Origin: Callorhinchus milii
Lineage: Eukaryota
Direction of reading: 5' to 3'
Assembly (NCBI RefSeq): GCF_018977255.1
Contig: NW_024704771.1
Span: 3,596,001 to 3,660,000, forward strand
DNA length: 64,000 nucleotides
Under the pieces are notes generated by a model, which saw nothing but the letters and a program-made list of their open reading frames with translations, was not told the origin of the DNA and did no database searches. How positions within the stretch are numbered: the first letter of the stretch is position 1; every line of letters starts with the position of its first letter. Position numbers and translations under genes: made by a program. This document shows positions 1-64,000 of the stretch, piece after piece.

Positions 1-317
1 CGTAGATATCCATCGTATTCCATCTGGAAAGCTAATGTGGATGCTATTATTGATATGGTTGATCTGGATATTACATAATGGTATACATTCACTATGAAAA
101 AACAAAATCCTCCTAATTTTGCCCTCAACTAACTATCTTAAATTAATATCCTCCCATCGCTTACCAACCAGTGGATATAATTTCTCCCCTATCGATTTCT
201 CAAAATTGAAGATTCCCTTCAACAATAACTTGTATTTTTGACTTCATGCAGTGCAGGGCTTGATACCAGCACAATACCAGCCAGGGAGAAGTGACCATAA
301 ATACAGGCACAACCTGA

Positions 318-621
318 ATAATAATAATAATAATCCTTGCATTTGATATAGCGCTTTTCACGTCGGGAGGACGTCCCAAAGTGCTTCACAGAACACACTG
401 TAAAGTGAATTGACTGTATATTTGTGGGCAGACGCGGCAGCCAATTGCGCACAGCAATGTCCCACAAAGAGTCGTAGATTGAAAATGACCAATTTATTGT
501 TGTTTTTGGTTTTGGAGGGATTATTATTAGGCTCTGTGTCAGGTTTCGCCCTGACCTGGAAATGAACTCGGGTCTCTCGCTTGCAAAGCGAGTGCTCTAA
601 CCACTGAGCTACAAGACTCCA
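318..621 (-). mobile_element. Young tRNA-derived SINE (~320 bp, L2-type tail)
   Basis: A box TAGCTCAGTGG, B-box-like element, 3' GGGACGTCCTCCCGACGTGAAAAGCGCTATATCAAATGCAAGG(ATT)n. Confidence 0.9.
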
Positions 622-1152
622 CGGGGAAGGAGGGGGCAAAGGAAGAGGGACGGGAGGGAAAGTTTTCTGGAGTTTCGGGGCATATTGGTTGAAAGAACGA
701 CCACTGATGGTGGAGCGGTGAGCACAAGGGGCAAAGCAGGGGGCCGGATCCAGCCGAGCAGTAGCAGCGGGTATTATGTTGGGCAGTATGTAGCATCATA
801 TTAATTTGTCTCTGGAGCCGAACGGCCCTTTTCCACACCAACTCATCTTGCGAAATCAAAATGAAAAATTACGATAGCGCTCTTGAAAGCGCTTCACGGA
901 ATATACTAGAGAGCGCACACTGTGTGCTGTGAGTTGACTGTGTATTTTGCGGGCGAAACGCAGAAGCCAATGGCGCACAACAATTGACAATAAATACCAT
1001 TTATTACTTTGTTATTTTTTTTGTTGTTGTGGCTGTTGGGCCCCGTCACCCACACACACCCCTTACCTTTGGACGCTAAGAGTGTGAAGTGCAGACCGAG
1101 CTGAGCTGTGGCTGTGCTATTGATGTGGCTGTGCAGTGGCTGTGCCGCTTAC

Positions 1153-1195
1153 CCTGAGGCGCCAGGAGGAGCAGGAGAGCGGCTGTGAGCAACAT
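1153..1195 (-). CDS. First coding exon (signal peptide MLLTAALLLLLAPQ-G) of a gene running off the left end of the window
   Basis: ATG at 1195, 14 hydrophobic codons, phase-1 donor CAGG|GTAAG at 1152, inside a CpG island; downstream exons uncertain (candidate acceptors at 333 and 91). Confidence 0.6.
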
Positions 1196-1199
1196 TCCC

Positions 1200-1630
1200 G
1201 CTGCCTGACTCCAGGGCGAGGGACAAGTCACAAGATGGCGCCCAACGGCAACTCCGCCCTTTTAACGGCCACAGTTCAAAACGAAAGACAAACAAAGCGG
1301 CGACTGGCGCCGCTGTCCGGCTCTCTGGCCCCCGCCCCGCCCCGCCCCGCCCGGGGGCCGCTCGCTCGGTAACGCCGACTCCGCCCGTTCCGCCGCCTTC
1401 AGTTCGGCTCCGAAGCCGCTTCTCCTTCGCCTCTGACAACGGTGTCAGTTTGTCCGCCTCCCGTCCCCCCCCGCGCTCACTCACTCACTGCGCAGGCGCC
1501 GCACCGCCCGTCCCTCCCGCGCTCACTCACTGCGCAGGCGCCGCACCGCCCGTCCCCCGCGCTCACTCACTGCGCAGGCGCCGCACGTGGGTATCGTGTT
1601 GCACGTCACAAATTCAGTGAGTCACGCCTC
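1200..1630. promoter_or_regulatory. CpG-island promoter with YY1, GC-box and NRF1-type motifs
   Basis: CpG-rich; CAAGATGGCG (YY1) 1231-1240; (GCCCC)n GC boxes ~1330-1352; TGCGCAGGCGC at 1489, 1531, 1571; CACGTG near 1584. Confidence 0.75.
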
Positions 1631-4268
1631 CCACACCCTGAGCCGCGCCCCCACACACTGAGCCACACCCCCCCACACACTGAGCCACGCCCTCACACAC
1701 TGAGCCACGCCCTCACACACTGAGCCACGCCCTCACACACTGAGCCACGCCCCCACACACTGAGCCACGCCCTCACACACTGAGCACGCCCCACACACCT
1801 GAGCCACGCCCCCACACACTGAGCCACGCCCTCACACACTGAGCCACGCCCTCACACACTGAGCCACGCCCTCACACACTGAGCCACGCCCTCACACACT
1901 GAGCCACGCCCTCACACACTGAGCCACGCCCTCACACACTGAGCCACGCCCTCACACACTGAGCCACGCCCTCACACACTGAGCCACGCCCTCACACACT
2001 GAGCCACGCCCTCACACACTGAGCCACGCCCTCACACACTGAGCCACGCCCTCACACACTGAGCCACGCCCTCACACACTGAGCCACGCCCTCACACACT
2101 GAGCCACGCCCTCACACACTGAGCCACGCCCTCACACACTGAGCCCCACCCCCTCACACAAGCCACACCCCCACACGAATACTAGCCACACCCACACACT
2201 GAGCCACACCCCCTCACACAAGCCACACCCCACACACACTGAGCCACGCCCTCACACACTGAGCCACGCTCTCACACACTGAGCCCCACCCCCAACACAC
2301 ACACTGAGCCACCCCCCCATCCCCCACACAGACACTGAGCCACGCCCTCACACACTGAGCCACGCCCCCACACTGAGCCACCCCCCCCACACCACCCCCC
2401 CACACACACACACACACACACACACTGAGCCACCCCCCGCATCCTGAGCTACAACCCCCCCCCACACACACACACACTCTGAGCTGCACCCCACATCCTG
2501 AGCCATGCCCCCATACCCTGGGCCAGAGGCGCACACACTGAGTCACGCCCCGACACACCGAGCCACGCCCCTCACACCGAGCCGTGCCCCTCACACCGAG
2601 CCGCGCCCCTCACACCGAGCCGCGCCCCTCACACCGAGCCGCGCCCCTCACACCGAGCCGCGCCCCTCACACTGAGCCGCGCCCCTCACACTGAGCCGCG
2701 CCCCTCACACTGAGCCGCGCCCCTCACACTGAGCCGCGCCCCTCACACTGAGCCGCGCCCCTCACACTGAGCCTCACACTGAGCCGTGCCCCTCACACTG
2801 AGCCGCTGCCCCTCACACTGAGCCTCACACTGAGCCGTGCCCCTCACACTGAGCCGCGCCCCTCACACTGAGCTTCACACTGAGCCGTGCCCCTCACACT
2901 GAGCCGTGCCCCTCACACTGAGCCGTGCCCCTCACACTGAGCCTCACACTGAGCCGTGCCCCTCACACTGAGCCGTGCCCCTCACACTGAGCCGTGCCCC
3001 TCACACTGAGCCGCGCCCCTCACACTGAGCCGCCCCTCACACTGAGCCGCCCCTCACACTGAGCCTCACACTGAGCCGTGCCCCTCACACTGAGCCGTGC
3101 CCCTCACACTGAGCCGTGCCCCTCACACTGAGCCTCACACTGAGCCGTGCCCCTCACACTGAGCCATGCCCCTCACACTGAGCCGCGCCCCTCACACTGA
3201 GGCCCCTCACACTGAGCCGCGCCCCTCACACTGAGCCGCGCCCCTCACACTGAGCCGTGCCCCTCACACTGAGCCGCGCCCCTCACACTGAGCCGTGCCC
3301 CTCACACTGAGCCGTGCCCCTCACACTGAGCCTCACACTGAGCCGCGCCCCTCACACTGAGCCATGCCCCTCACATTGAGCCGTGCCCCTCACACTGAGC
3401 CTCACACTGAGCCGTGCCCCTCACACTGAGCCATGCCCCTCACACTGAGCCGTGCCCCTCACACTGAGCCGTGCCCCTCTCACTGAGCAGTGCCCCTCAC
3501 ACTGAGCCGTGCCCCTCACACTGAGCCCTGCCCCTCACACTGAGCCGTGCCCCTCACACTGAGCCGTGCCCCTCACACTGAGCCATGCCCCTCACACTGA
3601 GCCGCGCCCCTCACACTGAGCCGCGCCTCTCACACTGAGCCCTGCCCCTCACACTGAGCCATGCCCCTCATAGCCATGTCATGAGCCATGCCCATGTCCC
3701 ACAGCCTAAGCCATGTCCCACAGCCTGAGCAAGCGCAGACACTGAGCCAGGCCCCCACACCCTGAGCAGCACCCCACCCCACACACACACACACTGAGTC
3801 ACCCCCACATCCTGAGCTACACCCCCCCCCCCACCCCCCCACACACACACTGAGTCATGCCCCACATCCTGAGCTATGCCCCCATACCCTGGATTACGCT
3901 GAGTCACGCCCCAACACACCGAGCCATGTCCCTCATACTGAGCCATGTCCCACAGCCTAAGCCATGTCCCACACCCTGAGCCATGCCCCACACCCTGAGC
4001 CATGCCCCACTCCCTGAGCCATGCCCCACTCCCTGAGCCATACCCCACACCCTGAGCCATGCCCCACTCCCTGAGCCATGCCCCACTCCCTGAGCCATAC
4101 CCCACACCCTGAGCCATGCCCCACTCCCTGAGCCATGCCCCACACCCTGAGCCATGCCCCACTCCCTGAGCCATGCCCCACACCCTGAGCCATGCCCCAC
4201 ACCCTGAGCCATGCCCCACTCCCTGAGCCATGCCCCACTCCCTGAGCCATACCCCACACCCTGAGCCA
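1630..4268. repeat. Compound minisatellite (VNTR) of ~20-bp units with CAC(A/C)CTGAGCC core
   Basis: Blocks of ctcacacactgagccacgcc (~1680-2140), ctcacactgagccgtgcccc (~2570-3660) and cacaccctgagccatgcccc (~3950-4265), mixed with (CA)n. Confidence 0.95.
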
Positions 4269-4326
4269 AGCTGACACACACTGTTACTACACAGATTCGA
4301 TTCCTGAGCAGGGCCAAACCTTAGGT

Positions 4327-4653
4327 AATAATAATAATAATAATCCTTGCATTTGATATAGCGCTTTTCACGTCGGGAGGACGTCCCAAAGCGCTTCACA
4401 CAACACACTGTAAAGTGAATTGACTGTATATTTGTGGGCGAACGCGGCAGCCAATTGCGCACAGCAATGTCCCACAAACAGTCGTAGATTGAAAATGACC
4501 AATTTAATTATTGTTTTTGGTTTTGGAGGGATTATTATTAGGCTCTGTGTGGAGTAAGGAAACTTGCCCCAAGGTTTCGCCCTCTGCCTGGAAATGAACT
4601 CAGGTCTCTCACTTGCAAAGCGAGTGCTCTAACCACTGAGCTACAGGACTCCA
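4327..4653 (-). mobile_element. Young tRNA-derived SINE
   Basis: Near-identical to copies at 26244, 27368, 33705, 35354 and 50087. Confidence 0.9.
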
Positions 4654-6187
4654 CAAGTCCTTCTACACGCCTCTGTTTACTTAGCAATAATTAGGAACAC
4701 AATTGTTAGTCGATTGGCGGATTGCTTTCCGAGGGTAATAATTCCTCTCCCCTCCCAATAAAACAACACCAATCCTTGCATTTGATACAGTGCCTGATCA
4801 CATCATCGAGACATCTCAAACACTTCACAGTATGTAAAGTGAATTGATTATATTTTGTTGGCGAAACACAGCAGTAGGTCCCACAATCAGTCGTGGAATG
4901 ATTGACCAAANTTTTTTTAAGGTATTATTGCTTCCAGAGAAGCAAAACAATAATCGACCAACAACTGGTGTGTGGAGCAAGGAAACTTGCCTAAGCTTTC
5001 GTCCCGCCCTGGAGTCAAACCTGGGTCCTCTCGGTTGCGAGCTGAGTGCTCTAATCAATACCCTACAAGATCCACATAATAATAGTTTGGTCACTCGATC
5101 CATGACTGTTTGAGGGACAATCCTGCATGCAAATCGCTGCCGCATTTCGCCCACAAAACATATACTCAAATTTACATATCCTATAACAACAACAACAAGA
5201 TTACATCTGTGTGGTCCCTTTCACATTGGGAGAACTTGCTTTGAGACATTTCAATTACATGATAAGGCCCTATATTAAATGCAAGGATTATTATCTGGTC
5301 TACACTGAATGATTATTTACAAGAAATGTCCTGATTGGATCTGAAATAGTTCACATTGAAAAGAATGAAGAGCAGCATGTCGCCACGTACTATATTGTAG
5401 GAACACTTTGTTAAGGAATGCACAGCAAAGCGATATGTTTTAAGATTGCTCAAGTTTTAGTAGAAGAACTTTGATTGTCACAAGACCTGATGAGCAGCAG
5501 TTTTCAAAAGTAAAAATAACTGAAAACTGAAACTGGATTTGAGCCAAAGCTGTAAGTTCCCAAATGAAATACAACATTCTCAGCACATGACAACAGAGAA
5601 CTTCAGAAATCTACAATAATGCTTACTATTTCATCTTTTCTTCCCCGTGGGTCTAAATCTGAGCAGGCACCCATACCCTGAGCCATGTCCCCACACCCTT
5701 GTCCTATCTTTCACACCGCCTCCACTTCGTCTCAGCAAATAGCTTCTCCTCCAGTCCTCACACCGTCTCATGCCCCCAAACCTGACTTGAGTTGTTGAGA
5801 CTTGCCTCAGAGGGAAAATCCATTTAGATGTATTGAATGATATACACTTAACCGGTTTAGCTACATTTCACATTCTTCTTTATCAAGTACCTATTTAACA
5901 ACAACATGCTCATGCGGAATAATGTCCCGGAGAACACCCACACGAAGGGTGCTATATTAATGCAAGTTGTTATCCAAGTTGTCTTCAAAACAATTGATGC
6001 GACTATGTCGTCTGGCAGAACATTCCACATTCTCACAATCCTGCATAGAAAAATTACTTTTAATCTCTTTGTTTATTCCTTTTTATCTGCTGTGCTAAAT
6101 TTGGCTGCTGAATTTCGCCCACAAAATGCAGTCAATCCACTTTACAGTATATACTGTCCTTGACTGGTTCAGGTCCTAGCATTCACT

Positions 6188-7273
6188 TCATCTCAGCAAA
6201 CGGCTTCTCCTCCAGCCCCGCACCGTCTCAGGGCTCTGTCCTTGGTTCCCCTCCTCTTCACCCTCTGCATGTTCCCCCTTGGTGACGTCATCCGCAAACA
6301 TGGGATAAATTTCCTCATGTATGCTCTGTCTCTCTGCCTCTACCCTCAACTCCAAGACTACTGGCGTCCTGTCCGACATCAAGTCCTGGATGAGGGATAC
6401 CTTTCTCCAACTGAACGTCAGCAAGACTGAGGCCCTCCTGATTTGCTCGCGCCAACGCCTCCGCACCTCGGGCACTGGCAGTATCAGCCTCCCCGGCTGC
6501 ACACTCAACCTCACTAAGCCGGTCAGGAACCTGGTGTCTTGTTTGATCCTGAACTGTCCTTTCTCCCCCACATTCTCGCCTTGACCGACACTGCCTACCA
6601 CCACCTCCGCAACATTGCCAGACTCCGCCACTACCTCACCCCTCAGGCTGCCCAAACCCTCACCCACACATTCATCACATCAAGGCTCGAGTATGGAAAC
6701 TCCCTCCTCATCGGCCTTCCCAACTCTTCCCTTCACAAGCTGCAGATCATCCAAAACTCTGCAGCTCCTGTACTCTTGTGTGCCAGCCTCCACGACTCCA
6801 TCACTCCCACCCTCGCCCGACTCCACTGGCTCCCCATCCCCCAGAGGATCGAGTTCAAGCTCCTTATCCTCACTTTCAAGGCCATCCATGGCCTTGCCCC
6901 CTCCTACCTCTCTGACCTGCTGACTCCCTACCAAACTGCCCGCGCTCTCCGTTCATCGGGCTCTGGCCTGCTCCATGTCTCCCGCCCAACCTGCCCTACC
7001 ATAGGTGGCCGGGGTTTCAGCCTCTCTGCCCCTACACTCTGGAACTCCAGCCCACAGTCCCTTCGCCTCCCTTCCTCCCTTGCCTCCTTCAAGGCTGGTC
7101 TCAAGACCCTCCTCTTCAATCGTGCCTTCTGTCGCCCTCCCACCTCTCTGCCTTCCCTCACTCCTACACCACCCCTAACCCATGCTCGGGTCCTGACCAC
7201 TGACTGTCCAGCAATTTGGGACGTCCTCCCGATGTGAAAATCACCCTATAAATGTAATTTGCTATTGTTGTTG
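6188..7273 (+). mobile_element. 5'-truncated L2-clade LINE (RT C-terminal part + 3' UTR)
   Basis: QGSVL.PLLFTL, FDPELSF, TSRLEYGNSLL, HWLPIPQRIEFK, LKTLLFNRAF motifs with frameshifts; (TTG)n tail. Confidence 0.92.
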
Positions 7274-7826
7274 TATTCTGTTGAAGCGATTTGAGATGTC
7301 TCAATGACGTGATAAGGCATTATATCAAACTCAAGGATTATTCTTATGATTATTATTGTTGAGATATGTGGGGTCCCATTGGATGGTACTCAGCTCCTGT
7401 TAATCCTACAAATCAAATGTAAGGATTCTTATTATATAAGTGCAATTTGTTAATATTGAAATCAGTCTATATTTGTCTGTTGGTTAATGACCACAACTGC
7501 TCCAAGTATGTTGGGTGCTGTGGTCTGCCTTTCTAGTCCAAGTCCAATGCTCCAGGCTGGGCTGTGCTGCCTCTGTTTTCCCAGAGAGAATCCAGTTGTT
7601 AGTCGATTGGCAGATCGCTTTCCAGGGGTAATAATCCCGTCGCTCCAAAAATGGGGTCACTCAATCGACAACTATTTGTGTTGTTAGAAAAGATTGGTTT
7701 TAATATAGTTTGTAAGAAGAGCAATAGAAGAATTAATGGTGAATATATATATATGCACATCAATACCCATGTATGCATGATGGTAGGAAACAGAATGAGA
7801 ACTAAACTGTTTTACTAACATTTTAG

Positions 7827-7837
7827 GAATTGGCAGA
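7827..7837 (+). other. Putative 11-nt microexon
   Basis: TACTAAC branch point 7813-7819, ttttag acceptor, GAATTGGCAGA, GTAAGC donor. Confidence 0.45.
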
Positions 7838-9035
7838 GTAAGCTATCTTGGTTCTGAAAGGCCATCGGTCAGTCAGTTGTGATGGTGAGAGAAGGCATAG
7901 AACAGGCTTGAAGAAGGGCCAAGAATTCTGCATTCCATGAGGGCACCCAAGTAAAACTAATCAGTATTCTGTGAACACATGCCGATCACGTTAAATGTTT
8001 CTACCAGACAGAGACGGACTCTGGCCTTGGAAGGGAGAAGCAAGATATCCTGTGTTGAAGAATAATGAGCAAGCTGCTTTGTCTCAAAAGGGGCTGCTTA
8101 TCAACAACAACAACAACAACAAAATTTCATTTATAGATCGCCTTTCACGTCGGGAGGACGTCCCAAGGCGCTGGACAGTTGGGTCAGGACCCGACTAGAA
8201 AATATGGGTACAAGGATGTGCAAGGATCGAGTATGTTGGGTACGCGCAAAGATACTTGATTGGAGAAGTGGGGAAGATCCCTAGGTGGAAAAAGTATAAC
8301 TATCCTGACTTTAGGCAAGTAAGACAGCAGATCCAGCCAGACATAGAGCGCAGCCGAACCATCGGAGAGATGGTGCTGAAACCATCGCAACCGACTGACT
8401 GCTCCAAAACTGGTAGTGTAAGTTCTGTTACTTGCAGTGAAAGTCTTATTTTACTAGTTTTGTTTGCGTTACTTTGATTAATAAATCTCGATTACACCTT
8501 AATTGGATTGTCGGGTCATTATTTGTACCTCGGGATCAAAGTGTGGAATTGGCTGCCATGTTTCGCCCACAAATATACAGTCGATTCACTTTTACACAAT
8601 ATTATGTGAAGCACCTTGAGACGTCTCAATGGCGCGATAAGGCACTACATCAGCTGCAAGGATTATTATCAACTGCTTTTACACAGTTTCTGTTCGAATG
8701 TTATGTTCTTAATTCATTCAATACCAAAAGAGGAAACGTAAAGTTTCCATAAGAGTAGGAATTGGGAAGTGTGATATTAGGAAATGTCATGGCCAAAACT
8801 GTAGAATGTACAAATTTATTTAGGGTCTTGTTTCACCCTCAACTGTCCTTTCTACGCCACATCCATGCCATGACCCACTCTGCCTTCCCCCACCTCTGCA
8901 ACGTCGCCCAGCTCCACCACTGCCTCTCTCCTCAGACCGCCAAAGCCCTCATCCACACATTTAATAATAATAATAATAATAATTTTTGCATTGGATATAG
9001 CGCTTTTCGAGTCGGGAGGACGTCCCAAAGCGCTT

Positions 9036-9610
9036 CCGGCGAGGAGGGCGTTAGAGCCGAGAGGTGACAAAGGCACGGACCAGGGTTTCAGCGGCTTTTG
9101 GGGAGAGGTATTGGCAGACCAAAACTAGAACTAAGTTGAGAAAAGATTTCTTCACTCAGAGGGTAGTGAAGTTATGGAATTCTCTACCCCAGAAGGCTGT
9201 GAATGTTCAGTCATTGAACATATTCAAGACTGAGATTGATAGATATTTTAAAACTAAAGGGATTACGGGATATGGGGATAATAATAATAAAATAATAATA
9301 ATCCTTGCATTTGATATAGCGCTTTTCATGTCGGGAGGACGTCCCAAAGCGCTTCACAGAACACACTGTAAAGTGAATTGACTGTATATTTGTGGGCGAA
9401 CGCGGCAGCCAATGGCGCACAGCAATGTCCCACAAACAGTCGTAGATTGAAAATGACCAATTTATTATTGTTTTGGGTTTTTTGGAGGATTATTATTAGG
9501 CTCTGTGTGGAGTAAGGAAACTTGCCCGAGGTTTGGCCCTCTGTCTGGATTTGAACTCAGGTCTCTCGCTTGCAAAGCGAGCGCTCTAACCACTGAGCTA
9601 CAGGACTCCA
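9036..9610. mobile_element. Chimeric L2 fragment + CR1 3' fragment + SINE; inverted near-identical copy of 35354-35935
   Basis: Same junctions and the same irregular tail GATAATAATAATAAAATAATAATAATCC in both copies. Confidence 0.85.
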
Positions 9611-10454
9611 CAATACACCTACGCTCAACTACACCAACTCCCTTCCCAACCCATTCCTCCACAAGCTGCAGATCATCTAGAACTCTGCAACTCATGTCCT
9701 CTCCTGCACCGGGCTCGTTAACCCTATCACCCCCGCCCTTGCCCAGCTGTATTAGCTCTCCATCCCTCAGAGGATAGAGGTCAAAATCCTCATCCTCGCC
9801 TTCAAGGCCTTCCAAGGACTTGCTCCTCCCTCCCTCTGTAACCTGCTAATCCTTATCATCCTGTCCACTCCCTCCACTCAGGAGGCTGTGGCCGCCTCCA
9901 TGTCCACCGCCCGGTCAGCCCCATCATCAGAAGCCAGGCCTTCAGCCTCTCTACCCCCACCCTTTGAAACTGGAGTCATCCCACTCAGCTCCCGTTAACC
10001 GGGCAAGTCAAAGCCCTAACAGGTAGGAAGTGTGGTCCTAGCTGGACAAGCAGCAGGAAGGCTTGCCACAGACGGTGATATCCATTCGCTGGTTCAACTC
10101 CACCCGAAATTATACGAATAATAAATTCTAAAATTAAAAATAGGAATTTCGCAGTTAAGCAGAACAGCACAGAAAGAACGTGGTAAGGAATAAGTTCGGT
10201 TTAATCTCGTTTGCAGAAGTTACAGTTAAATACAGTAAATGTCATCAGTTTCGAGTGAGATGAACATCGACAACAAATTGCATTTCCACAGCACTTTTCA
10301 CTTGGGCTTCTCACTGCTATTAAATAAAAACTGACCACAGCCAGGCGTGGTATACATTTGGATTCTCCCTGACTGCTGTTTGTATTCCACTAAGTTTTGG
10401 GGGGAAAATGTCTCTGGTTTTACTTTTAATCTTGTTTAATCAGGTCGTACCTTT

Positions 10455-11667
10455 CTCACCGTCTTCATTTCGTCTCGACGAATGGCTTCTCCTCCACCCC
10501 CCGCACTGTCTCATGTGGTGTCCCTCAGGGCTCTGTCCTCGGTCCCCTCCTCTTCACCCTCTATATGCTCCCCCTGTGGTGACATCATCCGCAGACATGG
10601 AGTTAACTTCCACATGTATGCGGATGACACCCAACTCTACCTTTCCTCCTCTACTCTCAACTCCACGACCCCCGATGTCCTGACAGCTGCCTGTCCGACA
10701 TCGAGTCCTGGACGAGAGACAACTTTCTTCAGCTCAACGTGCGAAAAACCGAGGCCCTCCTGATTGGCTCACGTCAGCGCCTCCGCACCTCAGGCGCTGA
10801 CACCATCAGCATCCAAGGCTGCACTCTCCACCTCGCAAAGCCAGTCAGGAACCTCGGCGTTTTGTTCGACCCTGAGCTGTCCTTTCTCCCTCACATCCGC
10901 ACCACAACTGGCACCGCCTTCCATCACCTCCGGAATATCGCCAGACTACGGCACTACCTCACCCCTCACGCTGCTGAAACTCTGGTCCACGCCTTTGTCA
11001 CCTCAAGGCTGGACTATGGGAACTCTCTCCTCGCCGGCCTTCCCGCCACCTCCCTCCACACTGCAGGTCATTCAGAACTCTGCAGCTCGTGTACTGTCCC
11101 GCACCAGACACCGCGACCACATCACTCCCACCCTCGCTCGCCTCCACTGGCTCCCCATCCCCCAGAGGATTGATTTCAAGATCCTCATCCTCACCTACAA
11201 GGCCATTCACGGCCTTGCTCCCTCCTACCTCTCCGACCTACTATCCCCCTACCTACCTGCCCGTACCCTCCGTTCCTCTGGCTCCGGTCTGCTCCACGTC
11301 CCCCGCCCCAACCGCCCTACCATCGGTGGTCGGGCCTTCAGCCTCTCAGCCCCCAGGCTCTGGAACTCTATCCCCCAGTGCCTTCGCCGCTTCCTCCCTT
11401 TCCTCCTTCAAGGCCGGTCTCAAAACCTTTCTCTTTGACCGAGCCTTCAGCTCCCCTCTCGACTCTCTTCCCTCTCCTCGCTCCCTCCCTTCCCTCCCCT
11501 TACCCTGACCATTTCCCCCTCCTCGCTCCCTCCCTTCCCTCCCCTCACCCTGACCATTTCCCCCCTGCTCGGGTCATGACCCAACTGTGCAGCGCCTTGG
11601 GACGTCCTCCTGACGTGAAAGGCGCTCTATAAGTGGAATCTTGTTGTTGTTGTTGTTGTTGTTGTTA
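10455..11667 (+). mobile_element. 5'-truncated L2-clade LINE
   Basis: [23 protein letters not shown] catalytic motif, RNLGVLFD, HWLPIPQRIDFK; (TTG)n tail. Confidence 0.95.
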
Positions 11668-12189
11668 CCATTTCTTGTTAATTCATTATTATTTACATGT
11701 TGTTTTTGACTGTTCTTAACTGGACTTTCCATCATCTGTTGTCGCATAACATGGTTAAACATATCATAAACAATTGTATTAAAATCAAAATTCCCCAAAT
11801 ACACAAAAGTGACTGAATTCATAACCTGACAAAAAAAGCAAAGGACAGACAGCTGTAGCCACATCTCTGCTCATCCCAAGCATTATTAATTATTATTATT
11901 TTTTGACATAGTTCTTTTCCTGTCTAGAATACTTGAAAAGCGCGACATCAAGTGCAACGATTGTTATTATTACTACTACTATACTATCGAGACGTCACAA
12001 TATATTGTAATGGGTAGTGACTGTGTATTTTGGGGGTGAAATGTAGCAGCCAATTGCACACAGCAGTGTCCCACAAACAGTCATGGATTGAGTGACCAAA
12101 TTATGATTTTTTTTCGGTTCCAAACTGGTACTTTTCTCTACATGTTTGTCCCCCTGTTTACAATTTTTCATCGTATGTCCCATTTTACC

Positions 12190-12492
12190 ACAGTTCTGTC
12201 ACTCTATTTTGGATCTACATTCAGGACTAATGTGTCCCCGTTTACCATATCGATGACACACTTGTGGTTTTGTTACAGGATTAGAGTTCATTCCTTTAAC
12301 TTTGCCCCTTCTACATGTACAGTGAGTACCGTCCTGAGCATGACACATCTGACATCCCTCATCGCTGATAAATCTCGTTTGCACCCTCTCCAAGGCCCTG
12401 ATATCCTTCCTGAAGTGTGGTGCCCAGAATTGGACCGAATACGCTATCTGAGGCCCAACCAGTGATTTGCAAAGACTCAACATGATTTCCAA
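12190..12492 (-). mobile_element. CR1 LINE RT fragment
   Basis: SLVGPQIAYSVQFWAPHFRKDIRALERVQTRF. Confidence 0.85.
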
Positions 12493-13346
12493 TTTAAGAC
12501 TGAATTGAAAAATCTCTCACATTTTTGTCGTGATTTAAATTCTAAGTGAAATCAATCTTACAGGCTAAGATCAGGTGGAATTTCAGGGCGTGTGTCCTTA
12601 CCGAATCCAGCACTGATCTTCCTTCTCCAAAGCCAGTGAATAAGAATTTTTAATCTTTAACCTTGCAAGTCAAAGCCCTAATGGTTTGGGTGGTCCTGGC
12701 TGGACAAGCAGCGGGAAATCTTGCCAGACAGTGATATCAATGGCAAGTTATAGCTGGTTAGACTCCAGCAGTTACCCCAACACACTCTAGGCTCCCCAAG
12801 CCTTGACTCTTGCCAACCTGCGCCTAATACTCTCCGGAATTAGGGCAGCAGGAGGGAGAGAGAGCGCATTCCGTTCCAACAATCTATCTCTGGGATATCC
12901 ATGCGTAGGTGGGATCCATGCAATTCTCAATCTGGTTTGGAAACACGTAAGCAAGGTTTGGGTTTAATAATGTGTCAGACCCAGCTGAACAAAATATAAC
13001 AGTCATAAGGGAAGTTTAGAAATTATGGAACAAAAACAGTTTCACTCTAACGTGTTCCTCTTAAAACAGAATAAGTTGAACTGTTTGGTCCACCACTGCC
13101 CATTCATTTATAGCCTGAGGAAATTTTCCTATGTATCTAGTTCCAGTTTTAGCTCCACTGGTTCCCTATCACCAAACGGATTAATTTTAAGGTCCTCTCA
13201 CTCATCCACAAATCCCCTGGCACCTCACTACCTCACCTACCTTCTTACTCCACACTGAATTACCTACTACCTCTGCTCAACTAGCCCCAACCTCCTGTTT
13301 ACCCCTCGTCCCCTCCGTTGCGCCATCAGTGGTTGCACTTTCAGCT

Positions 13347-13564
13347 GCTATGCCCCGAAACTCTGAAAACACTGGTCCTCTATTTTTCTGCCTTCCTCTC
13401 GCCTTCCCCTCTTGGAGGGGACCAAAGAGGAACTGCTGGTTAGACTCAAGCAGTTGCTACGCCCCGAAACTCTGAAAACACTGGTCCTCTATTTTTCTGC
13501 CTTCCTCTCGCCTTCCCCTCTTGGAGGGGACCAAAGAGGAACTGCTGGTTAGACTCAAGCAGTT
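13347..13564. repeat. Direct tandem duplication, 2 x 109 bp
   Basis: 13347-13455 and 13456-13564 are essentially identical. Confidence 0.9.
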
Positions 13565-16500
13565 GTACCAACGCACCACTCTGAGGTTCCCAAGCCTTGG
13601 CTCTTGCCAACCTGTGCCTAATACTTTCCAGAATTAGGTAAGCAAGATTTGTCCCTCCAGGGAGAGAGAGTGCATTCCATTCCAACAGTCTATCTCTGGG
13701 ATTTCCATGTTTGGTGGGATGCATGGAATTCTCCGCTTGGCTTGGATACTCTTAAACACGGTGATGGGTTCGTGCATGTGTCAGATACCCGGTTAACCCC
13801 CACCTCCCCCTCAAAAATAAGCTGGAATTTTTTTTTTGGTCAGCGGGATGTCTGACATTTGAAACAAAGTGAAGTCCTGTAGCTCAGTGGTTAGAGCGCT
13901 CGCTTTGCAAAGAGAGGACCCGGGTTCGATTCCCGACCAGGGTAAATCCTTAGGGAAGTTTCCTTACTCCGCACGTCTCTGGTTACCTAGGTTTCCAAAG
14001 CAAGTAATAATTCGGTCACTCAATCCACGACTGTTTGTGGGACAACGCTGTGTGCAAAGGCTGCCGCAAAAAATACAGCCAATTCACTTTCCGGTATATT
14101 CTGTGAAGCACTTTGAGATATCTTAATGATATAATAAGGCGCTATAACAAATGTCAGAATTATTATTATAATTTCCTCCTCCTGCTCATTCAACTGGAAG
14201 AATTTTGTTTGGGTTGTCTGACTCATGGGGAAACCAGACACACAGGCTGATCAAAAACGAAACAAAAAAACATTTGAAACAAATTTGATGCTTTTTTTAT
14301 AGCATCGAAACCTCGCTAAGAATTCTTTCCATATCACACATATGGAAATCCCAAAGATAATGATAATAATAAACATTGCACTTTGATATTGCCTTATCAC
14401 TCTCATAAAGCGCTTCACGGAATATATTGAATTGTGCATTGATTATATTTTCTGGGCAAAATGCAACAGACAATTGCGCACAGCAATGTCCCACACACAG
14501 TTGTGGATTCAGTGATCAATTTATTATGATGAGGGACTATTATCCCAGTAAGCGATCGACCAATCGATTAATAACCGGGTTCCTACTTACTGCTCGGTAA
14601 ACAGAGGCACGTGGAGAAGGGAAATTTGCCTAAAGTTTCACCCAGTCTGGGAATATCCAACAATACAACACATCCCAAAGCACTGCATTGGAGTGTCATC
14701 TTCGACCATGTGATTCCACTTCTCGACCTGGGGTCTTGAACCCACAACCTCCTGACTCAATAGACAAGAACACAAGCACTGAGCCAGGCCGACGGGTCGA
14801 CTCGTGTTAAGTCTCGAGCTCTGGAATCCCTGACCAGCATAAAGCAGTTATGACAAGCTCAGCACATGTTTGGTCTGTCAGCAAAAGGCAGACACTAACG
14901 GTGGCTCCTGGTGACCTTTATGACCAGTGAGACAATCTGAGTTGAGCACTGGGGAGATAGAAGGGCTCAATATTTGCGTGGAGCCCAGGTTAGGCACAGA
15001 GTAAAGCTCCCTCTGCATTGTCCGTACAGCATTCCGGGGTCACGTAGATTCACGTGGAATTTATAACATGGAAACAGCCACTGTGCGTGCGCGTGGGTGG
15101 GTGTGTGTGGGTGTGGTGAGGGCAGATTGCTTTGCATAGGTAAGAATCCCTTTAGAAAAATGTGGACACTCAACCTACGGCTATTTGTGGGGCACAGTAA
15201 TGCTCAATTGGCTGCCATGTTTAGCCACAAAATATACAGTCAGTTCACTTTACACTATTTGCTGTGAAGCGCTGTGAGATGTCTCGAAGATGTGATAAAG
15301 CGCTATATCAAATGCAAGGATTATTATTATTATTATTTTTCGGCTTGACTGGTCCGTGCTGGTGTTTATACTCCAAGTGCATCCCCACACATTCCTTATT
15401 AAGAGGGCCAAACCTTGGGCAAGTTTCCTTACTCCACACAGAGCCTAATAATAATCCCTCCAAAACCAAAAACAATAATAAATTGGTCATTTTCAATCCA
15501 CGACTGTTTGTGGGACATTGCTGTGCGCAATTGGCTGCCGCGTTCGCCCACAAATATACAGTCAATTCACTTTACAGTGTGTTCTGTGAAGCGCTTTGGG
15601 ACGTCCTCCTGACGTGAAAAGCGCTATATCAAATGCCAGGATTATTATTATTATTATTCTTCTCTCCCACCCTCTCTTCCAGTTGATAAGTTTGCCTACA
15701 AAATGCACACGAAAGGTACTTTACTAAATGTAAGTAGTGTGATTATAATCCAGATACAATTACTTGCATTCATTCCAAATTCGAACAACTCGCTGAGTGN
15801 AAAAAGAGGGAGATATTCAGTCATGGTCTAAAAGAGGGGAAGGCAGAAGAATAGAGGAACAGTTTTTTTAAGAGTTTTGGGGGGTAATGGCTGAAAGTGT
15901 GATTCAGTGCGGAGTAAGAAGGTAGGCAAGGCAGGGAGGTGCCAGGCTGTGAAGGGATTTGTAGAGAGTCAGTTGAAATTCATCCATTTGATGATAGGGA
16001 GCCAGTGGAGCTAAAACTGTAGAGGATAGTTTCCTCAGGCTATAAATTAATGGGCAGTGGTGGACCAATGGGCAGTGGTGGACAATTCTGTTTGAATAGA
16101 ATAAGCAGAACTAGTCAGTGGCAAACTATTTTGTTCCATAACTTCTAAACTTGCTTTATGCCTGTTTTTTTGGTCAGCCGGGTACCTGACACGTTATGAA
16201 ACCAATCACCGTGCTTAACAGTTTCCAAACCAAACTTTCCAAGCTCGTGTCCTCTCCCGCACCAGGCTCCGCAACCCTATCACCTCCATCCTCACCCGAC
16301 TCCACTGGCTTCCCATTAGACAGATCTCAGTTCAAGATCCTGGTCCTCGCCTTTAAAGGCCTCCATGGCCTCACTCCCCCCTACCTCTGCGACCTCCTAA
16401 CCCCCTATCATCCTGTCCGCTCCCTTCGTTCAGCGACCTGCTTCGTGTCTCCCGCCTCACCTGCCCCACCATTGGTGGGAGGGCCTTCTGCCACTCTGCC

Positions 16501-17394
16501 CCCACCCTCTGGAACTCCATCCCATAGTCCCTCCACCTCGCCTCCTCCCTTGTCTCCTTCAAGATCCATCTCAAGACCCTCCTCTGCTACCGTACTTTTG
16601 GTCACCCTCCTTTCCCCCCCCCCCCACCCGTGGCCTCCATCATCCCCGATCCCGACTCCAGCTCAGGTCCAAAACACAACACTGACTGACTTGAGTTGTC
16701 CTCCCAACGCGAAGGACACTAAACACATGTAATTTTATTGTTGTTGTTGGTAAAATTACATAGCTTGCCATTGACATCACTGTCTGGAAAGCCTTCCCGC
16801 TGCTCTTGCAGCTAGGACCACCCTCACCCTTAGGGCTTTAATAATAATAATAATCCTTGCATTTGATGTAGCGCTTTTCACGTCTTCTACAACAACAACA
16901 ACAACAACAACTCGGATTTATATAGCGCCCTCCACGCCGGACGGCGTCTCAGAGCGCTTTACAGTGACGGATCCCGGGGCCGAGCCGGGGGGAGGGGGGG
17001 GGGGGGGATAGGTGACCAAAGGCGCGGCCAAAAAGATAGGTCTTCAGCAGAGACCTGAAAACGAGGGTGCAGCGGAGGACTCGGGGGAACCAGGAGGTGA
17101 CAAAGGCATGGACCAGGGTTTCGGCGGCTTTTTGGGGAGAGGTATTCGAAACGTCTCAAAGCACTTCACAGAACAGACTGTAAAGTGAATTGACTGTATA
17201 TTTCTGGGCAAAGCACGGCAGCCAATTGTCGTGCATTTGCAGGGTGTGGAAGAGCTGAGGAGGAGAATTCCCTGCCCACAGTGACTTGTCAAGCAGGAAA
17301 TCAGAAGTGCAATAAGGAAACAGAACTGGAACTGAACTGCAGCGAACAACATCAGCACTCAGCGAGGGAGCTTGCTTGAGTTTTCCCAGCGAAA

Positions 17395-19875
17395 ATGAGC
17401 AGTCAACTCAAAATGCATTTCGATGGGAACTGGTAAGGGCAATAGCCTACAGATTCTCTTCTCCAAATTACCATTTTAACTGACATAACTCGCTGACGAG
17501 TGTCGCACTTTATCTGCTCTGCTGCAGGCTCATGGAGAAGGTGGGATACATCAGCGTCTCCAGGTTTCAGGATCGATATATTGCTGAAGTCATCAGGAAG
17601 GAAGGCAGAGCCAGTGACTGGTAAACTCAGACCTCAACCGGTTCCTATTGATCCTGGTCTGCGTTTGTTGCTCCCCGTGTCCACCCACCCCTCTCTCACT
17701 GTGTCTCTCACGGTCTCTCTCACCCCCTCTGTCACCGTGTCTCTCACGGTCTCTCTCACCCCCCCCACCCTCTGTCGCTGTGGCTCTCGCTGTGTCTCTC
17801 ACCTCCTCTCTCAATCCCACACAATCTCTCTCTCTGTCTCTCACCCCCCCCTCTTAGTGTCTCTCTCACCCCCTCTGTCACTGTGTCTCTCACTGACTCT
17901 CTCATCCTCTCTCTCACTGTGTGTCTCTCTCTCTGTCTCTCACCCCCCCCCCCTCTTAGTGCCTCTCTCACCCCCTCTGTCACTGTGTCTCACACTGACT
18001 CTCTCATCCTCACTCTCACTGTGTCTCGCTCTCTCTCTCACCCCCTCTTTTATTGTCTTTCGCACAATATTTCTCACTGTGTCTCTCACTTACCTCTCTC
18101 ACTCCCACACAATCTCTCTCTCTGTCTCTCTCATTCACACGCAATCTCTCATAGTGTCTCGGACCCCCTCTCTCACTACATCTCTCACTGTGTCTCTCAC
18201 TGTCTCTTTCACCCACTGTCTCGTTCCCACACAATCTCTCACTGTGTCTCTCACCCCCTCTCTCTCTGTCACTCCTACAGTCTCTCTCTGTGTCTCTCTC
18301 ACTACTCACACAGACTCCCTCACTGACTCTCTCACAATCTCTCCCACTGTCACTCATAGTCGCTCTCTTTTTTTACATTCTCGCACTCCCACACAACCTC
18401 TTCGCTGTATCTCTCACAGTCAGTCTGTCGGTCTCCCTCAGTCTGTCTGTCTGTCTGTCTCTCACACATTCTCTCTCTCCCTGTATCCCTCACTGTCTTC
18501 TATCTCTCTCGGTCTCTCACTCTCTTTCACTCACATCCACACTCCCCCTCTCTTTCTTCCATTTCCCTGGTCTGTCTCCCGCTGAGGTGTAAACGAGCTG
18601 CGGACAAGTTACCATGTAAACATTCCCCTGGAGTAGTTTGTTTCTGTCATTTCCTTGTGTTGTGAGTAACAACAACAACAACAAGATTCCATTTATAAAG
18701 CGCCTTTCACGTCAGGAGGACGTCCCAAGGCCGTGAATAGCATCAGAGTGAATAACCTGATAAATTGAGCCTCCGCCCCTCCCCTTAACGCAACCCTATA
18801 TTTAACACAGAAATTCAAGCTCAGCCATTGTTGGTGTAGGAATATTTCGAAGCCCTGATCACAGTTTCAGGAATTTGCATTATTTTGTTTTGTTCAGCCG
18901 GGCGTCTGACACATCCGAAAACCTGTCACCGTGCCTAACACCGCGTGCAAACCAAACAGAGAATTCCGTGCACCCCCCCCCCCCCACACACACACACACA
19001 CACACACGGAAATCCCAGAGGTAGATTGTTGGAGGAGAGAGGCACCCTGTTTACCTAATTCCGGGGAGTATTAGGCACAGGTTGGTAAGATTCAAGGCTT
19101 GGGGACCCCAGAGAGTGTGCTGATAGTGCAGTCTAACCAGCCAAGACGGCATCGATACCCACTGCCTCCCATCGCTCGGCTCTGGCTCCCTTTTCAGCCG
19201 CAATGCCCGGAAAGCTTTGGAAATCTCTCTCACTCAATCCCTCCACCTTTCCCCTTCCTTCCCCTCGGTTGTTTTTGTGTTCAAGCCCCACGTCGGGGAC
19301 TTTGAGCTCACAGGGCTAGGCATTGTCAGAGGTGCCGTCTTTCCGAATGAAATGCTAAGCCCCTTCCCACCGAAAATGGGGAACAATCCACAAAGTGTGT
19401 TGGCCAATTTTTGCCCACCAATTTTCTCGAGCAAAACCTTTTCTGTCACAGCAAAACGAAGAAGACGACGAAAACCGAAGTTAATGACTTGCGAGTGGAG
19501 AAAGAGGCAAAAGGTGTGCTGTGTGAGTCGTAATCAGCTGCTCATCGGCCTCACAATGGGAAGAAGAAATAAAGGATAAGAAAATTCAATTGGACACAAA
19601 CAGTCGTGGATTCAAGTGACCAATTTATTATTGTTTTTTTTGTTGAGGGATTGTAATTAGGGGTTTGGAGTCAATAATAATTTAGTCAATAATAACTCCA
19701 TACTTTTGGGTGATGGAACCGGGAACTGCACAACAATGTATAATCTTTTGATGCACATATATTTGGAGAAAATGGACATTAAATTGCATATTGCTCCTCT
19801 ATTGCTTCCGCAGCATTTGATCAGCTTAAATTAACTGTACATATCCAATACTGTGATTTTTTTACTTATTTGTAA
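17395..19875 (+). CDS. Putative 4-exon small protein (87 aa), family unrecognised; exons 17395-17432, 17528-17620, 19452-19522, 19814-19875
   Basis: Canonical GT-AG junctions join in frame (MSSQLKMHFDGNWLMEKVGYISVSRFQDRYIAEVIRKEGRASDCKTKKTTKTEVNDLRVEKEAKGVLSFDQLKLTVHIQYCDFFTYL*); upstream in-frame stop; AATAAA 19884-19889. Confidence 0.4.
17680..18565. repeat. CT-rich degenerate tandem/low-complexity repeat
   Basis: Recurrent ctctctcacccccctctgtcactgtgtctct units. Confidence 0.85.
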
Positions 19876-20329
19876 ATAGTCTGAATAAACCTTGATGTCT
19901 GTGTATGTACTGGGTCATGGATTTATTCAACCCTTACACTACTTACTGCTAGGTAAACAGAGGTGTGTGGAGTAAGGAACCTTGCATAAGATTTCACCCT
20001 GCCCGGGAATCGAACGCATATCCTCTCGCTTGCCAGGCGAGCGCGCTAATCACCATACTACTGGTCTCCCAAGTGGGCCAATAACTGGGAAATATTTTTT
20101 TTGAATACATATTTTTTTGAAGCGATTACTACCCACGGAAGGCAATCCGCCAATCGTCCAACAACCAACCGGGTTCCTACTTACTGCTGGGTAAACAGAG
20201 GTCTTTGTGTGAGCGCGGCGTAAGGAAAGTTGTCTAAGGTTTCGCCCTGACTGACCTGCCTGGGAATCGAACCCAGGTCTTGCAAGGCGTGTGCTCTAAC
20301 CACTGAGCTACAGGACTCCACTGGTGTTA

Positions 20330-20945
20330 CAAGGTGCTGCAGTTAGCTTGGGGGTGAATAGGAATCAGGGAGCCTGGTGCAGAGAGTGGGACAGGGGTGA
20401 CTATCCGCAGCATGTACGCAGTGAGCTGCACTGAAGAGACAGGTGCTGACACTCCGTGGACCCCCACTGCGGGCAGCAGCTCTCAGCAGAGGGTTGGCAG
20501 AGGTCTGGAGGAGAGCACTTTGCTGTCCAGGCCACTAACACGCGGTGCTGGGCTTAGGACAGCGGTTGCAAGAGGACTTTTGGCTTCTCATTCAATGATA
20601 TATTAATCATCTCTCAGGTAGACCACGATAAGCTATGTTATCTTGGACTGAACAGTTAGAACCAGATGACACGGCCTGCGATTGAAGAGGATAATCTGCG
20701 GAAATGCTATTTCAGTGTGTGAATAGTAACTTACGGATCAGGCTCCCTGGGGACATGGTGGAAGCAAAAAGTGTCGATTCTCTCAAAACCAAATGGGATG
20801 GATTTCTGTTAGGAAATAATATCTCGGGATACAGTATATAGTTTGACATACGACACGTCAAGCGACTGTGCCAGGATGGTGGAAGTCGAACTGGATGGAC
20901 CTTGGTCTTCTTTCATCCAGCAAATACTCTTATGTTCTTAAGAGG
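20330..20945 (+). mobile_element. Degenerate CR1 3' end
   Basis: CR1-like 3' region ending TCTTATGTTCTTA. Confidence 0.65.
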
Positions 20946-23006
20946 GTTTTGTAAGAATATATGCGCGTGTGTGTGTGTGTGTGTGTGGAAGGTCATTTAT
21001 ATTAAATTACAGTCATGAGGAAGTAGACGTTCCTTTTATTTAAAACAAAACATACCTTTATTCGTAGACAGGAAAGATCATTACACTCGTCTTGAACAAA
21101 CAAGTTCCCGGATAGAAAGCAAAAAGGGACTCAATACAGACCAAGTTTATGCAACCTTCCTGATAAATTAACCCTTTAAACCTACCCAACCTCTGGAGCT
21201 TTGTCTCGCGCCCCCCCCACCGCGCCACCTTCAAGATCAACCTCAAGACCCTCCTCTTCGACCCTGTTTTCGACCTCCCTGCTTCTCCCCCCACCCTCCA
21301 GTCTTCTCCACCCTGACCCCCAGCTCGGGTCCGTGACTCTGTCTTTCCAGCGCCTTGAGACGTCCTCCCGACTTGAAAGGCCCTTTATAATACATGTAAT
21401 TTTGTTGTTCTTGTTGTCCTTCTGGTGAATCTGCTATAGTAAATAGTGAATCCGTGCTATGACCTGCTCTGCCTTCCCCACTTCTGCAACATCCCCCGGC
21501 ACCGCCATGGCCTCTCCCCTAAGGCCACAGAGACCCTCATCCACACAGTCATTTATTAGATTTATTACATCCACATACGTCAACTCCCTGCTTGTCGTCC
21601 CTCCACACTCTGCAGCTCATATCCTCTCCTGCGTCAGGCTCTGTGACCCAATCACCCCCCACCCTCGTCTGACTCCAATAGTTTCCTTCCCCCCAAAGGA
21701 GAGAATTCAAAATCTTCGTCCTCACCTATAAAGCCCTCCACGGCCTTGTTCCTCTCTACCCTGTGACCTGCTAACTCCATACCAATCCCTCCACTCGGCG
21801 GGCTTCGGCCTGCTCTTCATCCCCCGCTGGCCTGCCCCATCATCGGCCGTCGGGCTTTCAGCCTCTCTGCCCCCAACCTTTGGAATCCCATCCCACAGTC
21901 CATTCACTCGCGCCCTCCTGTCCCCCCCTTCAAGCACATCTCGAGACCTGCCGCACCCTTCGACTGTCTGCAGTCACCCTCCTTCCACTACCCTCCCAAT
22001 GTGAAGGGCACTGTGCAAATGTAATTTGTTGTTGCTGTTGTGGAATACTCCCTGCTCAACCCTTCAATTCCCTTCTCCCTCGTGTTTACATCGAACACGT
22101 CTCCCTCTCCGTTGTGAATTACAGAATAATTTAGTCCACAAGAGTTGAAAGTCTTTCAGCTGAGATGTTAAACATCTGTGCCTGTTCAGGTGGACATTAA
22201 AAATCCCGTTGCACTGTTTGAAAAGAAAAGAAAAGAAAATGCAATTTCTCACAGCGAAGTATAATAATACTCTTTGCATTTGATATATCAGGTCTTCGAG
22301 ATGCCGGGTAAACAGAGGTGTGCGGAGTAAGGAAACTTGCCTAAGGTTTCTCCCCGTCCAGAAATCAAACCCAGGCCCCCCTCGCTTGCGAGGCGAGCAC
22401 TCCAACTACTACACTCCATGACTCCTCAAACATGATACTGAACAACTGGTCAACATTTACTTCATGATTTTACATTCACATTTATGCCATATTATTTTTA
22501 TATCTATATATAAGACTGTTTGTGGGACATTGCTGTGCGCAATTAGCTGCCGCGTTCGCCCACAAATATACAGTCAATTCACTTTACAGTGTGTTCTGTG
22601 AAGCGCTTTGGGACGTCCTCCCGACGTGAAAAGCGCTATATCAAATGCAAGGATTATTATTATTATTATTATTCAACCATTTGCATTACATGTAAATTCG
22701 GGGGATTTTGCTGTGCTGCCGTATTTGCCAACCAATGCATTCACTGCACTGTATCTTAATGGTTAGAGCATTTGGGGCAAAACAAACAGGAAATTTCTTT
22801 GCTCCGCATGCCTCTGTTTACCTAGCAGTAAGTAGGCAAGAGATTATTACCCTGGAAAGCGATCCATCAATCAAATTACAGCCAAGGTTCCTAACTACTG
22901 CGAGGTAAACAGAGGCGTCCGGAGTAAGCAAACTTCCCAAAGGTTTCTCCCCACCTTCTAAGCAAATAACATGACAAGGGTTATTACCTGTGACTCAATA
23001 GGATCT

Positions 23007-23080
23007 TTATGCTTGAAGACAAACCACTTCCTCTCCATTCTGGTCTTCAGCATCATTGTTTCTGTTTTGCCTTTTATTAT
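23007..23080 (-). CDS. Gene B exon 9: cytoplasmic tail YNKRQNRNNDAEDQNGEEVVCLQA*
   Basis: cattacag acceptor, phase 1, TAA at 23009-23007; further donor after 22988. Confidence 0.75.
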
Positions 23081-23779
23081 CTGTAATGACATTAACATGA
23101 GACCCATTAACAGATGGGCCAATTGATACAGGGAACTATTGACATAGGGAACTATTGATATGGCGATCCACTGACATGAGACACCATTGACCCAGTGTTC
23201 CACTGTCTGTCCACAATCCCAATTCAGGGATAGAGACAAAGCAAAGCTCCCTCTACACTGTCCGTCCACACTCCCAGGTCAGGGCTAGAGACAGAGTAAA
23301 GCTTCCTCTACGCTGTCCATCCACAATCCCAGATCAGCCACGAGTTTGAATCAAAAATAACAAATTACATTTACACAGTGCCTTTCATGTTGGGAGGATG
23401 TCCCAAAGTGCTGGACTTTCAAGCATTTGGACCCAAGCTGGGAGTTGGAATCAGGAGGGGATGGAGGGCAGGGAGGGTAGGGGAAGGAGGATGAATCAAG
23501 GCTGGGCCAAGATGAAGGTCTTGATATGAGCCTCGGAGGAAGCAAGGGAGGGAGCAAGGTGAAGGGGCTGTGAGACGGAGCTCCAAAGGGTGGGGACCGA
23601 GAGGCTGAAGACCTGACCACCGATGGTGTGGTGGGAGGTGGGGGATGTGGAGGAGTTCGGAACCTGCTGAGTGGAGGGAGTGGGCAGGTCAATATGGGGC
23701 GAGCAGATCACAGAGGTAGGGAGGGGGAAGTCCATGGAGGGCCTTCAGATTTTGAAATCTATCCTCTGGGGGATGGGGA

Positions 23780-24110
23780 GCCAATGGAGCCGGGCTCTTA
23801 CTCTCCGCGCCTCAAGCCAAGGATCCCATATGCTTTTTTAACTACTTTGTCAACCTGTCCTGCTACCTTCAAAGATTTATGTATATAAACCCCCAGATCT
23901 CCCTGTTCCTGCACCCCCTGTAAAACTGTACCTTTTATCTTACATTGCCTCTTCTCATTCTTCCTCCCAAAATACATCGTGTCACACTTCTCTGTATTAA
24001 ATTCCATCTGCCATGCGGCTGCCCATTTCACCAGCTTGTCTATGTCCTCCTGCAGTCTGCTACTATCCTCCTCACTGTATACTAAGTGTTGTGACATCTG
24101 CAAACTTTAT
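23780..24110 (-). mobile_element. CR1 LINE RT fragment
   Basis: LQEDIDKLVKWAAAWQMEFNTEKC...DLGVYIHKSLK. Confidence 0.9.
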
Positions 24111-24488
24111 TGACGAGTAACGCAGATAATAATCATAATCCTTGCATTTGATACAGCGACTTATCACATCGACACGTCTCAAAGCACTTCACAGAATATA
24201 TTATAAAGCGAATTGAATGTATATTTTATGGGCAAAATGCGGTGGCCAATTGCGCACAGCAGTGTTTCACAAACACTTGTAGATTCAGTGAAAAAATTAT
24301 TCAAAAAAAATAAGTTTGAAGGAATTATTTCCCCTGGAAAAGTGATCTGCCGATTGACTGATAACCGGGTTCCTACTTATTGCTCGGTAAACAGACTATG
24401 GAAACTTGCCCAATATTTTGCTCTGCCTGGGAATCGAACACATTACATTAAACACTACGCTGCAGGACTCCAGATATCTTGTACTTAC

Positions 24489-24590
24489 ACAAGCCAAAGA
24501 AAACTATCAACGTCAGGGCAATTAGGGAAAAGATAATAGCCACTGGGGCAACAATGTTTTGTATGTCTGCCTTCAGACTGCATCCTTTAT
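24489..24590 (-). CDS. Gene B exon 8: extracellular loop + TM5 (DKGCSLKADIQNIVAPVAIIFSLIALTLIVFFGL)
   Basis: ttgcttgcag acceptor, GTAAGT donor, 102 nt, phase 1-1. Confidence 0.88.
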
Positions 24591-25810
24591 CTGCAAGCAA
24601 AGACATTAATAAATAGTCAAAACATTGCAAATAATAATCCTTGCATTTGATATAGTGCCTTATCACAGCAACAATAAATTACAATTACACGGCGCCTTCC
24701 ATGTCAGCGAGGACGTCCCAAGGCTCTGGACAGTCAGGTATTTCAACCCAACCTGGGGTTTGGGACCAGGAGGGCAGGGAGATTGGTGACAGTAGGGTGA
24801 CCGACGGCACAATCAAAGAGGAGTGTCTTTAGACACACTTGAAGGAGGCGAGGGAAAGGGCGAGGCAAAGGGACTATGTGCTGGAGATACAAAGGGTGGG
24901 GGCGGAAAATCGAAAGGCCCGACCGTCAATGGTGGGGCTGGCCGGGCATGGGATGTGTGGAGCAGGCCAGAGCCCATTGAGCGGAGGGAGTGGACAGGTT
25001 GATAAGGAGTTAGCAGGTCACAGAGGTGAGATAGGAGCAAGACTGTGGAGGGCCTTGAAGGTGAGGATAAGGATTTTCAACTCTATCTTTTGGGGGAGCT
25101 GGGCTCTACTGTCCAGGGTCGGAGAACTGGGTAATATGATTCTGTTTTCTTTGACTCTGTGAGTATTGATTCAAATTGATCCTGTCCATAGCCAATAAAC
25201 CTGTTGCACCCATTTGGGATTGTCAGGGTATTAAAATTCTAACACCCGTGTTCTCCCCATAGCTCTGCAAACGTGTCCTCTCCAAATAGGGTGATAGGGT
25301 CACGGAGCCCGGTGTGGGAGAGGACACAACAGATCTGGATGTAGAGGGAAGAATTGGGAAGGCTGACAAGCAGGGAATTAGTGTAGTTGAGCCATATTCG
25401 TGATAAATGCCAATGAGAGTCTCGGCAGCCTGAGGGAAGAGGCAGTGGCAGAGCCGGGCGATGTTGCAGGGATGGGAGAAGGCAGAGGGGGTCATGACGT
25501 CTCAACAACAACAAAATTACATTTTTTTTACGGCGCCTTTCATGTTGGAAGGGCGTCCTCAGGCGCTGGACAATCAGTTTTTCGGACCTGAGCTGGGGGC
25601 TGGGATCAGGGAGGGTGGAGGGCAGAAAAGAAAGTCGGGTGATCAAAATCTCAGTCGAAGAGGAGGCTCTTGAGATGGGTCTTGAAGGAGTCAAAGCGCT
25701 TCACAGAATATACTGTAAAGTGGAATGACTGTGTATTCCACCTCTGCCTCATTACGCATTGGAATCCAGAAATGACACGTTGCAGTAGTGCCATTTTAGC
25801 TGTTACTTAC

Positions 25811-25906
25811 CAGCTGTCTTAAATATCTCAATCAACAGAACCAAGGAAATCGCAATGGTTAAAAGATCACTGAAGGGGACTGCAACATCCTTTAGGACAC
25901 GAAAGA
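25811..25906 (-). CDS. Gene B exon 7: TM4 (IFRVLKDVAVPFSDLLTIAISLVLLIEIFKTA)
   Basis: ttctctctgacag acceptor, GTAAGT donor, 96 nt, phase 1-1. Confidence 0.88.
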
Positions 25907-26243
25907 CTGTCAGAGAGAACAAAGGATAATCATAAACTTTGCATTTGATATTGCGCCTTATTATGTTGTTAATACGTCGCAAAGCGCTTCGCAGAATATA
26001 TAGTAAGTTGATCACTCAATCCATTGAGTGACCAATTTTGTTTCGAGGGATTGTTACCCCTAGTGATTCCCCCAATCAACTAACAACTAGTTTTCTACTT
26101 ACTACTTTTCTACGTACTGCCCTGGTTAACAGAGGCGTGTGGAGTAAGAAAACTCGCCGGGGAAATCAAACCGTGGTCCTCTCACTTGCGAGATCAGCAT
26201 GCTAACCGCCACGTGCTTCATCTGAACTGATCTGATTTAGTGT

Positions 26244-26575
26244 GGAGTCCTGTAGCTCAGTGGTTATAGAGCACTCGCTTTGCAAGTGAGAGGCCTGAGT
26301 TCAATTCCAGGCAGAGGGCGAAACCTTGGGCAAGTTTCCTTACTCCACACAGAGCCTAATAATAATCCCTCCAAAACCAAAAACAATAATAAATTGGTCA
26401 TTTTCAATCTACGACTGTTTGTGGGACAATGCTGTGCGCAATTGGCTGCCGCGTTCGCCCACAAATATACAGTCAATTTACTTTACAGTGTGTTCTGTGA
26501 AGCGCTTTGGGATGTCCTCCCGACGTGAAAAGCGCTATATCAAATGCAAGTATTATTATTATTATTATTATTATC
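26244..26575 (+). mobile_element. Young tRNA-derived SINE
   Basis: Full length, near-consensus. Confidence 0.9.
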
Positions 26576-27113
26576 TACTGACCATTCAGTGCAGTGGTTA
26601 GCACACTCGCCTCGCAAGCGAGGGGACCCGGGTTTGATTCCCAGCAGGCCGAAACCATAGGCAAGTTTCCTTAATCCACACGCCTCCGCTTACCTAGCAG
26701 TAAGTAGGAATGTCTCAAAACTCTTCATGGAATATAAACCGTAAAGTAAACTGACTGTATATTTTGTGGGCGAAAGGCAGCAGCTCACAGCAGCGCGTGG
26801 AATGAGTGACCAAAATTTTACATTTGCTTCCTTCCCTATAATGCCTTGCCCCCTCTTTCTCCTGTTTTGTAATCACACCTGAAGAAGTTCTCCTTCGACC
26901 TTCCCTACGGTCACCTCATTCCCCTTCTCCCCAGATCAACATCGTGCTCCACCATTGTTAAGTGCCCTGAAATGCTCCTGTGTGAAAGGCCTGTATAAAT
27001 GCAAATTGTTGTTGCTGTTTGGATACTCCTAAGCACGGCGATGGGTGTCCGCGCGGGTCAGACATCCGGCTGACCAAAAAAACAATCTTTTTTTAGACAA
27101 TGCCCAGACTTAC

Positions 27114-27239
27114 TGTTATTCTTGCGAATATTGGTGAAATGTTTCATGCAACACTTCGTTATCTCCAAAGTGGATATTGTCACAATAATTATTACGACAA
27201 TTATAATCACCAGAGGAACCAATATTATTGCAGAAGGAC
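27114..27239 (-). CDS. Gene B exon 6: TM3 + basic loop (GPSAIILVPLVIIIVVIIIVTISTLEITKCCMKHFTNIRKNN)
   Basis: tctgctccgcag acceptor, GTAAGT donor, 126 nt, phase 1-1. Confidence 0.9.
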
Positions 27240-27367
27240 CTGCGGAGCAGAACAGAAAGCACTGTCAATGTTCATAGTTCTTTATTTCAAGATCCTCTCA
27301 CTCGTCATCAAATCCCTTCCTATCCTGGCAGCTCCCTACCCTTCCGACCTGCTTACTTCCCAACCTA

Positions 27368-27697
27368 GTGGAGTCCTGTAGCTCAGTGGTTAGAGCACTC
27401 ACTTTGCAAGTGAGAGACCTGAGTTCAATTCCAGGCAGAGGGCCAAACCTCGGGCAAGTTTCCTTACTCCACACAGAGCCTAATAATAATCCCTCCAAAA
27501 CCCAAAACAATAATAAATTGGTCATTTTCAATCTACGACTGTTTGTGGGACATTGCTGTGCGCAATTGGCTGCCGCGTTCGCCACAAATATACAGTCAAT
27601 TCACTTTACAGTGTGTTCTGTGAAGCGCTTTGGGACGTCCTCCCGACGTGAAAAGCGCTATATCAAATGCAAGGATTATTATTATTATTATTATTAC
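27368..27697 (+). mobile_element. Young tRNA-derived SINE
   Basis: Full length, near-consensus. Confidence 0.9.
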
Positions 27698-28555
27698 TGC
27701 CCGCTGCCTCCGCTCGACTGGCTCTGGCCTCCTGCTTTTCCCATGTGCCCTCCGCTCCACCATCGGTGGCCGCAATTTCAGCCACCACACCCCAAAACTC
27801 TGAAACTCTTCCTCAATTCCCCCGCCTTGCCCTTTCCTTCCCCATCTTCAGATCGCAACTGAAGACCTTCCTCTTTAAGCGTGCTTACGGCCAACCCCCC
27901 ACCCCCCCGCCAACTCCTCCACCACCAGTCTCAGCATGGTGCTCTGCCACTGCCAAGTGCCTGGGGATGCCACCCTGTGTGAGGGGTGCTGCGCAAATGC
28001 AAGTTGTTGTTGCTGTTTAACAAATTTTAGGACAGTCAAAAATAGGTTTTATTTTCTATTTTATGAATACATCTTTCAAAAATAAAACGGACACACTCAA
28101 ATGTGGGATCCGGTAGCATAGTGGGTAGCACACTTGCCTCGCAAACAAGAGGACGCAGGTTCAATTCCTGGTCTGGGCAAAACCTCAAGCAAGTTTCCTT
28201 AACTTTACACACACAAGTGCCTCAGTTTACCTGTCGGTAACTAGGGACTCGGTTGCGTAAGTATTAAAGACTTTAATTGCACACTTGGAGAACTGGTTTC
28301 TTACTTCTTACTGGCAAATAAAGACTTAATCTCCACGGCTGTTTGTGGGCCACTGCTGTGCACAGTTGGCTACCACGTTTCACCGTCAAAGTAAACAGTC
28401 ATTTAAATTTCCAGTTGATTCTGTGGAGTACTTTAAGATATCTCAACGATGTGATGAGGCTAACACAAATGCAAGGATTATTATCTCTCTTTTTTTGCAT
28501 GTTTCATCGTATTCTGTAATTAGATTAGGGTTTGGGTCATTATAATGTTACTTAC

Positions 28556-28657
28556 CACTAACTTTCAGTTGGAAAATAAATGCACAGATTAAAGCGATCA
28601 ATGACGAGATGGCCAGAGTATGGTGTGTGAAGAAGATTTTGTTCTGGACTTTGATGT
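28556..28657 (-). CDS. Gene B exon 5: TM2 (DIKVQNKIFFTHHTLAISSLIALICAFIFQLKVS)
   Basis: gctttgctag acceptor, GTAAGT donor, 102 nt, phase 1-1. Confidence 0.88.
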
Positions 28658-28849
28658 CTAGCAAAGCAATTAAGAATTGTTAGGTTCATTTTAATTTCCT
28701 TGAAAATTCATTGTAGAACTGTAAAACAACACTCCAACAACACGACCCAAACCCAAACCCAAACCCGAAACCCTCGTCCACGCCTTCATCACCTCCCAGC
28801 TCGACAACTCCACTGCCCTCCTCACTGGTCTCCGCACTCCTTAGTCCGA

Positions 28850-29280
28850 CCCTATCAGCATTCCATTTTGGGTACCACACCTCAGGAAGGATATACTGGC
28901 CCTGGGGAGGGGGTTTGCAACGCACATTCACCAGAATAATACCAGGGCTTAACGGGTTAAATTGTGAGGACAGATTTTATAGACTTGGTCTGTATTCTCT
29001 TAAATTTAGAAGTTTGAGGGTTGATCTGAGTGAGGTTTTTAAAATGATAAGGAGATTTGCTCGGGTAGCGACAGAGAAACTATTTCCTCTGGTGGGTGGA
29101 GGGAATCCAGAACAAAGGGGCATCGTCTTAAAATGAGAGTGAGGCCATTTAGGAGTGATATCAGGAGACAGTTTTTCACACAAAGGGATAGTGGAAATTT
29201 GGAACTCTCTCCCCCAAAAAGGCTATGGGTTATGGCAGTGCCCATTCACATTTTCAAGACTGATGGGATAAAAGGATATC
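28850..29280 (+). mobile_element. CR1 LINE 3' fragment
   Basis: FW.PHLRKD..., RLGLYSL..R.LRVDL.EVFK, FF.QR motifs. Confidence 0.8.
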
Positions 29281-29668
29281 GGATCGACTTCAAGATCCTC
29301 ACAGTTGTGTTCAAAAGCCTTCACTCTGGCATCTCCCTCCCTCTCCGACCTCCTCACTCCCCAATCCACCACCCATTGGCTCCACTCGATTGGCACTGAC
29401 ATTCCTGTTTGTCCCTTCGCCCCACCATCAGATTCTACGCCCCGAAACTCTGGAACACTCTCCCTCCACCTTGAAAACCTTCCTCTTCAAACATGCTGAT
29501 GGCCAACCCCCCCTTACCCCCAACCTCCCTGCCCTACACCCCTCCTGATCTCAACCCGCAGCTCGGGTGCAGATCTCTGACTGACCAGCGCCTTGGGACA
29601 TCCTTCCGATGTGAAAGGCACCGTGTAAATGTCATTTGTTGTTGTTGTGGTGGTGCTTGTTTACTTAC

Positions 29669-29785
29669 CCAACTGTTCCTTATTTGATTGATTGCAAAGG
29701 AATGCAATTCCAGTAAAGGACATCAATGCACATAGAAATGCGATGGCTGAACCTGCAAGTATGACCTTATGGGAAATTGTCAGAC
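29669..29785 (-). CDS. Gene B exon 4: TM1 (GLTISHKVILAGSAIAFLCALMSFTGIAFLCNQSNKEQL)
   Basis: ctctctgtttaag acceptor, GTAAGT donor, 117 nt, phase 1-1. Confidence 0.88.
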
Positions 29786-31021
29786 CTTAAACAGAGAGTA
29801 ATACACATACAGTCATTTCATTTTGCATTTACATCCTACAATATGATACGTTTGCAATCTAAAATTTTATATTTATACATTGAGTATTTTATTTTAAGTT
29901 AACACTTACATTTTCCTGATCATGTCGTCAATAAAAATCCAAGCACTTCTCAGGATATATATATATAATAATAGGCCTTGCATTTGATTTGTCATGTTCT
30001 TGAGATGTCTGAAAGGTTTGACAGGATATACTGTACAACAACAAATTACATTTGTATAGCATCAATTGGCATCGTTTACGTTGGGAGGATATCCGAAGGT
30101 GCTGAACAATCAGTTTTCAGACCCGAGCTGGGGATCAGAATTAGGGAGGGTGAAGGGCAGGGGGGAAAGAGGGTGATCGAAGGCACGGTCGAAGAGGAGG
30201 GTCTTGAGATGAGCCTTAGCAGAGGTAAGGGAGGGGGCGAGGCGGAGGGACTGTGGGATGAGGTTCTAGAGGGTGAGGATAGAGTGGCTGATGACCCACC
30301 CACCAATGGTGGACCGAGCGAGGTGGGAGGTGTGAAGCAGGCCAGAGCCCGTTCAGCGGAAGAAGCGGGCACGTTCGTAGGGCATTAGCAGGTCGCAGAG
30401 GTAGGGGGGAGCAAGACCATGGAGGGTTTTGTAGGTGAGGACCAGGATCTTTGAACTTGTGATGTGGAGTCGGGTGAGATTGGGAGTGATAGGGTCACAA
30501 CACATACACATACAGACACACACTCACACACCTCACACTCATACATATGGTGGAAGCAGAAAGTGTTGATTCTTTCAAGAACAAATAAATATTATTTCTG
30601 TTAGGAAATAATATCTTGGGGATACAGTATATAGTTTGGGATACAACATGTAATGCGACTGCCAGGATGGTGGAAGGCAAACTGGATGGACCTTGGTCTT
30701 CTTTCGTATAGCAAATTCTTACGTCCATATGTACAGTTTGCCCCTGTTTACTTAGCAGTAAGTAGGAAACCCGGTTGTTAGTCGATTGGTGGATCACTTT
30801 TCCGGGGATAATAATCCCTTCATAATAATACTTCAATCCATGACTGTTTGTGGGACACTGCTGTGTACCTTATTTCGCCCACAAAATATACACATCACTT
30901 TACAGTATGTTCTGAGAAGCGCTTTGAGACGTCTCGAAGATTTGATAAGCACTATATCACATGCAAAGATTATTATTAATACTGGGATACGCCAACACAT
31001 CAGACTGGCAGCAGGACTCAC

Positions 31022-31291
31022 CGTAAATGACGAGATGGTATGAGTGGTTTGTCTGTCCCAGTGAGTTTCCCATGACGCAAGTATAAATCCCACAATCCCA
31101 CTTTTCGGCCTCAGCAATCACCAGCGATCTGTTGTCGTCCATCAGCCGAAGGCGGTCGTCACCAAAAAGCTTCTGCTCTTCTTTCATCCAATAAATATCT
31201 GTCGCTTCTCCCATCAGCACCTTACAGCTCAGCTCAACAGTGGTTCCCACGTAACTCGAGTTAACAACAATGAATGGATTTGACAAAGGAA
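31022..31291 (-). CDS. Gene B exon 3: Ig C2-type domain (HEPACAM/CEACAM-like)
   Basis: VPLSNPFI..VELSC..IYWMKE..DNRSLVI..DCGIYTC..YHLVIY; 270 nt, phase 1-1, GTGAGT donor. Confidence 0.92.
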
Positions 31292-31679
31292 CTGCAGTGG
31301 TGGGTTTGGATAAGGTTGGGTTGGTGAGCAAGAGATGGGAGATTAGGGGAGATAAGAACAGGAACAAATTACTTGTGCGTCAACAACAATAATTTACATT
31401 CGCAAAGCGCCCCTCTCACGGGGCAGCATCTCAGAGTACTTGACAAGGGGGAAGTGACCGTAATCCGGGTCGAAAAGGAAGGTCTTTAGTCGTGATATAA
31501 AAGAAGGGAAGGAGAGGGCAAGGTGGAGGGATTGAGGGAGAGTAGTGGCTGAAATTGCAGCCACCGGTGGTGGAGCAGAAGAGACGAGGGTCAAGCAGGA
31601 GGCCTGAGCCAGTCGAGCGGAAGCAACTGTAGTGGAGTGGGGAGAAAGCAGGTCAGAAGGTAGAGAGAAATGCAAAATC

Positions 31680-32135
31680 CTTGCATTTGATACCACGCCT
31701 TATTACGTCGTCGAGACGTCTCAAAGCGCTTCACGGAATATACTGTAAAGTAGATTGACTCCGTACTTTGTGGGTGAAACCCAGCAGCCAATTGCACACA
31801 GCAGTGTTCTACAAACAGCCATGGAGTGAGTGACCAAATATATTCGGAGTGGGGGGGCATTGTTGGCCAGGAAATCGGGAGAGAGAAAGAGAGGGAGCAA
31901 CTCCCTTGTCTTTTCGAATAGCGCCACAGGAGCTCTTCAACAACCTGAACAGGCAGACGGGAGCTTGGCTTAGCATTTCATCCAAAGGACAGCCCCCTCC
32001 GACAATGCATCACCCCCCCACCCCACCCAGCAGCATTGGAGCGCCAGCTTAGACGCTGAGATTCTAAGTCCTGACATGGGGGCTTGGACCCACAACCTTC
32101 TGACTCAGAGGCCAGAGCGCTACCACTGAGCCAGG
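31680..32135 (-). mobile_element. Older full-length Deu-type (SacSINE1-like) SINE
   Basis: Head TGGCTCAGTGGTAGCGCTCTGGCCTCTGAGTCAGAAGGTTGTGGGT, central Deu-like domain, L2-type tail. Confidence 0.75.
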
Positions 32136-32150
32136 CAGACAAATACTCAC

Positions 32151-32489
32151 CAAAAACTTCCAGGTGTATAATCTTTTCCATGCTGTTTTCCAGATTAACT
32201 TTGATTTGGTACTTCCCACTATCACTGATTTGCAAATGTTTCAGCAGTATCGACCCATTGGACTCGTTAAAGTCAACCCGATTTTTATACAGCTCAGTTT
32301 TGGTGAGGGTCTTACTCTTGATGTAGTAATCTAAAATGGGCAAAGAGATGTCCGCTTTGCTGAAATGCCACTGAATGATGTTTTTATCTATCAGATCCTC
32401 CTCGGTGAAACCCAGCAGCAAAACAGAGGAATTGAACGCATAAACCAGTCTCATCTCTCTCCCCTCGGCCGCTGTGATTAGGGCTCCAT
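32151..32489 (-). CDS. Gene B exon 2: Ig V-type domain without cysteines
   Basis: DGALITAAEG..IIQWHF..YKNRVDF..NGSILLKHLQISDSGKYQIKV..IHLEVF; 339 nt, phase 1-1. Confidence 0.92.
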
Positions 32490-32745
32490 CTGAAAGAAAG
32501 AAATTACATTTGAATAGTTAGTGACTTTCCCATCAGGAGGATGTCCCTAGGTCCTGGACAGTCAAGGATTTGGACTCGAGCTGGGTGTTGGGATTAGGAG
32601 GGGTGGAGGGCAGGGAAGGTGGGGGGAGGAGGATGGCCGAAGGTGTGGTCGAAAAGGAAGAGATGGACCTTGAAGAAGACAAGGGAGCGAACGAGGTGAA
32701 GTGGCTCCGGGATGGAGTTCCAAAGGGTGAGGGCAGACACTACAT

Positions 32746-32853
32746 AAGAACATAAGAAATAGGAGCAGGAGTAGGCCATTCAGCCCCTCGAGTCTGCCCC
32801 GCCATTTAATACGATCATGGCTGATCTTCTAACCTAACTCCATTTACTCGCCC
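32746..32853 (-). mobile_element. CR1 3' terminus (TTCTTATG tail)
   Basis: aagaacataagaaataggagcaggagtaggccattcagcccctcgag on + strand. Confidence 0.85.
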
Positions 32854-33703
32854 TAAACCCAACAATAGATTTCCAGATATTGATCATACTCAGACCTCAT
32901 TTCTGGGTACGAGAATTGATTACAGGTACAACAAAGGTTTCCACTTGGCTGAAGGAAAGTCCCCATTTATCATTTGCCACGATGATTCATCATGGACAGC
33001 GATTGAGACCGTTAGTGAAGCAAAAAGCTGTGGTGCACCGCCAGATCTTGAGAATGGATATTATAAAACAACATCTGTTGTTTTTGGAGGCATAGTTACA
33101 TATTATTGTAATGAAGGATACAGTTTGGTTGGTGAAGATACCCAAACTTGTGTAGCAGGCGGTTGGGATGGCAGAACCCCAGTCTGTGATCCTGCGACGT
33201 GTGATGATCTTTCACCAATTGAAAATGGACAAACTCCACCACCACCTCAAGCTAACTGGGAATATGAAAATGCAGCAACGTTTACATGTAATCCTACATA
33301 TACATTGATTGGTGAAAAAACAATTTATTGCCGGGCGAATGGTACATGGAGTGATATTCCTCCAAAATGCAAAGTTGTTCAATGTGTTCGTCCCGATCCT
33401 CCAATCAAAAATGGAAGAATAATAGCAGGATTTGGACCCACGTACGAGTATCGTCAGACGATTATCTACAAATGCGATGAAGGTTTTGAAATGGTTGGCA
33501 AAGATACCATTGAATGTCGAGAAAATAGTACATTTCCGCCAGCACCTCTATGCATTCCAGAAGCAAGAAGTACTCCTCCTGTGACCGTTCCTGGCGGAGC
33601 TGAGGCGAAAACGAGTCCTCATCCAACAAGTGAAAGCACATCACACATCGACCGATCCGTTATTTATGGTCACAACCTGCTCCTCGTACTATTGCTTCTA
33701 CTG
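32850..33703 (+). pseudogene. Intronless (processed) copy of a CD55/CD46-like regulator of complement activation: 4 CCP domains, S/T/P-rich linker, hydrophobic C-terminus
   Basis: Four contiguous CCP modules with no introns; CCP2-4 keep all 12 Cys; no ATG or signal peptide; interrupted at the 3' end by the SINE at 33705. Confidence 0.85.
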
Positions 33704-33704
33704 C

Positions 33705-34039
33705 GGAGTCCTGTAGCTCAGCGGTTAGAGCACTCGCTTTGCAAGTGAGAGACCTGAGTTCAATTCCAGGCAGAGGGCCAAACCTCGGGCAAGTTTCCTT
33801 ACTCCACACAGAGCCTAATAATAATCCCTCCAAAACCAAAAACAATAATAAATTGGTCATTTTCAATCTGCGACTGTTTGTGGGACATTGCTGTGCGCAA
33901 TTGGCTGCCGCGTTCGCCCTCAAATATACAGTCAATTCACTTTACAGTATATTCTGTGAAGCGCTTTGGGACGTCCTCCCGACGTGAAAAGCGCTATATC
34001 AAATGCAAGGATTATTATTATTATTATTATTATTATTAC
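33705..34039 (+). mobile_element. Young tRNA-derived SINE inserted at the end of the retrocopy CDS
   Basis: Full length, near-consensus, long (TAT)n tail. Confidence 0.92.
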
Positions 34040-35335
34040 TAGAAAGAATACTATGATAGAGCGTCTATCTGAAACATTTTCCAACTCTATTTTAAATTAT
34101 TGCAATGCGAGTATGCACTTTTCACCATTGTGATTGTGTCAGCTCGATTACTGCCCTAATGCGATGTTAAAAACAAATGGCGTTGTTTGAAAAGAGATTG
34201 GGGTGTGTGGCGGTTGACCCTGTGCTCCAGCTAACAAACCTTAAGATAAAGCTGGACATTCACTTGACTGTCTATGGAACAATGATGTGTTCAGATTAGC
34301 TGCTGCATATTCCCCAAAATAGTCACTACACTTTGCCAAAACTTTGTGGAGCACTTTTGAGAGATTTAGTGTTATAAGCGATGTATTCTATTAAATGAAG
34401 GATTATCAACAATGTTCAGGTATCATGTGAATGTTAAAGAAAACCTACTTATTTATTGCAATTCCAACAGCAACTTTATTTTGTCTTTTTGTAATTCCCG
34501 CAACTGAATTTGATCATTTTTAACAACTGGAAAAGTTAGTGAGATTCCACTAAATTCTAACGAGTACTAAATGCACTCCTACGCATCTGAGTAAACCTCT
34601 CGCCGATTTGCAGTTTATAATGTTGTTTAATTTTCAGAATGCCGTGGAACTTGGGCAAGTTTCCTTACTCCACACAGAGCCTAATAATAATCCCTCCAAA
34701 ACAAAAAACAATAATAAATTGGTCATTTTCAATCTACTACTGTTTGTGGGACATTGCTGTGCGCCATCGGCTGCCGCTTTCGCCCACAAATATACAGTCA
34801 ATTCACTTTACAGTGTGTTCTGTGAAGCGCTTTGGGACGTCCTCCCGACGTGAAAAGCGCTATATCAAATGCAAGGATTATTATTATTATTAACAGTCCA
34901 TTTATTGTTTGGCTACAGTTGAGTGCGCTGCACCGAGCAGTGTTATTCTTGACTGATTTCTATTCAATCGTGTAAAAACTATTTTGTCTATTCATATGGG
35001 AATTTGATTCATGTTGAGATCCTATGCAGTGATGTTGCGAGGAGGCGGGGGCGGGGGGGCGGGGGGGGGCTCAGCAGGAGGGAATCTTATTTTTCTTTAT
35101 TGCGTAATTAATTTAATGAGAGTGAAAATCGTTTAATTTTAATGTAACTTCAACCAAAGAGCACATTTATAATGGTTTGTTTTGTGGGAGGTCTGACTAC
35201 AACTCTAGTCTTTCAACCAAAATCATTGCCAGATTGTTAATATTACACAATCATGGACCCTGTACATTTAATATTTCAATAAGGTCTTAACTTTAAATAG
35301 GCTTCCTTAAAAATAAGTATCCACTGAATAAATTA
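34040..35335 (+). other. Probable 3' UTR carried by the retrocopy
   Basis: AT-rich, largely non-repetitive sequence with ATTTA motifs; AATAAA 35327-35332; SINE fragment at ~34645-34890. Confidence 0.45.
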
Positions 35336-35353
35336 CTGGAGTCCTGTCGCTCG

Positions 35354-36460
35354 TGGAGCCCTGTAGCTCAGTGGTTAGACCACTCGCTTTGCAAGTGAGA
35401 GACCTGAGTTCAATTCCAGGCAGAGGGCCAAACCTTGGGCAAGTTTCCTTACTCCACACAGAGCCTAATAATAATCCCTCCAAAACCAAAAACAATAATA
35501 AATTGGTCATTTTCAATCTACGACTGTCTGTGGGACATTGCTGTGCGCCATCGGCTGCCGCGTTCGCCCACAAATATACAGTCAATTCACTTTACAGTGT
35601 GTTCTGTGAAGCGCTTTGGGACGTCCTCCGACGTGAAAAGCGCCATATCAAATGCAAGGATTATTATTATTTTATTATTATTATCACCATATCCCGTAAT
35701 CCCTTTAGTTTTAAAAAATCTATCGATCTCAGTCTTGAATATGTTCAATGACTGAACATTCACAGCCTTCTGGGGTAGAGAATTCCATAACTTCACTACC
35801 CTCTGAGTGAAGAAATTTTTTCTCAACTTAGTTCTAGTTTTGGTCTGCCAATACCTCTCCCCAAAAGCCGCTGAAACCCTGGTCCGTGCCTTTGTCACCT
35901 CTCGGCTGGACTACTCTAACGCCCTCCGCGCCGGTCTCCCATCCACTACCCCATCCATAAAATCCAACTCATTCAAAACTCTGCCGCCCACATTCTCACC
36001 CGCACCAAACTCCGCTCCCCGATCCCCCGAGGCCTTGCCAGACTGCACTGGCTGCCTATCCAAGAGAGGATCGATTTCAAGATCCTCACCCTCGTATTCA
36101 AGTCCCTGCACTCCTCTGCACCCCCCGACCTCTCTGACCTCCTCTCTTCTCAAAACAGCATCCGTTGCCTTCGTTCCTCTCCGTCTGGCCTCCTCTTTGA
36201 CCCCCGAGTCCTCCGCTACACCCTCGGTGGCCGTGCCTTCAGCCACTATGCCCCGAGCCTCTGGAACTGCCTTCCTCACTCCCTTCGTCTCGCTCCCTCC
36301 CTTCCCATTTTCAGGTCTCTGCTTTTCGACCGTGCCTTTGGTCACCTTCTCCCCCTCCCCCTGACTCGGTCCCAGGATACGAAACTGTAAAGCGCTCTGA
36401 GACGCCGGCCGGCCGGTGGAGGGCGGTATATAAATCCAAGTTGTTGCGTTGTTGTTGTAA
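35354..36460 (+). mobile_element. SINE (+) / CR1 fragment (-) / L2 3' fragment (+) cluster
   Basis: SINE 35354-35682; CR1 35687-35848; L2 YLSPKAAETLVRAFVTSRLDYSN...(TTG)n to ~36460. Confidence 0.88.
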
Positions 36461-36469
36461 AAGGCTGAC

Positions 36470-37520
36470 CTTTAATCCTGAGACTATGACTCTTAGTTTT
36501 AGGTTCTCCAACCAGGAGAAACAGTCTCACATTGTCTACTCCGTCAAGACCCTTAAGAATCTTACAGGTTTCCATAAGATCACCTCTAATTCTTCTACAT
36601 TCTAGAGAATATAGGCCCAGTCTATTCAACCTCTCCTCATAAGGTCAACCCCGTCATCCCAGGAACCAACCTTGTGAACCTATGTTACACGGTGAGTATA
36701 TCCTTTCTTAGATCAGTTTTTAGTCCTATCAATTTCTCTACTACTATTTCTTTACTGATATTAATTTCTTTAAGTTCTTCTCTAACGTCAGTCTTTTGGT
36801 TCCCCACTCTTTTTGGTAAGTTTCTAGTATCTTCTAACGTGAAGACAGAAGTAAAATATTTGTTTAATGACTCAACAACAACAAAAACAACAACAACAAC
36901 AACAACAAAATTACATGTGAACAGCGACTTTCACGTCGGGAGGACGTCCCGAGGCGCTGGACAGACAGAGTTACGGACCCCTCTGGGGGTCAGGGTGGGG
37001 GAGGCTGGAGGGCAGGGGGAGAAGCAGGGAGGTCCCAGAGCTAGGGGGGGAGCAAGACCGTGGAGGGCTTTGAAGGTGGGGACCAGGATCTTGAACTGTA
37101 TCCACTGTGTGATGGGAAGCCGGTGGAGTCGGGCGAGGATGGGGGTGATAGGGTCGCAGAGCCTAGTGCGGGAGAGGACATGCGCTGCTGAGTTTTTTTT
37201 TGTGGAGTTTCTTTATTCCCGATTATAATTTCTCCGGTCTCTGTCTGTAAGGGACCCACATTCACTTTTGTTAATCTCTTCCTCTTTATATACTTGTAAA
37301 AGCTCTTACAATCTGTCTTTATATCTCTGGCTATTTTCTCTCATATTCCATTTTCTCCCTCTTAATCAGTTTCTTCGCTGATCTCTAAAGCCCTCCCAAC
37401 CCTCAGGTTTAGAGATCGTTTTGGCAATATTATAAACCTCTTCTTTTAATTTTATACTTTCCTTAACTTCTCCGGTTAGCCATGGTTGAACCATTTTTCC
37501 CGTGGAATTTGAATTTCTCA
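36470..37520 (-). mobile_element. CR1 fragments with a nested L2 3' end (~36870-37200)
   Basis: CR1 peptide NVGPLQTETGEIIIGNKE / ESLNKYFTSVF split by the L2 insertion. Confidence 0.75.
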
Positions 37521-38393
37521 AAGGCTGAAGGCCCGACTGCCTGATGGTGAGGTGGTTAGTTGAGGGAGGGGAACATGAGCCCGTCTAGGAGACAAAATAT
37601 CAGGCGCGATGTGGAATAAATCCCATTTCTGTATGCTTGTGCGCAAGTCGCTATACAAAATAGCACATCTTAGTAATTTATTTGCTCAGCCAGGAGTCTG
37701 ACTCATGCGGAGAACGACCACCGTGCTTAGGAGTCTCCAAACCCAACTGAGAATTCCACACATCCCATCTACACATGGAAATTCCTGAGATACATTCTCT
37801 CTCTCTCTCTCTCTCTCCCTGGAGGGACACATCCTGCTTACCTGATCCTGGAAAGTGTTAGGCGCAGATTGGTAAGAGCCACGGCCTGGGGAGTGTGCGT
37901 TGGAGTAACTGCTGGAGTCTAAACAGCTAAAACCGCATAGTTTGCCATCTGTTAAGAGTTATGAGATATCTCACTGATGGGATCAAACGCAAGCGTTCTC
38001 CACGAACTGAATAGGGATTTAAAATATCCACAAATATATCGATAATAATAATAATCCTTGCATGTCATTGAGATGTCTCAAAGCACTTCACAGAGTATTT
38101 TGTAAAGTGGTTTGACCGTGTATTTTATGGTCAAAACACAGCAGTGTCCCATAAACAGTCGTGGATTGGGTGACCAAATATATATATATATATATTTTGG
38201 AGGGCTTATTACAGTTGGAAAGAGATCTGGCAACTGACTAATAACCAGATTTCTAGGCAAACAGAGCCATGCGGAGTGAAATATCTCATGTAAGGAAACT
38301 TGCCCAACAATTCGCCCTACCCGGGAATGGAACCCAGGTCTCTCGCTTGTGACCAAGTGCGCTAACCATTAAGCTATGGGACTCCGAGCTTAC

Positions 38394-38454
38394 CTTGTGA
38401 AGAGAAGGAAGCACTTGCAAGAATCACAAGGAGAAAAGTCCCAGGGATAGACAT
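38394..38454 (-). CDS. Gene B exon 1: signal peptide MSIPGTFLLVILASASFSSQ
   Basis: ATG 38454, hydrophobic core, CAAG|GTAAGC phase-1 donor, joins in frame to the V exon. Confidence 0.82.
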
Positions 38455-38558
38455 CAGAAAACCCCAATCAGGATGAGCTAATGCAGAGGGAATCTTTGCA
38501 GGTGGTAAGTCAGACTGAGTCCCTGGCAATAACTCAGTTCTTTTTTGCTTGAGTTGTT

Positions 38559-38565
38559 TTTTATA
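38559..38565 (-). promoter_or_regulatory. TATA box of gene B
   Basis: TATAAAA ~105 nt upstream of the ATG, with a GC box immediately upstream. Confidence 0.5.
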
Positions 38566-39902
38566 CTGTGGGCGGGGAAAGGGGAACTTGTCAGTATGTC
38601 TGACGCAACGCTCATTGAATATAAGGAAGCAGTTATTAGTTTAAATACTTCAGGAGTTTCCATGTTCCTCTCGGATCAGGGTGAAACCCTGATTCGTTGA
38701 GATTGACAGGAGAATTCTCCTGCCGTCAATAATAATAATCCTTGGACACAGCGCCTTATCACATCTTTGAAACATCTCAAAGAGCTTGACAGAATATACT
38801 GTAAAGGGAATTGACTGTATATTTTGTAGGCGAAACACAGCAGCCAATTTTGCACATGAGCTGGAGAGTTCCGGATGATCTGTGTGGAGTAAGGAAACCT
38901 GCCCAAGGGTTCTCCCTGCCGGCAATTGAACGCAGGTCTCTCATTTGCGAGGTGAGGTAGGCTATTATCACGGAGCTACAGGACTAAACAGTGTCATTCT
39001 TAGGGCACCAAATACATTTACTGGCAGCGGGTGTTTCCCAATCGCTGTGACTCATTTTGTGATGAGAATCACGTCCCCAAAATTAACCTCAATCGTCCTC
39101 TATTTAATCGTCACAAGTGAGCAGTCAGGATTCTCACAGTAGAAAGGCCCCCAGTGTCACAATAATAATCCTTGTAACCACTCACCCGTAGCACCTATTC
39201 ACAAGGTCTCAAGTCCAAAAGTCTCAAAGACTTCACTGGCTTTTTCCTGGGCTGCCACCCTGTGTGAGGAGAGCGATATAAATGTAAATTTTTTGGGGTA
39301 TTTGTAGAGAGATGTGGCCGGCAATTTACATTTATCAGGCGACTGTCAGCTGGGAGAAACTCTCCTTTATCCAAAAGTGCAGTGGGATCAGGTAGACACA
39401 ACCTCAGTTTAACATCTCATCCGAAGGACGGCACCTCTGACACCATTGCCAAGCCGTCGCGACGTCTCAAAGCGCTGCACGGAATATATTGTAAAGTGTA
39501 TTTTTGCAGGCGAAACGCGGGAGCCAACAGCGCACACACAGCAGCGTCCCCACAAACAGACTTGGATTGAGTGACCACGTTTTGTTTCGCCTCAGCTCCG
39601 AGCAGTTCCTCAAAAATGGCTCTTTAGCCTTAGTGCTGACTTGCTTTGCTAAGTTTCACCCTCAACCCATTGGAGGGTGATAATAATAATCATCCTTGGA
39701 TTTGATATAGCGCCTTCTCGCTTTGTAGTGACCATACATAGGATTAGTTACCCCCACACACTCACTGTGAGGAAACACCCTCACCTCCGCTCAGTGTCCC
39801 ACAAAACAGCCGTGGATCGAGGGATTACATTTTAATTTTTTGAAGGTAATAATACTTCAGAAAAGCAACCTACCAACTGACTAACAACTGGATTCCTAAT
39901 TA

Positions 39903-40156
39903 NNNNNNNNNNNNNNNNNNNNNNNNNNNNNNNNNNNNNNNNNNNNNNNNNNNNNNNNNNNNNNNNNNNNNNNNNNNNNNNNNNNNNNNNNNNNNNNNNN
40001 NNNNNNNNNNNNNNNNNNNNNNNNNNNNNNNNNNNNNNNNNNNNNNNNNNNNNNNNNNNNNNNNNNNNNNNNNNNNNNNNNNNNNNNNNNNNNNNNNNNN
40101 NNNNNNNNNNNNNNNNNNNNNNNNNNNNNNNNNNNNNNNNNNNNNNNNNNNNNNNG
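39903..40156. other. Assembly gap
   Basis: N run. Confidence 1.
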
Positions 40157-40482
40157 GCATGTGTGTATAGTGTGTGTGTGTGTGTGTGCATGTGCGTGCA
40201 TGTAGCAAGGAAGTTTTTCTGGGGTTTGGCCCTGCTGGGGAACACAGGTCCTCTCATTTGCGAGGCGAGCTCGGTGTGATAAAGCTCAAACAGAATGCGA
40301 CTGCTCTGTTTCTGCTTGAATTCGACTACTTTATTGCTGCAACAAAAATTGGTGGGAGAAAAATTCAAACTCGCTTCCCAAACACGTCATGATTTTCAAA
40401 CACTTTTCCTGCTTTGTACAGAGTAATGACCAAACCGAAGCTTACGGGGTCTTTCAGGTCAGGAATACCCCTCAATGCGCTT

Positions 40483-40520
<38 letters not shown>

Positions 40521-40644
40521 AGGAAGGAAGGAAGGAAGGGAGAAAGGAAGGAAGATAAAGCAGAGGGATGGAGTGAAGGAAATTTAGAGCAAGTTTGAAG
40601 TATAAAAGTGAAATAGCTTGAGATACTGAATGAATGTTAGAAGG

Positions 40645-40662
40645 TGTCGCTAGGTGGCAGTG
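40645..40662 (+). promoter_or_regulatory. Candidate CTCF site between genes A and B
   Basis: TGTCGCTAGGTGGCAGTG matches the CTCF core consensus with one mismatch. Confidence 0.5.
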
Positions 40663-41805
40663 CAAACCACCGCAGGAGATTGTCTTCAACGTATAACATT
40701 TATTCAGTGTTCCCGTCATTCACTCACATTATTTACAATCAATTGACCAACAGAGGCCGAGGAGTAAGAAAACTTGCCTAAGCTTCACCCCACCCGGGAA
40801 TCGAACCCAGGCCCTCTTGCTTGCGAGGCGAGGCGAGCGCTACAGGCTCCAAGTAATCATATAATAATAGTAATAATAATAATCCTTGCATTGGACATAG
40901 CGCTTTTCACGTCTTCTCGGCGTCTCAAAGCGCTTCACGGAAAAAACTGTAAAGTGAATTGATGTATACTTGTGGGTGAATTGCGCACAGCAGCGTCGCA
41001 CAAACGGCCGTGGATTGAAGTGACCAAGTTTTTACTGTTGTTTTTTTATTGAGGGATTATTATCAGGCGTGTGGAGTAAGGAAACTTGCCCAAGGTTTCA
41101 CTCTGCCGGGAATTGAACCCGGATTTCTCACTTGTGAGGCGAGGTATTAATTGCGCACCCCCGTGGCATATTATTAACTATTTGCACTGACGTCAACACA
41201 AAATACCAGGGAATGTTTTGCCCAATGAAAAATACATTGACTACAACTATTACACCACAAGCGCCATTTTAGCTGCGATATTTTGTTTTCAGTTGTTAAC
41301 AACAAATAGCTGCACAAGTAAAAGTCACGGTAAACCAGACTGAAGTTGCCGTTGTTGTTCCCATCAGGAACACTATGAGTCGACACACAGGAGTAATGGA
41401 CACAAATGAATTTGGAAAGTAACGTGGAACAATGCGATGGAAAACCGCTTCGGCAAAAAACAGCATCAGATCCGCCAATGACATGGCCACCAGATAGCGA
41501 GTGTTGCATTCGGAGAGACCGGATCACAATTAAAATAACATCTAACGTGATGGTGGGATAACAATGTAGATTTAATTGGACACGTGACGTGGAAACACGG
41601 ATGTTGGGATGTTGATGAAATCAAATCGTTTCCTAAAGAGAATTGGATGTCAACATTGAAGAACAGAGATCTCAGAGGTCAATGGAAAAAGCAAGCGATG
41701 GGGTTAGAGTGGAGAGGTCCAGTGTGGGTGGGGGCGGGGGGGTGAGCGAGCTCTATGGAGAGGAAAGAGCAGGGCTGTTGGAGCGCTTAACAGTGGGGAA
41801 GCCTG

Positions 41806-42800
41806 ACAACAACAACAACAACAAGATTTCATTTATAGAGCGCCTTTCACGTCGGGAGGACGTCCCAAGGCGCTGGACAGTTGGGTTGGGACCCGAGCAG
41901 GGGGAAATGGTCAGGGTGAGGGGAGGGGAGGGAAGGGAAGGGAGGGAGTGAGGTAGAGACTCGAGAGGGGAGCTGAAGGCACGGTTGAAGAGAAAGGTCT
42001 TGAGACCGGCCTTGAAGGAGGAAAGGGAGGAAGCGGCGAAGGCACTGGGGGATGGAGTTCCAGAGCCTCGGGGCTGAGAGGCTGAAGGCCACCCATGGTA
42101 GGGCGGTTGGGGCGGGGGGTGTGCAGCAGACTGGAGCCAGAGGAACGGAGGGTACGGGCAGGTAAGTAGGGGGATAGTAGGTCAGAGAGGTAGGAGGGAG
42201 CGGGCCGTGAATGGCCTTGTAGGTGAGGATGAAGTTCACCTGACGACAAGCCTGGGGGCGGGAGGAGGTGACGGGCAAAGAGGAAGGTCTTCAGCTATGA
42301 TCTAAATGAGAAGAAGGAGGGAGCGAGGTGGGAGAAATGAGGGAGAGAGTTCCAAAGTTTTGAGGTGTAGCGGCTGAAAGTGGGGCCACCAACGGTGGAG
42401 CAGAGGGGACGAGGAACAAGCAGGAGACCGGAGGCAGATGAGCGGAGGCAGCAGGTAGTGGAGGTGGTGAGAAAGCAGGTCGGAGAGCTAGGAAGGTGCC
42501 AGGGCGTGAAGGAATTTGTAGACGAGTGAGAGGATCTTGAAAGCAAGAGAGCACTGCGTGGATCAAAATAGCTCCTTCTGCTCTCAAAGTTCAATAAGAC
42601 ACCATCCCAGAGCGATTGACAGTGGGAAAGCACGAGCCGGGGTGGGGTGGGGGGGGGGGGAAGAGGGGAGATAACCGTAGGCACGGATAAAGTGGAAGGT
42701 CTTCAGGCGCCAAGTGGAGATGGGGAAGGAAGTTGGACAGATAGAGGAGGAGTGTTCTAGAGTTTCGGGGCATGGAGGCTGAAAGCGTGGCCACCGTTGG
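41806..42800 (-). mobile_element. Two adjacent L2 3' fragments
   Basis: FILTYKAIHG, PARTLRSSGS, LKTFLF..AF-type motifs; CAA-repeat tail at 41806. Confidence 0.85.
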
Positions 42801-43006
42801 TGGAGTAAAGGTGTAATCTCAGATACAGTGAAATCCCATGTGCATAAATGGAGCAAATAAAGTCCCCAAACAAATAAGGTCCGTGGCGGAGTCAATGGTG
42901 AAAGTGTGCTGATCCTCCCTGACTACCTGACTCTCCGCTTGTGCTTCTCTAGGTTGCACAGGTCCCTGTTTGTGGTCGGGCTGCACAGCGAACGGTTTCT
43001 GCCCAC

Positions 43007-43026
43007 CTGGTTTTCATAAATCGCAT
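43007..43026 (-). CDS. Gene A cytoplasmic mini-exon (DAIYENQ)
   Basis: Strong polypyrimidine acceptor ctgttgctctgttctag; CAG|GTGGGC donor (alternative donor near 42926). Confidence 0.6.
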
Positions 43027-43487
43027 CTAGAACAGAGCAACAGAGGAAATAAGAATAACAGGAACGATACGAGTGACAGCAATGACAACAACAACAACAA
43101 CAATAATACTAATCCTTGCATTTGATATAGCGCCTTGTTGTGCCATCAAAACATCTCCAAAGCGCTTCACAGAATATATTGTAAAGTCGATTGACTGTAT
43201 TTTGTGGGGGGGAAACGTGGCAGCCAATCGTGCACAGCAGCGTCCCACAAACAGTCGTGGACTGAGTGACCAAATTATTATTTGTTTGAAAGGACTATTA
43301 GCCATGGAAAACGACTGACAACCAGGTTCCTATGGAGGCTCAGGAAACCAACCCGGGTCCGCTTGCTTGCAAGGCAAGAGCTCTAACCACAATGTTACTG
43401 GACTCCAGATGGGGTCGGGTGGAGCGGTGACCAAGTGGTCTTACCATTTACAAGGAGAGACAGGGAGGTAGATGACTATCGTCTTAC

Positions 43488-43625
43488 CCTTGTTATTGTA
43501 GCCTTGCTCAACTCGTTTCTTCAACCATTTGCAGGTGAAAAAGATCAGGAGAATGTAGCCCAGATACCCAGGAAATCCAGCATATCCAAAATACTCATAA
43601 TCCATCTGTGCTGGACTGGTTGTAC
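43488..43625 (-). CDS. Gene A transmembrane exon (RTTSPAQMDYEYFGYAGFPGYLGYILLIFFTCKWLKKRVEQGYNNK)
   Basis: ttctcattcag acceptor, G|GTAAGA donor, 138 nt, phase 1-1, basic stop-transfer KWLKKR. Confidence 0.8.
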
Positions 43626-46600
43626 CTGAATGAGAATGGGAGAAGGAGGGATAACATTGAGGGTTGTCAAACCTTGTGCCTGTAGATTCCACCCGCACTG
43701 TTTGCCCTCTGATTCCCTGCACCCATGTGATCATCGTTCATGTAACATCCCGTGCCATGACCCGCTCTGCCTTCCCCCAACACTGCAATATTGCCCGGCT
43801 CACTGCCTCTCCCCTCAGGCCGCTGAGACCCTCATCCATGCACACGTCTCAAGATCCTCCTCTTCGACCGCACCTTTGGCCACCCTCCTACCTCTATCCT
43901 CCCCGCCCTCCACCCCTCCTGATGCCAACCCCCAGCTTGGGTCCCAATCCCTGACTGTCCATCGCCTTGGGACGACCTCCCGACATGACAGGCGCTGTGT
44001 ACATGCTCGTGGAGTCCTGTAGCTCAGTGGTTAGGGCAATCGCCTCAATTCCCAGCAGGTCAGGGCGAAACCTTGGGTAAGTTTCCTTACTCCACACGCC
44101 TGATAATAATCCCTCAAGAAAAAAAACAATTTAGTCACTCATTCCAAGGCTGTTTGTGACGCTGATGTGTGCAAGTGGCTGCCATGTTTCGCCCACAAAT
44201 ATACAGTCAATTCACTTTTCAATGTATTCTGTGAGGAGATTGAGACGTTTAGAAGACATGAATAGCACTACATCAAATACAAGAGTTATTATTATTATTA
44301 TTAAATGTAGTGCGTTGGTATTGTTGTGACAACCTTGGTGCAACAACAACAACTTGCATTTATACAGTGCCCCTCACTCAGGGTTGTGTCCTGAAGAGCT
44401 TGACATTGGTGCAGCGCAACACTGAGCCGAGAGAGGTGACCATAAACATGGTCGAAGAGGAAGGTCTTCAGGCATGACCTGAAGATGGGGATGGAGGGGA
44501 CAAGCTGGAGGGATTGGGGGAGAGTGTGGCAGAGTTTTGGGGGTTAGTGGCTGAAAGGTGGAATTCTGTAGCTCAGTGATTAGAGCACTCGCTTTACAAG
44601 CAAGAGACCTGGGTTCAATTCCCGGCAGGTCAGGGTGAAACCTTGGGTAAGTTTCCTTACTCCGCACACACACGCCTGGTAATAATCCCTCAAGAAAAAA
44701 AACAATAAATTGGTCATTTCAATCCACGACTGTTTGTGGGACGCTGCCGTGCGCAATTGGCCGCCGCGTTTCACCCACAAATAGACAGTCAATTCACTTT
44801 ACAGTCTATTCTGTGAATCGCTCTGTGACGTCTAGAAGATGTGAAAAGTGCTATATCATATGCCAGGATTATTATTTATTATTATTAAAGCGCGGCCACT
44901 AAGGGTGGAACAGAGGGCACAAAACCAGAGCGGAGGCAGCAGGTAGTGAGTTGGTGGGGGGGTGGGGTAAGCCGGTTGGAGAGATAGACGAGTGAGAGGA
45001 TCTTGAAATCGATCTATTCAGTGATAGGGAATCTGTGGAACCTGACGAGGACTCGGGTGATGGGGCTACGGAGTGTAGTGCGAGAGTAAGTTGGCGGCAG
45101 TTTGGGATTAACTGTTAAGTGGACGGTGGAGCTGGGGAGAGGGCATTTGAGTAGTAAGATGGCATCCTGGATTAGATGAAGTGGAAAGAGATGACTCAAA
45201 TAGGTCAAAGTGTGGGCCAAATTCATCCGAACCTCTCTCATAAGGTCTTCTAAGTATTTTGACACCACTGGAAGGAAAGATATTCCTTGAACCACCGAAT
45301 GCTTTAGAAATTAGGTGACTTCCTGTCCCTTAAACTGTGTTGTTTCACAGGACTTTGTGTTAGGGGCATATACTGTAAACAGGAAAGCTATACGTAATGC
45401 TAAACTCTGAGGTTTGTGTATGACACTGGTGGGAGGATATCAGTAAAGATGTACATTATGCTATCAAGTACCCACCTCAGCCCCAACCTCACCGATAATT
45501 AATTTACTCCTTCCAAATGGGTTGAGGGTGAGATTCTGCACAGTGAGTCACTGCTCTGGTTAAAGAGCGTAGGAGAGTGAGTCAACACAAGTCGAGAGAC
45601 CAAACTCAACGCTCAAAAAGTCTCGAAAAACTGAATGTGGGAAGAATAATAATCCTTGCATTTAATGCAGCGCCTTATTACATCGTGGAGACGTCTCAAA
45701 GCGCATCACAGAATATACTGTAAAGTGAATTGTTGGGTACTTTGTGGGCAAAATGCAGCAGCCAATTGCAAACAGCAGCGTCCCACAAACAATGAGCGAA
45801 TGACTGTTCATTCGGGGGATTGTTGGCCGGGACACCGGGAGCGAGAAACTCCCTTCTCTTTTTGAATAGCGCCGCAGGATCTTCAACATTCACCCAAACA
45901 GCCACCGACAGGACCTCGGTTAAACACCTCATCCGAAGGCTTGTGTTTGGAGACGAGAAGCTCAGGGCACCCAAGTCTGTTGAGTTTTTGAAAGGCTAAA
46001 GGTGGGAACTATTGTGAGTGCAGAGTATTAGAGATATCAGGATAGGTAAAGATTGAGGTATATAGGGAACAGAGGGATAAATACGGATTGAGACATATTA
46101 CAATAATCCTTGCATTTGATATAGCGCCTTATCCCGTCATTGAGATATCCCAAAGCACTTCACAGAATGTACTGTGGAGTGCAGTGACTGTGTGTTTTGT
46201 GGGCAAAACCTGGCAGCCAACTGAGCACAGCAGTGTCCCACAATCGTGGATTTTTTTTTACCGCCATAAAGCGATCTACCAATCGCCTAACAACCGTGTT
46301 CCTACTTACTGCCAGGTAAACAGAGGTGTGAGTGTGTGTGTGCGGAGTAAGGAAACTTGCCTAAGGTTTTGCCCTGCCCAGGAATTGAACCCGGGTCTTC
46401 TCACGAGCGAAGTGAGCGGTCTAACTAGTTCACTAAAAGCATGAGTCAAAGCAACCTCGAGCTCAGTCAACCACTCAGATCGCGTTCTCAGACCGGAAAA
46501 ATGGACAATCTTATTTAATCTTTACATTCTATATGTCAGGAGGACATCTGAAAGCACTTTCACAGGAATTACGTTTAAAGTGCAGTGACTGTGTATTTTG

Positions 46601-48099
46601 TAGGTAAACCAGCGGCCAATTTGTGCACCATAGTGTCCTACAAATAGGGATGGAGTGAATGACCAATTTTTTAATCTGCAGGATTGTTGGCCAGGACACT
46701 GGGAGAAACCTTCTTTAATGTCTCATCCAAAGAACTCATGTCTGACAATGCAGAACTCCTCTCAGCTGAAGTGTAATCGTGATGTAGTACAGGACCAACT
46801 TCTCAATGTGTGAATACAACAACAACAAATGACATTTACGACACCTTTCACGTCAAGAGGACGTCCCAAGGCGCTGGCCGGTCAGGGATGTGGACCTGAG
46901 CTGGTGGTTGGTGTCAGGAAGGGTGGAGGGGGAGAGGGTAGGGGAAGGAGAGTGAATGAATGCACGGTTGAAGAGGAGGGTCTTGAGACAGGTCTCAAGA
47001 AAGGAGGCGAGGAATCCAACTACAAGCAGCAGAGCAAGCAGAGACAAGTGAACTTTTTGAAGGCTATTTTAAGAGAGGAAAGTTAAGAGCATTCGGTTTA
47101 GAAAAATAAGAAAGATCTTGAGATTGAAGTGGGTGGATAGGACAGGCAGAAGCAATATAGCAGCCCAGAGAGAAACATGTCACAGAAACCACAATCTTAT
47201 TCAAGCGAATATAACAAAGCAAAGAGGCAATAAGCATTCTAACCAAACACATTCCTTCCATTGCCCACACAAACCCACCCTCTCATAAACATCACCCACC
47301 CACTGAAACCGCTGGGGAAACATCTACATAACAGCGGTGTGGGTGAACCTAACAGGTTTGGAGGGCAGACAAAGATAATTCTTGTCCTATTCCTATATTC
47401 CACCCAATACCTTTCAGTCTGTAGTTATTCCTATTATCTCCCCCGGTGAATCCTGCAGCGTAGTGGGTTTTTGAGACTCTCTCATCTCAAACTGCTTCAC
47501 TGAATGCACTGTAAAGTGGAGCGACTGTGTATTTTGTGGGCGAAACGCCACAAACAGTCATAGATTGAGTGACCACATGTTTTTTTTGAAGGGTTTATTA
47601 ACCCCAGAAAATCGATCCGCCAATTGACTAACAACTTTGTTCAATTACCGGGCAGGGAGGAATCTGAGGCAAGTTTCCTTACTCCACCCACCTCTGTTTA
47701 GCCAGGGGTAAGTAGGAACCCTGTTGCTAGTTGATTGCGGATCACTTTACGGGGGTAATAACCCTTCAAAAGTTAATAATAAATGACTCACTCAATCATA
47801 AACAATCTATGACTGTTTGTGGAACACCGCTGTGCGCAATTGGCTGCCGCGCTTCGCCCACCAGACCCACAGTCACTACACTGTACAGGAAATTCAGTGA
47901 AGCGCGCTTTGAGAGGCCTCAATGATGGGATAAGGCGCTGTATCAAATGCAAGGATTATTATTATCGCCACTGCTTGCTAAACAAACGCGTGGCGTAAGG
48001 AAACTTGCCTAAGGTTTCGTCCCGGCCGGGAGTCGAACCCAGGTCCTCTCGCTTGCGGGTCGAGCACTCTAACCGCTGCGCTATGGACTCCGTACTTAC

Positions 48100-48393
48100 G
48101 GCACAGCTGCACAACCAGCTCGGTGTGTTTCCGGCTGATCAGGTTCTCTGCGGCACAGGTATAGGTCCCGACATGTGACTCCTGGATTCCCACCACCGTC
48201 AGTGTCCTGTTGTCGTCAGACAGCCTGTAGTCCGTCCCCTGGGACAGAGGCAGGTCACACCTCCACCAGGTGTAGATCACGCGATTGCCTTGTGGTGAAG
48301 TGCAGTGTAGTGTCACGTTGTCCCCAACCAGAGGCACCTCCGGGACCATCTCAACTTGTGGAATCGCCACCAGCACTGGGGGTGAGAAAACAT
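48100..48393 (-). CDS. Gene A Ig C2-type domain exon
   Basis: GDNVTLHC..YTWWR..DNRTLTV..VGTYTCAAEN; 294 nt, phase 1-1, GTAAGT donor. Confidence 0.92.
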
Positions 48394-48439
48394 CTGTATT
48401 ACTATTTTAGTACAAATTGATGGTGTCCAATTTTCTTTT

Positions 48440-48890
48440 CTATACACACACACATAAAACACACGCAACACATACGCGCGCGCACGCCCACACCCGCATA
48501 CAACAAGCACACACACAGACACACACACGCACACATACACACAGATACTCATGCGCAACACACGCACCCGCACACAGGTACGCGCACAGCACCCAACACA
48601 GAAAGGGGTGCGCACATTTCAAACGCACACGCGCACCCGGGCACACGCACAAATACACACACAACACACGCCACACGCGCATGCACTTGGACGCATACAC
48701 ACACACACACACACACATACATACACGCACACCCGGACACACACACATACATACATAGACACGCGTGTGTGCATACACACACACACAGATAGAAATATAC
48801 AACACACACCCAAGCACACACATACAGACATACACATACCCACACATACACACACAGATTCACAGATATACACACACGCATATGTGCTGT
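48440..48890. repeat. (CA)n-rich degenerate microsatellite
   Basis: Visible. Confidence 0.9.
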
Positions 48891-49506
48891 AGAGAGTCAG
48901 GAGAAAGAACCCCGGTTGGTTCTTCTCTCTTATTACCAGCAGTAAGTAGAATTCATTTGTGAGACGATTGTGGTCACTCAATCCACGACTGTTTGTGGGA
49001 CACTACTCTGCACAATTGTCTGCCACGAAATACAGTCACTTCACTTTACAGTATATCCTGTGAAGCGCTTTGAGACGTCTTGAAGACGTGATGAGGCCCT
49101 ATATCAAATGCAAGGCTTATTATCATTATCATTATCTCCTAACCTCAAAAAGCTCTCATTTGGGTGTAACAAACGGAGCGTATCTCACCCTTAACCAAAG
49201 CCCCAGTGAAGTACTGCATTCGGTCAAACTCACCCAACAGCGGAAACGATAAACTTTGAAAACACTGGCAAAGGCGACGGCAATAAGCCCTCCACACAAA
49301 AAAAAATGGTCACCCAATCCACGACTGCTCATGGGACACCGCTGTGCACAATTGGCGCAAACTTTGCCCGCAAAATTTGGCTCCGATTCTGCGAAGCGCT
49401 TTGCGACGTCTCGACCATGTGAAAAGGCGCGCTATCTCAAATGCAAGGATCATCATTCTGCATCATTATCATCATCATTATTTTATTATGACCGAAATCC
49501 ACTTAC

Positions 49507-49854
49507 CGTTCACAGTGAGAAGGACCGAGGATTTATACGGCTTCCCGTCGGTTGCCTTTATCTCAAGCTCATAAACCCCTTCGTCTGACCTCTGTAAGTT
49601 AGAGAGGGTCAGTTCCGCGCTGGAGTTGCAGAAAGTCACCCTGGATTTAAACGGCTCTACTATAAAGGGGGCCTGGGAGCTGGGAGAATAGGTGAGGATT
49701 GTGGTCTTGGTTCTGTTAGGTTTGGAGACGTGCCACTCCACATTGAACACACTGTCTGCCCCATCAATCCTATGCCACAGAGGCAGACGCACTGTTTCAT
49801 TAACGGTCCCGTGCACCACTTTCGTTCGATCATCGGCTAGAGCTATCCATTCCC
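49507..49854 (-). CDS. Gene A Ig V-type domain exon (HEPACAM-like)
   Basis: VVHGTVNETVRLP..VEW..FKSRVTF..LTLSNLQRSDEGVYELEI..LLTVN; 348 nt, phase 1-1. Confidence 0.92.
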
Positions 49855-50086
49855 CTACAAAAAGAGATGATGCATACAACTGCATTTAGAGTCACGTGGA
49901 GTCATTTACAATAATAATAATAATAATCCATGCATTTGCTACAGCGCCTCGTCGAGTCGTTGAGAGCCGTCTCAAAGCGCTTCACAGGATATATTGTAAA
50001 GTGGATTGACTGTATAATAATAATCCTTGCATTTGATTATGGCATCCCAACATACCAATACTGTAAGTGAGTTGACTTGTATATTT

Positions 50087-50413
50087 TAATAATAATAATA
50101 ATAATAATCCTTGCATTTGATATAGCGCTTTTCACGTCGGGAGGACGTCCCAAAGCGCTTCACAGAACACACTGTAAAGTGAATTGACTGTATATTTGTG
50201 GGCGAACGCGGCAGCCAATTGCGCACAGCAATGTCCCACAAACAGTCGGAGATTGAAAATGACCATTTTATTATTGTTTTTGGTTTTGGAGGGATTATTA
50301 TTAGGCTCTGTGTGGAGTAAGGAAACTTGGCCAAGGTTTCGCCCTCTGCCTGGAATTGAACTCAGGTCTCTCACTTGCAAAGCGAGTGCTCTAACCACTG
50401 AGCTACAGGACTC
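50087..50413 (-). mobile_element. Young tRNA-derived SINE
   Basis: Full length, near-consensus. Confidence 0.9.
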
Positions 50414-52324
50414 CAACAGGACTTTTGCGGGTGAAACGCAACAGCCAATTGCCCACCGCGGTGCGTCCACAAACAGTCGTGGATTGAATGACTCGATTTT
50501 TATTTTTGGAGGGGTTATTACCCACGGAAAAGCGATCCACCAATCGACCAACAACTGCATTTCTACTTACTGCTAGGCAAACACTGACATAATAATAGTA
50601 ATAATAATAATAATAAAAATCCTTGCATTTGATATAGCGCTTTTCACGTCTTCTCGACGTCTCAAAGCGCTTCACAGAAGAGACTGTAAAGTGAATTGAC
50701 TATACATTTGTGGGCAAAATGCGGCAGCCAATTGCACACAGCAGAGTCCCACAAACAGCCGTGGATTGAAATGACCAATATATTATTGTTTTTTTTTCTT
50801 GAGGGATTATTATTAGGCGAGTGGGGTAAGGAAACTTGCCGAAGGTTTCCCCCTGCTGGAATCAAACCTATAATAATAATAATAATATTATTAATATCCT
50901 TGCATTTGATATAGCGCTTTTCACATCGGGAGGACGTCCCAAAGCGCTTCACAGAACATACTATAAAGTGAATTGACTGTATATTTGTGGGCGAACGCGG
51001 CAGCCAATTGCGCACAGCAATGTCCCACAAACAGTCGTGGATTGAAAACGACCTATTTCTTATTCTTTTTGTTTTTGGAGGGATTATTATTAGGATTATT
51101 ATAAGTCTCTCGCTTGCAAAGCGAGCGCTCTAACCACTGAGCTACAGGACTAACGTGGAATAAGGAGACTTTACTAAGATTTCACCCCGCCCTGGAATCG
51201 AACCCGGGTCCTCTTGCTTTTGCGAGACGAGCGCTCTAACCACTACAATACAATATGGGCTCCACTGCATTTTACACGGCTGGTGGGTGTGAGGTTGCAG
51301 CGAGAAGTTTGCACCAGTTTTGTGACCATCCGGTCAGTATCTGGTGACTCGGCGACCTACAAAGTCACTGCACAACACTTCCACAGCTTAATGCGGTTCC
51401 CCTCAGAGACAAGAGAGAAACCACAACAATCAGACTCACTTGAACGGCCCAAACTTTTAAGAAATGCACCAAAAACCCAGCCTGTGTCCCAAACGCTATC
51501 TCACAACTTTTTAAGATGGAGTCCCGTAGTGTAGCGGTGTAACGCGCAAACGAGAAGATCTGGGTTCGATTCCTGGGCGGGGCAAAACCTTAGGCGAGTT
51601 TCCTTACTCCACACACGGGTCTCTGTTTACCCAACGGTCAATAGGAATCCGGTTGTTAGTCGATTGGCTTTTCCGGGGTAACAATCCCTCCCGAAAATAA
51701 ACGGCCGCTCAATCCACGATTGTTTGCGAGACACTGCTGCCGCGTTTCTCTGCCAAAATACACAGTCAGTTTACAATATAATCCTTGCATTTGATATGGA
51801 CCATCTTCCAGCCGTCTCAAAGCTCTTCACGGAATTTACTGTGAAGCGAATTGACTGTATCTTTCGTCAGCGAAGCGCGGCAGCCAATTCCGCACGGCAG
51901 TGTTCCGCCAACAGTCATGGATTGCGTGACCAATTTTTAGTTGGGGACAGATTATTACCACTGGGAAGCGATCTGCCGATCGGCTACGCTATTTACTGTC
52001 GGAAAACAGGCGTTTGGAGTCAGGAAACTCGCCTAAGGCTTTGCCCCGCCCGGCAATCAAACCCAGGTCCTCTCGCTTGAGAGATGAGTGCTCTATAACC
52101 ACTGCGCTACAGGGAGAGAGAGCGCGGCAGATTGAAGTGGAGAATGCCGACCGAGTCTGGAGGTGTGACCTTTCAACGCGCTCAGCTCACACCTATCGTG
52201 AAGGATGAATTACAAAGGACAAACCAGTCAAAACCACAACATCAAACGGTCGCATCGCTCTAAGATAACAACTTTAACAGCTTGTCGCAAACATCCTGTA
52301 ATAGCAAAATCGGTATGCTTTTTT

Positions 52325-52670
52325 TTTTTTGGTCAGCCGGGTATTTGACACATGCCCAAACTCATCGCCGCGTCTAAGATTCCCCAAACCAAGTCGAGAA
52401 TTCCGTGCGTCCCACCTGCGCCTGCAAACCCCAGGGGTAGATTATCGGAATGGAATGCGCACTCTCTCCCCGGAGGGACGCATCCTGTTTACCTAATTCC
52501 GGAGAGTATTAGGCGCAGGTTAACAAGAGCCAAGGCTTGGGAGGAGCCCAGAGTGTTCGTTGGGATAACCGCTGGAGTCTAACCGGCAGAGCCTGCCATT
52601 GATAGCACTGTGGTAAGCCTTCACCTGCCGCTTGTGAAACTAGGACCACCGTTAGGGCTTTGGTTGCAGG
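52325..52670 (-). mobile_element. Unclassified ~350-bp A-tailed interspersed repeat
   Basis: Related copies at ~12660-12990, 13425-13860, 16160-16830, 18890-19140, 37700-37930; ends GGCTGACC(A)n. Confidence 0.65.
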
Positions 52671-53109
52671 TCTAGAAACACACATAAGTGAAAGGCATTT
52701 AGCTTTCCAATTGCACACAGCAGTGTCCCACAAACAGTCTTGGATTGAAGTGAGCAGATTTTTTTTACCCCCGGAAAGCAATCCACCAATCGACTAACAA
52801 CCGGATCCCTACTTACTGCTGGATAACCAGAGGCATGTGTGTGGAGTGAGGAAACTTGCCTAAGGTTTCGCCCCGCCATGGAATCGAACCCGGGTCCACT
52901 CGTTTGCGAAGTGAGTTGCTCTAACCACTGAACTACAGGACTCCAAAGGTGTGTGTCTCTGCACAGACCCTCACCCTCACACTCCCATCGTTCATACATC
53001 TCACCAACCTCAACTTTCCATCAGCTCAGGAAGCAAAGACCACAAGCTGCAGCGTGACCGCACGTCAGAGAACTGACATACACACAAAGGATATATCACC
53101 CTCTCGCCA

Positions 53110-53572
53110 CCCCCACACACCCCCACACACACACAGTCATATCACACACACACACAGCCATAACACACACACACACACACGTGTGCACAGCCATATCACA
53201 CACACAGCCATAATGCACACACACGTGTGCACAGCCATATCACACACACAGCCATATCTCACATACGGCCATATCTCACACACAGCCGTATCACATATAC
53301 ACACACAGCCATATCACACATACAGTCGTATCACTCACACAGCCATATCACACATATACAAACACATTTCACACACAGCCATATGACACACACCGCCATA
53401 TCACACACATACATCCATATCACACACACAGCCATATCACACACACATCCATATCACACACACAGCCATATCACACACACAGCCATATCACACACACAGC
53501 CATATCACATACACAGCCATATCATACACACACACAGACACGCATTACACACACAGCCACATACACACACAT
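53110..53572. repeat. CACACAGCCATAT-type minisatellite
   Basis: Visible tandem units. Confidence 0.9.
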
Positions 53573-53589
53573 GACAAAGACACCCACAG

Positions 53590-54270
53590 ACAACAAGAAC
53601 AGCAAAATGATATTTATGTAACGCCTTTCACATCGGGGGGACATCCGAAGGCGCTGGACAGTCAGTGTTTCGGACCCGGGCTGGGGGTCCGGTTTGGAAA
53701 GGGTGGAGGGCAGGGGGGGGAAAGCAGGGTGATCAAAAGCACGGTCAAAGAAGAGGGTCTTGAGATGGGTCTTGAAGGAGGCAAAGGGGGGGGGGGGGGA
53801 GGTGGAGGCATTGCGGGATGGAGCTCCAGAGTGTAGGGGCACAGTGGCAGAAGACCTGCCCGCCAATGGTGGGGTGGGCGAGGCGGGGACATGAAGCAGG
53901 CCAGAGCCCGCTGAGAGAGCAGGATGGTAGAGGGTTAGGAGGTCGCAGAGTTAGGGGGAGCAAGACCACGGAGGGCTTTGAAGGTGAGGACCAGGATCTT
54001 GAACTGTATTCTCTGTGTAACGGGAAGCCGGTGGAGTTGTGCAAGGATGGGGGTGATAGGGTCACAGAGCCTGGTGCGGGAGAGGAAAACACAAGCTGCA
54101 GAGTTCTGGATGATCTTCAGCCTGTGGAGGGAGGAGGTCCTGGCACGGATGTGGGGTAGAAAGGATAGTTGAGGGTGAAACAAGATGCCAAGACTGGCTT
54201 AGAAAGGTGGAGTGTGCATCCACGGATGGTGATGCTGTCAGCACCTGAGGTGAGGAGATACGGGCATACA
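53590..54270 (-). mobile_element. L2 3' fragment
   Basis: FHPQLSFLPHI, IIQNSAA, QRIQFKILVLTFKAL. Confidence 0.85.
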
Positions 54271-54659
54271 GTACACGCACATAACACACACACCCTCATA
54301 CATTAGCCACACATAACACGCACACACACACACTGCCATAACACACACACACACACACAGAAAAGACCCACAGACAGAAACATATGCACACACACACATA
54401 ACATACAAGTGGACACACATAACATATATACACACACACACACAACACACGCTCAAACAAAACACACATAAAAACATATAGAGGAGGACTCACAGATAGA
54501 AAGACACACACACACACAGACACACACAGAACAGTTAGATACACAAAGACAGACTCACACACACAGACACACGCACTCACTTACGGACACACACACACAT
54601 CACATACATGTACAGACACACAGAAACAGAAACAGAAGCACAGGCACAGACATACTGAT

Positions 54660-54690
<31 letters not shown>

Positions 54691-55449
54691 CCAATCTTGT
54701 GATATTGTGAAGAGCCTTAGTTTGTCTAATCATTGCTCACAGCTCTTTCCTCTATCAATGGGGATCATCCTCATCCCCAGGGCCTGGGCTGATCTCTCAA
54801 AAAAACACAAAATAATAATAATAATGTGGTCACCCTGACTGTTTGTGGGGCGCTGCTGTGTGCAATTGGCTGCCAAGTTTCGTCCGCAAAATACAGAGTC
54901 ACTACACTTTACAGTGTATTCTACTGAGAGATCTCAATGACGTGATAAGGTGCTGTAACAAAGGCAGGGATTATGATGATGCTCAGCATCCTGTTTGCCG
55001 TGGCTCCGACTGCCTCACACGCCGCGGACGCGGTGAGTGATTGACAGCCACACAAGGTTTGAGTGGGTGACGTGTAGAGAGGATGATGGTTCCTCTCCGA
55101 CCTGCTTACTCCCCAACCCACAGCCCTCTGGCTCCGGCCTCCTGTTCGTGCCTCGTCCCCTCCGCTCCCATCGTCGGTGGCCGCGCTTTCAGCCTCTACA
55201 TCCTGAAGCTTTGGTACTCTCGCCCTCAGCCCCTCCGCCCTGACCCCCCCCACCCTCCCGCCTTTCAAATCCCGTCCAAAGACCTTCCTCCCTCCTTCCC
55301 TACCCCCAACACACCCCACCGCCACCCCCCCACCGCCACCCCCGGCTCGGTGTTTTGCTCCACCACCACTCCGGGACACTGCCCTGCGTGAGGGGCGCTG
55401 TGTAAGTTGTCGTTGTTGCAAACCGGTCCACGATACGAAGCCCATTTAC

Positions 55450-55501
55450 CTGTCCACAGTTGCAAACTCTGTACCATCACAGTGACCAGCAACAACCGCA
55501 T
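55450..55501 (-). CDS. Gene A signal-peptide exon MRLLLVTVMVQSLQLWT
   Basis: Acceptor tgtgttacag at 55513, ATG 55501, CAG|GTAAAT phase-1 donor, in frame with the V exon. Confidence 0.75.
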
Positions 55502-55589
55502 GTCATCAGCTCCTGTAACACAGATCATCGGGAGTCAGGAGATACTGTACTGTGGTGTGAACTCAGTCTGCGCTTCAGTGTGCACTGTA

Positions 55590-55754
55590 AACGTGCGCGC
55601 GCGTGTGCGCGCAGCGCGTGTGCGTGCGCGCGCGTGTGGTAGCCACCACGGGATATGTATGAGCGTGTGTGTATGTGTGTGTTTGTGCGCGCGTGTGTGA
55701 TAGCCACCACAGTGTCTGTATGTGTGTGTGTGTGTGTGCATCTATGTCTGTGTG

Positions 55755-55785
<31 letters not shown>

Positions 55786-56965
55786 ATGGGTTTGTGTGGG
55801 TTTGTGCATGAGTGTGTGTCTGTGCATGCGTGTGAGTGTGTGTGTGTGTATGTGTTGTGACCCTCACACCCCCCGCCCCCCCCCCACACCCGCATCCTCG
55901 CCCGACTGCCCTGGTTTCCCATCACAGTGGACACAGTTCAAGATCCTGGTCCTCCCCTCCAAAGCCCTCCATGGCCTTTCTCCCCCCAACAGCTGCGACC
56001 TCCTAACCCCCCACATCCCGTTCACTCCCTCCACTCAGCGGCCCCCCGGCCTCCATCACGTCCCCCACCTCGTCCGCCCCACCGTTGGCAGCTGGGCCTT
56101 CTGCCCCCACCCTCTGGAACTCCATCCCGCAGTCCCTCCGTCTCGCCCCCTCCCTCGCCTCCTTCAAGACCCACCTCAAGACCCTCCTCTTCGACCGTGC
56201 TTTCGATCTCTCTGATTTCCCCCCCCACCCCCCCCCCCGCCTGTGGCCCTCCACCCTCCCCAATCCCGACCCCCAGCTCGGGTCTCAAACTCGGACTGTC
56301 CAGCGCCTCGGGACGTCCTCCCAATGTGAAAGGAGCTGCACACGTGTAATTTTGTTGTTGTTATTGTGTTTGTGTGGATGTCTTTTGAGTCTGTTTGTAT
56401 GTCTCTGTGAATGTGTGTGCGCACGTACATATCTGTGCGCGTATCTGTATGCGGGTGCATGCGTNNNNNNNNNNNNNNNNNNNNNNNNNNNNNNNNNNNN
56501 NNNNNNNNNNNNNNNNNNNNNNNNNNNNNNNNNNNNNNNNNNNNNNNNNNNNNNNNNNNNNNNNNNNNNNNNNNNNNNNNNNNNNNNNNNNNNNNNNNNN
56601 NNNNNNNNNNNNNNNNNNNNNNNNNNNCCATGGTGTGTGTATCTGTGTGTGAGAGTGTGTGTGTGCAGACGGACACTCACAAAGACACACACTTACAGAC
56701 AATCACACACACACACATACAGACGTTCACACACACCCACACACACAGACACTCATACACACAGTCACACACATAGACACTCACACCCACACATACTGAC
56801 ACACACAGACGCACACACTCAGATACACACTCACACACACAACCACACACATAGACACTCACGCGAGCATATACACATACACACGCGCGCGCAGACACAT
56901 ACACACACACACACACACGCGCTCGCCCATACAGACATATACGCGCGAACGCACACGCACGGAGA
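55590..56965. repeat. (GT)/(CA) microsatellite tracts around an L2 3' fragment (55860-56365) and a gap (56465-56627)
   Basis: Visible. Confidence 0.85.
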
Positions 56966-59268
56966 CATACAAACAGGCTCAACAGCCACCCACACAAGCA
57001 CAACAGCAACAAGAAAATTACACGCGTGTAGCTTTCACGCCGGGAGGGCACGGCCTGCGACGGAGTGGGGGTCATTTCAGAATCTGCCGACACCCTACGG
57101 CAGGGAGCGAGCAGTTAAACTCATGGATTATGGACCCGGCTCCGCGGGGAGACGGTGGAAGCAGCGAATGTCGCTCGTTTCAAGAACAAATTAGGTGGAT
57201 TTCTGCTCGAAAATAATCCCTCGGGAGACAGCGTTTGGTACAGGGCTTTGGGACACGACGTGTCAAGCGACTGCCGGTGAACTTGATGGACCCCGGTCTT
57301 CTTTCGCCAGCAAATTCTTACGTTCCTCCGCACTGTTTGCCGTGAGCGAGAGAGAACGGCCGCCCCTCCCCACACCCCCCCCCCCCACCCACATCCTCTG
57401 GCAATTAACCGCTTGCATTCCTCCAGGCTCTTTCCTCGATCCTCTCCTCTCCAACATTCCTCTTTTTTTTGCGACGTTTCGCCCACAAAGAAACAGGCTT
57501 CGCGATAACTTCTGCAAAGCCCTTTGCCACGTCTCGAAGATTGCGATAAGGCGCTTCGTCAAATACAAGGGTTGTTATTATTTCATCTGCAGAGATGGGG
57601 GTCTACTTCCACACGTAGGGGATGACACCCAACTCCACCCCTCTGCCTCCATCACGTCCCCCAAGACCAAGGCTCTCCTGACCGGCTCCCATCAACGCCT
57701 TCAGTTCGACCAAGCCTTTGCTCACCCTCCTACCCTTGCCCTACGTGCCGTCCAGCCCTCCTGATCCCAAGCCCCAGCTCGGGGTCCAAATCCCCGACTG
57801 TCCAGCGCCTTGGGACGCCCTCCCGACGTGAAAAATCAAATGTCATTTGTTGTTGTTGTTGTTGTTGATGACGTTCTCACACGATTCTCCATATTCCAAT
57901 TGATTCTGAATTTATTCAGCAGCACGGTGAGCGGATAATAATAATAATAATAATCCTTGTATTTGATATCGCACTTTATCCAAGACGTCTCAAAGCGCTT
58001 CACAGGATACACTGTAAAGCGAATTTACTGTATATTTTGTGGGCAAAACGCGGCAAGTAATTGTAATGTAATAGTAATTCTTGTGTTTGATATAGCGCCT
58101 TATCGCGTCTTCGAGACGTCCCAAAGCACTTCACTTAAGCGAATTGGCTGTGTGTATTGTGGGCGAAACACGGGAGCCAATTCCACACAACAGTGTCCCA
58201 CAGACATAATTGTGCACAAAGGTGTCCCACAAAAAGTCGTTGATCGAGTGGCCAAATTTTTTTTTGGGGGGGGGGCCGTGATTATTATCCTCGGAAAGCG
58301 ATCCACCAATCGACTAATAACTAAGCAGTAAAAATATGAAGAGATGACAGTTGGGGAGGGAGAGAGAGAGAGAGAGAGAGAAAATGGGATTAATAAACTT
58401 GGTAATTTGATAAAACTGGGAGTGGTGGCACGGACACAGTGGGACGAATGGCCTCCTTCTGTGTCGAAAATGTGGGTTCAACAACATCAGGACTTGGGAA
58501 TCGCACAGTCTAAGCTGTGCGTAAATTGGCCGCCACGTTTTGCCCACAAAACACCCAGTCACTACACTTTACATCCTCCTGAGGTGAAAAGCGGTAATAC
58601 CAAGTGTAAGGAATACTGTTATCTATGTTTCTGTCTATTTATCTAACCAATGATTTGGCCGTCAACTTGCTTGTCTCTCTGTCTATCGATATATCTATTC
58701 TATCTCACGCGGATAATAACAACAGTAATAATAATCCTTGCATTTTCACGGAATACATTGTAAAGCGTTTCACAGAATTAGTGTAAAGTAAATTGCCGTT
58801 GAGGGCAAAACACGGCAGACAATTGCACGCAGCAGCGTCCCACAAACAGTCGTGGATTGAGTCACCAATTCATAATTATTTTATGAGGGGACTGTTGCCC
58901 CCGGAAAAGTGATCCGGCAATCGACTAACAACCGGGGTCCTGCTTACTGCCGGGTAAACAGAGGCGTTCGGAGTGAGGCAACTTGCCAAAGGGGAATCGA
59001 ACCCGGGTCCTCTCGCTTACAAGGCGAGCGCTCTAACCAGTGCGGGACTCCGTGCAACCTACGAAGTCAATGGCTTAGCGCAGGTCATTGGCGCCAGCAA
59101 CTGAATTATCCTGTTAGACTAACCTTTATACTGCACAACGTGCCCCAGTGCAGTGGCGGAGACGGAGGACTCCGGTGAGCAGCTCGGCTTCGCTCAGGAA
59201 CTCTCCGCGTGACAATGGGCTTTGTCTGCCCACATCCTCTCCATCGTCTCTGTGCAGCTGCCACTCAC

Positions 59269-59319
59269 CACAACCTATCGCCAGTGACGCTATGGAATAG
59301 TGTGTGTCAGTCTGTGTCC
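59269..59319 (-). other. Candidate upstream (5' UTR) exon of gene A
   Basis: gtgtctctcag acceptor, GTG|GTGAGT donor, 51 nt, no ATG. Confidence 0.4.
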
Positions 59320-60409
59320 CTGAGAGACACCGCACGACAAGCCAAAGAGCAGGGGGTGACGGGCACGTGAGAGAACTGCGGAGAGCATAGCAACAGAATA
59401 GACTGTAAAGTGAATGGACTGTATGTTTGTGGGCGAACGCGGCAGCCGAGGCGAGTGCTCTAACCACTGAGCTACGGGACTCTGATCTGCAGCTCAACTC
59501 CATCTACTTGCCTTTGCCCCATATCCCTTGATCCCCTGACCCCAATAAACATCTATCCACCTCAATCTGGATGGTGTGAAGGGATCCAGTCATAATCCGC
59601 AGCCTTTTGGGGGGGGAGAGAATTCCAGTTTTCCAGTACCCTTTGTTGTGAAAAAGTGCTTTCCTGATTTCACTTTTGTCGAGACGTCTCAAAGCGCTTC
59701 ATGAAACATACTGTAAAGTGTAGTGACTGTGTATTTTGTGGGCGAAGCAGGGCGGCCAATTGCACACAGCGGTGTCCCACAGATAGTCGAGTGGATTGAG
59801 TGACCAAATTATTATTATTTATTTATTGGGGGGGGATTATTACCGCTGGGAAAGCGATCGTCTAACAACCAGACTTACCTCCTACTTACTGCTGCGTACG
59901 CAGAGGTGTGTGGAGTAAGGAAACTTGCCTGAGGTTTCGCCCCACCCGGGAATCGAACCCGGGTCCCCTCGCTTGCGAGAGGTGAGTGCGGAAACCACCG
60001 AGCAATAGGGCTCCAAGCAAAGACCCTCTGCTATCTTCATTTCAGCTCAATGCACAAGGTGCTTGCGGGACACTGGCTGCCGTGTGTCGCCCGAAAAAAA
60101 CACACAGTCACTACGCCTTCCAGAATTTCCTGTGAAGCGCTTTGAGGCATCTCAATGACGTGATAATGAGGCGCTATGTCAAATGCAAGGAATATTACTG
60201 TTAAGTGTTGCCCTAAGATACCCTTTGAGCATTAACCCACAGGAGATGGCAACAACTCTCCGCACAAACAGTGAATTATCTTATACTCACTTTAATAATA
60301 CAGTAATAACTTATCTGTTATTCTAATAATGAATCCTTGTTTATGAACCAGCGCTTTCACACCTGAACGTCACCACACGTTACAGGGAATCACTGTCAAG
60401 TGTAGTTAC

Positions 60410-61160
60410 TGGCTTGTGTGCGCGTGTGTGTTGTCCGTGTGTATGTACGTCTGCATGTGTTTCTGTGTGTGTATATGCGTGTGTGTAGGTCTCCGTGTGT
60501 ATCTCTGTGTGGGTGTGGGTCTGTGTGTGCATCTTTGTGTGGGTCTGCGTGTGTGTGGGTCTGCGTGTGTATCTCTGTGTGGGGTCTGCGTGTGTATCTG
60601 TGTGTGTGTAGGGTGGGAGGTCTGCGTGTGTATCTGTGTGTGTGTAGGGGGGAGGTCTGCGTGTGTATCTGTGTGTGTGTAGGGGGGAGGTCTGCATGTG
60701 TATCTGTGTGTGTGTGTAGGGGGGGAGGTCTGCGTGTGTATCTGTGTGTGTGGGTCTGCGTGTGTATCTGTGTGTGTGTGTGTGTAGGAGGGGAGGTCTG
60801 CGTGTGTATCTGTGTGTGTGTGTGTATCTGTGTGTGTGTGGGTCTGCGTGTGTATCTGTGTGTGTGTAGGGGGGAGGTCTGCGTGTGTATCTGTGTGTGT
60901 GTAGGAGGGGAGGTCTGCGTGTGTATCTGTGTGTGTGTGGGTCTGTGTGTGTATCTGTGTGTGAGTGTAGGAGCGGAGGTCTGCGTGTGTATCTGTGTGT
61001 GTGTGGGTCTGCGTGTGTATCTGTGTGTGTGTAGGGGGGAGGTTTGCGTGTGTATCTGTGTGTGTGTGTGTGTATCTGTGTGTGTGGGTCTGCGTGTGTA
61101 TCTGTGTGTGTGGGTCTGCGTGTGTATCTGTGTGTGTGTGTGGGTCTGCGTGTGTAGGTG
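60410..61160. repeat. GT-rich minisatellite (GTGTGTATCTGTGTGTGTGT...GGTCTGC units)
   Basis: Visible tandem units. Confidence 0.92.
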
Positions 61161-61455
61161 AAAAGGCAGCGTGAGATGTTGATTTAATGATGATGGGCAG
61201 GTGGCGTTGGAGAAACACATGTAAGTATGTTGATACACCGCCCCGGGCCGGGCCGGGCCGGGCCGGGCCTGACTTGGCAAACACAGCGCACAGCTCCGGC
61301 CAAGAATCTCTCCATTCACAGACAAGACTCGACGGTCTCCCACTGACGACGATCACTCTGCATTCACATCAAAAACAAGTTCCTCAGCAAATGAATGAAT
61401 AGTTCGGCTCTTTCACACCACCGCAGGGCAGGGAGAGCAACACACGCCACAGCCA

Positions 61456-62154
61456 NNNNNNNNNNNNNNNNNNNNNNNNNNNNNNNNNNNNNNNNNNNNN
61501 NNNNNNNNNNNNNNNNNNNNNNNNNNNNNNNNNNNNNNNNNNNNNNNNNNNNNNNNNNNNNNNNNNNNNNNNNNNNNNNNNNNNNNNNNNNNNNNNNNNN
61601 NNNNNNNNNNNNNNNNNNNNNNNNNNNNNNNNNNNNNNNNNNNNNNNNNNNNNNNNNNNNNNNNNNNNNNNNNNNNNNNNNNNNNNNNNNNNNNNNNNNN
61701 NNNNNNNNNNNNNNNNNNNNNNNNNNNNNNNNNNNNNNNNNNNNNNNNNNNNNNNNNNNNNNNNNNNNNNNNNNNNNNNNNNNNNNNNNNNNNNNNNNNN
61801 NNNNNNNNNNNNNNNNNNNNNNNNNNNNNNNNNNNNNNNNNNNNNNNNNNNNNNNNNNNNNNNNNNNNNNNNNNNNNNNNNNNNNNNNNNNNNNNNNNNN
61901 NNNNNNNNNNNNNNNNNNNNNNNNNNNNNNNNNNNNNNNNNNNNNNNNNNNNNNNNNNNNNNNNNNNNNNNNNNNNNNNNNNNNNNNNNNNNNNNNNNNN
62001 NNNNNNNNNNNNNNNNNNNNNNNNNNNNNNNNNNNNNNNNNNNNNNNNNNNNNNNNNNNNNNNNNNNNNNNNNNNNNNNNNNNNNNNNNNNNNNNNNNNN
62101 NNNNNNNNNNNNNNNNNNNNNNNNNNNNNNNNNNNNNNNNNNNNNNNNNNNNNN
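61456..62154. other. Assembly gap
   Basis: N run. Confidence 1.
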
Positions 62155-62249
62155 TGCGCACCCACACACCACATACACACACACCACATACTCACAGGGA
62201 GACCCTGATACCTACCATCCACCTGGTGAGCCGAACCCACACTTGTCAC

Positions 62250-62605
62250 ATGTTACATACACTTCAGGGGAATTAGGGGGATCTTATTGAAACATATAAG
62301 ATTCTTAAAGGGCTGATAAAGTAGACACTGAGGGTCTGTTTCCCCTGGAAGGAGAATCTATAACCAGGGGTCACAGTTTTAAAATTAAGGGTCAGCCTTT
62401 TAGAACAGAGTTGAGGAAACATTTCTTCACTCAGAGGGCAGTGACTTTATGGAATTCACAAGGCTGAGACTGATAGATTTTTAAAAAATAGAGGGATTGG
62501 GGGATATGGAGATACGGCAGGTAATTAGAGTTAGGTCAGAAGATCAGCCATGAGCTTATCGAATGGCGGGGAAGGCTCGAGGGGCCAAATGGCCTTCTCC
62601 TGCTC
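62250..62605 (+). mobile_element. CR1 3' end
   Basis: GDLIETYKILKG, FFTQR motifs; TTCTTATGTTCTT tail. Confidence 0.88.
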
Positions 62606-64000
62606 CTAGTTCTTATGTTCTTAAACAACCAACTGGTGTCTACTGGGGGGAGGTAAACGGGGTCCTTGGAGTTGAACTGGCTCCAAGGTGACATTAGAAT
62701 ACATTGGAATATACAGCATAGAAACAGGCCATTCGGCCCAACTGGTCTACACCGGTGTTTATGCTCCACGTGAGCCTCCTCCTGCCCTCCCTCAACGAAG
62801 CCTTTAAGCAGAACCTTCTATGTTTAGCAATGTGTGGAATGTGGGAATCGAGTCGGGCCTCTGTGAGGGTCTCTAGTCCGGTTCCTGAATCAGTCGGGTC
62901 CACAGTATTCCAGGGCACTCACTGCTGATGACAGCACAGCCCGGCCTGGAAGGACAGACCAGACCCTGCGGGCAGGGAATCCTCCCACTCAACTCCTTGT
63001 TAACCCTGAGCCAAAGCTCTAACTAACAGGTGGGGGGGGGGGGGGGGAGGGTGTGTGTGGTCCTGGCCGGACAAGCAGCGGGAAAGCTCTCCTGGGTGAG
63101 GAACCGTGCCTAAGGTCTCGCCTAACCCGGGAATTGAACTCGGGTCCTTTCGCTTGCGAGGCGAGTGCACGAAGCACTACGTCTACACGACTCCATTTCA
63201 ACCGCTCTGTCTTCTCCCTTCACACCAACTGCCTGTCAGACATCCCGTCCTGGATGAGAGGGAACTTTCTAAAAATTGTCACATCGGCTTTGAAATTAAA
63301 TATCCTCGTTTATAAATAGCTCAGGAACCAGAACACTGAGACCAACAGAGGGCTGACTTCATAACCTCATTCCATTCCCAACCACATCATCAACCGACTC
63401 AGCTCCAAGGAAACCCCACTTAACCCCTACCCCCACCCCCACCTTGGTCCCCGCAGACCTTTTCTCTCTCTGGTCTGCCTATTTTATTGAAATCTTCCCC
63501 CCCACCAACACCCCCCCACCCCCCACCCCCAACCCATCCCCAATTAACAGCTCTATTCTCCTGCTTTGTTGCAATCCCCCTCTGTGTTTGGCATCATTAA
63601 CACCTCTTTAACCCATCACCCCCCCCCCCGTCCTCTACCCCATTTCCTCCGTGTCTTCCTTGCCCTGCCTGCCCCCCACTTCTCTGTCAGCCCCTAAAAA
63701 GCCTCTCCCTCCCAACACGCCCCAGGTCTGACGAAGGGTCGTGGACCTGAAACGTTGACTCACTTTCCTTTCTCCGTAGATGCGGCCCTGACCTGCTGGG
63801 TGTTCCCAGCGACTTCTGCTTTTGGTTTTCATGATAATCCTTGCATTTGATACGGCGCCTTATCACGTCTTCGATACCTCTCAAAGCGCTTCACAGAATA
63901 TACCGTGCAGTGAATTGACTGTGTACTCTGCGGGCGAAACGCGGCAATCAATTGCCCACAGCGGCGGCCCGCAAACAGTCGTCGATCAAGTGACCAAATT

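Follow-up and report, generated by a model that had tools for sequence, protein, structure and literature searches.

The locus described here raises the question of how a receptor with two immunoglobulin (Ig) domains comes to sit on a membrane domain of five helices, and whether its resemblance to CD47 reflects common ancestry. CD47 is a major innate-immune checkpoint, known as the "don't-eat-me" protein, and to our knowledge is the only well-known protein to combine an Ig ectodomain with five membrane helices, poxvirus copies aside; the origin of this design and the purpose of its helix bundle are poorly understood. The window analyzed is a 64,000-nt stretch of DNA from the elephant shark Callorhinchus milii. 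It holds a genuine, transcribed gene whose product is a multipass glycoprotein of the Ig superfamily (IgSF) in type-I orientation. From its sequence and structural models, the protein is considered fairly probably to be a two-Ig glycoprotein on a CD47-style five-helix anchor with a role in recognition or adhesion, its ancestry with CD47 being either shared or parallel.

Gene structure and predicted protein

Nine exons on the minus strand, with AG/GT splice sites and every intron in phase 1, join into 1287 nt encoding 428 aa; the join is free of internal stops, AG acceptors and GT donors flank each internal exon, and the gene contains no runs of N. A TATA-like box (TATAAAAA) read from the sequence at 38558..38565 on the same strand, ~110 nt upstream of the ATG, is a candidate core promoter. 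Exon 1 (38454-38394; 61 nt) carries the ATG and the signal peptide (MSIPGTFLLVILASASFSSQ) and ends in phase 1; its product matches the N-terminus of RefSeq XP_007908103.2 exactly, and the AlphaFold2 pLDDT of <50 over residues 1-29 fits the expectation for a signal peptide. Exon 2 (32489-32151; 339 nt) encodes an IgV domain with N-glycosylation sequons (Pfam V-set, residues 59-132, E 1.3e-12); no Cys occurs in residues 21-133, and the canonical IgV disulfide is therefore absent. Exon 3 (31291-31022; 270 nt) encodes an IgC2/I-set domain (Pfam I-set/Ig_3, residues 143-221, I-set E 5.7e-15) containing the C156-C205 pair and an extra Cys200 in the motif DCGIYTC.

The membrane domain is encoded by five phase 1-1 exons. 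Exon 4 (29785-29669; 117 nt) provides TM helix 1, running out to in, and the start of cytoplasmic loop 1; exon 5 (28657-28556; 102 nt) provides TM helix 2; exon 6 (27239-27114; 126 nt) provides a short extracellular K-x-S-G-P loop and TM helix 3, after which comes a basic, Cys-rich cytoplasmic loop (KCCMKHFTNIRKNN). TM helix 4, with D352, E365 and the invariant S359, is encoded by exon 7 (25906-25811; 96 nt), while exon 8 (24590-24489; 102 nt) encodes an extracellular loop with the invariant Cys374, which is the third full codon of the exon, followed by TM helix 5. Exon 9 (23080-23007; 74 nt including the TAA) encodes a 24-aa cytoplasmic tail (YNKRQNRNNDAEDQNGEEVVCLQA) in which no tyrosine-based signaling motif is found. 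Kyte-Doolittle windows of 19 residues scoring >1.6 form five blocks, one in each of exons 4-8, and the AlphaFold2 model contains five long helices (227-257, 264-296, 300-329, 338-370 and 376-412); the pLDDT is 70.7 for the full protein and 73 for the TM region alone, with a pTM of 0.63. The first-pass annotation of this DNA had proposed the nine-exon, 428-aa series with phase-1 introns, a Cys-less IgV followed by an IgC2 domain, and five hydrophobic segments with one on each exon; all three stand, on the stop-free join and the database entries discussed below, on Pfam and the lack of Cys, and on the hydropathy blocks and modeled helices, respectively. Its argument from charge for an N-out/C-in topology also matches the sequence, as the basic loop after TM3 and the basic start of the tail would both lie inside.

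Transcript support and predicted isoforms

Splice logic alone is not proof of such a gene, because hundreds of chance candidates appear when the window is simply scanned for phase-1 exons that are hydrophobic; this non-specificity of the splice-plus-hydrophobicity criteria would suit an annotation artefact, in which either the five hydrophobic exons are spliced as cassettes or alternatives and the main product crosses the membrane fewer times, or unrelated exons have been chained. The support considered decisive for the gene model comes from sequence entries: the joined product is 100% identical to the Callorhinchus milii entry XP_007908103.2, and a second 428-aa entry, UniProt V9KU54, differs by 2 substitutions and displays the same exon series. 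Entries of the UniProt V9K series derive from elephant-shark cDNA data; as V9KU54 is an independent 428-aa entry carrying the same exon set, the exons are used in series, and the earlier view that the TM exons are joined in this way rather than serving as alternative ends agrees with the presence of all nine in both entries. The gene, earlier called invisible to the ORF track, is not invisible; public annotation already predicts the exact protein, although it is misnamed (VSIG1-like, VEGFR3 isoform X1 and HEPACAM isoforms) and no function is described.

Predicted isoforms drop exactly one TM exon each, namely TM5 in Callorhinchus X3, TM4 in Mobula, and TM3 and TM2 in those from Pristis; such skipping would alter topology, and it is the second observation that favors an artefact. 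Against this, chimaera, shark and sawfish all keep the series of five exons at near-identical sizes, homology of the TM regions extends over ~151 aligned columns, and invariant residues are distributed across exons 4-8; together with the two independent full-length entries, these make an artefact highly improbable.

A family known only from cartilaginous fish

A TM-only profile searched against 1.84 billion representative proteins returned 13 real matches, all chondrichthyan; 12 of these are IgV-IgC2-5TM proteins and the 13th, from the skate Rhinoraja, is a fragment of 166 aa with the TM region only. Matches come from Callorhinchus, Mobula (two species), Pristis, Hemitrygon, Hypanus, Rhinoraja and Heptranchias, thus covering a chimaera, rays, a skate and a cow shark, with none outside the cartilaginous fish; rays have several gene copies and Callorhinchus a single one. 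Searches of Pfam and the literature found no characterized family with the IgV-IgC2-5TM architecture. This gene represents the chimaera in an uncharacterized family, so far seen in cartilaginous fish only, that has expanded in rays; the names under which databases now list the family (VEGFR3, contactin, PTK7 and HEPACAM) are misleading and should be corrected. With it, the shark and ray repertoire of immune or adhesion molecules gains an uncharacterized IgSF group that is expanding.

Membership of the Callorhinchus gene is seen in colinear homology over the Ig and 5-TM regions and in a common exon plan. Its TM region scores 20.0 bits against an HMM built from elasmobranchs only, compared with -5.8 +/- 2.3 for 300 shuffles, and the TM exons measure 117/102/126/96/102 nt in Callorhinchus, 117/105/126/96/99 nt in Heptranchias and 117/102/123/87/99 nt in Pristis, all in phase 1. 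The residues G224, G297, S359 and C374 are invariant in the family; Cys374 is present in 18/18 members and Cys200 in 17/18, the remaining protein, Pristis P0046, having another extra Cys in its C2 domain. Juxtamembrane Cys pairs recur across the family, and the elasmobranch TM4 contains a His. Conservation is lowest in the TM region, with a mean pairwise identity of 35% as compared to 57% for C2; the V domain also varies more than C2.

The ectodomain and the upstream neighbor

By sequence and by model, the ectodomain is of the CEACAM/HEPACAM/CD2 type. CEA and CEACAM1 are among the strongest matches in a PDB sequence search, and Foldseek places CEACAM1 at the top, the best matches also including CAR, JAM-A and CD48/CD58; weak matches to the 2B4 V-domain occur in 13/18 members. 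As in the CEACAM, HEPACAM and CD2-SLAM proteins, an N-terminal IgV domain without an intradomain disulfide is followed by a disulfide-bonded C2/I-set domain; further likenesses are the phase-1 Ig exons, the lineage-specific gene expansion, and a tandem neighbor of the same type. The membrane part differs: the CEACAM, HEPACAM and CD2-SLAM proteins have a single pass or a GPI anchor, often with an ITIM/ITSM tail, whereas the chondrichthyan proteins have five helices and lack tyrosine motifs.

The neighbor lies upstream on the same strand and contains exons for a Cys-less V domain (~49852-49510) and a C2 domain (~48364-48100); it is probably a tandem paralogue, and its annotated IgV-IgC2 product of 305 aa is too short for five helices. 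No convincing TM exon was found for this gene, and the hydrophobic ORFs downstream of it look repeat-derived. A single-pass, HEPACAM/CEACAM-like gene resembling this neighbor is the proposed starting point for an independent origin of the family, in which four TM exons were gained in the chondrichthyan stem by insertion or duplication into phase-1 introns and the likeness to CD47 is convergent; such an origin is a serious possibility, if somewhat short of probable. The type of ectodomain, the adjacent gene with its similar IgV and IgC2 exons and short product, and the detection of the family in Chondrichthyes only all favor it, as does the exon phase, since it is exons of the symmetric phase-1 class that an IgSF gene can take up with its frame intact. 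Duplication of a TM exon is not demonstrable, because the five share no significant similarity (best hhalign probability 25%, others <=6%), and this mutual dissimilarity counts against an independent origin, as does the neighbor's want of a convincing TM exon.

Comparison of the membrane domain with CD47

The first-pass annotation had noted no clear sequence identity to the TM segments of CD47, and profile comparisons agree. The CD47 TM family PF04549, which genuine CD47s carry, has no match in any of the 18 members (hmmscan, E up to 10), and hhalign of the family TM region with that of mammalian CD47 gave a probability of 0.4% with a CD47 profile that was mammal-only, and CD47 did as well when column-shuffled or reversed; the real score falls within the column-shuffled distribution, being reached by 36/150 global and 14/150 local shuffles. 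Foldseek of the TM model against the PDB gave nothing at E <= 0.001, and the CD47 structures 7myz and 7wn8 are not among the best 50 matches, the query being a model with a pLDDT of 73 and helical bundles being poorly told apart by this program. Nothing was significant against BFVD, where poxvirus CD47-like proteins rank 11, 12 and 14 (E ~0.7-0.9). The V-set_CD47 family PF08204 has no match in the Callorhinchus protein; sub-threshold matches occur in 5/18 members, the best with E 0.007.

The gene plan, by contrast, agrees with that of CD47. Both proteins have an Ig ectodomain, a five-helix membrane domain and a short tail in N-out/C-in orientation, and in both genes a signal exon ending in phase 1 and the Ig exon(s) precede five consecutive single-helix phase 1-1 exons; in macaque CD47 the TM exons measure 90/108/93/93/93 nt, all in phase 1 with one helix each. 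The TM5 exon opens in both with a conserved Cys in the extracellular TM4-5 loop, which in macaque CD47 is Cys263, the first full codon of the exon; a long-range disulfide reportedly links Cys33 and Cys263 of CD47 (Rebres et al. 2001, J Biol Chem), tying the loop to the Ig domain. An extra unpaired Cys is also present in the membrane-proximal Ig domain of both. The differences are the two Ig domains rather than one, the CEACAM/2B4-like V domain without the canonical disulfide, the TM region without a PF04549, hhalign or significant Foldseek match, the restriction to cartilaginous fish with multiple copies in rays, and the splicing, as CD47 varies its tail while the predicted isoforms of the family skip TM exons instead.

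Between the two alternatives named by the first-pass annotation, a deep relative of CD47 or an independent Ig-5TM family, the sequence and fold tests were negative for CD47, and the exon organization and position of the loop Cys closely parallel it. As a deep relative, the family would have taken its 5-TM module, and perhaps the whole gene, from the ancestor of CD47, with the two-Ig form being ancestral or the C2 exon gained later; this is a tentative possibility, well short of probable. The shared plan, with TM exons of 96-126 vs 90-108 nt and a short tail exon taking phase 1 to 0 in both genes, is the main argument for it, alongside the loop Cys and the extra Ig Cys. Decay of the similarity is part of the proposal, and loss of detectable CD47 similarity is expected because the TM region of the family itself is just 16% identical between chimaera and elasmobranchs; the weak V-set_CD47 and poxvirus matches point the same way. 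Descent from the CD47 ancestor is opposed by the PF04549 and hhalign results and the placing of 7myz and 7wn8, by a V domain nearer to 2B4, CD2 and CEACAM than to CD47, and by the consideration that exons all in phase 1 are the necessary outcome whenever an exon is inserted into an IgSF gene. The lack of a sequence or fold link to CD47 favors an independent origin, against which the identical helix count and the correspondence of the loop Cys to Cys263 are hard to ascribe to chance.

A broader proposal, which is doubtful, is that gnathostomes had an ancient 'Ig-5TM' superfamily, of which this family survives as a sister lineage; as all of its TM exons are symmetric phase-1 cassettes, a single helix could be skipped under regulation and the tail's topology flipped. 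If true, the Ig and five-helix design of CD47 would not be a one-off, the same five-exon membrane module, including the Ig-to-loop disulfide, would carry a CEACAM/HEPACAM-like two-domain ectodomain, and a splice-controlled topology switch not known in CD47 would be added. A second, independent-looking family with the gene plan of CD47 provides a natural comparison; the five single-helix phase-1 exons, loop Cys, unpaired Ig Cys and short tail common to both are candidate needs of the design.

Proposed function

The protein is best read, from its sequence and by analogy, as acting in recognition or adhesion at the cell surface, with an ectodomain of CEACAM/HEPACAM type on a CD47-style anchor. 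The V domain would mediate homophilic or heterophilic recognition between cells, as in CEACAM, SLAM and HEPACAM, and a putative Cys200-Cys374 disulfide would staple the C2 domain to the helix bundle much as the CD47 IgV domain is stapled to its own. In place of a signaling tail, the bundle may offer other membrane proteins a platform for lateral docking, and its cytoplasmic Cys cluster may be palmitoylated.

The first-pass suggestion of a role in self-recognition or channel association can be carried as far as an auxiliary but obligatory channel or transporter subunit, which would interact through its helix bundle and use its Ig part only for targeting of the complex. Precedents for auxiliary subunits are HEPACAM/GlialCAM for ClC-2/MLC1 and basigin/embigin for the MCTs. 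The polar and charged helix residues (invariant S359, D352 and E365 in the chimaera, the TM4 His in elasmobranchs), a tail lacking a signaling motif, and the appearance of HEPACAM among the RefSeq best-hit names of predicted isoforms are all in keeping with such a subunit; the ray-specific expansion and the greater variability of V than C2 look more immune or recognition-related than housekeeping, and the TM region evolves fast. A subunit of this kind is considered unlikely. For the recognition or adhesion molecule preferred here, low conservation of the TM region is as compatible with an anchor under loose constraint as with a specific docking platform.

Gene Structure and Domain Organization

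The Ig-5TM gene, at about 3.6 Mb on scaffold MU249860.1, lies on the minus strand and consists of nine exons, which join into 1287 nt and encode a stop-free product of 428 aa. Exon 1 (38454-38394, 61 nt) begins with ATG and is followed by exon 2 (32489-32151, 339 nt) and exon 3 (31291-31022, 270 nt); exons 4 (29785-29669, 117 nt), 5 (28657-28556, 102 nt), 6 (27239-27114, 126 nt), 7 (25906-25811, 96 nt), and 8 (24590-24489, 102 nt) each hold one of five hydrophobic blocks (Kyte-Doolittle windows > 1.6), and exon 9 (23080-23007, 74 nt) closes with TAA. Every acceptor is an AG after a pyrimidine-rich tract, every donor reads GT(A/G)AG, the introns are phase 1 throughout, and no N runs fall within the gene. 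Residue for residue, the joined product matches C. milii RefSeq XP_007908103.2; UniProt V9KU54, also 428 aa, shows the identical exon series with two conservative substitutions. V9K-series UniProt entries stem from cDNAs sequenced in the elephant-shark genome project, and these substitutions show that V9KU54 was not copied from a model of this assembly. The exons are therefore used in series. The first-pass annotation had proposed this nine-exon, all-phase-1, stop-free frame, which is borne out by the border checks and the RefSeq identity; it had named alternative terminal use of the TM exons as a possible objection, which falls away as both database entries carry the whole series.

Splice logic alone was rejected as proof of the TM exons, as hundreds of candidates meet the same simple criteria: a scan of the window for hydrophobic phase-1 AG...GT exons returned 219 exons on one strand and 274 on the other, a large share lying within SINE copies. 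Due to this lack of specificity weight is placed on database identity and cross-species conservation, and the decisive support for the gene is external. Thirteen matches to a tRNA model exceed the Rfam threshold, and all represent the heads of one tRNA-derived SINE scattered through introns in both orientations (547-617, 4584-4646, 9540-9603, 13874-13944, 20252-20316, 26250-26314, 26588-26644, 27376-27438, 33711-33773, 35361-35423, 44566-44628, 50346-50408, and 51091-51151); the A/T-rich (ATT)n tail of this element reads as poly-Ile/Leu and yields false TM exon candidates.

Pfam places a V-set domain at residues 59-132 and an I-set/Ig_3 domain at 143-221, and residues 21-133 are cysteine-free. 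Given an alignment of the family, AlphaFold2 predicts a pair of Ig domains and five long helices at 227-257, 264-296, 300-329, 338-370, and 376-412 (mean pLDDT 70.7); together with the hydropathy profile, these results agree with the earlier description of a Cys-less V domain, a C2 domain, and five hydrophobic segments. The ectodomain is of the CEACAM/HEPACAM/CD2 type. Sequence matches in the PDB are Ig-domain proteins: titin ranks first (E 2.6e-19) and CEA second (E 2.9e-18), and CEACAM1 is represented by several chains lower in the list; the best Foldseek matches of the model are CEACAM1, CAR, JAM-A, CD48, and CD58, and a 2B4 V-domain model gives weak matches in 13/18 relatives.

Some predicted isoforms are each short of a single TM exon, which is TM5 for the chimaera (P0005, isoform X3), TM4 for Mobula (P0003), and TM3 and TM2 for Pristis (P0020 and P0023, respectively). 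At least one predicted isoform drops one symmetric TM exon in all three taxa with isoforms examined; as all TM exons are symmetric, the predicted skipping keeps the frame, and if such forms are made the topology of all downstream parts would invert. Two further chimaera isoforms, P0007 and P0009, are without the signal peptide.

Distribution and Conservation of the Family

No Pfam family corresponds to the TM region; hits to DUF2298, EphA2_TM, and designed helical bundles from Pfam, PDB sequence, and Foldseek searches were dismissed as noise. A TM-only HMMER profile built from the chimaera and two manta sequences gave 14 matches among 1.84 billion representative proteins; 13 are left after removal of one false positive, the TM domain of a snail Cys-loop receptor (P0028, E 5e-4), and all are from cartilaginous fish. 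The real matches are IgV-IgC2-5TM proteins and one skate fragment, and represent the chimaera Callorhinchus, Mobula birostris, M. hypostoma, Pristis pectinata, Hemitrygon akajei, Hypanus sabinus, Rhinoraja longicauda (a 166 aa TM-only fragment), and the cow shark Heptranchias perlo. Members are labeled "uncharacterized" or bear misleading automatic names (VEGFR2/3-like, contactin-5/6-like, PTK7-like, HEPACAM-like). A word-indexed search with the 18-sequence profile found further ray paralogues, with matches from rays and chimaera only and none from bony vertebrates.

The TM region of the chimaera shares 16% identity with those of elasmobranchs; it nonetheless scores 20.0 bits against an elasmobranch-only HMM, compared to -5.8 +/- 2.3 for 300 shuffles (maximum 2.3), in a colinear alignment of about 151 columns, and is truly homologous. 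The TM exon plan is kept in three lineages, with sizes of 117/102/126/96/102 nt in Callorhinchus, 117/105/126/96/99 nt in Heptranchias, and 117/102/123/87/99 nt in Pristis, all phase 1. Invariant residues of the 18-sequence alignment include G224 at the Ig/TM1 junction, G297 in the TM2-3 loop, S359 in TM4, and C374 in the TM4-5 loop; C200, which lies in the DCGxYTC motif of C2, is found in 17/18 members.

The sawfish Pristis pectinata has at least seven family loci on one 19.9-Mb scaffold (XP_0518994xx-996xx), and its locus L005 lies on CM019888.1 at 9.44-9.49 Mb. The V domain is duplicated in some members (P0046), and the ray proteins P0179 and P0184 (600-740 aa) likewise match the family profile. 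These observations point to active duplication of domains and genes in batoids.

Comparison with CD47

The first-pass annotation saw no clear sequence identity to the CD47 TM helices yet raised a deep link to CD47 as one of two options; the former observation stands, and the profile and Foldseek comparisons of the latter gave nothing significant. The human CD47 sequence used agreed with PDB 7WN8 at 322/323 residues, and mammalian CD47s were then gathered. With a cutoff as lax as E 10, PF04549 still matches no family member. When hhalign compares the TM profile of the family with a mammal-only CD47 TM profile, the probability is 0.4% and the score no better than that of column-shuffled or reversed CD47. 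Foldseek of a TM-only AlphaFold2 model (pLDDT 73, pTM 0.63) returned nothing significant from the PDB, with CD47 outside the top 50, and nothing significant from a viral structure library; three poxvirus CD47-like proteins in the latter, at ranks 11, 12, and 14 (E about 0.7-0.9), may be at most a hint. As the CD47-defining sequence features tested are absent, the Ig-5TM protein does not count as a demonstrated CD47 family member.

The gene structures are strikingly alike. On its locus, macaque CD47 has a 46 nt signal exon with a phase-1 end, a 354 nt IgV exon (phase 1-1), five TM exons of 90, 108, 93, 93, and 93 nt with one helix each, all phase 1-1, and a 32 nt tail exon which moves the phase to 0. 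Both genes thus have five single-helix phase 1-1 exons and a Cys early in the TM5 exon: Cys263 is the first full codon of this exon in CD47 and, as reported by Rebres et al. (2001), is joined to Cys33 in the IgV domain by a long-range disulfide. In the shark family the third full codon encodes the invariant Cys374, which, like Cys263, sits in the extracellular TM4-5 loop. Within the membrane-proximal Ig domain, an extra Cys200 lies in the membrane-facing E-F turn. Unlike CD47, the family has a different, two-domain ectodomain.

Shared ancestry of the five-helix module with CD47 would account for these likenesses; set against the negative sequence and fold tests it is considered a real possibility, though short of an even chance. 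The undetected similarity is itself weak evidence against common descent, as identity of the TM region falls to 16% within Chondrichthyes. An exon inserted into an IgSF gene is necessarily phase 1-1, and the all-phase-1 pattern is therefore open to convergence; an independent origin of the module is rated only slightly higher, likewise short of an even chance. The five TM exons show nothing significant against each other by hhalign, and an origin by exon duplication is therefore not demonstrable. No informative neighbor genes are present in the window or within 10 kb on either side of loci L001, L002, and L005.

The protein sequence is already predicted in public databases and is not itself new. 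Neither Pfam nor full-text searches yielded an account of this family or of its architecture, and literature searches on CD47 in cartilaginous fish, CEACAMs in Callorhinchus, and an Ig-5TM family in cartilaginous fish found nothing relevant. The protein is best filed as a CD47-style combination of Ig and five helices whose ectodomain is different and has two domains, so far restricted to cartilaginous fish; the family is a natural comparator for the purpose of CD47's unusual membrane domain.

Proposed Function

The sequence includes a signal peptide. Sequons for N-glycosylation are concentrated in the Ig part, and the positive-inside pattern fits the N-out/C-in topology first suggested from charge distribution, with the basic loop 3 (KCCMKHFTNIRKNNIFRVLK) and the tail start NKRQNR inside. 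The tail has no tyrosine motif. TM3 is followed by a juxtamembrane cluster of Cys residues, seen repeatedly among family members in the forms CC, CxC, or CxxC. It is hypothesized that the V domain, devoid of Cys, serves in trans or cis recognition, by analogy to CEACAM, SLAM, and HEPACAM, and that a Cys200-Cys374 link holds C2 to the helix bundle; the bundle, probably S-acylated, would act as a lateral association platform rather than a signaling tail. The membrane bundle of CD47 has been proposed to associate laterally with integrins. Conservation among paralogues by domain (C2 57%, V 42%, TM 35%) and the copy-number expansion in rays suit a family engaged in recognition more than they suit a housekeeping subunit; a channel-auxiliary role similar to that of GlialCAM is a less likely alternative.

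Neighboring Features

An uninterrupted 267 aa ORF (32945-33748, plus strand) lies in intron 1 of the Ig-5TM gene on the opposite strand and is absent from the called genes of the locus. Pfam recognizes three Sushi/CCP modules in it (E 1.1e-31), after which comes a Ser/Thr/Pro-rich stretch, and the product strongly resembles complement receptor 1/2, MCP (CD46), factor H, and DAF. At the 3' end the ORF enters a tRNA-derived SINE (33711-33773). The ORF may be either a processed fragment or an RCA-type exon block missing from the annotation.

Upstream of the Ig-5TM gene on the minus strand, a probable tandem paralogue has a Cys-less IgV exon at about 49852-49510 and an IgC2 exon at about 48364-48100, and is annotated as a 305 aa product. 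Downstream of these exons nothing convincing as a TM exon was seen, only repeat-like hydrophobic ORFs; the 3' end of this gene may be mis-modeled. Long CA/TG-type low-complexity tracts at about 48400-48900, 53000-57100, and 60400-61350 give rise to long spurious ORFs rich in His/Thr or Cys/Val, and some adjoin assembly gaps; N runs in the window are at 39903-40155, 56465-56627, and 61456-62154.
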